Shown here in pieces: positions 1 through 64,000 of a DNA stretch of 64,000 nucleotides (the first letter of the stretch is position 1; the number at the start of each line of letters is the position of its first letter). Position numbers and translations under genes: made by a program. The notes beneath the pieces are model-generated. The model saw nothing but the letters and a program-made list of their open reading frames with translations, did no database searches and was not told the origin of the DNA. The stretch spans positions 12,569,432 through 12,633,431 of the forward strand of contig NC_092679.1 of the NCBI RefSeq assembly GCF_964355755.1, written 5' to 3'. This stretch comes from Antedon mediterranea. Lineage: Eukaryota > Animalia > Echinodermata.

Positions 1-482
1 CAAACAGACACAACACGAACTCAAAACAAAAAGTGTCTACATGATTTTTACGGCTCTAATAGCTCCTGGAAAGAAACAATTTGTAAATCGTGCTTTATTG
101 GCCTTAATAGAACGAAATTGCAGACCGCTGCGCATCAACTGGAATATACTATTTTTTGAATCCCCAGTATAAGTTTTAGTTTACTGTATAAAACCTACTT
201 GAAGAATATTTCATTACTCTTTTAGAAATAGAAAATGAAATAAAAAAAGCAAAAACTCGGTTGTTGAAGTAGTCAATTTTCACATTAAAAAATACAATAA
301 AAGTTTAGATTGCAAGAGAGAATAGCATTTAAGGGCTTTATGAAATGTTTTTTTTTTGAGATTCTGGTTTCAAAATGGCTGAATTTATTTTCTGTATTGA
401 CATTATTTTATTAACTATGATACCACACATTAATTAATAGTTAAATAACTTTATCTATCTTTTTTTTTATTCCACGCTGCAG

Positions 483-497
483 TTGAAACAGTATCAA
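483..497 (+). CDS. candidate 15-nt neurexin microexon (SS1-equivalent), x-E-T-V-S
   Basis: Poly-T tract + tccacgcTGCAG | TTGAAACAGTATCAA | GTAAGT. Length divisible by 3 and open in phase 1, the phase of the next exon. Confidence 0.7.
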
Positions 498-1597
498 GTA
501 AGTATGGCATTTCAATATTTTTTTTACTGATATTTTGTTATCTATATTATCTTTCGTCAAATGTTACAAGATAATGATGATGAATAAGCATAGATAGTAA
601 AGAGAATGAAGGTAATTGCAAGCAGATATTATAAAGAATGACTGACGAGACAAAAATGAAAAGACTAAATGTAATCATATTGTATGGTTTCTTACAAAGG
701 ATTTAAAAAAAGTAATTATTTTATTATAAATATGCATGGTAATAAAAATAATTTGTTTACGTTATGACTTGTTCTAAGGTGTAGATGAAAGAAATTAGTT
801 TTCATAAAGGTAATTCTTCTGAGTCGTTCTGATACAGTAGAACCCCTTTTAATGGAAAGACCTATTATAGTAAATTATAGTTTAAACCATTATCCCTTGG
901 CCGTAGTGTTAAAGCATATTTTCCCAGGAGTTTTATGGGAAAGTGTCCCCTTATTAGAAATATCTCCTGTGTCTTTATTTATCTAAAAAAAATCATGATA
1001 TACTCATAACATGTAAATGTAAACTATGTAATATCATAATACTAAAAGTTATCAACTAATCTATGTCTTATCCTTTAAGTCCTTTAATTTCCTTTGGTTG
1101 ATACATAGAGACCATTAGACACCTGAATATCTTGCTGTACATGTTGTTTATGATAACATCGAATATCTAGCTAGTTCACTATCGTCATAATGAAATTAAT
1201 CAAATACTGCGAATGAAAATTGAACTTTTTGTAACTACAATATATCAAACCCTAGTAAACCTTAGATAAAGTGTAGTTCATATTGTTTGGTAGTTCTGTA
1301 TTCAAGAAAAAAAAATTTCAATTCCGAAGTTAACTGCTTGTGTAGTTTGATGAAGATAGTTTAGAACTGTATCTTTTAAAGACGATTACACCATCTCATA
1401 CAAATATTAAAGAATTAAGACTAAATTATTTTGATTGCATACCCAATATTAAACAATGTTTAAAATTGTTAAATTATATTCATAAATTATTTGCAAAGAA
1501 TTTTTAAAAAATATATTTATTCAGTTATTTGAAAGTTAATATTACAATTGTTTTATTGTTAAGTTGATACTCCTGATTAAAATGATGAACCACAATT

Positions 1598-1931
1598 TTA
1601 TTTATTTATTTATTTGACTTCTCACTAACTCAGTTAGTGAAGGATCTGAACCAACAGGTGGTAAACACCTCTAAAACGGTCCAGTCCCAATTTGCACAGT
1701 GGCTGTGTGTGACAGTGGCTGTGTTTGTGTGTACTAGTACACTGGGGTAACCCCCTACTCATCTCGAAAGATGTACTAGGTTCTTTAAAGTGTGCATGAG
1801 CTATGTGTACACTGGACCTATGGTTTATAGTCCTTATCCGAGAAGACTCGTTCTACCATCAGAACCATGGAGCGAGTGAGCCTCGAACCCTTGCCGATGT
1901 TATGGATACGTAATTACGGTTCCACTCACTC
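1598..1931 (-). mobile_element. tRNA-derived SINE with Deu/Nin-like central domain
   Basis: B-box GGTTCGAG, TCTCGGATAAGGACTATAAACC...TTAAAGAACC...GAGTAGGGG core, (AAAT)n tail; second copy at 58476-58669. Confidence 0.7.
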
Positions 1932-2012
1932 ACAATGATTGGCAAGTTGGGTATAGAAGGATAAGTAAATGTTAAAAAATAGTGCCATTTTAAACTACTA
2001 TAGTGGTAGTTG

Positions 2013-2516
2013 AGGCCTTGTCTTGCTGTTCCACTGTGGCAGGCTTGTCTTGCTGTTCCACTGCGGCAGGCCTTGTCTTGCTGTTCCACTGCGGCAGGCC
2101 TTGTCTTGCTGTTCCACTGCGGCAGGCCTTGTCTTGCTGTTCCACTGCGGCAGGCCTTGTCTTGCTGTTCCACTGCGGCAGGCCTTGTCCTGCTGTTCCA
2201 CTGCGGCAGGCCTTGTCCTGCTGTTCCACTGCGGCAGGCCTTGTCTTGCTGTTCCACTGCGGCAGGCCTTGTCTTGCTGTTCCACTGCGGCAGGCCTTGT
2301 CTTGCTGTTCCACTGCGGCAAGCCTTGTCTTGCTGTTCCACTGCGGCAGGCCTTGTCTTGCTGTTCCACTGCGGCAGGCCTTGTCTTGCTGTTCCACTGC
2401 GGCAGGCCTTGTCTTGCTGTTCCACTGCGGCAGGCCTTGTCTTGCTGTTCCACTGCGGCAGGCCTTGTCTTGCTGTTCCACTGTGGCAGGCCTTGTCTTG
2501 CTGTTCCACTGTGGCA
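2013..2516. repeat. 28-bp GC-rich minisatellite, ~18 copies
   Basis: Unit AGGCCTTGTCTTGCTGTTCCACTGCGGC, nearly invariant. Confidence 0.97.
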
Positions 2517-5500
2517 AAAACCTAATATTTAAATTATAAATACAGCAGACATAAATAAATAGTGGGAAATTATTTTATTATGATTTTATACCCAATTTGA
2601 TTGAAGATGTCTGTAATTTCTTTGTACAAGTGTAAAATATTATTTGTAAACGATTCAAGGTGGAAAGAAAGTTACATACTTATTAATTTTGATGCCATTA
2701 TCAGCGTAGTCAAAATGAATTCACATATATCACATTAGAGAAAGATTTTAGCGCATAAAATATGGATAATTGTAATTGTAAGATAGAATACATATACAAT
2801 AATAACATTACATTATATAGTATTTGGAATATCATTTTGATATCTTTCTGAATTTCTTTTGTTTCTTTATGTTTCTTTAAAAGAGGATATAAATTGTGTT
2901 GTGATCAGCGGTGTGTGGCAGGTTGCCAATCTCAATTTCAGATTGATGCTGATGTAGACTAGTTATCGATCGTTTCATATGTTATGTAGGTCGCACGAAG
3001 ACAATTCATTCAAATGTTTACATGTAATAGTGGTATAGAAGGGATTGCTAGCAAAGTTTAACTTGCCACTAGCGTTCATGAGCCTTATACTAGGATTTTT
3101 GGAAGCAGAGGTTGAGTTTGCAATTAAGATTTCACTGCTGTCACCTAACAAATCCATAAAAAAAACTGATTTGAAAGCTGCTACTGATTTCTCTATAGTT
3201 CATGTAAATTTAGGCTACCTCTGTATTTTAATTTAACTGTTGTCATAATAATATTTTGTAGTAGAAGGAACCTTTGACATGACATACAGTATACAACAAG
3301 AAATATTTCTTACAAAAAACGCTGCTTGACATTTTAACATTAATCATTTTCTTTTGATTAATTTATGATTAATTATTAAAAAGATGTCCTTTAATTGCAA
3401 AGATACATACAAATCACAGATAGTTATTTAATTATGAATCACATGCCCATTTTTTTACTAGTTAATTGTATACACAGCATTTGAAAGAAGACATGTGTAC
3501 CTTTCCAACAATGTATTATTTGCCAACAAATATTAATCTACAAATTAAAAAATGGCATTTTAAAATGGTCAATTTTGAAATTTAATGTGCTGTAGCCTGT
3601 TTGTGTGTGACCTCAGCCTGAACTGTAGGCATGCAACTGAATACCCTCTAGAGACAAGGTGACTTCAGGATAGTACAAGTGAAAATTCTTCCACAATCAA
3701 CCAATCAAAGGGCAAGAATCCAAAATCGTTTAACCATGAGCCCTCATAGACTTTTCCCCCCAGAGGTTTTTTGGGTCCAGCTGGGACCTATAAATTATAG
3801 TTGAGTTTGGAAATTCGCACCAACTGTCGGCCTTAGATACTAAAACTACCGCTATGAAACAGCTTATTAATGAATATGTCCTCATAGGACATAGCTGGCT
3901 AAAGCCATGGCGCGAAAAAATAAGTAAACATTTCCCGTAATACATTATGAAAATATAATAAGAAGTTGTTGGAATTAGGACCCGTTTTTACTGAGCATTA
4001 AGAATACAGATTTCAATAGTGTATTTTCTTGCCAATAAAAACTGGTCCATAAACAGAATTTTGAATAAGGTTTTAAAAATCCCAATTGATTCCAACAAAA
4101 ATGGAATCACAGTTTCAATCATTAAATGGTACAAACATTTAACTACTTTCAAACAAAACCAATATAAAAAACCAATTAAAAATTGTTATCTTTATTATAA
4201 AAAGAACTTCAAAGAACTATTATATAGTTGTTTTGTAGTTTTTCAGTAGAAATAGGCAGGCACTAAATGAATCCTACAGCTGACACTGATTCGGTGGTTG
4301 CGTAGGAGGTAATGGGGCACTGGACATTTGAGAGAAACAAAAACTAGATTCTAACAGGCCTATTATACAGTGATTTTGAAAATAGTATTGGCACTAATAA
4401 TTCCTAGTCAATTTTGTTAAGCCATACATAAGATTCTACTTTACAAATTTAATCTCTTTAGATTTTCTTTATTCATTATTTTTTATCGATTTTATATTTC
4501 TTGGTGACAACTGACAGATAGACTGTTTCTTTTGAATGATACAATAGGACTATGAATATCAAATTCATTTATTTAAAATTCTATTCATTTTTTATTGATT
4601 TTTTATCTTTGTCCATTTTTTTTATCTAGGTAATCTTAAAATTTCTTGTAGCAATGTATTTATTTTGTCTGGTTTTAATCTGGTTTGGAATAAAATCATT
4701 TTGTGAATTGTCACTTTTGGTTTAAGTGATGCATTCTCTGAACCAGTTCAGTAGGCATACTATTAATTCCGAAAATCTTTTTTGATTTGTTTAAGATAAA
4801 TAGATTGATCCATTGTCATCTTTAATTTGTATAAAATAAAATATTTGTAAACTGTGGTAGCAATCAACGTATACCCAGTTCTTAGTGTCTGGTGCCATTG
4901 GCATCTGAAAAAGAGTATACAGTACGTATTTAATCATAGGCCATCTTTTCTGTTTTTTATTTTTAGATTTAAGTGACATTGTCAGAATGAATCCCTTTCT
5001 ATAAGAGATGTGCGATAGTAATACAATAGAGATATATTAAGGGGACAATATTGATACCCAACAAAGTGGTCCCTAAATAGTGGTGACCACTCAACAGTGG
5101 TTAATCATAGACATGTTGCCCCTGGAAATTTTCCCCAGTGGCGTAATGTAGGAGAAACGGCCCCTGGTTTACAAGCATTGCTAAGGGGCCTGCCAACGCT
5201 AGTTGCAATGGGCTGCTCATGCTCTGAGACCCCTTAAGGTTTAGCCAGTGAGCTGTCCTTTGAACAGAGCTTAACCAAAGGATGGGTTCTACGATATATA
5301 TAACAATTATAAAAGACACTGGCTTATTAGTCTCCTGCCAAATCACCTCTGAACTGAAATTTAGTGGTAAGCATATGAAACAAGGTTTGCTATTACATCT
5401 GCTTTTTTCAAAACAAAGATCAAAGTTATTGTTGCCTCTGTTCTGTAATGACTGAGATCCCTGTCAAATAGGAAATTACTGTTGTGTAACTTTTGTGTAT

Positions 5501-8500
5501 AATGGCGTCCAACCTACTGACACAGATTCTCTTCTTACCTAAATATTGCCACAATTTCTGTGTGAAAATGGAAGTAATGTTTATGTTGATTCTTATCTTG
5601 GATAAAAAGACTGCCATTTTAGCGTAATTTGGTGTTATAATGGTAATTACACATTTTTACTTCAAAATCAATAAGTTATCTTTAATTAATTAAATAATGT
5701 AGATCTTCAATAATGTTTGTAAGCCCAACTCATCATTTAGGTATTAAAATTCATAAGACATCATCTTAAAAAGAGAAAAAAACACGATTTAATTTATTAG
5801 GTATTTTTAAATATTGATTTTGTATATTGTCTACATTAGAAAACGTCCATATGCATATACTGCGAAAATGAACACGGCAGAGACGCCATAGTAAATAATG
5901 TTTTATTGATTTTGGCTGCGAGCATGTTATTTCTTTCTAAAATTGGCACCAGTTTTAACAACTATTGTTGGTTTTACATAGTAAAAGACAATAGCTTGGA
6001 AACAATGCTATCCCAGGTCAGGAAATTACCAAAATTGATTGCTATAGCATTTGGTAAATGAATCAAAAATTAAATTGCTTTTTTTGGCCTTTAGCCTTTG
6101 ACAGATAGTTGTAATATTCTTTTGTAGAATGATATGCTTAAGTAGATAGCTTATTGTTATATTATCTGCTTGATTAATCTTGGTTCTTAGGAAGAAAAAC
6201 TTGTTATTACTATGATACAAAAGAAATCTTTTCATTCAGGATTTGTTTTCACAAAAAATAGCCACTTTTAAGAAGGGTAGTAAATGAATTTGTTTATGGT
6301 AATCAACAATAAATAATAGTATTTTATTTTTATTAATTATGTATTTAATTTGTAGTGTCCAATCAAAAAGCTGTATAAAATTGTATTGAATAATATTATA
6401 TATATATCATTTAGAATGAGTATAAATATAATAATTAAGTTAATTTATTCACAAAATCATTGGACTTAAAAATGTGTACTGTTTGTTCATTTGAAAAAAA
6501 AATTCTGTAATGTACTATGATATTAGAGTATCATTTAATCTAACAGCCAGACATAATTTATCTAACATTACATGCAGGAGATCAGAAACAAAGTAAAATG
6601 ATGAGCCAAATGACACTTTCCTTCACATGTATAGCTACTTGTTATTGTAGACCTACTGGGTTATAGGAAAGAAATACACCAATTTTCCCATTGTCTCAAA
6701 TACTGTAGCAATACTTTCTAATGAAAGCCTGCCAGAAATACATTTCTTCTTTTACTTTAATTACTTTCTGCATTATGTCATACTAAAAATGTATATTCTA
6801 ATTGATAATGTAATGTGGTTCTTAGAAAATGCCTTTTAGTGTTTCGAGACAATAATTAATACTTGCCAGCAATTTGTATTTAGGAGTATGTTACTGAATA
6901 TAATATCAAATTTACATTATAATAATTATTCTTTTTTTTTTGGATTGGTTTAATCAAATCATAATTTTGCTTTATTACAATTAAGATAAACTAACTTCTC
7001 AAAGTCACATAGCTATATAATTTTAAGTACTTACTGAAATTAAGGCTATGAAATAAAATTGTTATTTTCCAAAAATGTGTGGCCTTTGGAAATTAGTACC
7101 AATAGTAGGAGGATAAAGGAATATGACTGTAATATTTGTTTTCAATAGTTTTTGACTTTTGGAATTGTTGGCTTCCCGTACCCATGCATTTTAGATGGAA
7201 AAGGTATATCTACTGTACCTTATTTATTTTAGATGTTTTTTTCGTGAAACGATTATTTGATAGCATTATAGTAAAAGTATAGACATTCTTTAGTTTTTAT
7301 AATTTATATTGTAAACTGGATCCAACATTCAATGATGTGTGCCACCAATATAAAGGTGATTCCTTTGAATAAATAAAAATCTGTGAGAACTATCACTGTA
7401 AAATAACAGCACTCAAATGTGGACACTGGAATGTTGAATTAACTTCATAATTAACTGTCAATTGTTTATTTTGCTTAAACAAGCATTCTCTCCATTATCT
7501 ATTGTGTTATGAAAATTGGCATTTGTTTAGATTGACAGAACTGAAGTTTATATAAAGCTTATGCTGAAATCCAAATATAATTTGCATCGTTAAGTTGGAT
7601 GGTAATTAACAGCATAAATAATTATATGCAATTTTGTTTTAATTGCTCTTTTGGGATTAGTAAGTTCAAGACCTTTAAGATCTGACTTTTCTGTCCTTGG
7701 ATAAGATTCCTCATCCATTAGATTGGATGTTAAGTGGTGCACAAAAAGTACATTTTTAAACAGTAAGGTTTTGTCTCATGGTGTGTTATCTGTAAATGAG
7801 GTTGGCCTATAGAGGGCCCAATCCAAATTAAATACTCAAAATTATTATTTATGGTTTTAAACGCTTAAATGGATTCAAGGCATCTGATTGGTTTAAAGTT
7901 GGGCAGTAGGAAAGCTGTAATCTTAAGGGTCCGTGTCATTTAACTTAATTTTAATTGCTTCGACTGTGGCTCATGTATCACTCTCTCAGTCCTGATTGAA
8001 TAATTTAGACCATGTGACATTTGATAATACTTTATAAAACCTAAATTCCTTGAGCATCTTGGTTTAAAAAAATAATTATTGACCTCTTCTATGTTTAGCT
8101 CAAACATATACTGTACATTGTGCAAGTTAAGACGTTGATTACAATAGCAATATTGACAATTGAATATTGAAATTTATCAACGCAGAGTGTCACTTACCGA
8201 TCATTTGTCAGTTAGTGTCAATTTTCATTAATTAATGAGCCAACTGTTAATTAACACTGCATATTTGATTTGTAGCACGTAAAATCGAAGAATTTATGTT
8301 TGCTGAGATATTGAGTTAGATCATTGGTATATTTATACTGTCGTATGGCATTCTTAGTTTAAATATTTAATGGAAACAGGGGTGTTGCAATTTCTCGTTT
8401 TAATCATCATTAATTTCACTCATAGAATACAATTTCATTAGTGGTTTTTATAGTATATAACACTTCTTCTGTATAATTGAGGGATTATTTTTTAATTGTT

Positions 8501-9940
8501 GGTAATAAACTCACTCCAACCACTTTAACATGCACTTGTGTTAAGAGGAAAACAAATTAAATGGGATGTCCTAAATATTTTGTTGTTGAATATATGCTAT
8601 TTTAAATGGACAATACATCTTTAAGATTATTACTCCAAAATTGAGGATCAGCTACCCACAACAGTAGTTGATATGTACTTAATATTTCTATTTTACATTC
8701 TGATGCAGAAATAAATTAGTTGGAATATTAAATTAGGTATCACACTGGGACAATAATGACAGCTATTTCTGTTTGATTTCATGTGTGAATATTAATAATA
8801 GATTATTCCTAGTATATTTCAAGCCAACTGTACATGTCAGAAAGATAACACTAAATGCTAAACTAAGAAAAGTGAACTTTCATATCATAACTGTTTTGTA
8901 ATGTTTTATAACATTACATTTTCAAAAATTCATAGCCGATTAGCATAAATCAATAGATATATAGGTCGTCGGGTAGTCGTGTATGCCTGTAGGGTAGAGG
9001 AAAAATCTATATTTCCCGTAAATTTCTTCTCGAGTTTGAAATAAAGGCTTGCATATCAAAATGATTTTGAAAAGAAATTAATCATCATTTCATATCGTGT
9101 AATGAATATGTAAATGGGAAATAGAGATTGATTTGTATATAATAGGTATATAATATTTGTTGATACAATGCTGATGCCGTGGTTTTATATCATATTTCAA
9201 TATTAATCAATGATAATCAATATATTTGAAAGAATTGGTATTTGATATGTGAATGATTTTTAAAATAGTGTAAATTATTGTACTTCATTTGATTAAAATT
9301 TCTTGAGTACATAATTATAATTAATAGATATTTTCATCAAACTTCAACTCAATTGTTGAACATTTATTTAGAGAATAATGACATAAAAAACATGATTACA
9401 AAGTATAAATGTGGATATAAAACATTAATACCATGAACCCTAGTTAGCAGTAAGTACTTGTCTTGCTAAGGACCAGAGCAAAGATTAAAAAACCATTAAC
9501 CTAAAACTTGATAAAATTAATAAACATTGATAATAAAAATGACTAATTTTAAACGTTTATGGCTTAATAAATAATGGAATCAGTATCTTCCAACAGAAGT
9601 TAAATAGGGTTCTTATTACAGTAATAGGACTACGGTAAGGAAAATAATAACTAGGCTATGTGTATTGTATTATTGACATTTTAAAGTACACCCACCCACT
9701 CACTGGATTTGGTAATCATTTCATTATTTTTATTCATCCGAAGAGAAAATAAAAAGATATCATTAAAAATATAGAATAAAATACATTAAAACAAAGCTAA
9801 GCTTGTACATGGCTGATGACCTAAAAAACTTACTAAACAACCATTAAACAAGACTATAAATCTAGTTAAAAAATGCATATTATTATAACACAGTTATAGT
9901 CAGCTATAATCACACCAGATACTGATATATATATATATAT

Positions 9941-10096
9941 GAAGGGCTAGTGTTGGCCGAAAGTGTGCTAACTTTTCTGGCTGTTTACTTTATCGTTTTG
10001 ATTTAGCTTTTCGCTTTTTTTTTTGTATCTCCATTGAGATCCAGCCACTGATACCCACAGCATTGTCATTTTTTTCAGTAATTTGCCTTTGGATTT
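9941..10096 (+). repeat. family A repeat (hammerhead-bearing pLTR-like), TA-flanked
   Basis: Near-identical to 39584-39737 and to the two arms at 51739-52020. Confidence 0.85.
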
Positions 10097-11104
10097 ATAT
10101 ATATATATATATAAACACAAGAGGCAAAGAACATTAATTCTAAACCGCCCGGTGATATACTGAAATTTAATTAATTAATTTGAAACGATAAAGAAATCCA
10201 AAGGCAAATTACTGAAAAAATATATATATATATAGGGTACATTCAGACTCATTGATTAATGGATGAGATCTATTTGATTTGAATTATTTTTGATTTATCA
10301 GTCATTTTCATGTGTGATAAACTAAACATACCCATGTCCTTGCTATTCTGTATATGAATTTGCCACACATTTTGAAAACAGTTTAGATCATTGGTTCCAA
10401 GTAAGATTAGTCTGGTCATACGAAGAAAGTAACTACCAATATGTAGACTTGTTGTTGCAGACAGATATTAATGTGTTTTCAAATACATAAACAGTACACG
10501 TTTCGTAAAGAACAAGATACAATGTTCATTGTTTACTATGATAATATTTTTTAATAATCTGTTATGGTTTGTATTGTGATTTTGTATCTGTACAGTTTAT
10601 CAAGGTAATGCATTTATCGAATCCTTGAAAGATTCTATGTAGGATAGCCCAAAGGTTTAATATTTTTGTTGTAATATAAAAACATGTCATGCAGCACTTT
10701 AAGTACTGTAGCATGACTATGAAATTTAAATTTTAGAAATTTTGTGGTATTTTTAAGAATCTTTAATTTTAAACGTGACATTGGTTGTGATAGCGATAAT
10801 AAACAGTATGAATATTATTATTTAATTTTTTTCTGTCCATTCAACATGACCTATGAGGGAAAAAACAAGGGGTGGGACTAGCAGATGTTCCTGCACAAAA
10901 CTTCCATGATGACTTCCAAGGGCACTTGAGAAAATAGGAGGGTTTGTTTGAACTGATTGGCTGCTGGCGTGGCGTAAAACCTATTATGATTTTGTTTTTT
11001 TTCCCAAAAAACTTACTGTTGCACAACAAAACATTAAACAAACAAAAAATAAATAAATTTACGTTGGTATGATTAGAGCATCACTGTTGTCTATGAATCA
11101 TATA

Positions 11105-11373
11105 TAATACTAATAAAAGTGTCATTCTTATATAGCACTTCATGCACAAACCCTCGCATTATTACCCTGGTCATTTTTGGATAAAAAGCATGAATTGAAA
11201 CAAACTCCCATAATTTTGCAGCTAGTAATCAGTGCAGTTGTGTTTTGACAGGTACCCATTTGAGACAAACATAGTGTCTTGCCTAAGGATACAAGCAATG
11301 CAACGAGCGTTGTACTTGAACCCTTTATCTCGCGATTAGTATTCCAATGTCCAACTCACTGCACCACACGCCC
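11105..11373 (-). mobile_element. decayed copy of the CORE-like SINE
   Basis: Shares cattcttatatagc, gcagctagtaatcag and ggtacccattt with 28757-29062. Confidence 0.65.
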
Positions 11374-14300
11374 TTACATAAAAACCATGGTTCCATCAAG
11401 GATGTGGTTATTATGTGATATACTGCACTGTACCTAAGATATCTATGACACTGCCCATAGAGTATGTTTACTGCATAAGGCTATTATTAATGAATTAGAT
11501 TATGAAGAATTTAATGTGATCAATAAAATAGATTAGTGAGCAAAAAGGTCAAATCGTTGGCAGGCCATAATATACATATCTATATGTGCGACATATACTG
11601 GTGCCTTCCGCTCATAAAGCTGTATTGAAGAATACATTTCACACTTATGTGCAGTTGTATGCTACTAGCACACACAAGGGAGCACTATATGAAAAAGAAA
11701 ATCCATATGTAAAGAGCAGGCCGAATTTAAATCTAAGACTATAGCACATTGTCTTAGTATGTTTTTGCAATATGTTGTACATTATACAGAAAAACTAATT
11801 CCGACAAAAAAAAGATAATTAAACCGTTTTCTAAGTAATACATATTTAACCAGAAAACCACTTGGCTTTATTTATATTTAGGTATATAAAACATCTTAAA
11901 GTCATCATTTTTGAATTATTTATCTGCAATATTATAAATGCAGAATATAATTACAACCAAAAACAACAAAAATACACGTAATATATAAAATACATATTTA
12001 GAAAAGAAACCACTTACTGTAGCTTTAAAATTAGGTATATGAAACATCTTAAAGTGTATCAAGCATAAGTATTGTTTTTGTATTTAGTGATAATTTAATA
12101 ATAATAATAACATTTAATAATTCCCTACAATTTTTGCTTTTGTAAAAATAATGCATATATTACTTTAATAATCAAGTCATTCCATATCTTAAATGTACGT
12201 TTTATGGTAAATTATGATAAAAATAGAGAAACAATGCACTACGTAATTAGGTCACGTCTAATTTCCTTTTGTGAACAGTCTTTTTTTATTTCTAGCCTAG
12301 CTAGCTAGGTTTGTAGGCCTACCGGCAGCAACATCCAAACATCATTATGCTACATTTTTAATGCTAGATTTTGAAAAAATGGCAAAAATTCTCCAAAATA
12401 ATAAAATTTGCAAAAATATATATTTAAAGCGTATCACTTGATGAACCAAATACACAACCTAAATCATATTAATTATACACATGCATAATTACAAAACAAA
12501 AAATAAAGGTCAAACTCGCTCTGTTCACATTTATTTTAGTCATAGTTTAAATAACATGGGCTTTAAAACAAAGAACCAATATAATATTTTGTTACTTAAT
12601 ACATTATGCAAAAAAAAAGAAGAAAATCGACCCAAATAATATGTAAAAAAAATGCAATTTCAGTGATGCACAAAAAACTAGTGAACTACATCTGTCTATA
12701 ATGTAAATCATTATCATTAATGTAATGTTATTGCTGCAATTAAGTTGTATATCATCTCTAATGATATTCTCTAGATAACTTTATGATCTAATATAATATA
12801 CTACAGCTATGGAATATGAAACCGTATTAATTCGGCTAGGCTCAATAACTACAAATGTGTGTGTTGCATATTTTTTCCATTTGTAAAATGATATAATGAT
12901 TCTATGTTAACATTAGGACTTTCTATTTGATTAAAATCTAGAAAAGTATTTAAAGTTTCCAAATATATTTATGCTATATATGTATTATATCATTTGTGTA
13001 ACTCAATAATGAAGAAATGTTGAAGTCATTACATTTATTCTAGAAATGTATTACTTGATTCAAAAAGAGATACGATAACCACGAAATAATAATTTATATA
13101 AAAGGATGAATAAATAACACTAATATTAAAAATGAATAATAGTAATAATAACATGTTAAAGATGTATTATCCCCTGAAAAATTATTTTTACATTTTGTTT
13201 GTTAAATATGCCATTTTAATGTCACATAATAATGCCACTTTGACCAAAAATTGGATCTAAACTAAATTTATTTACCTGAAAAAACTGTAATTTAAAGTAA
13301 AAAATGGTAAAATTGTGACCTTTGACCTTACAACACTCCAACAATTTTATTACAGGGTTATATTCTCTTTCTAAATATTTAGTATTTTATAGCATAGCAT
13401 ATTGCATTTGTGACCCTTTGACCCTAGACTTTCGACACTCCATGAATTTTACTGTTGACAAAGTTTAATTAAAATCAGCCTAGAATAAACATTTCCTCTT
13501 TATAATTATTTAGTACAGTGCCAAATTATTGTTACCTTTGACATACCAACTTTCCACTCCATCCTAAATGTTCATACGAATACATTTTTTAAATTTTAAT
13601 TTATAAATACCGGGAATAAGAAACGCCTTTAGCTGCTACAGTATCTTTCTCAACCTGCAACTTGACATATCTGATAGATATAAAAATCTGTGTTTCAAGA
13701 TTTCTGAAAAGTTAAATCAGGTCAGATTTCAATACATAGAACCATTAGTAGTTAAATTATATTTGAATTGACATTAAGATAAATCTAGTGCTGTCGTGCT
13801 AGTAGGTAATAAAGCATTTAGGATATTGGCTAAAAGATCTAATTTCTACATTTCTTATTGATACTGCTGGCATTTTTCATTGAAATCAATTCTTAGAATA
13901 TTTTACAAGAAAACACAATGTTCAAGCAGTCAACTTTTGTGGGAGTTCAATATTGGTCTTTACGTTAATGACTGACAATGCATTACTTGATATTTATGAT
14001 TTGTTCTTTTTAAACTTAAATACATTTTTCATACAAATGTACTGATTTCCAAATTCTTTCTGTGACTTTTGATCTGCATTTTGTAACTACTCTATTCGTA
14101 TAATTGTATTACTGTTGTGAAGTACCTTTGCATCATGGAGTTACTTAATGGTGAGATGTTTTTCTCTACTCTGACAATTGTATGCATTCTCAGTGGTAAA
14201 GAGGTATGAATACAAGCTAGTAATCTGGAGGTTGAGGGTTTGAGTCGAGTTCATTCATTTTTTTGTGTTTTCAAATATACTTTCAGAGTAGGGCAAATAT

Positions 14301-17300
14301 CTGACCATTATTTGTATTCTTGATTAATGATATCTTTCCTTTCTGAAATTCACTTTTCAAACAGATTTCAGCAACTGAAGTGATGTTAATGCTTTAGTAG
14401 ATACCGATAAATAATAGGCTCTTTTTTTGTGGTTATTCCAGTTTATGGTCATATATTTTTTCCCTCTCTGACATTATTGTAGACCTACTGAATTCTCAGT
14501 ATATTGATAAAACTTTGCGAAGAAAAACAAAAGTGTATGTAGTAAGTGTTTAGATTAGTATGTTTGTGTACAGTACTTCTTTTCTTTGGTTGGATTCAAC
14601 AAACAAGCACATCACAGCCCAAGTTAAGTGCTTTAGTGAATTGAGGAATTATTTGTCAAACTTGTTTGTTTAAACACATGGAATTGACTTTTTCTTGTTT
14701 TAATTTCATTTTCATTAACAACAACACGAAAAATATTTGCTTAGATTATTTTGAGAACTGACCTATAAGCAAGTAAAAAGAATAGTAAAAAGTTAAGATA
14801 ATTTTTTGTTACTAAGCAAATTAGATGAATCTGGCTCCTCCGTGGCCCTGTAAGTAATACCTATACGTCATCGGTTCATACTCAATTGCTGGAGGTGAAA
14901 TTTTATTATGTTCATATTTATCTGTCTATTCCTAATGATTGACACATCATGTTCATAATTCCTACACTGTGATATTACCATTTATTATGATTGATAAAAT
15001 TTCACAGTGTAAGGACAGCTTGGATTTGAATATATTATGTTTCGAGAATCTATATATGATCTTTTACCAAGTCAGTTATGGTGTTATGATATTTGTTGGA
15101 TGGATAATTTTCACAATAGGGTTTCTGCAACATTGAGATTTTACAAAAATAATTTACTGTATATATCTGAGTATAATCCCATACGTGAGTATAATCCCAC
15201 CTTCTGTTTTATTCTTAATATGGATACATGAAAACTTCTGGTCAATTGTTAAAGTCAAAGAAATCCAGGTTTAATCCCACATACTCATTCTCAACAAAAG
15301 CCCCATGAGAGTATAATCAGTCATTTACTATGCCGATTTAAAACAAAACGAAAAGCTTTCAAGCTGAAAAACCTCGAAAGAACATTTTTCTTTAAAACTA
15401 GATTAATTTAGGGATTGTGGTTGGTTGTATAATGAAGTCATTATTGTCTACAGAATAGTCAAATGTTCCCGCCATTTAGTGACCATTTGATGTCAATTAC
15501 TTTGTAGCTAAAATAGAAACTATTTTTAAACCAGTATTGATGATCAAGACTATAATCAAGTGAGGTTTGTAAAGTAGTAATTCAGATCAGTTCTTTTTGT
15601 AGTTTTTTGAAAGGAACTATTTCTGTTGGAAAGTAAGTACTGTCATTTCAAAATGTGGTTTTAAAACCATATTCTCTTGATCAATAGAACCTTTAGTATT
15701 TCAAGGAAAAATATGAATTAGTTGATTGATATAGTACCGTGGATAAAATATTTCTTCATGATAGTACCTGATGAGCTTCAACAGTAACATTTCATTACAT
15801 ATAAGATCACTTCCTTTGTTATGATATTAATGGTACAAAATGCTGCTTATGCAGCACTTGTAATGCAATTGCAGACTTGCAGCAAGTGTTATTACCACTC
15901 TCATAACTTTGATCATTGGACAATAAACACGTTATTATTAGCAAGCCTGAAGCAAATGAGTTTCAACACGGAACTTGTCTTAATTCTCGCCCAATATCTG
16001 ACATTTGCAATGAGAAATAAAATCTCTTTGCAATTCACATACAAGAAATAAACATCACAGAGGATTTCTGTAAAATCTACAAAACTTATTTTTGACATTT
16101 TTATAATAAATAAATATAATTAATTTCTTATAATCATTTCTATGCATATGTGGTATTTTTAGATTAATATTCATTTCTAAATTAAATAATTTAGATTATA
16201 AATTTTCTTCTCTTTATTCTGATATAGCACTGTAAACATATGCATTTTACTATTATTTAAAATAATTAGGATTTAAATTATCGTATGTATATTGTTATTT
16301 AAATTGATTGTGACCAAATAAATGAAAGAATGAATTGGGATAATAGGATTCATTTATCTATTATGCAGTAAAACCTCTATTAAATGGACATATTTGGGAC
16401 CTGACAAAGTTTACTCCTTTTAAATGGAGGTATGCCTTAAAAATGAGATTTCCGTATTGTTAAAATATATTTTGCTCTTCTTTTGTTTTATGGGTTAATG
16501 GGGATGTCCCCTGAATAATAATAATACTTTAATTAAATAATAATGAAAATATTGTTTTAGGCCTTGTTCTAGGTCTATTGGCTAGGTAGAACAATTGGCT
16601 TAAAATACATCATGAGCTTTACTAGGTCTACTTACTGCATTTTCACTGCTGTGCTCTAGGCAAAAATGCACTGAACCTACTGGCTACAGGTTAGAACTCG
16701 CTCCCTAGATAAAGAAGTTTTAATTATAAAAATAAACTGCTTAGACTATGAAAGTTTTTCCAAAAGAAAGTAACTTAAAACAAAGAAGCAAGATGCTAAA
16801 ACTGGAATTCTCTAAAACTATACATTTCTTACAGCTTCATGTCTCAAACTCTTTCCTATAAGGAATCGATTAGTTTTTAATTGAACCACGAACATTGTTT
16901 TTATCTAGTAAACCCTTTCTTACAGCTCTATTTTTGTTTCACTGACAAAAAACATAGTCTTAATCAGATACTTTCATATGTTTTCCTAGACCATTGTGTT
17001 GATATTTTTACAATTTTTAATAGACTATGTATCATACTGATTTCTATATCTCTTTCTCATTGACGCTGTCAGACTACTTGTAGTCATGTGGCCTATATGT
17101 AATAGCAGAAGTCTTGGTGACAGAATATAAATGATAATCAAAAGGTCTAATAAGATGAACTTTAATTTGTAGATCTGGTGAAGTCTTCAAACTTATTATA
17201 TGAGAGTAATTGTGGAATTTTATATTAGAAAACCAAATACTCGTAAAATATAGTAGTATAAAAACTGTATTATAATTTGTTGTTATTTCAGGTTTATTGT

Positions 17301-17468
17301 TTATTTATATTAATATCAATAAAGCAATAATTTTCTGTCAGTAAATATTACAACATGTTTAGTTACAGAAACAGTAGAATCAATATTGAGAAAAAATCAT
17401 CTGGTTCCAAATTGTCTTTTGAATAAAGGATCATTTGATGTATTTATAAGCTGTCCCTGTCCAGCATT

Positions 17469-17661
17469 AGAGAGCTTTCGATCTGCAACAACCGGGGACC
17501 AACAACTAACCTAGGTCAGGTCAGTTGATATGTCGTTGGTCATCCTGGACCTAGGAACCATAAAATCCTTGTCAAGGTGGGGAATCTTGTCCAATATTCC
17601 TGCATGCGTGCAATGAACTAATGACATTTGTTCATCAGTCGTTGCAATTCGAAAGCTCCCT
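17469..17661. mobile_element. MITE, PIF/Harbinger-related (ANT target)
   Basis: TIRs AGAGAGCTTTCGA / TCGAAAGCTCCCT, TSD ATT; decayed relatives near 20140-20275 and 56170-56270. Confidence 0.75.
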
Positions 17662-18161
17662 ATTTTTATAGTTGTATGTATTGTATGTTAATATTATGTT
17701 AATATGCTGGTTGAATAAATAAACAAAATTAAATGAAAGGATAGGGGTTGTCTGTAGTTTTAAAACATATATTGCTCCTCGTTCACTATTACAGTGAACT
17801 GTCCCCTTAATTGAGGTTCAATTCAGATTCAAATGTATACTCACATAGACTGTGGGATTATTTGAATTAAAATAGGCTAGGCCAACTAGAGGCAGGTACC
17901 TGGTAGCCTATGCCAGATTATGATGTTGGATCATATGAATTATTATTTTCTTCCATAGCTACGAACTAATCCATTTTATATTGATCACTTCTTTTTTGAT
18001 CAATTCAATTTACATGCTATTTTAATAATACTATTCCATGTTTCACTTATCATCTTATGTTTTTATTTTCATCATATTCTTTTATTTTAATCATTAGAAT
18101 TAGAATCTATTATTTATGTTCTTCTGTTTATTTTATTCACTTTCATTGACGCTGCCGACAG

Positions 18162-18194
18162 TACCAAGCTGCCCATATGAGTCTCTTTGTGGAC
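18162..18194 (+). CDS. candidate 33-nt neurexin microexon (SS1-equivalent), x-PSCPYESLCG
   Basis: Long pyrimidine tract + gacgcTGCcgacAG | TACCAAGCTGCCCATATGAGTCTCTTTGTGGAC | GTAAGC. Open in phase 1; GC-richer than the flanks. Confidence 0.7.
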
Positions 18195-21100
18195 GTAAGC
18201 TTATTGATCTTAAAAATCTTTTTTCATGTTTCAGCCTGCCTGGGTTATTTTTTTCATTGTCACTTTAGTCCGCTAGAAAATCTAGGCTTCACATAACACA
18301 ATGTTTTTAACATGCTTGCTAAAAATGCTTTTGGTTTATATTTTAATGGTAATGGGTTCAATTTGTGGTGTTCTTTATTTTTTTCTTAAACGTATTCATT
18401 AAAAAAAGTCATTTCATTTTGTGTCATGGTAAATTTATTGTAACTGTATTTTTCGGTGGTTGTAAAAGATGATGTAACACAGCGCCGATTGCTTATCTAA
18501 ATATTTATCTTTTGCGCAATATCAAAGTTGTGTTTGTCTGCGGTTGCTATATCCATTTTGACATTTCATTAATTGCTCATCATAATATTTTTTTACTGAC
18601 CATAGCTGACATATATATTTTTTAACACAAAAGCTTTGAAATCTCTTTCTTGTAATAAATCTAGTATTTTTATCTAGTCTCGTTTTAAATGTGGTTGAGG
18701 GTACGTTGTTGGCATATTTTAGATGTGTGCATGGGTATCATAATTTTTGGTTTTCCGCACTTTGTGGATAACATTTGAAAACATTGTCACCAGACGAGAC
18801 ACATAGCATGATGACACTGATAGTGTCAAGCTTGAATACGGAATATATATAATTAACGTGAGGCCCAAAAATAAGGTTGCGTAACAGGCCCAAAAATATA
18901 GGGTAGTCAGGTAGGTAGGTAAAAACGAATAAAGAAAAAACCACTGTATCATTTTACTAAATACACATCAATCATGCCATCAAATATATCTTTAAATATC
19001 AATGAAAACTATTGACTATAGATAACCTACTAATTTTGTTTTCAGAAATACGTTTTATATTTTTTTTTATAATTTTAGACAATTTTACTTATTTTTGCCA
19101 AAGATACAATGTCTATTTCATGCATGACTGGTTCCGTTTATTAAGACAGATTCATTTCGAGACAGTTATATATATTAACACCTAACAACATATTGTAACA
19201 CACTGGGGACTTGGCCCATCTACATTATAAGCTTAAGACATAATAATTTAAATTTTAAGATAGCTTTCGTTTTTCTCCTGGGAAATAGAATAACAAAGTA
19301 GAGATGTTGGTAAAATTTTATGTATAGTCTTAGTGCATCAAATAATAATCTGAACAACATAAAAACATTAAACTAACTTGAATTTGAAATAGGATAGATA
19401 ATTTATATTTCATATTTCAATTTTGCTTGAATATGTTTACATGATATATTAATATTTAGTGTAGACCTAGGTGATGCCATACACATAATGTGTTTTACAG
19501 AAGGGAAGGTGGCGTCAATATTGTCTTGCATTCTGTGAAATGGAACAAATGTGGAATATAGCTGAAGTCGGGCACAGTCTTCAATTGTGTCCTACAGTAT
19601 TTCAAAATTATTAGGTTCAGATGTCTTATTAATATCATCCGATCAAGGAGATATAAATATTTTATTTATACCTCCATGGTCTAACCCAATATTAGATTCG
19701 ACTGTGCTGTTTTGAGCAGATAATCGGCGGCTCCACAAACTCTTCACTGTTTATATGCGAGCAGTGGGAGTTGATTACTGTAAGGTGGTTGCGAGTGACC
19801 TACTGGCAATTATTACTGTTTTCTTTTAATAATGATCTTAAACTTGTATCATTATGCCAAATTTGATTCCTTTTACGGGTTGATTAAACTTTAACAAAAA
19901 ATGCTACACTTAGGTTTTGTAAACTTCAGCAGATGAATGCCTTTCAAGGTCTCTTAATATCAATTAAAACAAATTAATTGACAAATGGAAACAAAAGACT
20001 AAATACAATGCATGGAAGAACGATAAAGGCTGCAACAATTAATTGACAAATACAAATTATATATAATAAATATGTCAAAGACCATTGTACATTTGATAAC
20101 TTCTTTTGGATACTGTTGTACTATAGTGGTGTAATATAATAGTGAGCTTTCGACCGACAACCAAATTACGTCATTAGTTCATTGTGCGCATGCGAAAATA
20201 TTGGGACCCTTTTTACCTTGACACAGGTTTAATGGTTTGTAGGTCCAGGCCAACAACATTGACTGACCTATCAGTTCCATTTTTCTTCTGTAATTCACTC
20301 ACTTTTCAATCAATTGTGAGGCCAAAACAAATGGAAGACTCTTAATTTGTATTAAAGAATTCTGGCAAAAACAGAAAGACAATTAATGCAGCAACTACAC
20401 AATGTCAGGCTAGGCCTATAGCTAGCGTATAACATTTTTTTTATATTTTATTTTTTAAGCACTGATATCTTTAATACCTAGTAAGAAGCAAATAGAGAAC
20501 CTGTTGCAAAAACTTATTTGTACAAGAATTTATGGACTGAAATCGGGACTGAAATTTCAAAATAACATCTAAATTACATAATGTAGTCTTTCAAAAGGGA
20601 CTATGTACAAATTATTTTACTGCAGTAACAGCATTTTGCTTACTCTTTAACCTGTTTATGCAATTATAACTATTATTGTTTAGATAACCATCAACGGTTT
20701 ATTGTAGTGACTGCCTCATAAACCTCTACATTGAAAGAAATTAAAAATCATATGTAAAAAAAATTACTAAAAAAATGTTACTGCATTAACTGCAGTAGAA
20801 TCATTTTGACATGATCCCTACATTGACATCTATTGATCAATTTTACTTGTAATTTCCAATGGTAATGTAATTTTGATCAATTCAAAGATTGCACAGTGTT
20901 AAAGGAAAATCCTAGTTTCCAGCCAAACTGTTCAGAAAGCTCAAATCACAATTTTGTATTTGATTAATATTGTCAATCTGCATAAAATAGATTTGCTTTC
21001 CAATCAAATTTCTATAATTACACAGAAAACATAATCCAAATATTGTGATACTGTAAGTCCGGTCAGAGAGAAAGTTTATATTGCCTTTAGGAGTAATTAC

Positions 21101-22339
21101 TTTATTTAGATATCATGATAGTAACAAATATAAATTTTATATACACACCTTCTGATTGGGTTTAGGTGGGCATGATATGTTTACTACCCGCATAAGAATC
21201 TTTATTATAGACAAACATTTCTATAAATAATTATGTTTGTCTTTATAATAAGTATTGGTCTAATACCATACAAACTTGGAAAGAAGCTCACTGGGCTTAT
21301 TTTCTGCTTTGTTGGGTTGTAAAATTGACAGGAAATATCAAAAATACTATAATTGAAGTAGCAATTCAAAAAATCCTAAAAACCCATGGGCTTGTTTTCA
21401 AGGTTTTACAGTATACAATTTAACTTTATTTTACAAAATGTTTTAATTAAGATTTAAGAAGTGAACTAATGAAAACCTATAATTTTGTATTTTCTATGAA
21501 TAACAAACACTGTTTAGTATAATTTTATTTTTATTTAATTGGTAAATAGTTTCCAGTTGGTTGGTTTAGCATGGGGAATTTTCTACTTTCTATGGACATT
21601 TTTTTTAATGTTCTTGATATTGTGTCGTCGTTTTTTTGGTCAAATACTAAATAGTTGTGAATTAACAGAAAGCTAACATTTCATTTTCAATTTTGCAGAT
21701 AACCTTTTCTTGTTTTTAATGTTGTATTGTTTTTTATTTTATGCCATTAAATTTTATAAGTGATTTTGTCCAGTTTAAGTACTAAACATTTTTGTTATCA
21801 TGTTTTCCCAAAGTTACAATTTTTACATTCTATTTGCTTATTTTTATACAGATATTTATACTTGTATCAGTTAATGTAAAAGGTTTAGAATACATTGATT
21901 TTTCTTATTTTTCATACTTGGTGAATAATGCTTTTCAAACAAGGTTGTCAATATTTAGCTGATGTCTTTATAGATGCCAATTTGTACTTATTATCCAATC
22001 ACAGATATTTATATGTCTATGATTAAAAGCATTTAGCCAATTCGAGGCAGCCTCGAACAGGAGCGATTAACATTTTTTTTCATTTGAACAGGCCATCATT
22101 TGAAAGTGTATGGTAATAAAAATGATATGAAATTAATATTGTTTAAATAAAAAAAGTATATATATATAATATGATTAGAGTCTTGGTTGGGGCGACTTTT
22201 TCTCATTCTAAAAGATTTCCTCATCTCTATTATTTCAAATTAATTAATTAAATTTCAGTATATCACCGGGTGGTTTAGAATTAATGTTCTTTGCCTAATG
22301 TGTTTATATATATAAAAGTATCTTTTCTGAGATCCCGCT

Positions 22340-22670
22340 TCGTGAATAAAAATACTGATTAGATGAGGGCGTATCAATTTGATCTCTGGTGCGCGTGCAT
22401 ACAATTGAGGACTAGTGCTGTTCCGCCGTACCACGCCGAGAATGTTAAAGAGTCACTATCCAATCGAGTTTGAACAATACCATGAAAGCCCCAGTGGTCT
22501 AATGGTTAGAACAACTGCATATCAAGCAGACAGTCCGAGTTTGAGTCTTGGTTGGGGCGACTTTTTCTCATTCTCACAGATTTCCTCATCTTTATCGTTT
22601 CAAATTAATTAAATCAATTTCAGTATATCTCAGGCGGTTTAGAATTAATGTTCTTTGCCTAATGTATTTA
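22340..22670 (+). mobile_element. family B TA-flanked repeat with an internal tRNA-like sequence
   Basis: Partial copies at 22177-22305 (+) and 10111-10194 (-); all adjoin (TA)n. Confidence 0.7.
22488..22559 (+). pseudogene. tRNA-like sequence (Asp-like, ATC in anticodon position)
   Basis: 72 nt. GCCCCAG/TTGGGGC acceptor stem, A-box TGGTCTAATGG, CTGC-ATATCAA-GCAG arm, CCGAG-TTTGAGT-CTTGG T arm, then TTTTT. Confidence 0.6.
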
Positions 22671-22724
22671 TATATATATATATGTTTAGAATTATTTTCT
22701 ATGCCTAATGTGTTTATATATATA

Positions 22725-23663
22725 TGTAACCCAGGTTTGTTTCCGCAACTTTATAATTAATCTTAACGAATAAATATAGCGCAAACGTAACTCAAATACA
22801 AAAACATCAGAACATAAATTTAAATGGAACAAAACACGGTTTATTCGACCAAACTAGAATAAAATAAAAATAAAACAAAAGAGAACGGAAAGTATGACTT
22901 ATCTAAGGCGCCGATAAGGTTATTCAAGATAAGGTAGCTACCGCTTCCAACGGCGACCTTGACCTCCGTCTTGCGTTTTTCGCCTTACGGTAGATGAATA
23001 CAGTTGATTTATATAGCAGTCTATACAAATAATTTCGGTGTCCGAGAACCAGTGGTTCTTCGGTAGCCTATACAAAGAGCCAATATTCAAAATAAAACGA
23101 ACAGTCTCCAATATGTACAATACAGTCGATCAAATATAGTTTTTTAGTGCAATATGCCAAACTAGCACAAACTTCCAATCAATGCGAACTTAAAACTTAG
23201 TTCGGTAATGTAAACTTCCAATCAACGCGAACTCAAAACTTAGTTCGGTAATGTAATTATACTGTAGTACATTAAAACGTAAGTTAGCTTTAAATAAAGT
23301 CATATATTTTAATATGTAACACTTAGAAATGACCAGCACTTCAGATGGCATAATCAGAAAAAGAGAATGAAACATGGGAACATACCCTAATATTGGCCTA
23401 GTCACCTGACCAAGGCTAATGCCATTGGTCAATCCATGTTGCTGGGGAAAAAAAGCAAAGGGTAAACTGGCCCTTATTGGCCAGTGTCTAAAAAACAGAA
23501 AGCTCTCATGCATTACCACATAGTTTATGACATAATGACATAAACAGCAAAGGAAGTTCTAACAAAAAGATAAACAACTAATTAAAACTTGGGCTTAACA
23601 ACAAAGAAAGGATTAAAAGATTATAAAATCTAATAAGGAAAACATGGTAAACCATGGCAGGGT

Positions 23664-23667
<4 letters not shown>
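22725..23667 (-). mobile_element. probable solo LTR inserted in (TA)n
   Basis: TGTAACCC...GGGTTACA termini, 943 bp, internal ~43-bp tandem duplication at about 23170-23255, AATAAA on - strand. Confidence 0.7.
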
Positions 23668-23713
<46 letters not shown>

Positions 23714-23776
23714 CGAAGAATATCAAATGTAATAGAAGAAGATGCACTTTTTTTTATGTGACAAACCAGCGTTCCT

Positions 23777-23827
23777 TTACTTACAGTTTCGTTACTCGAC
23801 ATTCCTTGTATGTCATCTTCAGAGTAA
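23777..23827 (-). ncRNA. degenerate hammerhead-like motif
   Basis: UUACU CUGAAGA UGACAU-ACAAGGA-AUGUCG AGUAAC GAAACUGUA AGUAA. Extra bases before GAAA; lies near the long (TA)n at 23667-23710. Confidence 0.45.
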
Positions 23828-24048
23828 CAGTTAAGCAAACTGCACCATATGTGGCATAAACTTTACGTTGGTTTGTCTTATTTTCTAGTTGAATTTACAG
23901 ATCAGATCAATATTTTTTCTCAAATAAATAATGGGTTTTATTTACTTTCAATAGATAAATTGGTAGTTTGGCAACAAAGAGCAATTAAGAATAATTTTAA
24001 TTAACAGTTGAATAATTTTAATTAACAGTTAATTAATTTAAATTTTAG

Positions 24049-24344
24049 CTAAAAAGACAGCTGCTGGAACATTTGATGGAGATGCATATTTTTACTACGA
24101 CCTCAGCAATGATGGTATAGACAGCAGCAATGACGATATCACGTTTGAATTCCGAACACAGCATACAACAGGACTTATACTCGGTGCAAAACACCAATAC
24201 GACTATTTGTATGTTGGGCTGTCAGACGGTCACTTGCATGTTAAGTACAATGTTGGAAGTGGGGCGTTTGATCGTAAGATGGGCTGGCAGTCTTTGGCTG
24301 ATAACAGTTGGCATCGTGTCAACATTAGACGTACGTCACAAGAG
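24049..24344 (+). CDS. NRXN: alpha-neurexin exon, N-terminal part of LNS2 (laminin G) domain
   Basis: ttttAG acceptor, GTAAGT donor, phase 1 to 0. Reads KKTAAGTFDGDAYFYYDLSNDGIDSSNDDITFEFRTQHTTGLILGAKHQYDYLYVGLSDGHLHVKYNVGSGAFDRKMGWQSLADNSWHRVNIRRTSQE, matching recalled neurexin LNS2 ([31 protein letters not shown]...NLGSGAFE...DNAWHDVKVTR). This frame is absent from the ORF track. Confidence 0.95.
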
Positions 24345-24795
24345 GTAAGTGTAAAAAATAGCTTGTTTTTGTAGATATAAAGTACAATAGAAACTAGGAA
24401 CATTCCTATTAAGCCATTGCAAATAAATTAACATAAAAGTGCAAAGAGTGTGTTATTTATCCCAAACAATTAACTCCCTCCTCCTTTTAAGAACAATTAA
24501 ACTGGTTGTAATTTATTTGTGAGTATGAGATATTCCATGTAGTAATTGTCTGGAGAGTAAATGTCTAGGGTTAGTTGTATCTTTCTAATTCATTCATTCT
24601 GCTTTCATTCATTCTGCTTTTATTCAATATTTTTCTTTGCAGTATATATAAAATAAAACTGAATTGCGAGAGATTTACATATAAAATTGGTACAAGCTTT
24701 CAAACATCAAAATTTACAACATTAAAAAGTTAAAAAGTTAAAAAAAATATTTTTAAAAAGGAGATATTACACATGGAAGAAACTGATGAAAGTAC

Positions 24796-27700
24796 TTATT
24801 ACTTATTATTATTATTATTGTTGTGTTTATTTTGGTTTATTAATTAGTCTACACAGTGCTGGGAAACATGAGTTGTTGAATCTTTTAGTATTGCCATATA
24901 TTTCACTTTGCTTCTTAGCATTCCTAAGTATCCTGCCACACGTTTCGCCTCTCAATTTAGGAAGTGCGTTAGGAACGATTTTGTTAAGATTTTTAGCAAA
25001 ATCAAGAAGAATATCTTCTCTTCTTTGATCTAAAAATTTAAGATTAAGTAGTTTAATTGCTTGATCATAGGATGCATATTCTTGTCCGAGAATTATTCTA
25101 CATGCGCGTTTCTGTATAGATTCAAGCTCCATGGATTGTGCTATGGTTAAGGCAGAGTGCCATACCGGACACGCATATTCAGTTACAGGTCTTATGTGGC
25201 TAATATACATTTGACGCAGATGGTTACAAGGCATTCCAAATCTTTTTAAACATGTCAACATATGTAATCTCTTACTGGCTCTATTAACAACATCGTGGAT
25301 ATGCATATTCCATTTCAGATCATTAGTGATCTGAACCCCAAGTAACTTTAAGCATTCAACATTGGTTATTTTTATATTATTTATCGTAAATGATTTAACA
25401 ATGGGTTGAGATTTGGTAAAAGAAATGTTCATAAAGTTAGTTTTTTCAATATTAATTATCATATTATTGTCTTTGGTCCATTGTGATAGTTCGTTTAATT
25501 GATCTTGAACATTAGGCAGGGTTTTCTTGTTGTGAACTTCACATATTGACAAATCATCTACATACTTCCACCGATTTGGGAAGTCTCTAAGCGAATTGTT
25601 AACCATTACTTGGAAAATTAAGGGACCCAGTTTCGTCCCCTGAGGAACTCCGCAAGTTATTCCTTGCCAGTTTGAAAAACCGCCATTGAGTTTCACTCTC
25701 TGTTTACGTTCGCTCAGAAAATCACAAATCCACGGCATCAATTCAGGTTGAACTCCAATATCAATTAACTTCTTGACAGCGATTGTATGATCAATTAGGT
25801 CAAACGCTTTACGAAAATCAACTGCAATAACCGTTGCTTCGTGTCCAGGTTTATCAAGACCTTGAAGTAAATAGTGTAACATGCTAGTAAGATAGTGACT
25901 TGTAGACGCTCCTGTGCGATTTCCAAATTGCATTTCGTCTAATTTAGGCGCGATCTTGGGTTTTATCCATGACGAGACAAAGTGTTCTAGCATGCGTACA
26001 AAAATTGGTGTAACGGATATGGGTCTGATTTGATTTAAGTTAACCGGTCCTTTCACTTTAGGAAGTGGGGTTATGGTCGCCTCTTTCCACTTGCGCGGGA
26101 CTATGCCTTGCGAGAGTGATGCATTGTAGATGTCAACTAACGGTGATGCAATTTCAAATGCGAATTCTTTGATGACGCGAGGCGGTAGATCACCCGGGGC
26201 AACTGATTTGTTGCAGTTTATTTTCTGAAGCTGATGATACACCTGCCAGAAGTTGAGTGTCGGTGCATAGCCACAAGGAAGGTATGATGGTAGACTATTA
26301 GTTTGTAGGGGTTCAATCTTCTGGCATATATTCGCTAGGTAGTTATTTATTAGTTCGCAAATTTTTAGCGGATCGGTTTCTTCAGTTTCTAGATTCAACA
26401 CCGATTTCTTTTTATTCGTACCGCATATTTGGTTAACTTTTTGGAACCACTGCTTTGCGTTAGTGTTTTGCAGATTGTTAACTTCGTATTTGTAGTATTT
26501 AATCTTTGCTTGTTTGATTTCTCAAATTACTTGGTTTCTAAGTGTACGGAAATGGCGGGACATTTTTCCATATTTATGAAAGCTAATTTGTCTCTCCTTA
26601 CAAAGTCCTTTTTTTTTTGGTGTGATCCATGGTTTGTCATTTGAATGAACTTTAATTCTGCGCTTTGGAAAACAACGTTCGTATGCCAGACATAATGTTG
26701 ATTCGAAAATATTTACTTTTTCATCAAGGTCGTCGGTTTCCAGTATTTCATGCCAATCTTGTGATGTTATCCATTGACCAAATCTATTGCAAGCAGATTC
26801 GCTAAAAGGCCGGAAAGACTTAATAACATTGCGGCCCTTAATGCAGACGAATCCAGGTTTTGGTTTCCATAAAATCGAATTATGGTCACTACGACCAAAG
26901 GGTGCATGAACAACCGGTTCTTCGTAATGTTGATAAAAGTTAGTTATAAGCAAGTCCAGAATATTACCACTGTTGTCCCTAGTTGAAGTTTTGACAACTT
27001 GTCGAAGACCAGTTGACGAGCAAAATTGTTTAACTTTCGCGCGGGCTTCGTTAAAATCACCGCTAATGAGAATCGCCGCTGACGGTGATGATGTTCTAAT
27101 GCTGTCAACGGATTCTCTTAAATAACGAAGAAGTGTTGTTTGTGTACTAACTGGTTGTCCAGGGCTGTAATAAATAATACACAAATGTAAGGATGACATG
27201 ATCCGTGGCGTTTTTGGTAGCGATACTTTAATCCACATACCTTCCAGAACATCTGGAATAGGAATAGGATTGATTGTGCGAGCTTTGATAGTATCCTTAA
27301 TTAGTGCAGCTACGCCACCCCCTATACGATCACTCCGTCCACTACTAAAACAAGAGTATCCGTCGATATTAATTTTGTGTTCGTTTTCTTTATTAGTCCA
27401 TGATTCACTAAACAGGCCAATGTCAATATGTTTATCTTCCAAATACATAGAAATTTCATCAATCTTATTCATTATAGACTATGGATTTGTAAGCATAACT
27501 ATTGGAAACTGACTAGGCTTACCTTTCCGCTGTTCATCTATTACGCTATAAGTGGTGGATGCTTTTTGTAACGTTCGTAAGTTGTATAGGTTCCGCGTCC
27601 TCTTTTCGATACCGGTAATAGGCCTACAGTTCCATGTATAACGATTAGAAGTCATTACACGTATTCGCCTTTTTGTTCCACCGCGAACTCCCCTCCGTCT

Positions 27701-28004
27701 CCAACGCTTACGTTGTTCAACAAATGGGAACTTGGTATGCGGCGGTGCACCTGTGTTGAGCTTGAATGCATTCCTTGCATACAAGACTTGTTTGCGTAAC
27801 ACTGCCTGATTGGTACGGCTAAACATTTCATACAGTAATACGGTAGCACCAAAAACACCAAACAACACCAAAAATACCCTCAAAACGATATCAAAATGAA
27901 ACAGAAATGTTAAAAAATGATGAAACAAAAGTTATACACAGTACAAAAACCACATATATACGTATATGCTGGTCGGAGAGCCGCTAAATTAGCGCTGCCG
28001 AGTC
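24796..28004 (-). mobile_element. near full-length non-LTR retrotransposon (single ORF APE+RT; Rex-Babar/CR1-L2 group)
   Basis: APE motifs (FSESW, GGGVA, SGDFN, LDLLITN, SDH), RT motifs (DFRKAFD, GVPQGTKLGP, KYVDD), C-terminal TKRFNNSCFP, (AAT)n tail right after the stop. Possible AAGTAC TSD (24790-24795 / 28005-28010); 5' boundary tentative. Confidence 0.92.
24827..27928 (-). pseudogene. LINE ORF (~1033 aa) with two in-frame nonsense codons
   Basis: ORFs 27479-27928, 26522-27472 and 24827-26401 are in one frame: MLTNP*SIMNK (TAG) and RNQVI*EIKQAK (TGA). Confidence 0.88.
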
Positions 28005-28756
28005 AAGTACGTCCACTCCCTTTCTCCGGGAGAACTATGTTAGGCCGGGAGACAAGTCCAAAATACAGGAGTCTCCCACCTAAAACAGGAGTGTTGACAT
28101 ACGCTACTGTTTACAATTATTTCTGATACTTCTTTTCATCATGTATGCTGTATATATGTTTTAAAGTTCTACTTTCGATGGTAAAGTAGTGCACTGTTCA
28201 TTTGTGATAACAATCTTTATGCTGCCAAGGGCCATATCTCATGACTTATTACCGGTGATGCCATAAGTGTTGCAATTGTGAGTTTTATGGGTTGAAATTA
28301 AAGATGTACAATCATTAAGAACGTTGTTCTACTCTTGATGGGTTTGACGCCTTATTGTCTACCGAATGGCTATAAATTTTTATATCTACCAATCAAGAAA
28401 ATTGCAGTTACATGCCAGGAGTATTTAGTTTTGAATAGGCTCTATTAAGCTTTGATACATGCAGTATTTATATGGTCATTTTAAATGCACTTTTTATTTT
28501 TAATGTATGCATAGAGATTTAGTGTGAAAACATGTTTAATCACTAAAATAGTCTAGCATTACTCCAGAAGACGACAGTTGTAGTATAACAACCAAAATGA
28601 CGAGAAATTCTCAACTTTTACCTAATTTCCTGTTTGGAAACAAAAGTGTACTGCAAACCTAATACTGAATCGGTTAATGAGCTGTACTAATATTTGCTCA
28701 GAATTCAATTTAAAATATTGTATAGTGCACATATCTGGTAAAACTGGTAAACATTT

Positions 28757-29062
28757 TAATAATAATAATAATAGTTCATTCTTATATAGCGCATATAAGC
28801 AAGCTCTCAATGCGCTGAACAATTACCCCAGTCATTTTTTTGGATCAAACACGTATGGAAACATACTCCCAGAATGCAGCTAGTAATCAGCGCAAAGTTG
28901 TGTCTTGATCCAACCGGGTACCCATTTATACACCTGGGTGGAGAGAGGCAAATTTAAGTAAAGTATCTTGCTTACGGATACAAGCAGTGCTGTGAGAGTT
29001 GGATTCGAACCTTGGTCTCACAATCAGTAATCCAACGTCCAAAACACTGCGCCAGATGCCCT
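28757..29062 (-). mobile_element. tRNA-derived SINE with CORE-like domain
   Basis: A/B boxes (TGGCGCAGTG, GGTTCGAATCC), CTCTCTCCACCCAGGTGTATAAATGGGTAC, GCGCTATATAAG + (TTA)n tail. Confidence 0.78.
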
Positions 29063-29704
29063 CACACAAACATTTTGTATAGCCTACATTATTCAAAATA
29101 ACCATTAAAATAGTCTTCAAAAAGGAACTGGAGAAAGTATCTCTTTGCTACAAGGTTCTGTTTCTGCTGCGAAATTATAACCAATTAATAACCATGTGAA
29201 TACATTTGTTTTCAACAAGTTAAATTATAGCATGAAAATAACGGTTAAAAATGAGTGGCAGTTAGAACGCCATTTAACCAGTTATCACTGTGCAACTTAT
29301 AGCAACAATGCAAAACAGCAGTGTAATATTGCATTTTGGCTAATTTTCATGTTTTAACAAACAACCGATATTTTACATGGTTATTTAACAGTTTATTTTG
29401 GTGCTATGCAGTCAAAGCAAGCTAGGCCAATCAAAGTACAAGACTACACGTATACATAATTAAATTTGCACCTGTAAATTCTGACAGCAGACAGTTTTAC
29501 AGTTTTTTTTGTCATTTTTTTTTTAATGAGTGGTAATCAGGTTTTCTAAAGAACTTTAGTACATTGTGATAGCCGATTCAAATCGGTCATTTATATATAC
29601 TGTACAGTAAATTCAATAATTATTCTAATGATAACAATAATAACAGATAATACTATAAGAATGAACAATTTGGCAATTATTTTGGTTTGTCATTGGAAAG
29701 CAAT

Positions 29705-30212
29705 AGGGAGGTTTCGCAACCTTACGAATACGATAACGAAAACGGATACGTCATACATTTGTGAAACTTTTGAGCTGTTCCCCATTTCATATTCGTAAAG
29801 CGTATTCGTGTTGACGAATATCACCAGTCATATTCGTAACTACAAAACGAGTATAGTTTTTGATCTATTTTTGCACATTTTGCATTTGAATCAGGAATGA
29901 TTCATGATTATAATATAATTATAGATTTATTGAAAGTAATTTACTAAAGTAATTTACTGAAATGCCAAGTCAATTTGATAAATAGCAGTTTTTAAAGTCC
30001 TCACTCGCTTTGATGTTACGCTAGGCCTAGGCAGCCAAGCACCAAGCAACACGTACCTGCGCTTCGCTCAAATTTACCGCAGTCATCTTTTGGACGTGCC
30101 TCAATATTTCGTTGCCATGCGAAACAGATTTTTACTGGCTTACGAAAAACGAATACGTGTGCGTGACGTATCCGTTTTCGTTATCGTATTTGTAAGATTG
30201 CGAAACCTCTCT
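29705..30212. mobile_element. MITE, PIF/Harbinger-related (ANT target)
   Basis: ~50-bp TIRs AGGGAGGTTTCGCAA... / ...TTGCGAAACCTCTCT; 3-bp TSD AAT. Confidence 0.8.
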
Positions 30213-31089
30213 AATAACTGTAATCATTGGTTTATAAATATCACACGTTTAACCAAATAACGACCTAGACTGGTCATGCCACAGATTCCTCTTACTATCA
30301 TCAATATCAGTGGTCCAAAAATCGTGGATTCAATTCTTGTCTAGTATCAAAATGTTTAAATACTTGGCTGTATTATATATTAATTGATTTAGGTTCACTC
30401 ATCCACATCTGTTATGTTTATATCATAAAGACTAAACATAAACTGATTTCCTTAGTTCCACATTAGCTCGCAATAAATAAATTTAAAAGTCAATTGTTAG
30501 ATTATAATACAGACTATTGTTTGATATCATTAACTGTATTTAAATAGCTAACTGGTTAATATCCGTCATCTGTGCAATAGTTTTCTGCTTTCTAGAGGGC
30601 GCCACATTGTTCTGATTTGCACCAACTGTTTTTTGTTTAACTAAAAGCCAAGTCCCAGTCTGGACTTTTATAAGTGGTTCTTTGTCAAGGGCATAGCTGG
30701 CAGTCTTAAGTAAACACAAGATTTAAGATTCAAATTTAGAAATTTGATTTTCCCACATAATTTTACATATAAAAAACAGCATAATCACCATTTATTAAAG
30801 TGATCAACCATATTAGGATTACAAATAAACATGTTATTAAAATTTATTGTTATAAACTAAATGCTATTAATTTAGGTGACATAACATAAATTTACCAGTA
30901 ATTTGAAAGTATGTATAGTTATAGTACTCTCATTGCCTTGAAAGAGGAAGGAATAGTATTATTATTATCTGTTCATTCACTTTTTTGTTTAATTTTTCTT
31001 ATTTTTCTTATTTATTTTGTATTTTTATTGAGATCTAATCACTAACTAGTGTTACCAACATCAATTTATATTTAATATTTTCTTTATAG

Positions 31090-31239
31090 GTGATAGTTAC
31101 AATTAATGACACGTTGACAGAAAAAGGACAAACAGGAGGAGATTACTCAACATTAACAATAACGACAAGGTTCTACGTTGGTGGAATCGACAATACAGAT
31201 TTTGGAGATGTGGACAACTTTAGGGGCAATATTAGACAG
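31090..31239 (+). CDS. NRXN: alpha-neurexin exon, LNS2 continuation
   Basis: tttatAG / CAG-GTAGGT, 150 nt, phase 0-0. VIVTINDTLTEKGQTGGDYSTLTITTRFYVGGIDNTDFGDVDNFRGNIRQ resembles [32 protein letters not shown]...NFMGCLKE. Confidence 0.95.
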
Positions 31240-31377
31240 GTAGGTGAATTATACTCTGGTATACTTCAGTGGTCCTCTTAAGAAAAGTACAATGAGAATT
31301 AAGGGGTCCAGCCTGCCTGTTCCCTAAATTTTGTGAATTACAATGCAGAAGATTTACAAAGTTTAATTCATTTTAAA

Positions 31378-31705
31378 TTACTTGTTTACTTACTTGTTTA
31401 CTTGTTTCCGGAGCTCAGCAATGCTGGGTCCGGAGTCGAGGCTAGGCTATGCCTATAAGCCCCTCTTGATAATTACATCAACTCTTGAATATGGCGCAAA
31501 TTTAAGAGGGTGGTTGGACCATGCCCGTTCAAGACCGGACTTAAATTGATTGGTTGATCTTGAAGCTACTACATCCTCCGATAACGAATTCCATAATATA
31601 ATAGCTTTTCGACCAAATGAGTCCCTCATCCAATTTGTGCGTGAGAACTTAAATTTTGATTTAAAAGAATGACCACGTGTTCTAAAATCTTCATCACGCT
31701 GTGTA
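31378..31705 (-). mobile_element. CR1-like LINE 3' fragment
   Basis: RTRGHSFK...SFGRKAIILWNSLSEDVVASRSTNQFKSGL and an (AAGTAAAC)n-like tail. Confidence 0.75.
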
Positions 31706-34219
31706 GTCCCTCGGCCCTCACCCTATTATAAAATCCTGGATTGTTCACTGCATCATTTTAAAAAGTCCTACCAGGCGTGCTGGTGCTAACAGGGGTAGAT
31801 TAATATTATTTGTAAATGAATTATTAATAACATTGCAATGAAACCTGATCACATTAGGCCTACTTGAAATTGAATTCAATACAGTTTTGATGAGTTATTA
31901 ATATTAAAAATGCGAAAAAATTAGCAATGTTTACACATTTACAAGGACAACTAACAAATTATCCTTGTAATTATTATGTAGCAATTTAGTTTGGTTTAGA
32001 CTGATTAACTTGCTTCACAATGAATTTCCATTTTATATTGTGAATGAAAATCAAATTAATCTGTTTGAAATGTCCTTGAAAATAGAATAGAACGTAAGCT
32101 AATATTTTCAATATTGTATAACAGTTATTAAGCTTCTCACTGTTCCCCATAGGCTATTTAAAATTGCCTGTATTATTTGTGATAGGTAATTTAGCCGAGG
32201 GGCTGTGATAAAACCCCCCGATCTCATCAATTTTGTGTGTGCATTTTAATATCAGATGGCTTAGTCTATAAGAATACATACGTTTCATATAAAATATTTA
32301 GATATCTTGCAATCCTTTTGGTCAGAATTTTTTTAATTTAAAAAAAACGTTAAATAAAGACCTTTATTGAATTCCATATGAGATGCTACACTAAATTTCT
32401 AAAGTAAAAAAAACTTGCCAGCCGGCACTACATTTTGCAACTTGTAATGCAAAAGAGTGAATATCCCACAATGCCGCGAAAATGTACATGTTTTAGACAA
32501 ACAAGAGATTCTTATATCTTAGATACTAATTAAGCATTTTGAGAAGAATAATTTACAAATTCTGCAATAAAGTACTAGTTTAATAATTGTATGTAAAATA
32601 TGAATTAGTTTAGCATTGGTATGCAGATGCATTATGAATCATAAAAGAAATCAGATATTTGAATTGACGAAAAACGTCATAAATAATAGTTTATGTCAAA
32701 ATTATTCGGTTTGAAAACAAAGTGATTTAAATGCATTACTTTACCTTAGATTAATTGCAATGAAAATAGTAACATGATACTAATGTTTTCAGTTAATTTA
32801 TCTGTGATCAATGAAGAATGAATTAACAAAATTATAAGACGCAAATGGAAAATTCAATTCAAGTGTTGGGTACAGTAAAAGAATCAATTGAAGTCTAAAT
32901 TTAATGTACTGTACTAACTTCAGTATAAGCCCACCCTGTGTTATATGGCCCCATTTTGGGTAGTGTTCATAGACCCATGTACGAACAAAAGCCTAGTTAA
33001 CCAAGACCAAAATACAGTTAGAACATCTCCTTTTGGCAAAATCTTTTCAGGTGCATCACCACTATGAAGATTGAAAGAAACTTGTTGTTCAGTCCCAAAG
33101 ATGTCCCTTTAATAGGGGTTCTAATACGTAATGAAATATCTTGAGATTTAATTGATTTGCAAATTTAAACCCCTTATTATTTATTTAGAAAATATCATTT
33201 TTAATTTTATTTACTTCATTCATACTTTAATAACTATACTTTATTACCAACAATTAATTTCTTGTGCCTACAACACTGCTGAATACATGAAATTAAGAGC
33301 TTGAAATTCAGACAGTTATCTGTCCTGATTCCTGTGTGTCTTAATAGTATTGATCATTTCCATAGATTGTAACCACCTAGACTATAGTAAATATAGTAAT
33401 CGGACGCTAGATATAGCTATAATCATCTCGATAAGTCTATTTCAATTGAAGATTAGACTAAGTATAGTATAAATATTAAATCTATATACTTTGTTTAAAT
33501 TTCATGCTTTAGCATGACCATTAGGATATCAGTATTTTCAGCGGAAAAAGGGCCAAAGTGTGTGTAATTTAGTCCCTTCTATCGGTTGTATATGCCAATG
33601 GTCAATAGTTATGACTGCAATCTTGCTATATCAATAGTTTGATGTAATAGTCATAATAATAACAGTAATAATTAATATGGACCTATACAATTAAGTACAA
33701 AATACAATTACAAAATGTTGTTTAGCGAGTATAAACCAAACACAGTAATTAGATTTTTCTTGAAATAAAAAAATCATCATTTTAATAATATATTGATATT
33801 TTTATTAAAATAGAAAAGGAATAGAAAACACCAGTGCTGAGATGGTTTTTAATTACGTACAGAAGATTGTAAAATTAATTTAACAACACATGTCAACATT
33901 CTGGTGATGTTTGTCAATGTTTATTCAGTGCAATGCTTTCAATTCTATCTTCTGTATTAAGATAAATTGTTTTATTTGGCAGTTTTAACTTTCTAACATG
34001 ATAAATGATACTACATGTTTGTTAATATGCTGCTGTAGGCTTGCTTTTAGGTACCTTTTATTTTACATTAAGATTGTTTCTACACATAAATTGGTATTTA
34101 AATTGAGTATGGTTGTCTGAAATTTGCATTATCTAACTATTTCTATTCTATTTTTTCTTATTATTATAATGTCTCCTTAACTTACCATCTTAAGTATAAT
34201 AGTAGTATTTACATAACAC

Positions 34220-34590
34220 AAATTAAAACATTCAAATTGAGTATGTGTGGTATAAATTGATGATGGCAATTGTGCAGTGTTTAGTTCAGTGAATTGAGTA
34301 TGTTTAGTGTCCTGTTTAACATTAGTGAGTTGAGTGTTTTTAAGTTTGATGTTTAGATCAGTGACTTAAGTATATGTTTATGTGTTTAGCTCAGTAATTA
34401 TTGAGTATGTTTAAATGTGATTTTTAAATTGATGGTGTTTTAGCTCATGCATTGAGTATGTTTTTTTAGTATTTAGCTTAGTGAGTAAAGAATGTTTAAT
34501 GTGGATGTTTAGCTTAGTGAGTATGTTTTATGTGATATAGGCTATCAGTGAAATGAGTATGGCAAATGTGGAGTTTAGTTCAGTGAACTT
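34220..34590. repeat. degenerate GT-rich tandem repeat
   Basis: Recurrent GTTTAG(C/T)TCAGTGA..TTGAGTATG units. Confidence 0.6.
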
Positions 34591-35614
34591 TTTATTTTGG
34601 TATGTTTTCTTTTCCCTCTGCGGTAAAATTCTGTGGTCATGTGACCTGACAGCCATTGCATTTTCTGTTTTTCATCAACAGTTGACAGCATAACAAGCAG
34701 GGGTGGCGCCAGGATCTTTCCGACGCGGGGGCTAAATTCCCCGACGGGGGGGCTATGCGAGTGGAGCGAGCATCATTTGGCTGGGGGCCAGGGGGCCACC
34801 AAGGGCCCCTGGTGGGGGTCCGGGGGGGGGGGGGATAATCCCCGGAAGCAACGCGTTATAGCGTAATTTGAGGCCATTTTAATCAGATTTAGGGTAGCCA
34901 ATTTTTTCAATTTTGTATGGTACATAAATAAAATACTGTGTGAAAAACACATCGCAAGAGGTCCGGTACGATGACTGTGTAAATCCATTCTTTCAAATTT
35001 AAAAATGAAGTTTTTAAAGTTCAATATGCCTATCATAGAAAATATACGCGAACGTTAAACCTACCCACGGGCCAAGAGGTATATCGTTATAATCGCAGAG
35101 ACGTAGGCAGGTTGCTGTCTGGGGGTGCGAAAATTGTAAATTCTCGAGATATCCATGGTCTGATCTGTAAGAAAATTTTGAAAAATAGGGCTGCTAGGTC
35201 CCCGGAAATTGCAATTATACATTGATATATAAAACGAAATTACAAGTCTATCAGAGAACAAGCCCACCGAGGTTGAGATGGAGCTAAGGACATTTAAACA
35301 ACTAGAGTTGTTAGGTCCCCGGATATTGGATTGTAGTATTTCGAAAAAAAGAAACAAAATATATAAGGCTCCAGGACCAGCCCTACCTTTAGGGTTGAGC
35401 TGCTAAGAAAATTGTGAAAAATAGACCTGCTAGGTACCTGGAAATTGCACTTATATAGGCCCATATTGAAAAATGAAACGAAATTATAAGTCTACAGAAC
35501 CAGAGCTAAGAAAATTGTCAAAAATAGAGCTGCTAGGTCCCTGCAAAACATTGAAATTATGAAACGAAATTATAGGTCCAGCCCACCATGGTTGCGGTGG
35601 AGCTAAGAAAATTC

Positions 35615-36472
35615 GGGTGTGTAGAAAGCGACGACCTCGAATTGGACGACCCCAACGACCCGGGCGACCTCGAATTGGACGACCTAGAATTGGACGACCC
35701 ATAACACGAAACCGACGACCCTAGCCTAGGCCTAAGTGTGGTATAACATCCCGAAGCCGAACATAGCCAAAGATCTTTAAACCATACCTTAAATAATACT
35801 CGCAAGCAAGCAATTGATTGAAAAAAATACAGAAATATCGCCATTTCATACTGAATGTGTCGACACGAACAAACGAACAGATATGGAACGCCAAGAGTGC
35901 ATCATTAAAACTGCATTCGACTCGATTAGCACATGAAATACCAGGTCAAAACGGCCCCTTTTTCAGCGGCGGGTGAGAAGGTTTGACAATACAATGCATG
36001 TGTGAAATGTAAAGCTTTCTTATGGCCCTCCCCATGCACATGTTCGCAACACGCTGCTTGGTAGGCCTATAGTGTTCGTTATAAGAAGACGAGATGTAAT
36101 TATACGTCCATGGTTTAACCATGTAATGTATAATATTTATTTCTTTTTAATTTATTTTTAATATGTCAAATGCAGTTTTAATGATGCACTCTTGGCGTTC
36201 CATATCTGTTCGTTTGTTCGTGTCGACACATTCAGTATGAAATGGCGATATTTCTGTATTCTTTCAATCAATTGCTTGCTTGCGAGTATTATTTAAGGTA
36301 TGGTTTAAAGATCTTTGGCTATGTTCGGCTTCGGGATGTTATACCACACTTAGGCTAGGCTATAGGGGTCGTCGGTTTCGTGTTATGGGTCGTCCAATTC
36401 TAGGTCGTCCAATTCGAGGTCGCCCGGGTCGTTGGGGTCGTCCAATTCGAGGTCGTCGCTTTCTACACACCC
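35615..36472. mobile_element. MULE/foldback-like element with ~300-bp TIRs, nested in the hAT element
   Basis: GGGTGTGTAGAAAGCG termini; 10-bp TSD AAGAAAATTC. Confidence 0.88.
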
Positions 36473-36623
36473 AAGAAAATTCTGAAAAATAGAGTTGCTA
36501 GGTCCCGGAAATTTAACTTATTATACTTCGAAGCATAAAACAAGATATATACCGGTACGTCTCCAGAACCAGCCCTACCATGGATATAAAAAAAAAATTG
36601 AAAAAATAGAGCTCTAAGTTCAA

Positions 36624-37701
36624 GGGTGTCACGAAAGCTCAGACCACGAAAGCTCAGACCCCCTAAGACCTAAGATCACGAAAGCTAAGACCCAACACCT
36701 AAGATTACAAATACTAAGATATACTACAGATTAAAAACAATACTTGTTTATCCATACATAATTTTAAACACAGTAGGTTTCATTTATTACCATAAATATA
36801 ATTTAATACTACCGCAAAACATAGATAAACTCACATTATTTTCACCCGTTGAGTAAATGTATATTTTTTCTTTACAACAAACAAACTTGACGGGTTGTTT
36901 GTTGGTATATATTTACTCCATTGTGTTGGTTCAGAGGATGTTTTTCTTACGCACCTGCCTTTCTTGTATTTTGACTCCAAATTTGTTGACTAACTTTATC
37001 CTGAACACCACACTTTAAAATTAGGACTTATAAGTACTTTCAGAAGGAGAAACACATAATAACAAATAAATAAATCCTTTAAATTGATGATTTTACATAT
37101 GTGTTTCTTTGTATACTGTAATGTAACTCCTCGAGCTCCCACCATGCTCAATGTTTTTGTTTCCATGGAGCGCCAAAAGAGCAACAATAATAGTACAAGC
37201 ATAAAAACAGAAAGAAAACGAAACAAAAAAACTTATCATGATTTTTAAATTAAAATTTATTTGCCAGTATTTATTTCTTCGTACTTGCATGATTATACTA
37301 TTATCATTACAATTTTAATTTTACATTGTTCCATCCACACTGTAGATGGACTCCACGGAGTTTTCAGCCCTCTATATAATTTTTGCTCTTTTGACGTTCC
37401 ATAGAAACAAAAACATTGAACATGGGGTAGGCCTACTGTAGTACTGTAGGCTAGTCATTTTGTGTGCGAGAAAAACGTCTGTAAAATCATCAATTTAAAA
37501 ATGTATTTGTTACTTTTTATGTGATTCTTTTTCATGAAAGTGCCAATTCTAAGGTGTGGTATTCAGAATAAATGTTGGGAGTTAAAATACAAGGCAGGTG
37601 CGAAAGATAAATATTTGTAATCTTAGGTGTTGGGTCTTAGCTTTCGTGATCTTAGGTCTTAGGGGGTCTGAGCTTTCGTGGTCTGAGCTTTCGTGACACC
37701 C
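36624..37701. mobile_element. second MULE/foldback-like element nested in the hAT element
   Basis: GGGTGTCACGAAAGC termini with ~90-bp TIRs; 10-bp TSD CTAAGTTCAA. Confidence 0.88.
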
Positions 37702-39119
37702 CTAAGTTCAATGCACTGACTGTATATTGTACATCGAAATATGAAACAAAATGTACGGTAAGTATACATGACCAGTTCTATAATTGGGGACGGTTGAGCT
37801 AAGACAATTTTGAAAACTAGAGATGCAGGTCTTCAAAAATTACACCTATACTTTAAAAAAATTCAGACATAGAGGCCTAAACAAGTTACCCTTTTTACCT
37901 TTTATTTGGAGGGGAATGCGTCCACAAGCGTAGATCATTTTCCGTCGGGGAAATCAGTTTATTTCCCAGATGTGAATCTGGAATTTCGATGTACGAGCAG
38001 TTCATGACATACAGGACATTGGAAATGTAATAACTTAGCTATAATAAGATGTTGGCTAAACGAAAATGGCATGTTTTTTGTTTAGTAATGTAGGCCGAGC
38101 CTACAGTGAAAAACGTCTATTTCAGGTTCAGGTACCCCACGGTAATCGTAAATTAAAAAATTGAACATACGAACAATAAAATAGATCGCGAAGATAATTC
38201 GTACCCTTTTGCTGTCGATACACAGTACACGACGCAACGCGTCAGTAAACTTCGCCTGGAAAGTAACTACAGTACACATTCTGGTCCCTGGGTGGAACAT
38301 GATATCACGCGTAAACCGCAATGGGCCGGGCCCAATGTTAAACGATTCGTACAAAGGGATACCGCCAGACAAGTGCATACCTATTGTTTATTAGATCGCT
38401 GGCAATAATGCATGCATAATAAAGTGTAATAGCCCTCCGACGTACTTAACAAAAATGGAACTTCGCGGTTTTCTAGTCGCTGAAGCTACGAAGTAAACGC
38501 GAATGATTTTTACTTTATATTATATTCCCCGACGAAAAGTACTCGCGTTCCCCGACGTGGGGGCTAGGCTCCCCGATGAAGTGGCTACAGCCCCCGTAGC
38601 GCCCCCCCCCCCCCGCTGGCGCCACCACTGATAACAAGTCATAGTAGAGGGTCAATGTATATGGTGGCTCTAAGGGATTTCATTGGAATTAAACTTCTAG
38701 CCTATAGAACACTTAATGTTTATAATATGTCATAAATTTTAATATTCCTAAAGATGATTTTTTAATTCAAATCAATTTACAACTTTTCCAATAATCTTGT
38801 CATTTGTCAGACAAACTTATTCATTTATTAGGTTTTAGGTTTAGAAAATAAATGTTTTAAAAACAAGCAGTGTGCAGAATATTATAAAACTTTATTGCTA
38901 TCGTTTTTATTGCGTATCAGAATTTCTGAGCTGCTCATTTATGCAAGCATTATTTGAGAGGTTGTTTTGTCCTAATTTCAAGTAAATGATCTACAAACCA
39001 CTTGGGGGCTTGTAGGAGTTTGGTTGACTAGCTCGGAGTTGGCTTAGTATATGAAAAACATACATTATTTTCAACAATTAAGAAATACTGAAATTGATTT
39101 AAAATTAATTATATTTAAA

Positions 39120-39372
39120 AAAAATTCGTTAAAAAGTCTGAGAGTGCCACTGGTATAAAAGTTGGTTCTATTAAGGCCAATAAGGCACGATTTAAAAATA
39201 GTTTCTTTCCCGGAGCTATTACAGCCTTAAACATCATGTACACACTTTTGGAAATGTTTTTGAGTTCATCTTGTGTCCGTTGGATATTGTGCTCCGCCAA
39301 CAGAGCAAACAGAATTTCTATGTTTTTTCTTAAAACAAATGACAATAAATGATACTTGAATTGACTTGACTA
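39120..39372 (+). mobile_element. Rex1/Babar-like LINE 3' fragment
   Basis: SIKANKARFKNSFFPGAITALN, then AATAAA and a CTTGA-repeat tail. Confidence 0.65.
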
Positions 39373-39427
39373 TAGTTACTTATCGAAAGATTACACTCAA
39401 TTTATTATTTTTAATAAGATCATATAC

Positions 39428-39472
<45 letters not shown>

Positions 39473-39570
39473 CATACTGTAAATTATAGAAACAGTGCTC
39501 ATATTCGGAACATGATCTCATAATCGCGTCGAGCATAGCTCATTGGCGAAAGTTCCGTATATATATATAT

Positions 39571-39737
39571 CACTTGCACTGATGAAGGGCTAGTGTTGCC
39601 CGAAAGCTCTGCTAACCTTTCTGGCTGTTTTACTTTATCGTTTTGATTTAGCTTTTTGATTTTTTTTGTATCTCCATTGAGATCCAGCCACTGATACCCA
39701 CAGCATTGTCATTTTTCAGTTATTTGCCTTTGGATTT
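39571..39737 (+). repeat. family A repeat, TA-flanked
   Basis: Shares gagatccagccactgatacccacagcattg with the other copies. Confidence 0.85.
39576..39612 (+). ncRNA. minimal hammerhead-like motif of repeat family A
   Basis: GCA CUGAUGA A GGGC-UAGUGUU-GCCC GAAAGCUC UGC, with palindromic AGCU in place of stem III. Confidence 0.6.
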
Positions 39738-39749
39738 ATATATATATAC

Positions 39750-40312
39750 GTTAAGTCTGGAAAAGAAGTAAAAACTATTGTTTGGTCTCTACAGGCTTGT
39801 TTCGTGAGTTGTGCAACTCACTCATCAGGAGACTATAATGAGAACAATCAATTACAATTTTGCTTATAAGCACATTTGCTTGTAGAATTAGCATTTACAG
39901 GTGATATGTTTTGGAATGTCAGCTGTTATATGTAACAATGCTTTCTTTCTGTACCGGCAGGAAGACACAAGTTTGTTAATGTCGATAATTCAGGGTAGCG
40001 GATGATAAATAATTTCTCTTTGAGGTCGAGGTTGCATTTTTTGTTTGCGCTACTATATCCTTTAGTAGATGCCAAGATGCGCCATGAGATTGAATAGACT
40101 GTGTTGTTGTCCTTGAGTGTCCAAATATGTTTACTGAGTTTGGTTGAGTTTCTAGATTGCGTATGACGGAATGATGAGGTGTGATTTCTGTATCGTATTT
40201 TAAAATCATTTTCAGTGAGTCCGATATAAGTTTCCGAGGTAGATTTGTCTTTGCGTGTAACTGTGGCTTGGTATATTACAGATGATTGTAGGCAATTTCC
40301 GTTTAGCGCGCA
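39750..40312 (-). mobile_element. 5'-truncated Penelope-like element: GIY-YIG endonuclease remnant plus 3' pLTR with hammerhead
   Basis: From 40312 the minus strand reads CALNGNCLQSSVIYQATVTRKDKSTSETYIGLTENDFKIRYRNHTSSF...LSKHIWTLKD...KKCNLDLKEKLFII (VIY...YIG motifs). TA runs flank both sides. Confidence 0.88.
39785..39833 (-). ncRNA. type I hammerhead ribozyme motif
   Basis: GUCUC CUGAUGA GUGAGUU-GCAC-AACUCAC GAA ACA-AGCC-UGU A GAGAC: canonical core, three paired stems, GUA cleavage triplet. Confidence 0.85.
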
Positions 40313-40963
40313 TATATATAATATACAAAAAGCATAATTTCATCATTAAGCACACACAATGGCAAGATAGAACTTTGTATGATGAATAAATGAAAGAACA
40401 GAAGTGTTTGGTAATATATATTGATGGAATAGATGCAGATTATAGGAATCATTTGTAAGGCTATTAAATTGCTAGATATGACATAAAAAGATGATGCTAA
40501 TGAAAATGTACAATAGGCTGTGCAAAAATTGGATTATAAAATGTCATTAGTATTTTCAACAATATGAATTATGAATTCTAACCAAATACAATATTGACAG
40601 AAGAACACTTTACAGGGATTTTTATTGGTACTAAAATATGCATGAATCTTGTAAGTTTCATATTGTTGCTGCTACCTCTCTTATCATTATTATCTGAACT
40701 ACTTCCTTCTTTCCATTATTAGCGTTTTTTAAAAATTTTTTATGGCGCAGCACATAGACTGTTATGCAACAGAGCGCAACTATAGTATTACATATTTAGA
40801 ATAACATGTTAATTTATTCCTAAAACAATTTCCTGGCTCCTAGGCTCCTATGCTTATAAAAAGCATAATGAAAGAGAGGAATATTCTGGTCCTAAGAAGC
40901 AAAACCAAACTATTTTTGATGAAACTGCAGGACTTTCCTCCAAACAATCCAGATCATATTAAT

Positions 40964-41530
40964 AAACTACTTCCTCTGTGTCATCATCTTTAAACTACTT
41001 CCTCTGTGTTGTCATCTTCAAAACTACTTCCTCTGTGTTGTCATCCTCTAAACTACTTCCTCTATGCCATCATTCATAAAAAACTACTTCTAATATGCCA
41101 TCATTCTCTGAACTACTTCCTCTATGCCATCATTTTCTAAACTACTTTCAATATTCCATCATTCTCTGAACTTCTTCCTCTGTGCCATCATTCTCTAGGT
41201 AAACTACTTCCTCTGTGCTATCATCCTTTAAACTACTTCCAATATGCCATCATTCTCTGAACTACTTCCTCTATGCCATCATTCTCTAAGTAAACTACTT
41301 CCTCTGTGCAATCATCCTTTAAACTACTTCCAATATGCCATCATTCTCTGAACTACTCCTCTGTGCCATCATTCTCTAGGTAAACTACTTCCTCTGTGCT
41401 ATCATCCTTTAAACTACTTCCAATATGCCATCATTTTCTGAACTACTTCCTCTATGTCATCATTCTCTAGGTAAACTACTTCCTCTGTGCTATCATCCTT
41501 TAAACTACTTCCAATATGCCATCATGCTCT
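40964..41530. repeat. ~29-bp minisatellite with three-unit higher-order repeat
   Basis: Unit AAACTACTTCCTCTGTGCCATCATTCTCT; three variants cycle from about 41200. Confidence 0.9.
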
Positions 41531-43247
41531 TGTCATATCTTCATTATTCTGTAAGCAACTTCTTCCTTGTCATAATTATCCTCTGAACTACTAGATCTCT
41601 CCTCGCTATTATCGTCCATGTTGCCATCCTCTAAGCAATTTCTTCATTGTCATGAATATCTTGTGAACTACTTCTGTGTTTAATTATCTTAAGTCGTCAT
41701 CACTCTCACCATATGAAATGTCAATGGCACTTATGTAAGATCTTTTTTAGTAGATTTGCTTTAGGAAAATTATACTAGGTGTTGACCTCTGAATAGTCTG
41801 CATGTTGTATTATGGCCTATATATAATTTAAGTATTTTTCATTTTTTTTGTAATTGATTTGTTTTAAATGTCATTATATACAATTTTGTTGTTTTAAACC
41901 AAATCCAATATTAACGGCAATGGAAGCATGTTAATAGTGAAATTGTTATTCAATGTTACGTTATACGTAAGGTGATTTGATCGTTCCATAGGGGAATATC
42001 AAAGGAGTATAGATATTATTTACGTTGCCTTTTTCCCTATGGACTTAATGTTGGCGCGTATTATATGCAGTAATGCATGCATAGATTATATGTGTTGTTG
42101 GAGTCTTAAGATGTCTCTCGTGGACGATAGGTGATAATATGTAAAACAACTGTTGTCGAAACCGCGGGTTACAAGACAGGTTTTAGAACAACCCATCGTT
42201 AGAATTATTCAAGATATATAATACTGACAGTGTAATTGTAGTATGTATGTGATATTTATTTATTAAAATTATTTTTTTATAACTAAAAAATGTCAACATT
42301 TTGGGTTCCCTTCTTTTAAACCTCAAAATACAATGGTTGGACTAGAACAGCCTCATCGCTCATTCATGCATTGCATTGCCATGATTGCTTATTCAATATT
42401 TGTTTATATGGCAAAGCATCATCAAATTGTACTTTCAATAATGAATACCATACTGTAATGGTGGTCTAATAAGACTATGGCAAGCAAAAAAAGGATTTTA
42501 TACTGTTGAAAGTAGTGTAGCTGTAGCTTGGTGATTAACTTATCTTCCACTCCCACTCTCAAAACCTAAAATGAGACTTAAGCACAATACAGTTTTTATT
42601 CATCCTGTAATTTACGAGTTTCTTGCTGTTAGATGTGTATAAAATAAAAAGTGTTTTCATAACTCCCAACAAGATATTTAAAGTTAGTTTTAAAACATAT
42701 TTTAAAATACTTAAATGTTTATCCCCCCAGAAACATGAAGATTAATAAAAATTATACTTTGATTAGGCCATTTTGCAGTATTATTAAAGTTATTCACTTT
42801 CATAGCTAAAAATGAAAAAAAGATTTCACTTATAAAAGATATAATAATTTTTGGTCAAAATGAATAAGTATTATATGAAATTAAAATGATATATTCAACC
42901 AAAAGAAAACATTGCAGGGGAACAATATATCTTTAAATCCTTTATAACATAACATTAAAACAAATCTTGTAGGCCTAGTATATAGTATGTGAATTTATTT
43001 TTAGTTCAAAATGTCTGAATCTATGCTTTTATAGTATATTGGCTATCAATGTTTGGCCATTTATTTATCATTCCAAGCTATGATTTGTTGATATAAATAT
43101 ATAGACCTAAATAGTACCAAACTTTGTTAGTTTTTTTAAAATATATATATTTTTTTAATGCAAATTATACAGATCTCATTTGCTTATTTTGTGCACCGAA
43201 AATCCATTTAAATCAGTTGACTAAAATATCATCGTTACTTAAAATAC

Positions 43248-43472
43248 AATGCGTCAAAAGTTCAAGATACTACAGTAGTTGATCTGACATTAACAGCTGA
43301 TTTCTGTTGTGTTGCAGCAAAAAAATTAACTTTTTTTGTTTTTCTGTTTTTCTGGTTGAATGCGTCAAAAGTTCAAGATACTACAGTAGTTGATCTGACA
43401 TTAACAGCTGATTTCTGTTGTGTTGCAGCAAAAAAATTAACTTTTTTTGTTTTTCTGTTTTTCTGGTTGAAT
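43248..43472. repeat. perfect 111-bp tandem duplication
   Basis: Copies start at 43248 and 43359; AATG junction microhomology. Confidence 0.92.
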
Positions 43473-46309
43473 GACAAACATTCCAACATGCCATCAATTG
43501 AATGGTACAACATTATTTTTAAAGGCCATTTTACTGATTATTTTTATTTTTACATTTTTCTGATGTTTCTGTTTCCAAATAAATGGAGAATTCATGTGCA
43601 ATTTCCCCGCAGCAGAAACAGAGCCTTGGTTTAAAACCATAGAGTATCGCGATATATCTTCTTCTGGTTGCTCTTTTCCGTTTTTGTTATTTTTATGTAA
43701 TATGATTTTACAAGCATAAATTGCCCCAGAGCTGTCTCCTCACCTCAACAGGTTGAAATGTAGTTTAAAACCTTGCCAGTTCAATTCTGGTTATTTCGAT
43801 ACCCCTTTTGTAATGGATACTTGCAACCGTACACTATATCTCAATCATATACACTATCTTCCTCTTATAGTAGGGTTGCCGAGAGTTGACTCCATTGTTA
43901 TTGCCACGATTCAGCTCCGCGTACGTTACCATGCGCGCTATGTCATTGACGCGATTATTTGTCCATTGGTAAACACATTTTTATGTAATATTATTCTGAA
44001 AATAATTGAACTGTAAACATAATTCTTTTGAGTATTTATTTATTTACATATCATTCCATAAGATCAACTATTTTTTATCGTCATTACATTCAACCAAACA
44101 TGTAAAAAATGTGGTTAAAATATCGTACTGTCTAGCGCGTACGACCATACGCGGTAGATTGTTTACTCAAAAACCTTCGAACGGTCCAGTGACCTAACCC
44201 TATTCAACCTTGTTTTTGTAGTTGAGCCTCTCATGACCTGGGATTTGTTTGTCTTCCTACGCCAAGATAATATAGTTCTACATGCCATGTGCTTTTTTCT
44301 CTGAGAAATATTTATTATAAGTGCCAAAAAAACGGTTTTTTCTCTATATGAAGCCTTTATTATTTAAATCTTTTAGAGAAAAATCACACATACCATAAAG
44401 CAGGTCCATTTATTTCATTTTTTAAATAAAATTGTGAAAATTACGTGAGGCTCAACTACAAAACCACCATTTTGTGATATGATGTCATCGTAAGCCAATC
44501 AAAGCTGAGATTTCCCGCGATCGGCAGAGCTATGGTTGAATGATTTTGGATCCTGGCTATTTGATTGGTGGACGCGAATCACCCACAGCGGAATGTTTTC
44601 TCTCGCGTGTACCGCGAAGTCACATGGTCTGTCTGTACTGCTGTTACTACACAAATTTAGAGCAATGAATTTGTACGAATATCGTTAAATAAACAATTTT
44701 ATATATTTTGTAAACATTTAATAACATATTTTATTGATATTTCCAATGTTGATATATAAAATAAATTACTATAAAACGTAATTATTTGTAATTATTTTAG
44801 CGAAAAACGGTGTGGTTCATACAATTGTCGACTGAGGGCGCAATTTGTTTACAACGTTCGTGGCCAAAAACGATCATTTTCGGAGATGTTTTAGACCTTA
44901 TATTTCGAAAACTACAAGTTAGATTTTCGTAATTCTTTCTTTATTGGAATATTGAAACAAAATACTAACATATAATGTTTAAATTGGTTGAAAAATAACA
45001 ACTTTTAATTTTGCATTGTTATCCCGACTTATAGTAGATTTAATTTTGAAAAATAAAATAAATTTGAATTGCATTAAAAACTTTCCAGATTTCACTATAT
45101 ATTCTAGTTTTCACAATAGAATAAATTTGAATTTAATTTAAGTAAATTTTTCTTGAAATTTCAAATTTATTCTTCATTTCTTACAAAAAAAATATAGTTT
45201 GAGATAGTTTGAGTTACTGGTAGCTTTTCTATTACTAAAAATAGTCAACAGAAAATTGAATTTATTTAAAATGTCAATATATGTAATGTTATTCCCACTG
45301 GAAATTCATGCTACAGGGTTGCTATGCTATTTGCAGTAAAACACATGAATATAAAATTCACTTAGGAGGAATAATTTGATTAACGCCACTCTGGAAAACA
45401 CTACTCAAAAGCAAGCCAAGACGTAAGCACAAAATAATTTGTCGTCGTTAAGTGTGATATACTTTCATGCTGTCTTTCACCGATTCTCACGCAAGATTTG
45501 TGATACCGTATGTGTATCGATCTTTATTAGTGTGTTCAGAAAAACACAAAATATTTGTGAAGAAAACGAAGCTAAGTCTGCACTGTTACTGATTTATGTG
45601 TGGTGTACCATGAATTGAGATGTAGAAGATCAATATTCAACCCATTTAAGGTTTTTATTTTTATACAACTAACATAATGCATCTATTGGTAATTGTTAAA
45701 GCGTAAATGATTTGGTCAATTTTGCTCTTTGATAGATAGATATGAATATTCTGCCTAATCACAATCCTGCCTATATGCTTATTAGTAAGTTCTTGATTGT
45801 GTATTATAATAGGTATTTGATATGTAATATAAACTACATCAACATATCATAATAAAGATTGTTTCCTATGCATGTAGGAATGTTGGTATGCGTGGGAGTA
45901 TAATATACGTGCTTACGTGTTTACGTAAGTGCACTCAAAATTATCATTTTATGAAAGCAAGGATAAAGCTTTTAAGCATATTTTCTAAACTCTTATTGTA
46001 AATTTGTCCGATTATACCCATATATTTGAGATGATGGATCACTTGAAAACACAGACAAGTTTTCATTATAATTATACGTTCATTTTCTTAGTTATGTCGT
46101 AAAATAAAATAGTCTTTTCCAATTACAATACTATTTATAGAAAATTTTAATTTGTTCTGTACTGAAATAGAAATTTTTAACCTTGATTTGTTTTAACGTC
46201 TTTGGTAAAAATACTGATGTCCCGGAGGGAGAATCGCAAAATGTTAAACATTGATTAGTTTCAATCAAATACACTTTGTTTGATTTAAACCGAATACAAC
46301 AAAGTATAC

Positions 46310-46986
46310 TGTCTTCTAGCCACTTATTATTCTTCTGTTCTTGGTCAATAACCACTTTATTCTTCTGTTGTCTTGAAAGACAATCATTGACCAATTATTC
46401 TTTTTCAGTTCTAGACAGACAGTCAGTAACCACTTATTATTCTTCTGTTCTTAAAAGACAATCAGTGATGACTTATTCTTCTTCTGGAAAAACAGTCAGT
46501 TACCACTTATTTTTCTGTTCTTGAAAGATGTCAGTCAGTAGCCATTTATTCTTTCTCTGTTCTGGAAAGACAGTCAATGACCGCTTATTCTTCCTCTGTT
46601 CTGGAAAGACAGCTAGCAACCACTTACTCTTCCTCTGTTCTGGAAAGACAGTCAGCAACCACTTATTCTTCCTCTGTTCTGGAAAGACAGTCACCAACCA
46701 CTCATTCTTCTCCTGTTCTGGAAAAACAGTCAGTGACCACTTATTCTTCTGTTCTTTAAAGACAGTTAGTAACCACTTATTCTTTCTTTGTTCTGGAAAG
46801 ACAGTCAGTAAACCACTTATTCTTCAGTTCTTGAAAGACAGTTAGTGACCACTTGTTCTTCTGTTCTTGAAAGACATCAGCCAGTAACCGCTTATTCTTC
46901 CCCTGTTCTGGTAAGACAGTCAGTAACCACTTTATTCGTCTTCTGTTCTTTAAAAAACAGCCAGTAACCACTTATTCTTATGTTCT
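46310..46986. repeat. ~36-39-bp minisatellite
   Basis: Unit TCTGGAAAGACAGTCAGTAACCACTTATTCTTCCTCTGT. Confidence 0.9.
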
Positions 46987-49144
46987 CTATCTTAATTGGT
47001 AGCCTCATAAACTCTTCTTATTACTCTTAATTGTTTTTCTTCATGATATCTAGTAGCCTAACATTGTTTTTTTTTCTTTTATGAGGTTGTACTCTTCAAT
47101 CCATTTCTCAATGAGAGAGAGAAATGATGATGATATTTTACAATAAAAAAAATTACTCTCCAGAAACATTTTATAGTCAAATCAACATAAATGTGTACAA
47201 GAAAAGTTCAGTGTCTTATTTCATTTAGCCTTCAGTATAATAGAATATGTCACAAGAGAGATTTTAAAATTTATTTTTTGAATAATGAGGAATGATATTA
47301 TTATCTGTTTGTCTAGTATTAAGTGTTCATACTGTTTTGAAACTACCTTAAATGAAACTAACTTATATGAAATTGAATATTTTGGCTATTTTATGTAAAA
47401 TAGTAGGCCTATGGTAATTTATAAGTAATATTCCAAACATCTGTGTAAAATATACAAATAAGTAAGTTTGGCCAAATTACCAGCTGCGAATTTAATACAT
47501 AAATATGTAATACCAATTGTACTGTATAAAGGCAAGCGTAATCATGGTCCGAAGTTAGATGTTGATAAGCTGACGAAGGACTTACTTAAAGAGCTGAATA
47601 CTTCTGTCACTGAAACATAGAACAAAAAAGATAGGACTGTAAATTCAGTTCAGGACGACAGGTCCTTCCTCTATTTCAATTTCCTGAATCTGCCATTGCC
47701 GTCATGTTTTTCTTTGTGTCTTTATTTACTGTATTTATTTATCTTTATAAATGTGTTATTGTGTACAAAGAAAGAGTGTGTGTGAAAAGTAATAATATTT
47801 AGGCCTATATGTTTCCTACCAACTTTTTAAAGACGATTCAGCCAGGCCCCACCTAAATTTCATAATTACAATGCAAAGTATAAAAAATTAGTTCATCACT
47901 TTTACAATTTTAAGTCCTGAGTTCTGTTACATTATTGTGCTAAATAATTAATATGATCTTTGATGTATACTCTAGAAGATATTGAGGGTGCACTAGAGAC
48001 ACAAAGTTGTTATGGAAACACGACTTCTAGAGCTGAAATAAGTAACAGTCTTTACGTGTATTTACATCTGTCACTAGTCTCAGTATTTATAATATATTGT
48101 TAAGCATAATAAGTTCCCAATTTCAAAATTAAGTAGTTGTGTTTTTGTACTTTTACTTCTTTTTTACTTTGACAATAATGATAAAAGAAATTACATCACC
48201 CACATTATGTTATATCTAAAATTATATAACACAGAAATATCTAAAAATGTGTGTTTTATTGATTACCTACTTATAAATTCAATTAGTTTAAAACATAACG
48301 TTACATCTTTTTACAGCCTTTAATATTCCTTCATCATTTCTAACAAGTTTTTTTGGCGCCAGATATATAGACCATGTTGTTTACACGACACAGTTCCACT
48401 CAGTTTTATTGCCCTAAGGACCCTTATTAATCATATTCTTTATTCATTTTATTGATTGACAAAGATTGTTTAGAAAATGTAATCGAATTAAGTAGTATAT
48501 TTTTTTCCCATTGCAAATGATAATGAGAAAGGTTTAAAGCTGTTTTGAGTTTAAAAGGGAAATTACATACACAGTGGTTTTTAGTGTTCCTTTAGATAAA
48601 ATACAGATTGGGATTATCTGAACTGAACAAAACTTGATTGTACCTCTTTTATATCAGAGGTACGTATCAAGGAGATGTACAAAAATTATACAGTAAATTT
48701 TTAAAAATAAAAGAAAAGAACAAATTAAATAATATTTTAATACAATGTATGTTTTGTCATGACATGTGGTAAAGTATATGTAAAGTGAAAATGTAACAAA
48801 TAAACACATTTGGTGTATGTTGAGGGTGGTTACATAATCATGACATTTAGTAAGTTTTGATGTGTCCTCACAAAATCCCAAACATTTATTGGCCATAGTA
48901 CAGGGATTTGTTCAAAAAAGTGGCAAATTCCGACCTTTTTATTTTTTTAATTACTGTAGGAAGTGTAAGTATTGTCCACTGAAAATGACAAATATGTTTT
49001 AAATCATTCATCCTCTTGAGAAAATTTAGATTATTCCCTTTATGAACTTGCAGGATTCACAGTGCAGCCCTAACCATGACTGAGAAGGACCAGTATTCTG
49101 ATATTTTAATAAAGCAATTTATAAATCCATATTTTATATTTCAG

Positions 49145-49321
49145 CTTTTCTTCAGTGGTTCAAAGATAGAACTTGCACTGTTAGAACTTGCTGAAGCTAA
49201 GGATCCAAGGATAACGGTGATGGGTAATTTGGTTATTGGCATTGAAGATGTTGAAGAGTTGGACCCTATAACTTTCAGGACTCCTGAGTCGGTCTTGATT
49301 GTTCCAAAGTGGGAAGCAGGT
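49145..49321 (+). CDS. NRXN: alpha-neurexin exon, end of LNS2 and start of LNS3
   Basis: tttcAG / GTAAGT, 177 nt, phase 0-0. LFFSGSKIELALLELAEAKDPRITVMGNLVIGIEDVEELDPITFRTPESVLIVPKWEAG contains the neurexin LDPITFxTPES...PKW motif. Confidence 0.95.
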
Positions 49322-51738
49322 GTAAGTATACAGAACATGTAGGCCTACTAACAATTATTTATCTTATATTCCAGCACAGATCTGACAATTCAAGTATTTC
49401 GTTTTTCAACTAACTATGGACCTTAAACTTACGTCATTTTAATTTCTAAATTACACACTTTTAACACAGTTTTGGTGGACTCTATGCTTAGAACAACGAT
49501 GTGACACAATATGCATAGATCAGAGGTTCTAGATTGTTGATAATGGAAAGCTGCCTCAGATTTTAACATAAGTCAATACATTTTTGTATCTAGTAATTTA
49601 ATACTAACATAGAAATTTACCTGTAATTTATAATCATAATATTATGTTAAGTAGCTATGATGTATGTCAGGGTTGTTTCCCACAGACAATACGTTTTTGT
49701 TTTAAATATATGCCTACTTCTTGATTTGCCACCTGCTTGACTCTCGCACCTAGGTACCCCAGAGCCTATATTGGAGAGACGATAGCAGCATTTAATGATG
49801 CTGAAAGAAAAACAAATTTAATGTTCCTTTTTGGTCAGTATTTCATTATGGGGATGATGGAGTGTGTATGATATTACATCCTCTGTTATCAATTATGCAA
49901 AGGGGTATTTTGTTTGACGCCATAAAAAATTAAATCTGTAGAGGGTGGTCAACCTATACCAAATTAGATGCTTTTGGGAAAAACTTAAACATAAAATATC
50001 TCTAACAGACTCCACTATAAACATTGTGGATACAGTTAATATGCATGTCTTATGATGAAATAAAAATGTTGAACCAATACAGACCTAAGACTCGGTATAT
50101 TAAGGTTTTCATAAAAAAAAACATATTCTTACAGCAACGCTGCCGGGAATGTAGAGGTTTAAGTGACGATACTTTTGAGGAGGTGAATATAAATGGGTGT
50201 GCATGAGGGAATAATTTTGTTAGAAAAGCAAATTGAATTTGTATGCAGGGTATGTTGAGTAAACAATTAACAAGCAATTAATACATTTTGAAACTAATGG
50301 TCAGGGTGAGGTAATCATCATGGGAATGGTAATGGGTACATTTGCATGATAACGTATGTTTGGCATGCAAGCAATAATAAAATGTAAACCGGTAATTTAA
50401 AAAAGGTTAATATGTTAGGTAAAAAAGAAGGTTGAACAGGTTAGCATGCAAGCTGGGTAATGCTAAACATTCAAAAAGGTTAACTAGAATAGACAATAAT
50501 TGGGGTAAACATGTGATATAAATCTAAACAGGTTAGGCCATAACAGAGGGATTAACAGATTAACAAGCAACATGGCTATGGTAATCGAAGTTTAAAAAGT
50601 AAAGGGTAACAGGTTGGGTAATAAAAAGAAAAGTCAATGGTATAAAGTAATACAAAGAAGGATAAACAGGTTGGCTGTATGGTGAACAGGTGAGAAAATA
50701 AATTAAAACAAGTATTGAAAGAATTGGTTTAAATTGGTTTTAGGTAAGCGGGAGGGTGAACAGATAAGGTCAGGTAGATGTATCTTCCTGGTTAGGTTTA
50801 AAAAGAAATGTTTGAACTGCTGTAGAGAAAGTTTGTTCCATTTCATTTGGCATTATTCTTCGGAAATAGAATAGCATTTAAACATTGACCTCAGGTTTCC
50901 TGGTGGATACCTATCTGAAACACATTAATGTGAAGATTCACTGAATCAATGACACATCAGGTTTGGTCTGAACATCTCCAGTTCCAGTGATTGGAACTGT
51001 TACTATCAATCAAATGTAAATCTTCAAAGTTGTGCTAGGGTAGTTTGCATTATTGATGTTATATCAATATGGCTTTATTTAACCTGTTAACTGAGTTATT
51101 ATAAAAGCATGTTGTTTAAATTTTCAAAAGGATAAAAAAACTGACTAATAGATATGCTGTCATTTATACACACAAATATAAATTAAATATGAGTATCTTA
51201 TCTTAAGTGTTTAAACTAAATAAATGATCCCATAGAATTTAAATTTCTTATTGTACTGAAAAATTAGTGGAGCGATAAAAATCTTTCTGATGTGCAAGTT
51301 TGTACACAGATCTGTGTGTATATATTCAACAGCTTAATTATTATACAAATAATTAATGTTTTCATTCGTGCAATGGTAGTTTATGAAAGATACTTTCAAT
51401 TGATTGAAAGAAAACAATATTTGTTAAATAAATCAGTTTAGTAGCAACTGAGAGTTGGGGTTAGTCCATTATATTTAACCAGAAATGCATGGCATATTTA
51501 AATGATATATACAGTATAAAATACTTTTCATGTGATCTAAAAACCTCCAATCAAAGACCTTCTTACAGTAGGTGCTACAAAATTAATATTTGAATAAATT
51601 ACATAGCCTATTTAAACATGTGATTGTGATTGTCCGAAATGGAATCACTTACCCTTTATTCCGAGGAACAATATTGTTACCCGGGCAATATAACTTGATA
51701 AAAATATAGTTCTCTCAGGAATATATATATATATATAC

Positions 51739-51815
51739 TTTTTTTTTTCTATCTCTATTGAGATCCAGCCACTGATACCCACAGCATTGCCATTTTTTCA
51801 GTTATTTACCTTTGG

Positions 51816-51855
<40 letters not shown>

Positions 51856-52080
51856 CCAGAGACAAATTAATGAAAAAAGACCTTGCTGTGGGTATCAGTG
51901 GCTGGATCTCAATAGAGATACAAAAAAAAAAGCGAAAAGATAAATCAAAACGATAAAATAAAACAGCCAGAAATGTTAGCAGAGCTTTCGGCAACACTAG
52001 CCCTTCATCAGTGCAAGTGAAGGAATTGGGATAACGTCATAGTATAAGAGCTGGCAAGTGCTGCCTGGGTGGACAGGAAT
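51739..52080. repeat. two family A copies tail-to-tail across a (TA)n tract
   Basis: 51739-51817 (+) and 51853-52080 (-); hammerhead-like core on - strand at about 51979-52014. Confidence 0.85.
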
Positions 52081-52155
52081 AAAACATGACCTGAATTATT
52101 ATTTTATTAATTTGAGGTGTTTTGCAATAATTAACTATTTTATATTTATTATTAG

Positions 52156-52395
52156 GGAAGAGGTTCGTTGTCATTCAGCTTCCGAACTATTGAACCTAAT
52201 GGACTACTGATGTACAGTAGAGGAGCTGAAATCAATGGAGATTTCTTTGCTGTTGAGCTATTTGAAGGTCGATTATTTGTTATAATCAACTTAGGCGGTG
52301 GTATGACACGCTCCATGCCTTACATGAACCTGTTTAATGATGGTAGTTGGCACAATGTGGTTATAACAAGGATGGATGTTATTACAAAAGTCCAG
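52156..52395 (+). CDS. NRXN: alpha-neurexin exon, LNS3 core
   Basis: attAG / CAG-GTGAGT, 240 nt, phase 0-0. GRGSLSFSFRTIEPNGLLMYSRG...DFFAVELFEGRLFVIINLGGG...NDGSWHNVVITR matches GSISFDFRTTEPNGL...DFFAIEMLDG...NDGEWYHV. Confidence 0.95.
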
Positions 52396-52800
52396 GTGAG
52401 TTCCTAACTATCTTGCCTACGAAGAGATTGTTTAATCATGGTAGTTGGCACAATTTAGGTATAACAAGGATGGATGTTATTACAAAAGTCCAGGTGAGTT
52501 CATAACTATCTTGACTACGAAGAGGTTGTTTAATGATGGTAGTTGTCACAATGTTATAACAAAGATAGATGTCAGTACAAAAGTCCAGATAAGTTTCTAA
52601 CTATCTTGCCTACAAAAAGGTTGTTTAATGATGGTAGTTAGTCTAATTTAGGTATTACAAGAATGGATGTCAGTACAAAAGTCCAGGTGAGTTTCTTACT
52701 ATCATGACTACAAAGAGGTTGTATAATGATGGTAGTTGGGACAATGTGATTATAAAAAGGATAGGAGTCCATGCAAAAGTTCTGGCAAGTTCCTACTATG
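52331..52800 (+). repeat. five tandem ~98-bp copies of the exon 3' end plus splice donor
   Basis: Copies start at about 52331, 52429, 52527, 52622 and 52720. Confidence 0.92.
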
Positions 52801-53300
52801 ATGTAGGATTAACTATTATGCTAAATAGTTTCCAAAGTCCACACATTTTGTACCAATAAAAACTGTTAAAAATTATTTTTAGAAATGAAGATTGTGCAGT
52901 ATTTTAAGGTATATTTTATCCTCTTCTCAATGAGAATCAATTGTTTTGTGAAAAAATAACGGATACTGTAGGAAAACGCTGTTCTAGTACAGTTGAATAT
53001 TGTTATATTACAAATGATACAACTATAATAAAGAAGGCCAGTTTAGAGTAGACAAGTATGACAACCTATTTGTCTTGTCACACATTCTGACCAAAGCTCC
53101 AATTTGGCTCCTCTTTCAAACTGATGATCATTCATTGAAATTTCTTTATGATTTTCTATATTAAAATAATGGAATAGGAGTTATGCAATTGAATTTGGAA
53201 GATTAAGATATTTAACAATAATCTGCTATCTTTAATTACTTGAATTGATATTGTACAGTAAGATTTTTCGTCGCGTGGACACGACTCTATAGTTCACTAT

Positions 53301-53635
53301 TTACATCGTAGAGAGAATACAAGATGGTTTCTGTGACGGGCGATTTTTTTCCCAGTTTCTTCTAAGTCACGTGATAATTTTGTGATTTTTTTGCCGTAAT
53401 TCGTTTTAACATGATTGAAAATGTTCATCTGGTTTGTAGGTATAAGTATCTTGAAAATATTCTTTTTTCCAAACCAATAATTAGTAAAAACTAACCTTGA
53501 CAGTTTTGCTGTCCTGATCGGATAGCTTCTTCAGAAATATATTATTTCTGAAGAAGCTGTCCGATCAGGACAGCGAAACTGTCAAGGTTAGTTTTTACTA
53601 ATTATTGGTTTGGAAAAAAGAATATTTTCAAGATA
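53301..53635. mobile_element. Penelope-type insertion with 95-bp inverted arms and 14-bp TSD
   Basis: CTATAGTTCACTAT at 53287-53300 and 53636-53649; arms 53445-53539 / 53543-53637. Confidence 0.82.
53545..53586 (+). ncRNA. minimal hammerhead-like motif (mutated mirror copy on - strand)
   Basis: CUGAAGA A GCUGUCC-GAUCA-GGACAGC GAAACUGUC. Stem I is cut by the inversion point. Confidence 0.62.
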
Positions 53636-55660
53636 CTATAGTTCACTATGTCGGTCGGTCGGTCTGTCGGTCTGTCTGTCGGTCCGGTATCACTATGCGT
53701 TTTAGCACGCGACTTATGGCTGTTGTTGTTGTTAATAGATAAAACTAAAATTGAAATAAATAGCTACTGGGGGATATTATGATTTAAACTGGCAATTGAA
53801 AAAAAATGTTACTACCGCATTTTACTTTTACAGTAGTTAACTAAATCAGGAAACACATAAAAAAGAAATTTTCTAAATGTATTTTTTTCTGATCCATTGA
53901 TGGAGATCTCTGCTTCTAACCGATTGCCATCTCTTTTCCCTTCTGTAGTAGGTTTTCAGTTTACAGAGAATCTTCCCTCCCTCACTTTGTTGATGCCTTC
54001 TGTTCATAGCAGATTTTGCTAGTTTATAGTTGTTCTCTATTTGTTAGTACCTTTTGGCTATCACTGATTCATCTATTTTTTTGTCCTCTGCTCATAACAA
54101 TATGTTGACCAGTAATCTCATGCCATTTTGTCTTTTTTGTACATGTTGACTATTGTATACTGTTTAGGAGATAAGATAATATTATGCATCCAGGACTTTT
54201 GCTCCAGAGATGTTTCAGCCAAGTTTCATATTTGTGTACCAGAAATTCTTTTTAGTCAATTTAATGGTTTACCTCTTTAGTTTGGAGAGGGTACTGTCCG
54301 AATATTGGTGCCCAATATCATCTTATGACCCTATAATTCTGATAAAGTATTCTCAATGCAACGTTGACAGACATGAGATTCTAGTAAAAGCAATAGGTCT
54401 GCTATAAATAAAATCACTAGATTTATAGCTTGCAACAACTAGTGTACCAAGCCTTTTATTGAAACTTTCATGTATCAATAGGGAGTTCAATTACATTACT
54501 TTTCACCAAAGACTTTAAAGCTGTATCAAATATGTGGATAGTTACAAATCAATCTGCAAGTTAAGTTAGCTAAGTTACTGCCCCTATTTTCCAATTCAAA
54601 GTAAGTGAATGTTGACCATTCCAATATCAACCTGAAGTGATTTTTTACTTTGTGACCAAAAATGGAATGCTGTCTTTGGATTCTTATTGGCTGTTAGCAT
54701 TGAAGGTGATTAATAAAGATGATAGAAATGTATACTTTAGAAAAATATGTGTTTAAAAAAGTATGTGTTTTACAATGATTGTTTTGTATTTGTATTTGAA
54801 TATTTTCTATCCTATTCAACTTGGCTTGTGCTTGATAAAGGTTCGGTGTCAGGAGGATGTCCACCTATATTGTTGAACAGAAATTAACAGAGTTTTGAAA
54901 CAAAAAAGACCTATTAAAAAACATCTTCAATACACCACATCTAAACTTATCGTCCTACTTCTTTATAAACTGTAAACTTTTACTGACAGTAATATTTTCA
55001 TAAAGCTATGATAAAATAAATTCTAAAAATCAAAAGTACTGACTTCTACTTTTTTTATCTTTAACTTTAGTGTTTTATATAAATATTTTACAGCATACAA
55101 CCAGTTTGTTTTATGTGTAGCTAGTTTGGAACAATTTAATCTTTTCACCATGGTTTTTTTTATTGACCATGCATTAGATGCAGTATCATGTATTTCTATT
55201 TTTAAGCATATAACAAATGTAATAATGTAAAGTCTAAAATTGTAACAATTAAAACAAAATATGACAGTTGAAAATATATTCAAAGATTGTAGGTAAATGA
55301 ACTATGTTAAAAAAATTGCTTAGATTATAATAATAACCTACAATAATTACTTTTATATGTAAATTTAAAATAAAATCTGCTATCATTAACCTATGTTTGT
55401 CAAAACTATAAATGAGAAATTCATACTAAAGATTTTCCCAATATGGTTGTTCAATGGAGTATTTAAAAATTGCTCTTTGGTGGTACCAATGATCTCACTA
55501 GTCTGAAGTCATTCGGATAGAAGGCCACTTAAGTATCCAACAGAGAATAGACTTTAAGACTGTATATCATATATATATATATATATATATTATTATATTC
55601 AGGTTGAAATTTTCAGACCGTTTGGATAGAGTGCTCAATACCAAGGTAGAGCATAAATAA

Positions 55661-55905
55661 ATAAATAAAATAACAGCAGAAAACTTGGTTACTTCATTGT
55701 TTTAATCACTACAAATTTGTTTCGTACGACCAGCATGTAGCTGGCCGCACTCTTCAGGTGAAATATAAAACATAAGTGACCACTTATCACTTATGTTTTA
55801 TATTTCACCTGAAGAGTGCGGCCAGCTACATGCTGGTCGTACGAAACAAATTTGTAGTGATTAAAACAATGAAGTAACCAAGTTTTCTGCTGTTATTTTA
55901 TTTAT
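55661..55905. repeat. perfect inverted repeat (119-bp arms, 7-nt spacer), inverted Penelope-type pLTR pair
   Basis: 55661-55779 is the reverse complement of 55787-55905; each arm carries a hammerhead. Confidence 0.9.
55805..55860 (+). ncRNA. type I hammerhead ribozyme motif (mirror copy on - strand at 55706-55761)
   Basis: UCAC CUGAAGA GUGCGGCCAGC-UACAU-GCUGGUCGUAC GAA ACAAAUUUGU A GUGA: 11-bp stem II with G-U pairs and a palindromic stem III. Confidence 0.82.
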
Positions 55906-56344
55906 ATTATTATATATCATTAATTTGCACAAGCTTTACTTTACTAGTTTTAGATCATCCGTGGACAATTTTTCCACCTTTGAATTTAAAGCTTTTTAAA
56001 AGTTTTCTTCCTAAATAATGCTTCTAAATTTTGGAGTAGCAACTGTTATGTTGTTGTTTATCTTTGCTTTGTAAGAAATGTCTTAAACTGACTTGTTGCA
56101 CACATAACTCTATTGTGTGTGGACACTGCTTAAATAATAGGAAGCATTTTGATTTCAACGACCAAATTATTTCATATTAGTTCATTGTGAGCATGTGGAA
56201 ATGTTTGATGGTTTCTAGGTCCAGATGGCAACCAATGATGCATTGATTGATCTGATCTAGGTTGGTCACCAGTCTTCTGTCCTCATAATATTTATAAGTG
56301 GAGTGACAAAAGTATATTATTCTTTATAATTGTACTAGGCCCAA

Positions 56345-56495
56345 CCACTCACTTTTCAGTCATTACGGATTGGACCCCATTGGAAATAAGTTTACTTTTT
56401 TGTCGACTTAATGGGTTATCCAGGTATTCTTTTAATACATTGTATATTTTAACTTTTTATGTATGAATATCGAATAAAATCAATCAATCAATCAA
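56345..56495 (+). mobile_element. 3' end of a LINE/SINE
   Basis: CCCATT...AATGGG stem-loop, AATAAA and (TCAA)n tail. Confidence 0.45.
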
Positions 56496-56834
56496 TTTTC
56501 CTATCAAAAAATTGATCAAAAAAAACAATTCACAATATACATTGTACAAATGTATATTCCTAAAAACACAATGATTCTATAGCATAGTGATACTATTATA
56601 GTTATCAAGATATGTTACTTTTTTCATTATAGAAAGTGGTATCCTACATAGAAATTAAAACCTTCTATTACATGACCTTTTGAGATGTTGCGCATTTACC
56701 CCACCTGTTCTGGAATCTCTATGGGTGTCTCTGTTTGATATGTTATCATTATTAAACAGTAGTAATTTTTAATCATACTACTATTATACTTCAAGGAAGG
56801 GAAAAGTATTTCATATAGCCTTTGATTTGACTTA

Positions 56835-57656
56835 TTACATAGTTGAATGTGTATTGACTAATGAACAAGAGAGGGAGACTTTTCATTTCATAAATGTGAA
56901 TTTTGAAATAATTATTATACTTGCAGTTTAATGAAAATAAAAGTAACTGTTAAACATCTTCCTCTAGAAAAATTTTCTTTGAAAATTTTTTTTAAAATTA
57001 TTACTAGTTTTATCTCTTTTCTCAAACATTTACAACTCATTATTATATGGTCATGGGTTAAATTAATTTATTATTTGTTGTGTATTCTAATTGTTAGGTA
57101 CCGTATTGTTACATAGTTGAATGTGTATTGACTAATGAACAAGAGAGGGAGACTTTTCATTTCATAAATGTGAATTTTGAAATAATTATTATACTTGCAG
57201 TTTAATGAAAATAAAAGTAACTGTTAAACATCTTCCTCTAGAAAAATTTTCTTTGAAAATTTGTTTTTAATTATTACTAGTTTTATCTCTTTTCTCAAAC
57301 ATTTACAACTCATTATTATATGGTCATGGGTTAAATTAATTTATTATTTGTTGTGTATTCTAATTGTTAGGTACCGTATTGTTACATAGTGGAATGTGTA
57401 TTGACTAATGAACAAGAGAGGGAGACTTTTCATTTCATAAATGTGAATTTTGAAATAATTATTATACTTGCAGTTTAATGAAAATAAAAGTAACTGTTAA
57501 ACATCTTCCTCTAGAAAAATTTTCTTTGAAAATTTTTTTTAAAATTATTACTAGTTTTATCTCTTTTCTCAAACATTTACAACTCATTATTATATGGTCA
57601 TGGGTTAAATTAATTTATTATTTGTTGTGTATTCTAATTGTTAGGTACCGTATTGT
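56835..57656. repeat. three near-perfect ~274-bp tandem copies
   Basis: Copies start at about 56835, 57109 and 57382. Confidence 0.93.
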
Positions 57657-58475
57657 GTATGTATGTATATATATATTAATTGTTATTATTATATGGCTTC
57701 CCAAAATACAAGTTTTTCAATTGGATTTTTCTTCTCAATTGATTCACACTACTTAGGTTTTTTTTTTGCCTCTTTCAATTTTTCTTATAATTTAATTTAT
57801 TATAATATTTGTCTGAATCGAAAAGAAAATCTTGTAAGAAATAATAATGTGTTATTTTTAATCTTAAAATTATTTAACATTTAATACTTAAAATGCCAAA
57901 TATTGCATAATTATACAAATATTTAAAAGAATAAAAGTGCAAACAATAAAAACAAAATCAATTACATACTTTGTATATAAAATGAAATTATACCTTATAA
58001 ACTAATTGAATTTAATCTGACTTGAGAGTAACATCAATCAGAGAGGGTAAAATCACTAGTATAATTAAATTGAATGAATAATTACTTAATCGTATATCAT
58101 AATTGGTTAATTGAAATCTAATGGTTTTGTGTTTAAAAATACAGTTTAATAAGATACTAAGGAGAAAGCAGGATTGGAAAATGTTTACAGTTTTTAAATG
58201 ATGAGTCTTGATCTATTTTATAAACTAAAAGCATCATTAATCATGTTGACTAACGACGAGTTTCAACTTGCTAATGTAAATCATCGGTTATTTTAGATAT
58301 GACATTTTCAATATAATCATCATCATACAATATTCTTGAAAAATGATTTTGGTAATTAGAGCATGTAAAGTTTGATTTTAAATGATTATTAAATATTTTA
58401 ATAGAGAAAAATTAATATCAATAACATGGGGGCGTTTTCATGAAATTTCTCAATTTACTAGTAATAATAATAATT

Positions 58476-58669
58476 GAAATATATATTTATACTGGGTAAC
58501 CTCTTCAGTCAAAGACTGGTCTCCCAGAGGGCCCAGTTGGTGATCAGTGGCTGTGTACTAATACACCGGGGTAGCCCCCTACTCGTCTCGAAAGATGTAC
58601 TAGGTTCTTTAAAGTGCACACGAGCTAGATGTTTACACTGGACCTACGATTTATAGTCCTTATCCGAGA
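58476..58669 (-). mobile_element. truncated copy of the Deu/Nin-like SINE
   Basis: High similarity to 1728-1843. Confidence 0.7.
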
Positions 58670-59348
58670 ATAATAATATTTATTTGGATCAACACTTTTT
58701 TAACAATGGCACATGCTTTCATACAAATTACAAACTTTAAACAACACAATTACTTAAAAACTATACAAAAACACTGGAAAATAAAAACTGAAACTAAATC
58801 ATTTGTCCTATTTGATTAGGAACAAAACTTGTTTTAAACTAAAACTATACAAACTACTAATTTTGCAACAGAAATGGAAAAGAAAACATATATTTTAAAA
58901 TAAAATAGTTCAAAGTTGTAATTAGAGTTATTTTTATGAAATAACACGCTTCCTATTTCGAGCCCACACTAGTTATATCTGCCAAAATGTAGGGCTTTCC
59001 TAGAACAATCCATTTATTAATGTGGCATTGTCTCAAGCTAGCCTATTTTCGAACATTAAAATTGAATACACAATTAAAATAATGTACCTAAAAATAGTAA
59101 TGTGTATCCACATGCATGATGGAAGAAAAAAAATGCAGAGTATGGTGGTAAATTGGGATGTTTCAGGCCAAGAAAGTTAAGGCCTCGGACATTTTGACCC
59201 AGTCGTCTATAATATTCATCTTGAATTGTGTTTTATTGTGTTACTCATCATCTTTTTTTATGATACAAAAGAATTTGTAATTTTTGATATATAAAATATT
59301 ATATAATATTAATATATTTATTACAATGGAATATAAATTGTATTATAG

Positions 59349-59721
59349 GTTGATGTGGCAGAATCAAAAACAATTGACAACAGAGATAATTCGAAGATTC
59401 TTAACCTGGAAGATGATTTATTCCTTGGTGGTGTGGACAACCGGGAAAATGCCAAGCCACTGCCAATGGAAGTATTTTCCATAACAAGGCAATCTGGATA
59501 CGTTGGCTGTATGCGTAACCTTGTCCTGAACGGCCTAGCTTACAATATCGCTGGTGAGGTTCAACAACAAGGAGTAGAAGGAATTAAGCCTATGTGCAAG
59601 AGTATGTCTCCTATGTGTAGCAGTGGGTTGTGTCGAAACGGTGGCCAGTGCTCAGAAGGCTGGAATCGATTTATTTGTGATTGTTCCATGACTGATTATA
59701 TTGGACATGTATGTGACGATA
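59349..59721 (+). CDS. NRXN: alpha-neurexin exon, end of LNS3 plus EGF2
   Basis: tatAG / GTAAGT, 373 nt, phase 0 to 1. SKILNLEDDLFLGG...GYVGCMRNL...GIKPMC, then six-Cys EGF CSSGLCRNGGQCSEGWNRFICDCSMTDYIGHVC. Confidence 0.96.
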
Positions 59722-62544
59722 GTAAGTTCATATGATTTTATTATTTGTAGTTTGCATGTTGAAATAATATTATCATCCATTTTTTTCTACAATTTTTGAT
59801 ATATATTTAAAATTCTACAGTTGATACATTCTAAAACTCTTTTTTATCAATATGAATAGTTTTATGTCTATGGTTTGATGTTTTTTATGTTCTACACAAT
59901 GTGTTTTAAAGTTACTCCTACATTATTTACCATTACTTACCGCTGTTTCTAGTTGAAAAAAGTACTTCAGAAAACATGGGTTCTTTCAAACCCTTTAACC
60001 CGGCTTGATCTGTAGCACAGGTAATGAATAAAATTAATTATAAGTAATCAATATAGATTATTTTTAATAAAAAGATAAATTAAATCAATCAATTTATTAG
60101 ATTATATCAATTAACTTTTATTATTTTACATAAAACTCAAATTTGATAATTGAGCATGATAACTATCACTCGTTTATCAAAAGTAAAATTGAAGATTACG
60201 AAAAATAATACCATCACTAATTTGGCAATTAAACAATTAAAAAACCCCATATATATTTGATTATATATTTATAATTGTTAATAAAAATCCAAAAATAGTT
60301 CAAACTAATCAACAGTGATTAACCAATAATTGTTCTTGTTCACACTGGACTTTAAAAATTATAAATTCATACATTGTACTTTTTACTCTTTTTTACACTT
60401 ATTTCACACAATATTTACATGATATGTTTACCATGGTTTTACCAAAATTTAACTGTATATTTAGAATTTTTATTTAAGTATGATTAGTGTTTCTGAAACT
60501 GTGGAAAGTTCCACTTAGCAGTCTATAGGACTATGTAGCCAACGTTCAAATTAAGCCCTGTTTTTACTTGGTTTCTCTCAGTCTAGTAAAATCAAGGCTT
60601 ACCCCTCTGAGTAACATCTCGCATCTCCTACAATTAAACAGGTCATAAAAATAATATTAAACAAAAACAAAATTGTACATCGTACGAAGATACAACATTG
60701 ACAATATTTATTTTTACAGTTATTATTTTATTGTTTTATGGAATGTTATTGTTTAATTTAGCTTCATATTATTTTATTGAAAAATGTTTTTGTCCTCATG
60801 TTTTCAAATCAGTGTTCATATGATGTATTTATTTCATCTTTGCTTGACATCTACATTTGTATACTTGTGCATGTTTTTCTTTCATACTTGGAGTTTGATA
60901 GATTTGGCAAGCATTCACTTTTGATCAGTTGCGTTCTGCATCATATGAGTTCTATTTATTAGATATGCCATACCATTTTCATTATTTTATCCCATGATCT
61001 TTGATGGAACAAGTGACAGTTACATGTTGTGTTTTAAGATCAATAAAAAAAATCACAACACAAATAACATGGAAACTGTCTTTAAGATTTACAGTGATTT
61101 TTTAAATTAAAATAATATTCTTTTCTTCATATTTTGTAAAACTTTTAAAACAAATCAATGCATTTTTATGAAACATTAAAAATAAATGTTAGCAAAAAAT
61201 AGAACCCAGATTTTCTAATTGCCAAAAATATTACCAAACCAAGATTGATGAGGCAATAAATGCCGCAATTCATTTCTGTTGTTTTATTGCAAAATTAGGA
61301 TCTATAACTTTTAAAAGCTATTACACATAAAATCTAATACAAATTCATTATAAATTAAATTTTATTTTATTTTACAAAAAATTGCATTAGACTTAAATAT
61401 CAAAATTTCACATATCAAATTAAGAACACATTATTCTACATTATATTCAGCCAATTCTTGTGCAGTATCATGTCTAGAGACTATAAACAGTTTGCCATAT
61501 TGTGTCTACCGACAACAAGGCCCAACCATTATACATAACTTTTAAATGTTGAATTTACAAAAAACAAGCAACATTTCTGAAAAACAGTCAACAGTGGCTT
61601 GTAAAACATTGACATAAAGCTTATAGCTTATATTATCCCATATGGGATGAAGCTTGCTGTCAGAAGATGCGATACTGCATGAATTTATTGATGCAAAGGC
61701 ATGATAAAGGTGTTATTTATTTTAGGTAATATATAGAAATGTTATTAACCCAAAATCCAATTTTATCAACTATAAAGTCACCCAATATCTGAAATTGCTT
61801 GATCCTATTGCTAAATATAGTCGTGTTGGTAATGTTATTTTCAAAGTAAAACGAATTATTATTCTAGGCTTTGAGAACTCTGATTTTCCCTTGTTCCATC
61901 GAAAATATCATGTGTTAAACTTTTTTCCAATTATAACTAATTGTATCATTATCATTTTCGTAGCTCAGAATGATCTAATTCTTTGCATTTTTTGAAATAG
62001 AATAAATCATAATAAGCTTAATTCAGTGGCACATATAATATGGTACTGTATACAAATTTTGATAAACTTCTTATAATGTTCTACCTTAAATATTCATATA
62101 GAGTGCTCATATTTGACGGTAATCTAATAAAAAATAAATTCAGATTCAATCTGTACATGTTACATATTAGGCCTAAAAAGGTTGTTATGCTGCCAAGCAC
62201 ATCATTTGGAAAAGCAGGGTCTGTTAGTTTTGTTTTTACGACATACATATGTTACGGTGCACTACCAGTATTGTTACAAAAGTATATTGCAAGGCAAAGA
62301 TTTGAAATTTAAAAAAAAAGAGGCATTATACAAAATTCAACCAATTTAATGCTTTAAATCCAGAAGTTAAATTTTGGGTTGGTGGGCTTGGGAACATAGC
62401 AATTTTAGGCCTTTAAGGTGAGGTAAGAAGTACTTATGAAGCCATTGAATTACGTTTAAATTTTGGTTGCTTCTTCTCTTTGTCTGCTTTACTCTATTTG
62501 CACTCATTTTTTCTGCCATTCTTTGTGAATTCATCTCATAAAAG

Positions 62545-62562
62545 TTCCTGCATGGGGACCAG
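62545..62562 (+). CDS. candidate 18-nt neurexin microexon after EGF2, IPAWGP
   Basis: About 75-nt pyrimidine-rich tract with four TGC motifs, aaAG | TTCCTGCATGGGGACCAG | GTAGGT. Open in phase 1, matching the phase-1 donor at 59721. Confidence 0.6.
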
Positions 62563-64000
62563 GTAGGTGTACACTATCACCATTAAATGTACCAATGTCA
62601 TAGCAACAATAACATTTCCTTATTTTTTAATACTAACTTTATACTAAATATAGAGATATCAGGTTATTTATATACAATAATTTAATTAGATATGAGCAAA
62701 ATATTAACATTATGATCTGAGCAAAATATAAATATTATGTATGATTACTAACTATCAATTATTTGGGAATTTTTTAAGGATTTGTTGCTGCATGATGTTA
62801 TAAGCATCAGTACTAACAACCAACACATTTATCTATTATACAAGAAAAATGTATTCATGTTAAAAGATAGCAAATAAATGTATAATAATACCATTGCAAA
62901 ACACATGTCTAACATTTAAATATAATAATGTCTATGAATATATATTAATATATTTTGTTTTGTTTGTTAACATATAATATTGTGATAACAGTGAATAGCT
63001 GTGTTTACATGCACTATAATTACCCCTGTTCTATGCAAGCTTAAGCTGATCCAAATCATATCTTAGTTACGTCGGCGGGGAGTGCGTGTGTGAACAGTCT
63101 CTTACACCTCCTTGTCATTAACTACTCTGTTGGTTAATCCAATGCAACATCAACTTTGATAGTTTTTAGATATGTAACATTAGACAATGACGTTGGAGCT
63201 ATATTGGATGCTTAACCTGTGTAATTTTTTGTGTTTAAACACAGAAAAACCTAAACTGCAAAGCAATTCTGAAACTGAAAATTAATCCCATATAGTGAAA
63301 AGAGCGTGTAAACATATCTATGTGAAAAGTTAACAAACAATGCATGCTAAATTACTATTACTTATATTATCAACATTGTATGTATGCAAGGCTCTGTACA
63401 TAACATCTCTTATGTACTGATTCAGATTGTTGGACTAATATGTTGCGCTAATAGAGAATGACAATTTTTGTTTAACAAAGAGAGACTTATGTGATATTAA
63501 ATCATTATATATATTTATTTATGTGCATACCCAAAGGAAGCTGTATAAATCTGCATTAATGTTAACAAACTTTAAAAGTTATTTAGCTTAATACTTCTAG
63601 TATTACAGTTTTCTGTTGTATACATATTATTTTTCAGAAAATCTAAGTCTTATTTGGCCATGTTTTTTTGTTGTATTTTCTTTTGTATCTTGTTTATTCG
63701 TAAACGAGAGAAAAAATTTGAAGGATGACCTACATTTAAAATGCAAAACAGTAACCAATTTTCCAAAATGTGTATATTATTTTTTATTTATTATATTTAA
63801 CCAAATATGTATTTTAATACAGTAACAACTATGCTTTTTTTTGTGGTAAAAGTAAGGTTTGCGGTACAACATGTGTTTCCAAAAGGTAATAATGAGAATC
63901 TCTATGATACTGTAATAAAGTAGTTAATATTGAAAATTAACTGGAGGCTGATCCAACAATAAAATAATTATGTACTGAGTTTTGAACTCATGACTTCAAC

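What the first reader, a model, noticed from the sequence alone, without database searches (positions are those of the whole stretch)
18100..18200. 33-nt two-cysteine microexon candidate at the neurexin SS1 position
Seen: pyrimidine tract, UGC 5 nt upstream of the exon start, 33-nt phase-1 open exon and GTAAGC donor. It would insert xPSCPYESLCG just before LNS2. Known: vertebrate SS1 is a cluster of tiny exons between EGF1 and LNS2, and UGC near the 3' splice site marks Srrm3/4 (eMIC)-dependent neural microexons. Inference: a switchable disulfide loop (C-x5-C) in the EGF1-LNS2 hinge, unlike the Cys-free vertebrate SS1 inserts I recall.
Basis: partly seen in the sequence, partly recalled or inferred. 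Interest (0 to 1): 0.8.

Follow-up and report, generated by a model that had tools for sequence, protein, structure and literature searches.

The report
Feather-star neurexin two-cysteine microexon
A 33-base exon hidden in a feather-star neurexin intron is spliced into the messenger RNA and conserved in a second feather star; it likely belongs to the known "splice site 1" cluster and is unusual in carrying two cysteines predicted to close a small loop, but whether it is ever skipped is untested.

Summary
The exon is real. Window 18162-18194 (33 nt, AG...GTAAGC, phase 1) reads xPSCPYESLCG. A spliced contig from public run X1 joins its last 30 nt to the LNS2 exon at 24049. The gene is the single alpha-neurexin of a crinoid (100% match to an Antedon mediterranea RefSeq protein), whose model misses this exon. 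Anneissia japonica keeps it (VPSCPYEALCE, 9/11 identical, both Cys) in 4 of 4 models. A second candidate with UGC lies at 483-497. Optional inserts at this site exist in sea stars, a sea cucumber-like record, a hemichordate, amphioxus and vertebrates; 174 of 177 such linkers lack Cys. The scan found sea-urchin SS1 microexons before (e1-7880894). Not shown: skipping, neural or eMIC control, the disulfide (AlphaFold pLDDT ~47), and the upstream junction (EGF1 is outside the window). The only RNA assembly shows inclusion alone. Verdict: new two-cysteine variant of a known neurexin SS1 microexon; 'switchable' is unproven. Interest 0.38.

The parts
18162..18194 (+). 33-nt phase-1 coding microexon, xPSCPYESLCG, two Cys spaced C-x5-C
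   Evidence: sequence; last 30 nt joined to the LNS2 exon in a spliced contig; Anneissia orthologue, 9/11
18104..18161 (+). 3' splice-site region: pyrimidine tract, possible branch-like TTGAC 18146-18150 (inferred), TGC 18153-18155, acceptor AG 18160-18161; also an in-frame ATG at 18116-18118
18195..24048 (+). 5,854-nt intron, GTAAGC...AG, removed in the spliced contig
24049..24344 (+). first exon of LNS2 (acceptor partner of the microexon)
483..497 (+). second SS1 microexon candidate, 15 nt, phase 1, xETVS, TGC right before the AG, GTAAGT donor; no junction evidence
1634..1660 (+). weaker third candidate, 27 nt, phase 1, xSEGSEPTG, CTAAC next to the AG, weak GTAAAC donor, no UGC; not above background
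23419..23460 (+). first coding exon of the RefSeq model P0001; likely an annotation artefact standing in for the missed upstream exons
   Evidence: location; multi-copy depth, ATG base 23421 variant in all four runs; LNS2 is joined to 18194 instead
31090..31239 (+). second LNS2 exon, joined to 24344 in the same spliced contig

Best explanation
The 33-nt exon is spliced onto the first LNS2 exon of the crinoid alpha-neurexin and is likely the last member of a splice-site-1 microexon cluster, likely enhanced in neurons by an Srrm/eMIC factor through its UGC, and its two conserved cysteines are predicted to bond with each other and close a seven-residue loop in the EGF1-LNS2 hinge. Shown: exon boundaries, downstream junction, conservation in a second crinoid. 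Inferred: the upstream junction to EGF1 (directly or via 483-497), mostly-included behaviour in neurexin-expressing cells with skipping elsewhere, eMIC control, and an intramolecular disulfide that would shorten and partly stiffen a hinge that in vertebrates is unstructured and protease-sensitive.
For: Spliced contig joins 18165-18194 to 24049 and on to 31090; DNA control is contiguous. Anneissia: 9/11 residues and both Cys kept in 4 of 4 RefSeq models, conservation drops to 1/15 upstream of the acceptor. TGC within 25 nt of the acceptor in 2 of 9 acceptors examined, the two being 483 and 18162; two strong+UGC candidates in 24 kb occurred in 0 of 300 simulations (thresholds tuned afterwards). 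Optional phase-compatible inserts at this position in sea stars, a holothurian-like record, Ptychodera, amphioxus and vertebrates. Antedon LNS2 has no Cys at all, so the pair has no partner there. eMIC targets have UGC near the 3' splice site and long AG-exclusion zones, and the domain is bilaterian (PMC8797185, PMC12992808, 10.1101/2024.09.17.613571, passages). Most SRRM4 microexons splice the downstream intron first (PMC10250204 passages), which would explain why the Anneissia models and Asterias amurensis X5 extend the exon 5' into the intron.
Against: No skip junction was seen; the contig is unbroken at the LNS2 start (contigs drop rare variants). The positional counterpart in sea stars is present in all models of Asterias rubens (4/4), Acanthaster (4/4) and Patiria (2/2), absent from A. 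amurensis X1-X4. No crinoid LNS1-EGF1 could be identified (not in window; 6 unnamed hits, none assignable). The contig ends inside the microexon, so the upstream junction is unseen. UGC lies near 11 of 78 acceptor-like sites by chance. At 33 nt it exceeds the <=30-nt definition (PMC12992808) and longer exons need SRRM4 less. AlphaFold gives the insert no structure, pLDDT 47 over residues 1-10.
Confidence: 0.55

Rival explanations
1. The exon is a small but effectively constitutive exon of crinoid neurexin: always included, so the cysteine loop is a fixed crinoid feature of the hinge, not a switch.
For: Only the inclusion junction is seen; strong donor and 72% pyrimidine tract; the last sea-star SS1 exon is in 10 of 10 models of three species; 4 of 4 Anneissia models carry it, though these models lack all upstream exons and could not show a skip.
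Against: UGC and long AG-exclusion zone are found at the two microexon acceptors and not at the ordinary exons examined; length is a multiple of 3; inserts at this site are optional in every other deuterostome group sampled with several isoforms except the tunicate, which had none.
Confidence: 0.2
2. The exon is also, or only, the end of an alternative first exon: an in-frame ATG at 18116 begins a short hydrophobic leader, giving a neurexin that starts at LNS2 and lacks LNS1-EGF1.
For: In-frame ATG plus hydrophobic run upstream of the last SS1 exon in Antedon, in all Anneissia models and in A. amurensis X5; such a run occurs in 11 of 234 acceptor-like frames of the window; both crinoid annotations lack LNS1-EGF1.
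Against: Pyrimidine tracts translate to hydrophobic residues anyway; the two annotated cases are selected for having an ATG; upstream identity is 1/15; a good microexon candidate lies 17.7 kb further upstream (483-497); downstream-first splicing explains the 5' extensions.
Confidence: 0.1
3. The exon is real and regulated, but the cysteines do not bond with each other: they pair with cysteines of an altered crinoid EGF1, link two neurexin chains, or bond to a partner protein.
For: Crinoid EGF1 was not seen, so its Cys count is unknown; C-x5-C matches EGF C1-C2 and C2-C3 spacing, and a global aligner placed the peptide on EGF1 (forced by the truncated models); Anneissia LNS2 has one extra Cys; no model support for a loop.
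Against: Two Cys gained and kept together with an intervening Pro-Tyr-Glu in both crinoids fits a local loop best (inference); the extra LNS2 Cys is absent in Antedon.
Confidence: 0.13
4. Chance splice-site look-alike or pseudo-exon.
For: The Antedon RefSeq model omits it.
Against: Spliced junction and cross-species peptide conservation.
Confidence: 0.01

Closest known systems
Vertebrate alpha-neurexin alternative splice site 1 (SS1; NRXN1-3)
   Same: Same position immediately before LNS2, phase-1 small exons, apparent cluster of several exons.
   Different: No sequence similarity; vertebrate SS1 inserts are Cys-free and were described as unstructured and protease-susceptible (PMC3084293 passages); skipping is shown there, not here.
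Echinoderm, hemichordate and amphioxus SS1 inserts in public gene models (sea star 12-aa + 5-aa exons; holothurian-like 17 aa; Ptychodera 7 aa; Branchiostoma multi-exon cluster)
   Same: Same site; the last sea-star exon also starts with V-P after an in-frame T, so it may be the direct counterpart.
   Different: All Cys-free and acidic or Ser/Pro-rich; the crinoid exon is 11 residues with two Cys.
Srrm3/4 (Srrm234) eMIC-dependent neural microexons
   Same: UGC between pyrimidine tract and AG, long AG-exclusion zone, strong donor, frame-preserving.
   Different: 33 nt is above the strict size class; neural specificity and eMIC dependence untested.
Optional two-cysteine insert in insect neurexin between LNS1 and EGF1
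   Same: An optional Cys-pair insert next to EGF1 in a neurexin: present in Bacillus rossius X1, X2, X4, absent in X3; related segments in Schistocerca and Drosophila grimshawi.
   Different: Other side of EGF1, C-x4-C or C-x5-C in a longer 17-residue segment, no sequence similarity; seen here only in gene models, no paper read on it.

Membership tests
Alpha-neurexin gene | Downstream exons encode neurexin LNS2-LNS3-EGF2 | tested here: met
   100% to P0001 neurexin-1a-like; best PDB matches neurexin-1alpha LNS2 by sequence and fold
Alpha-neurexin gene | Signal peptide-LNS1-EGF1 upstream | tested here: inconclusive
   not in window; no genome held; no crinoid fragment assignable
Neurexin SS1 exon | Spliced directly onto the start of LNS2, in frame | tested here: met
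   Anneissia models; open frame
Neurexin SS1 exon | Spliced downstream of EGF1 | tested here: inconclusive
   contig ends inside the microexon
Neurexin SS1 exon | Alternatively spliced (a skip form exists) | tested here: inconclusive
   inclusion only in one RNA assembly, which cannot show absence
Microexon | Length <=51 nt (PMC10250204) or <=30 nt (PMC12992808) | tested here: inconclusive
   33 nt: meets the wide definition, fails the narrow one
eMIC/Srrm-dependent microexon | UGC near the 3' splice site with long AG-exclusion zone | tested here: met
   TGC at -9, zone 56 nt
eMIC/Srrm-dependent microexon | Neural-specific inclusion and dependence on an eMIC protein | not testable with these tools
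   no tissue-resolved reads, no minigene
Disulfide-closed loop | Both Cys conserved, extracellular | tested here: met
   2 of 2 Cys kept between the two crinoids
Disulfide-closed loop | The two Cys bonded to each other | tested here: inconclusive
   AlphaFold low confidence over the insert and no coordinates returned

The most novel reading that the evidence does not exclude
Crinoids turned neurexin SS1 from a floppy length adjuster into a chemical switch: an eMIC-controlled microexon adds a disulfide-closed (or chain-linking, redox-sensitive) element that fixes the LNS1-EGF1 arm against LNS2 or blocks hinge cleavage in some neurons, in a lineage whose LNS2 has lost its own conserved disulfide; insects would have reached a similar Cys-pair switch independently on the other side of EGF1.
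Probability: 0.25. Interest if true: 0.62.

Novelty: new variant of a known kind. Interest (0 to 1): 0.38.

Why it matters
SS1 is the least understood neurexin splice site: its vertebrate insert is unstructured (PMC3084293) and removing it did not change Vstm2 binding (PMC13728146 passages). A natural SS1 insert with a conserved Cys pair is a ready probe of whether hinge geometry or cleavage is what SS1 tunes. The finding also adds the earliest-branching living echinoderm class (recalled) to evidence that SS1 microexon clusters are deuterostome-wide, against a 2025 review's statement that extensive neurexin splicing appears exclusive to vertebrates (PMC12665717; already contradicted for the bee by PMC2570956). 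Practically it corrects two RefSeq models. The effect is lineage-specific and the switch is unproven, which caps the interest.

Tried and rejected
No whole genome is held, so the upstream LNS1-EGF1 exon could not be located. tblastn with 8 N-terminal queries and an HMM from 15 found no LNS1 or EGF1 exon in the window, only the paralogous LNS2/LNS3/EGF2 exons. A profile search for a stand-alone crinoid LNS1-EGF1 (128-427 aa) gave 6 unnamed hits, none assignable to a crinoid; word-limited, so no evidence of absence. The run finder listed no holder on record as RNA; the first, 19-kb lay was swamped by repeats and its truncated tables did not show the junction; the narrow lay did. X1 depth in bin 18144-18777 was 17.9 against 3-4 in two nearby bins; contig depth cannot show RNA level, so no conclusion (intronic polyadenylation considered, not supported: AATAAA occurs 1.8 per kb). 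A degenerate exon pattern found 0 matches in metagenome contigs. AlphaFold on the Anneissia insert+LNS2 with 15 sequences: LNS2 confident, insert not. The heptamer ACGCTGC shared by the two candidate acceptors occurs 5 times, all on +, against 1.05 expected, but it was picked after the fact and the other 3 sites give no convincing exon. Reading the peptide as an EGF1 remnant rests only on Cys spacing in a forced alignment. In one search the LNS2 acceptor was entered 2 nt early (24047); corrected. Literature: 10 searches listed no paper on crinoid neurexin splicing or a Cys-bearing SS1 insert; the library lacks most subscription journals, and supplements (for example microexon tables of Torres-Mendez 2019, not held or read) may list echinoderm SS1 exons.

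Full report
Observation. The sequence is as described: AG 18160-18161, a 33-nt exon 18162-18194, GTAAGC, open in phase 1 as xPSCPYESLCG. The TGC lies at 18153-18155, nine to seven bases before the exon; the 40 nt before the YAG are 72% pyrimidine and no other AG lies within 56 nt. A strict motif scan missed the exon. A relaxed scan, adjusted afterwards to include it, gave three phase-1 candidates in the 24 kb upstream of LNS2 (483-497, 1634-1660, 18162-18194), two with a strong donor and UGC; the 64-kb minus strand gave one candidate and none with UGC; 300 Markov simulations gave 1.26 candidates of any kind and 0.023 strong+UGC per 24 kb, and never two.

The gene. The exon at 24049-24344 is identical to a RefSeq protein named neurexin-1a-like of Antedon mediterranea (P0001) and begins LNS2. 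The window holds LNS2, LNS3 and EGF2 exons up to 59720 but no LNS1 or EGF1. P0001 omits the microexon and starts instead at 23419-23460, in multi-copy DNA whose ATG is variant in all four runs laid, likely an annotation artefact.

Direct evidence of splicing. Laying run X1 on 23720-24560 gave a 1,597-nt contig covering 24049-24346 whose 5' loose end is the last 30 nt of the microexon and whose 3' loose end is the exon at 31090; DNA run X2 crosses the same stretch in one unspliced piece. So X1 holds spliced RNA and the junction 18194->24049 exists. The contig ends inside the microexon, so what is joined upstream is not seen. It is unbroken at the LNS2 start and no second 5' end is listed: only inclusion is seen, in one assembly that can drop rare forms.

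Conservation. All four RefSeq models of Anneissia japonica neurexin carry VPSCPYEALCE directly before LNS2: 9 of 11 residues and both Cys, against 1 of 15 for the in-frame codons upstream of the acceptor. These models lack all upstream exons and extend the exon 5' into the intron to an ATG, so 4 of 4 says nothing about skipping.

The site in other animals. Sea stars have a 12-residue and a 5-residue insert here; the first is optional, the second is in all models of Asterias rubens (4), Acanthaster (4) and Patiria (2) and absent from A. amurensis X1-X4, while X5 has it with a 5' intronic extension. A holothurian-like cluster, Ptychodera and Branchiostoma show optional inserts; Clavelina and the protostomes sampled show none at this site. 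Of 177 full-length proteins with a recognisable EGF1-LNS2 linker (107 with an insert; the set is dominated by vertebrate isoforms and is not independent), 174 have no Cys, 2 have one and 1 has two, the last in a model that looks mispredicted. So an SS1 cluster is shared across deuterostomes and present in public models; the Cys pair is what is particular to crinoids. Insects offer an analogue: an optional two-Cys segment between LNS1 and EGF1. The crinoid, sea-star and holothurian-like LNS2 sequences examined lack the C-terminal Cys pair that the hemichordate, chordate and protostome sequences keep; Antedon LNS2 has no Cys.

Mechanism. Splicing: the acceptor matches the eMIC pattern (UGC near the AG, long AG-exclusion zone; PMC8797185 and 10.1101/2024.09.17.613571, passages), the eMIC domain is bilaterian (PMC12992808, passages), and TGC was found near 2 of the 9 acceptors examined, both microexon candidates, against 11 of 78 acceptor-like background sites. 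Most SRRM4 microexons lose the downstream intron first (PMC10250204, passages), which would account for models extended into the upstream intron. This is inference; no tissue or factor data exist here, and because neurexin is mainly neuronal (established knowledge) bulk RNA would show high inclusion under either a neural switch or constitutive use. Protein: two Cys kept together in an extracellular linker with no partner in LNS2 most simply bond to each other, closing seven residues. In vertebrates the SS1 insert is unstructured, mobile and protease-susceptible (PMC3084293, passages), so a loop would shorten and partly constrain the hinge. AlphaFold did not support or exclude it: LNS2 pLDDT mostly above 85, residues 1-10 mean 47, no coordinates returned.

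Rivals. Constitutive small exon (0.2); alternative first exon with a short leader from the ATG at 18116, seen in a similar form in three species but expected in 11 of 234 acceptor-like frames and selected for in the annotated cases (0.1); cysteines bonded elsewhere, since crinoid EGF1 was not seen (0.13); chance (0.01).

Novelty. Ten literature searches listed nothing on crinoid neurexin splicing or a Cys-bearing SS1 insert. A 2025 review states that extensive neurexin splicing appears exclusive to vertebrates (PMC12665717, passages), but bee neurexin splicing, including a site equivalent to SS1, was reported in 2008 (PMC2570956, passages). PMC13728146 and PMC3636136 were seen as passages. Verdict: a real, conserved, mis-annotated neurexin microexon; a new two-cysteine variant of the known SS1 kind; switching and the disulfide remain to be shown. 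Interest 0.38.

Noticed in passing
window 483-497 (+): Second SS1 microexon candidate, 15 nt, xETVS, TGC directly before the AG and a GTAAGT donor; no junction or orthologue seen.
   Followed up: partly
window 1634-1660 (+): Possible third SS1 exon, 27 nt, Ser/Glu/Pro/Gly-rich like other echinoderm SS1 inserts, CTAAC beside the AG but weak donor; not above background.
   Followed up: partly
window 50135-50182 (+): A 48-nt exon with a C-x2-C pair in RefSeq model P0001, absent from all four Anneissia models and the 10 other species aligned; prediction artefact or an Antedon-specific exon. The frame is open without it.
   Followed up: partly
window 52413-52689 (+): Three degenerate tandem copies of the 3' end of the LNS3 exon 52156-52395 just downstream of it (68-75% protein identity, one with a stop); could offer decoy or alternative donors.
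   Followed up: no
LNS2 exons 31090-31239 and 49145-49321; P0001, P0003, P0125, P0128, P0132, P0317: The six echinoderm LNS2 sequences examined lack the C-terminal Cys pair kept in the seven hemichordate, chordate and protostome sequences examined.
   Followed up: partly
P0115, P0163-P0165, P0170, P0172: Insect neurexins carry a two-cysteine segment between LNS1 and EGF1, optional in Bacillus rossius models.
   Followed up: partly
window 24827-27931 (-): Long minus-strand open frames (564, 318, 150 aa) in multi-copy DNA; a stretch seen resembles a non-LTR retrotransposon reverse transcriptase (motif recalled, not tested).
   Followed up: no
P0002-P0005; beyond window 59721: Anneissia models differ by further small inserts after EGF2 and inside LNS4, and P0001 has a counterpart after EGF2; the scan found no such exon in 59720-64000.
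   Followed up: no
window 2010-2525: GC-rich tandem repeat giving long open frames on both strands.
   Followed up: no
window 56865-57530: Three near-identical copies of an intronic segment about 274 nt apart (repeated hits).
   Followed up: no
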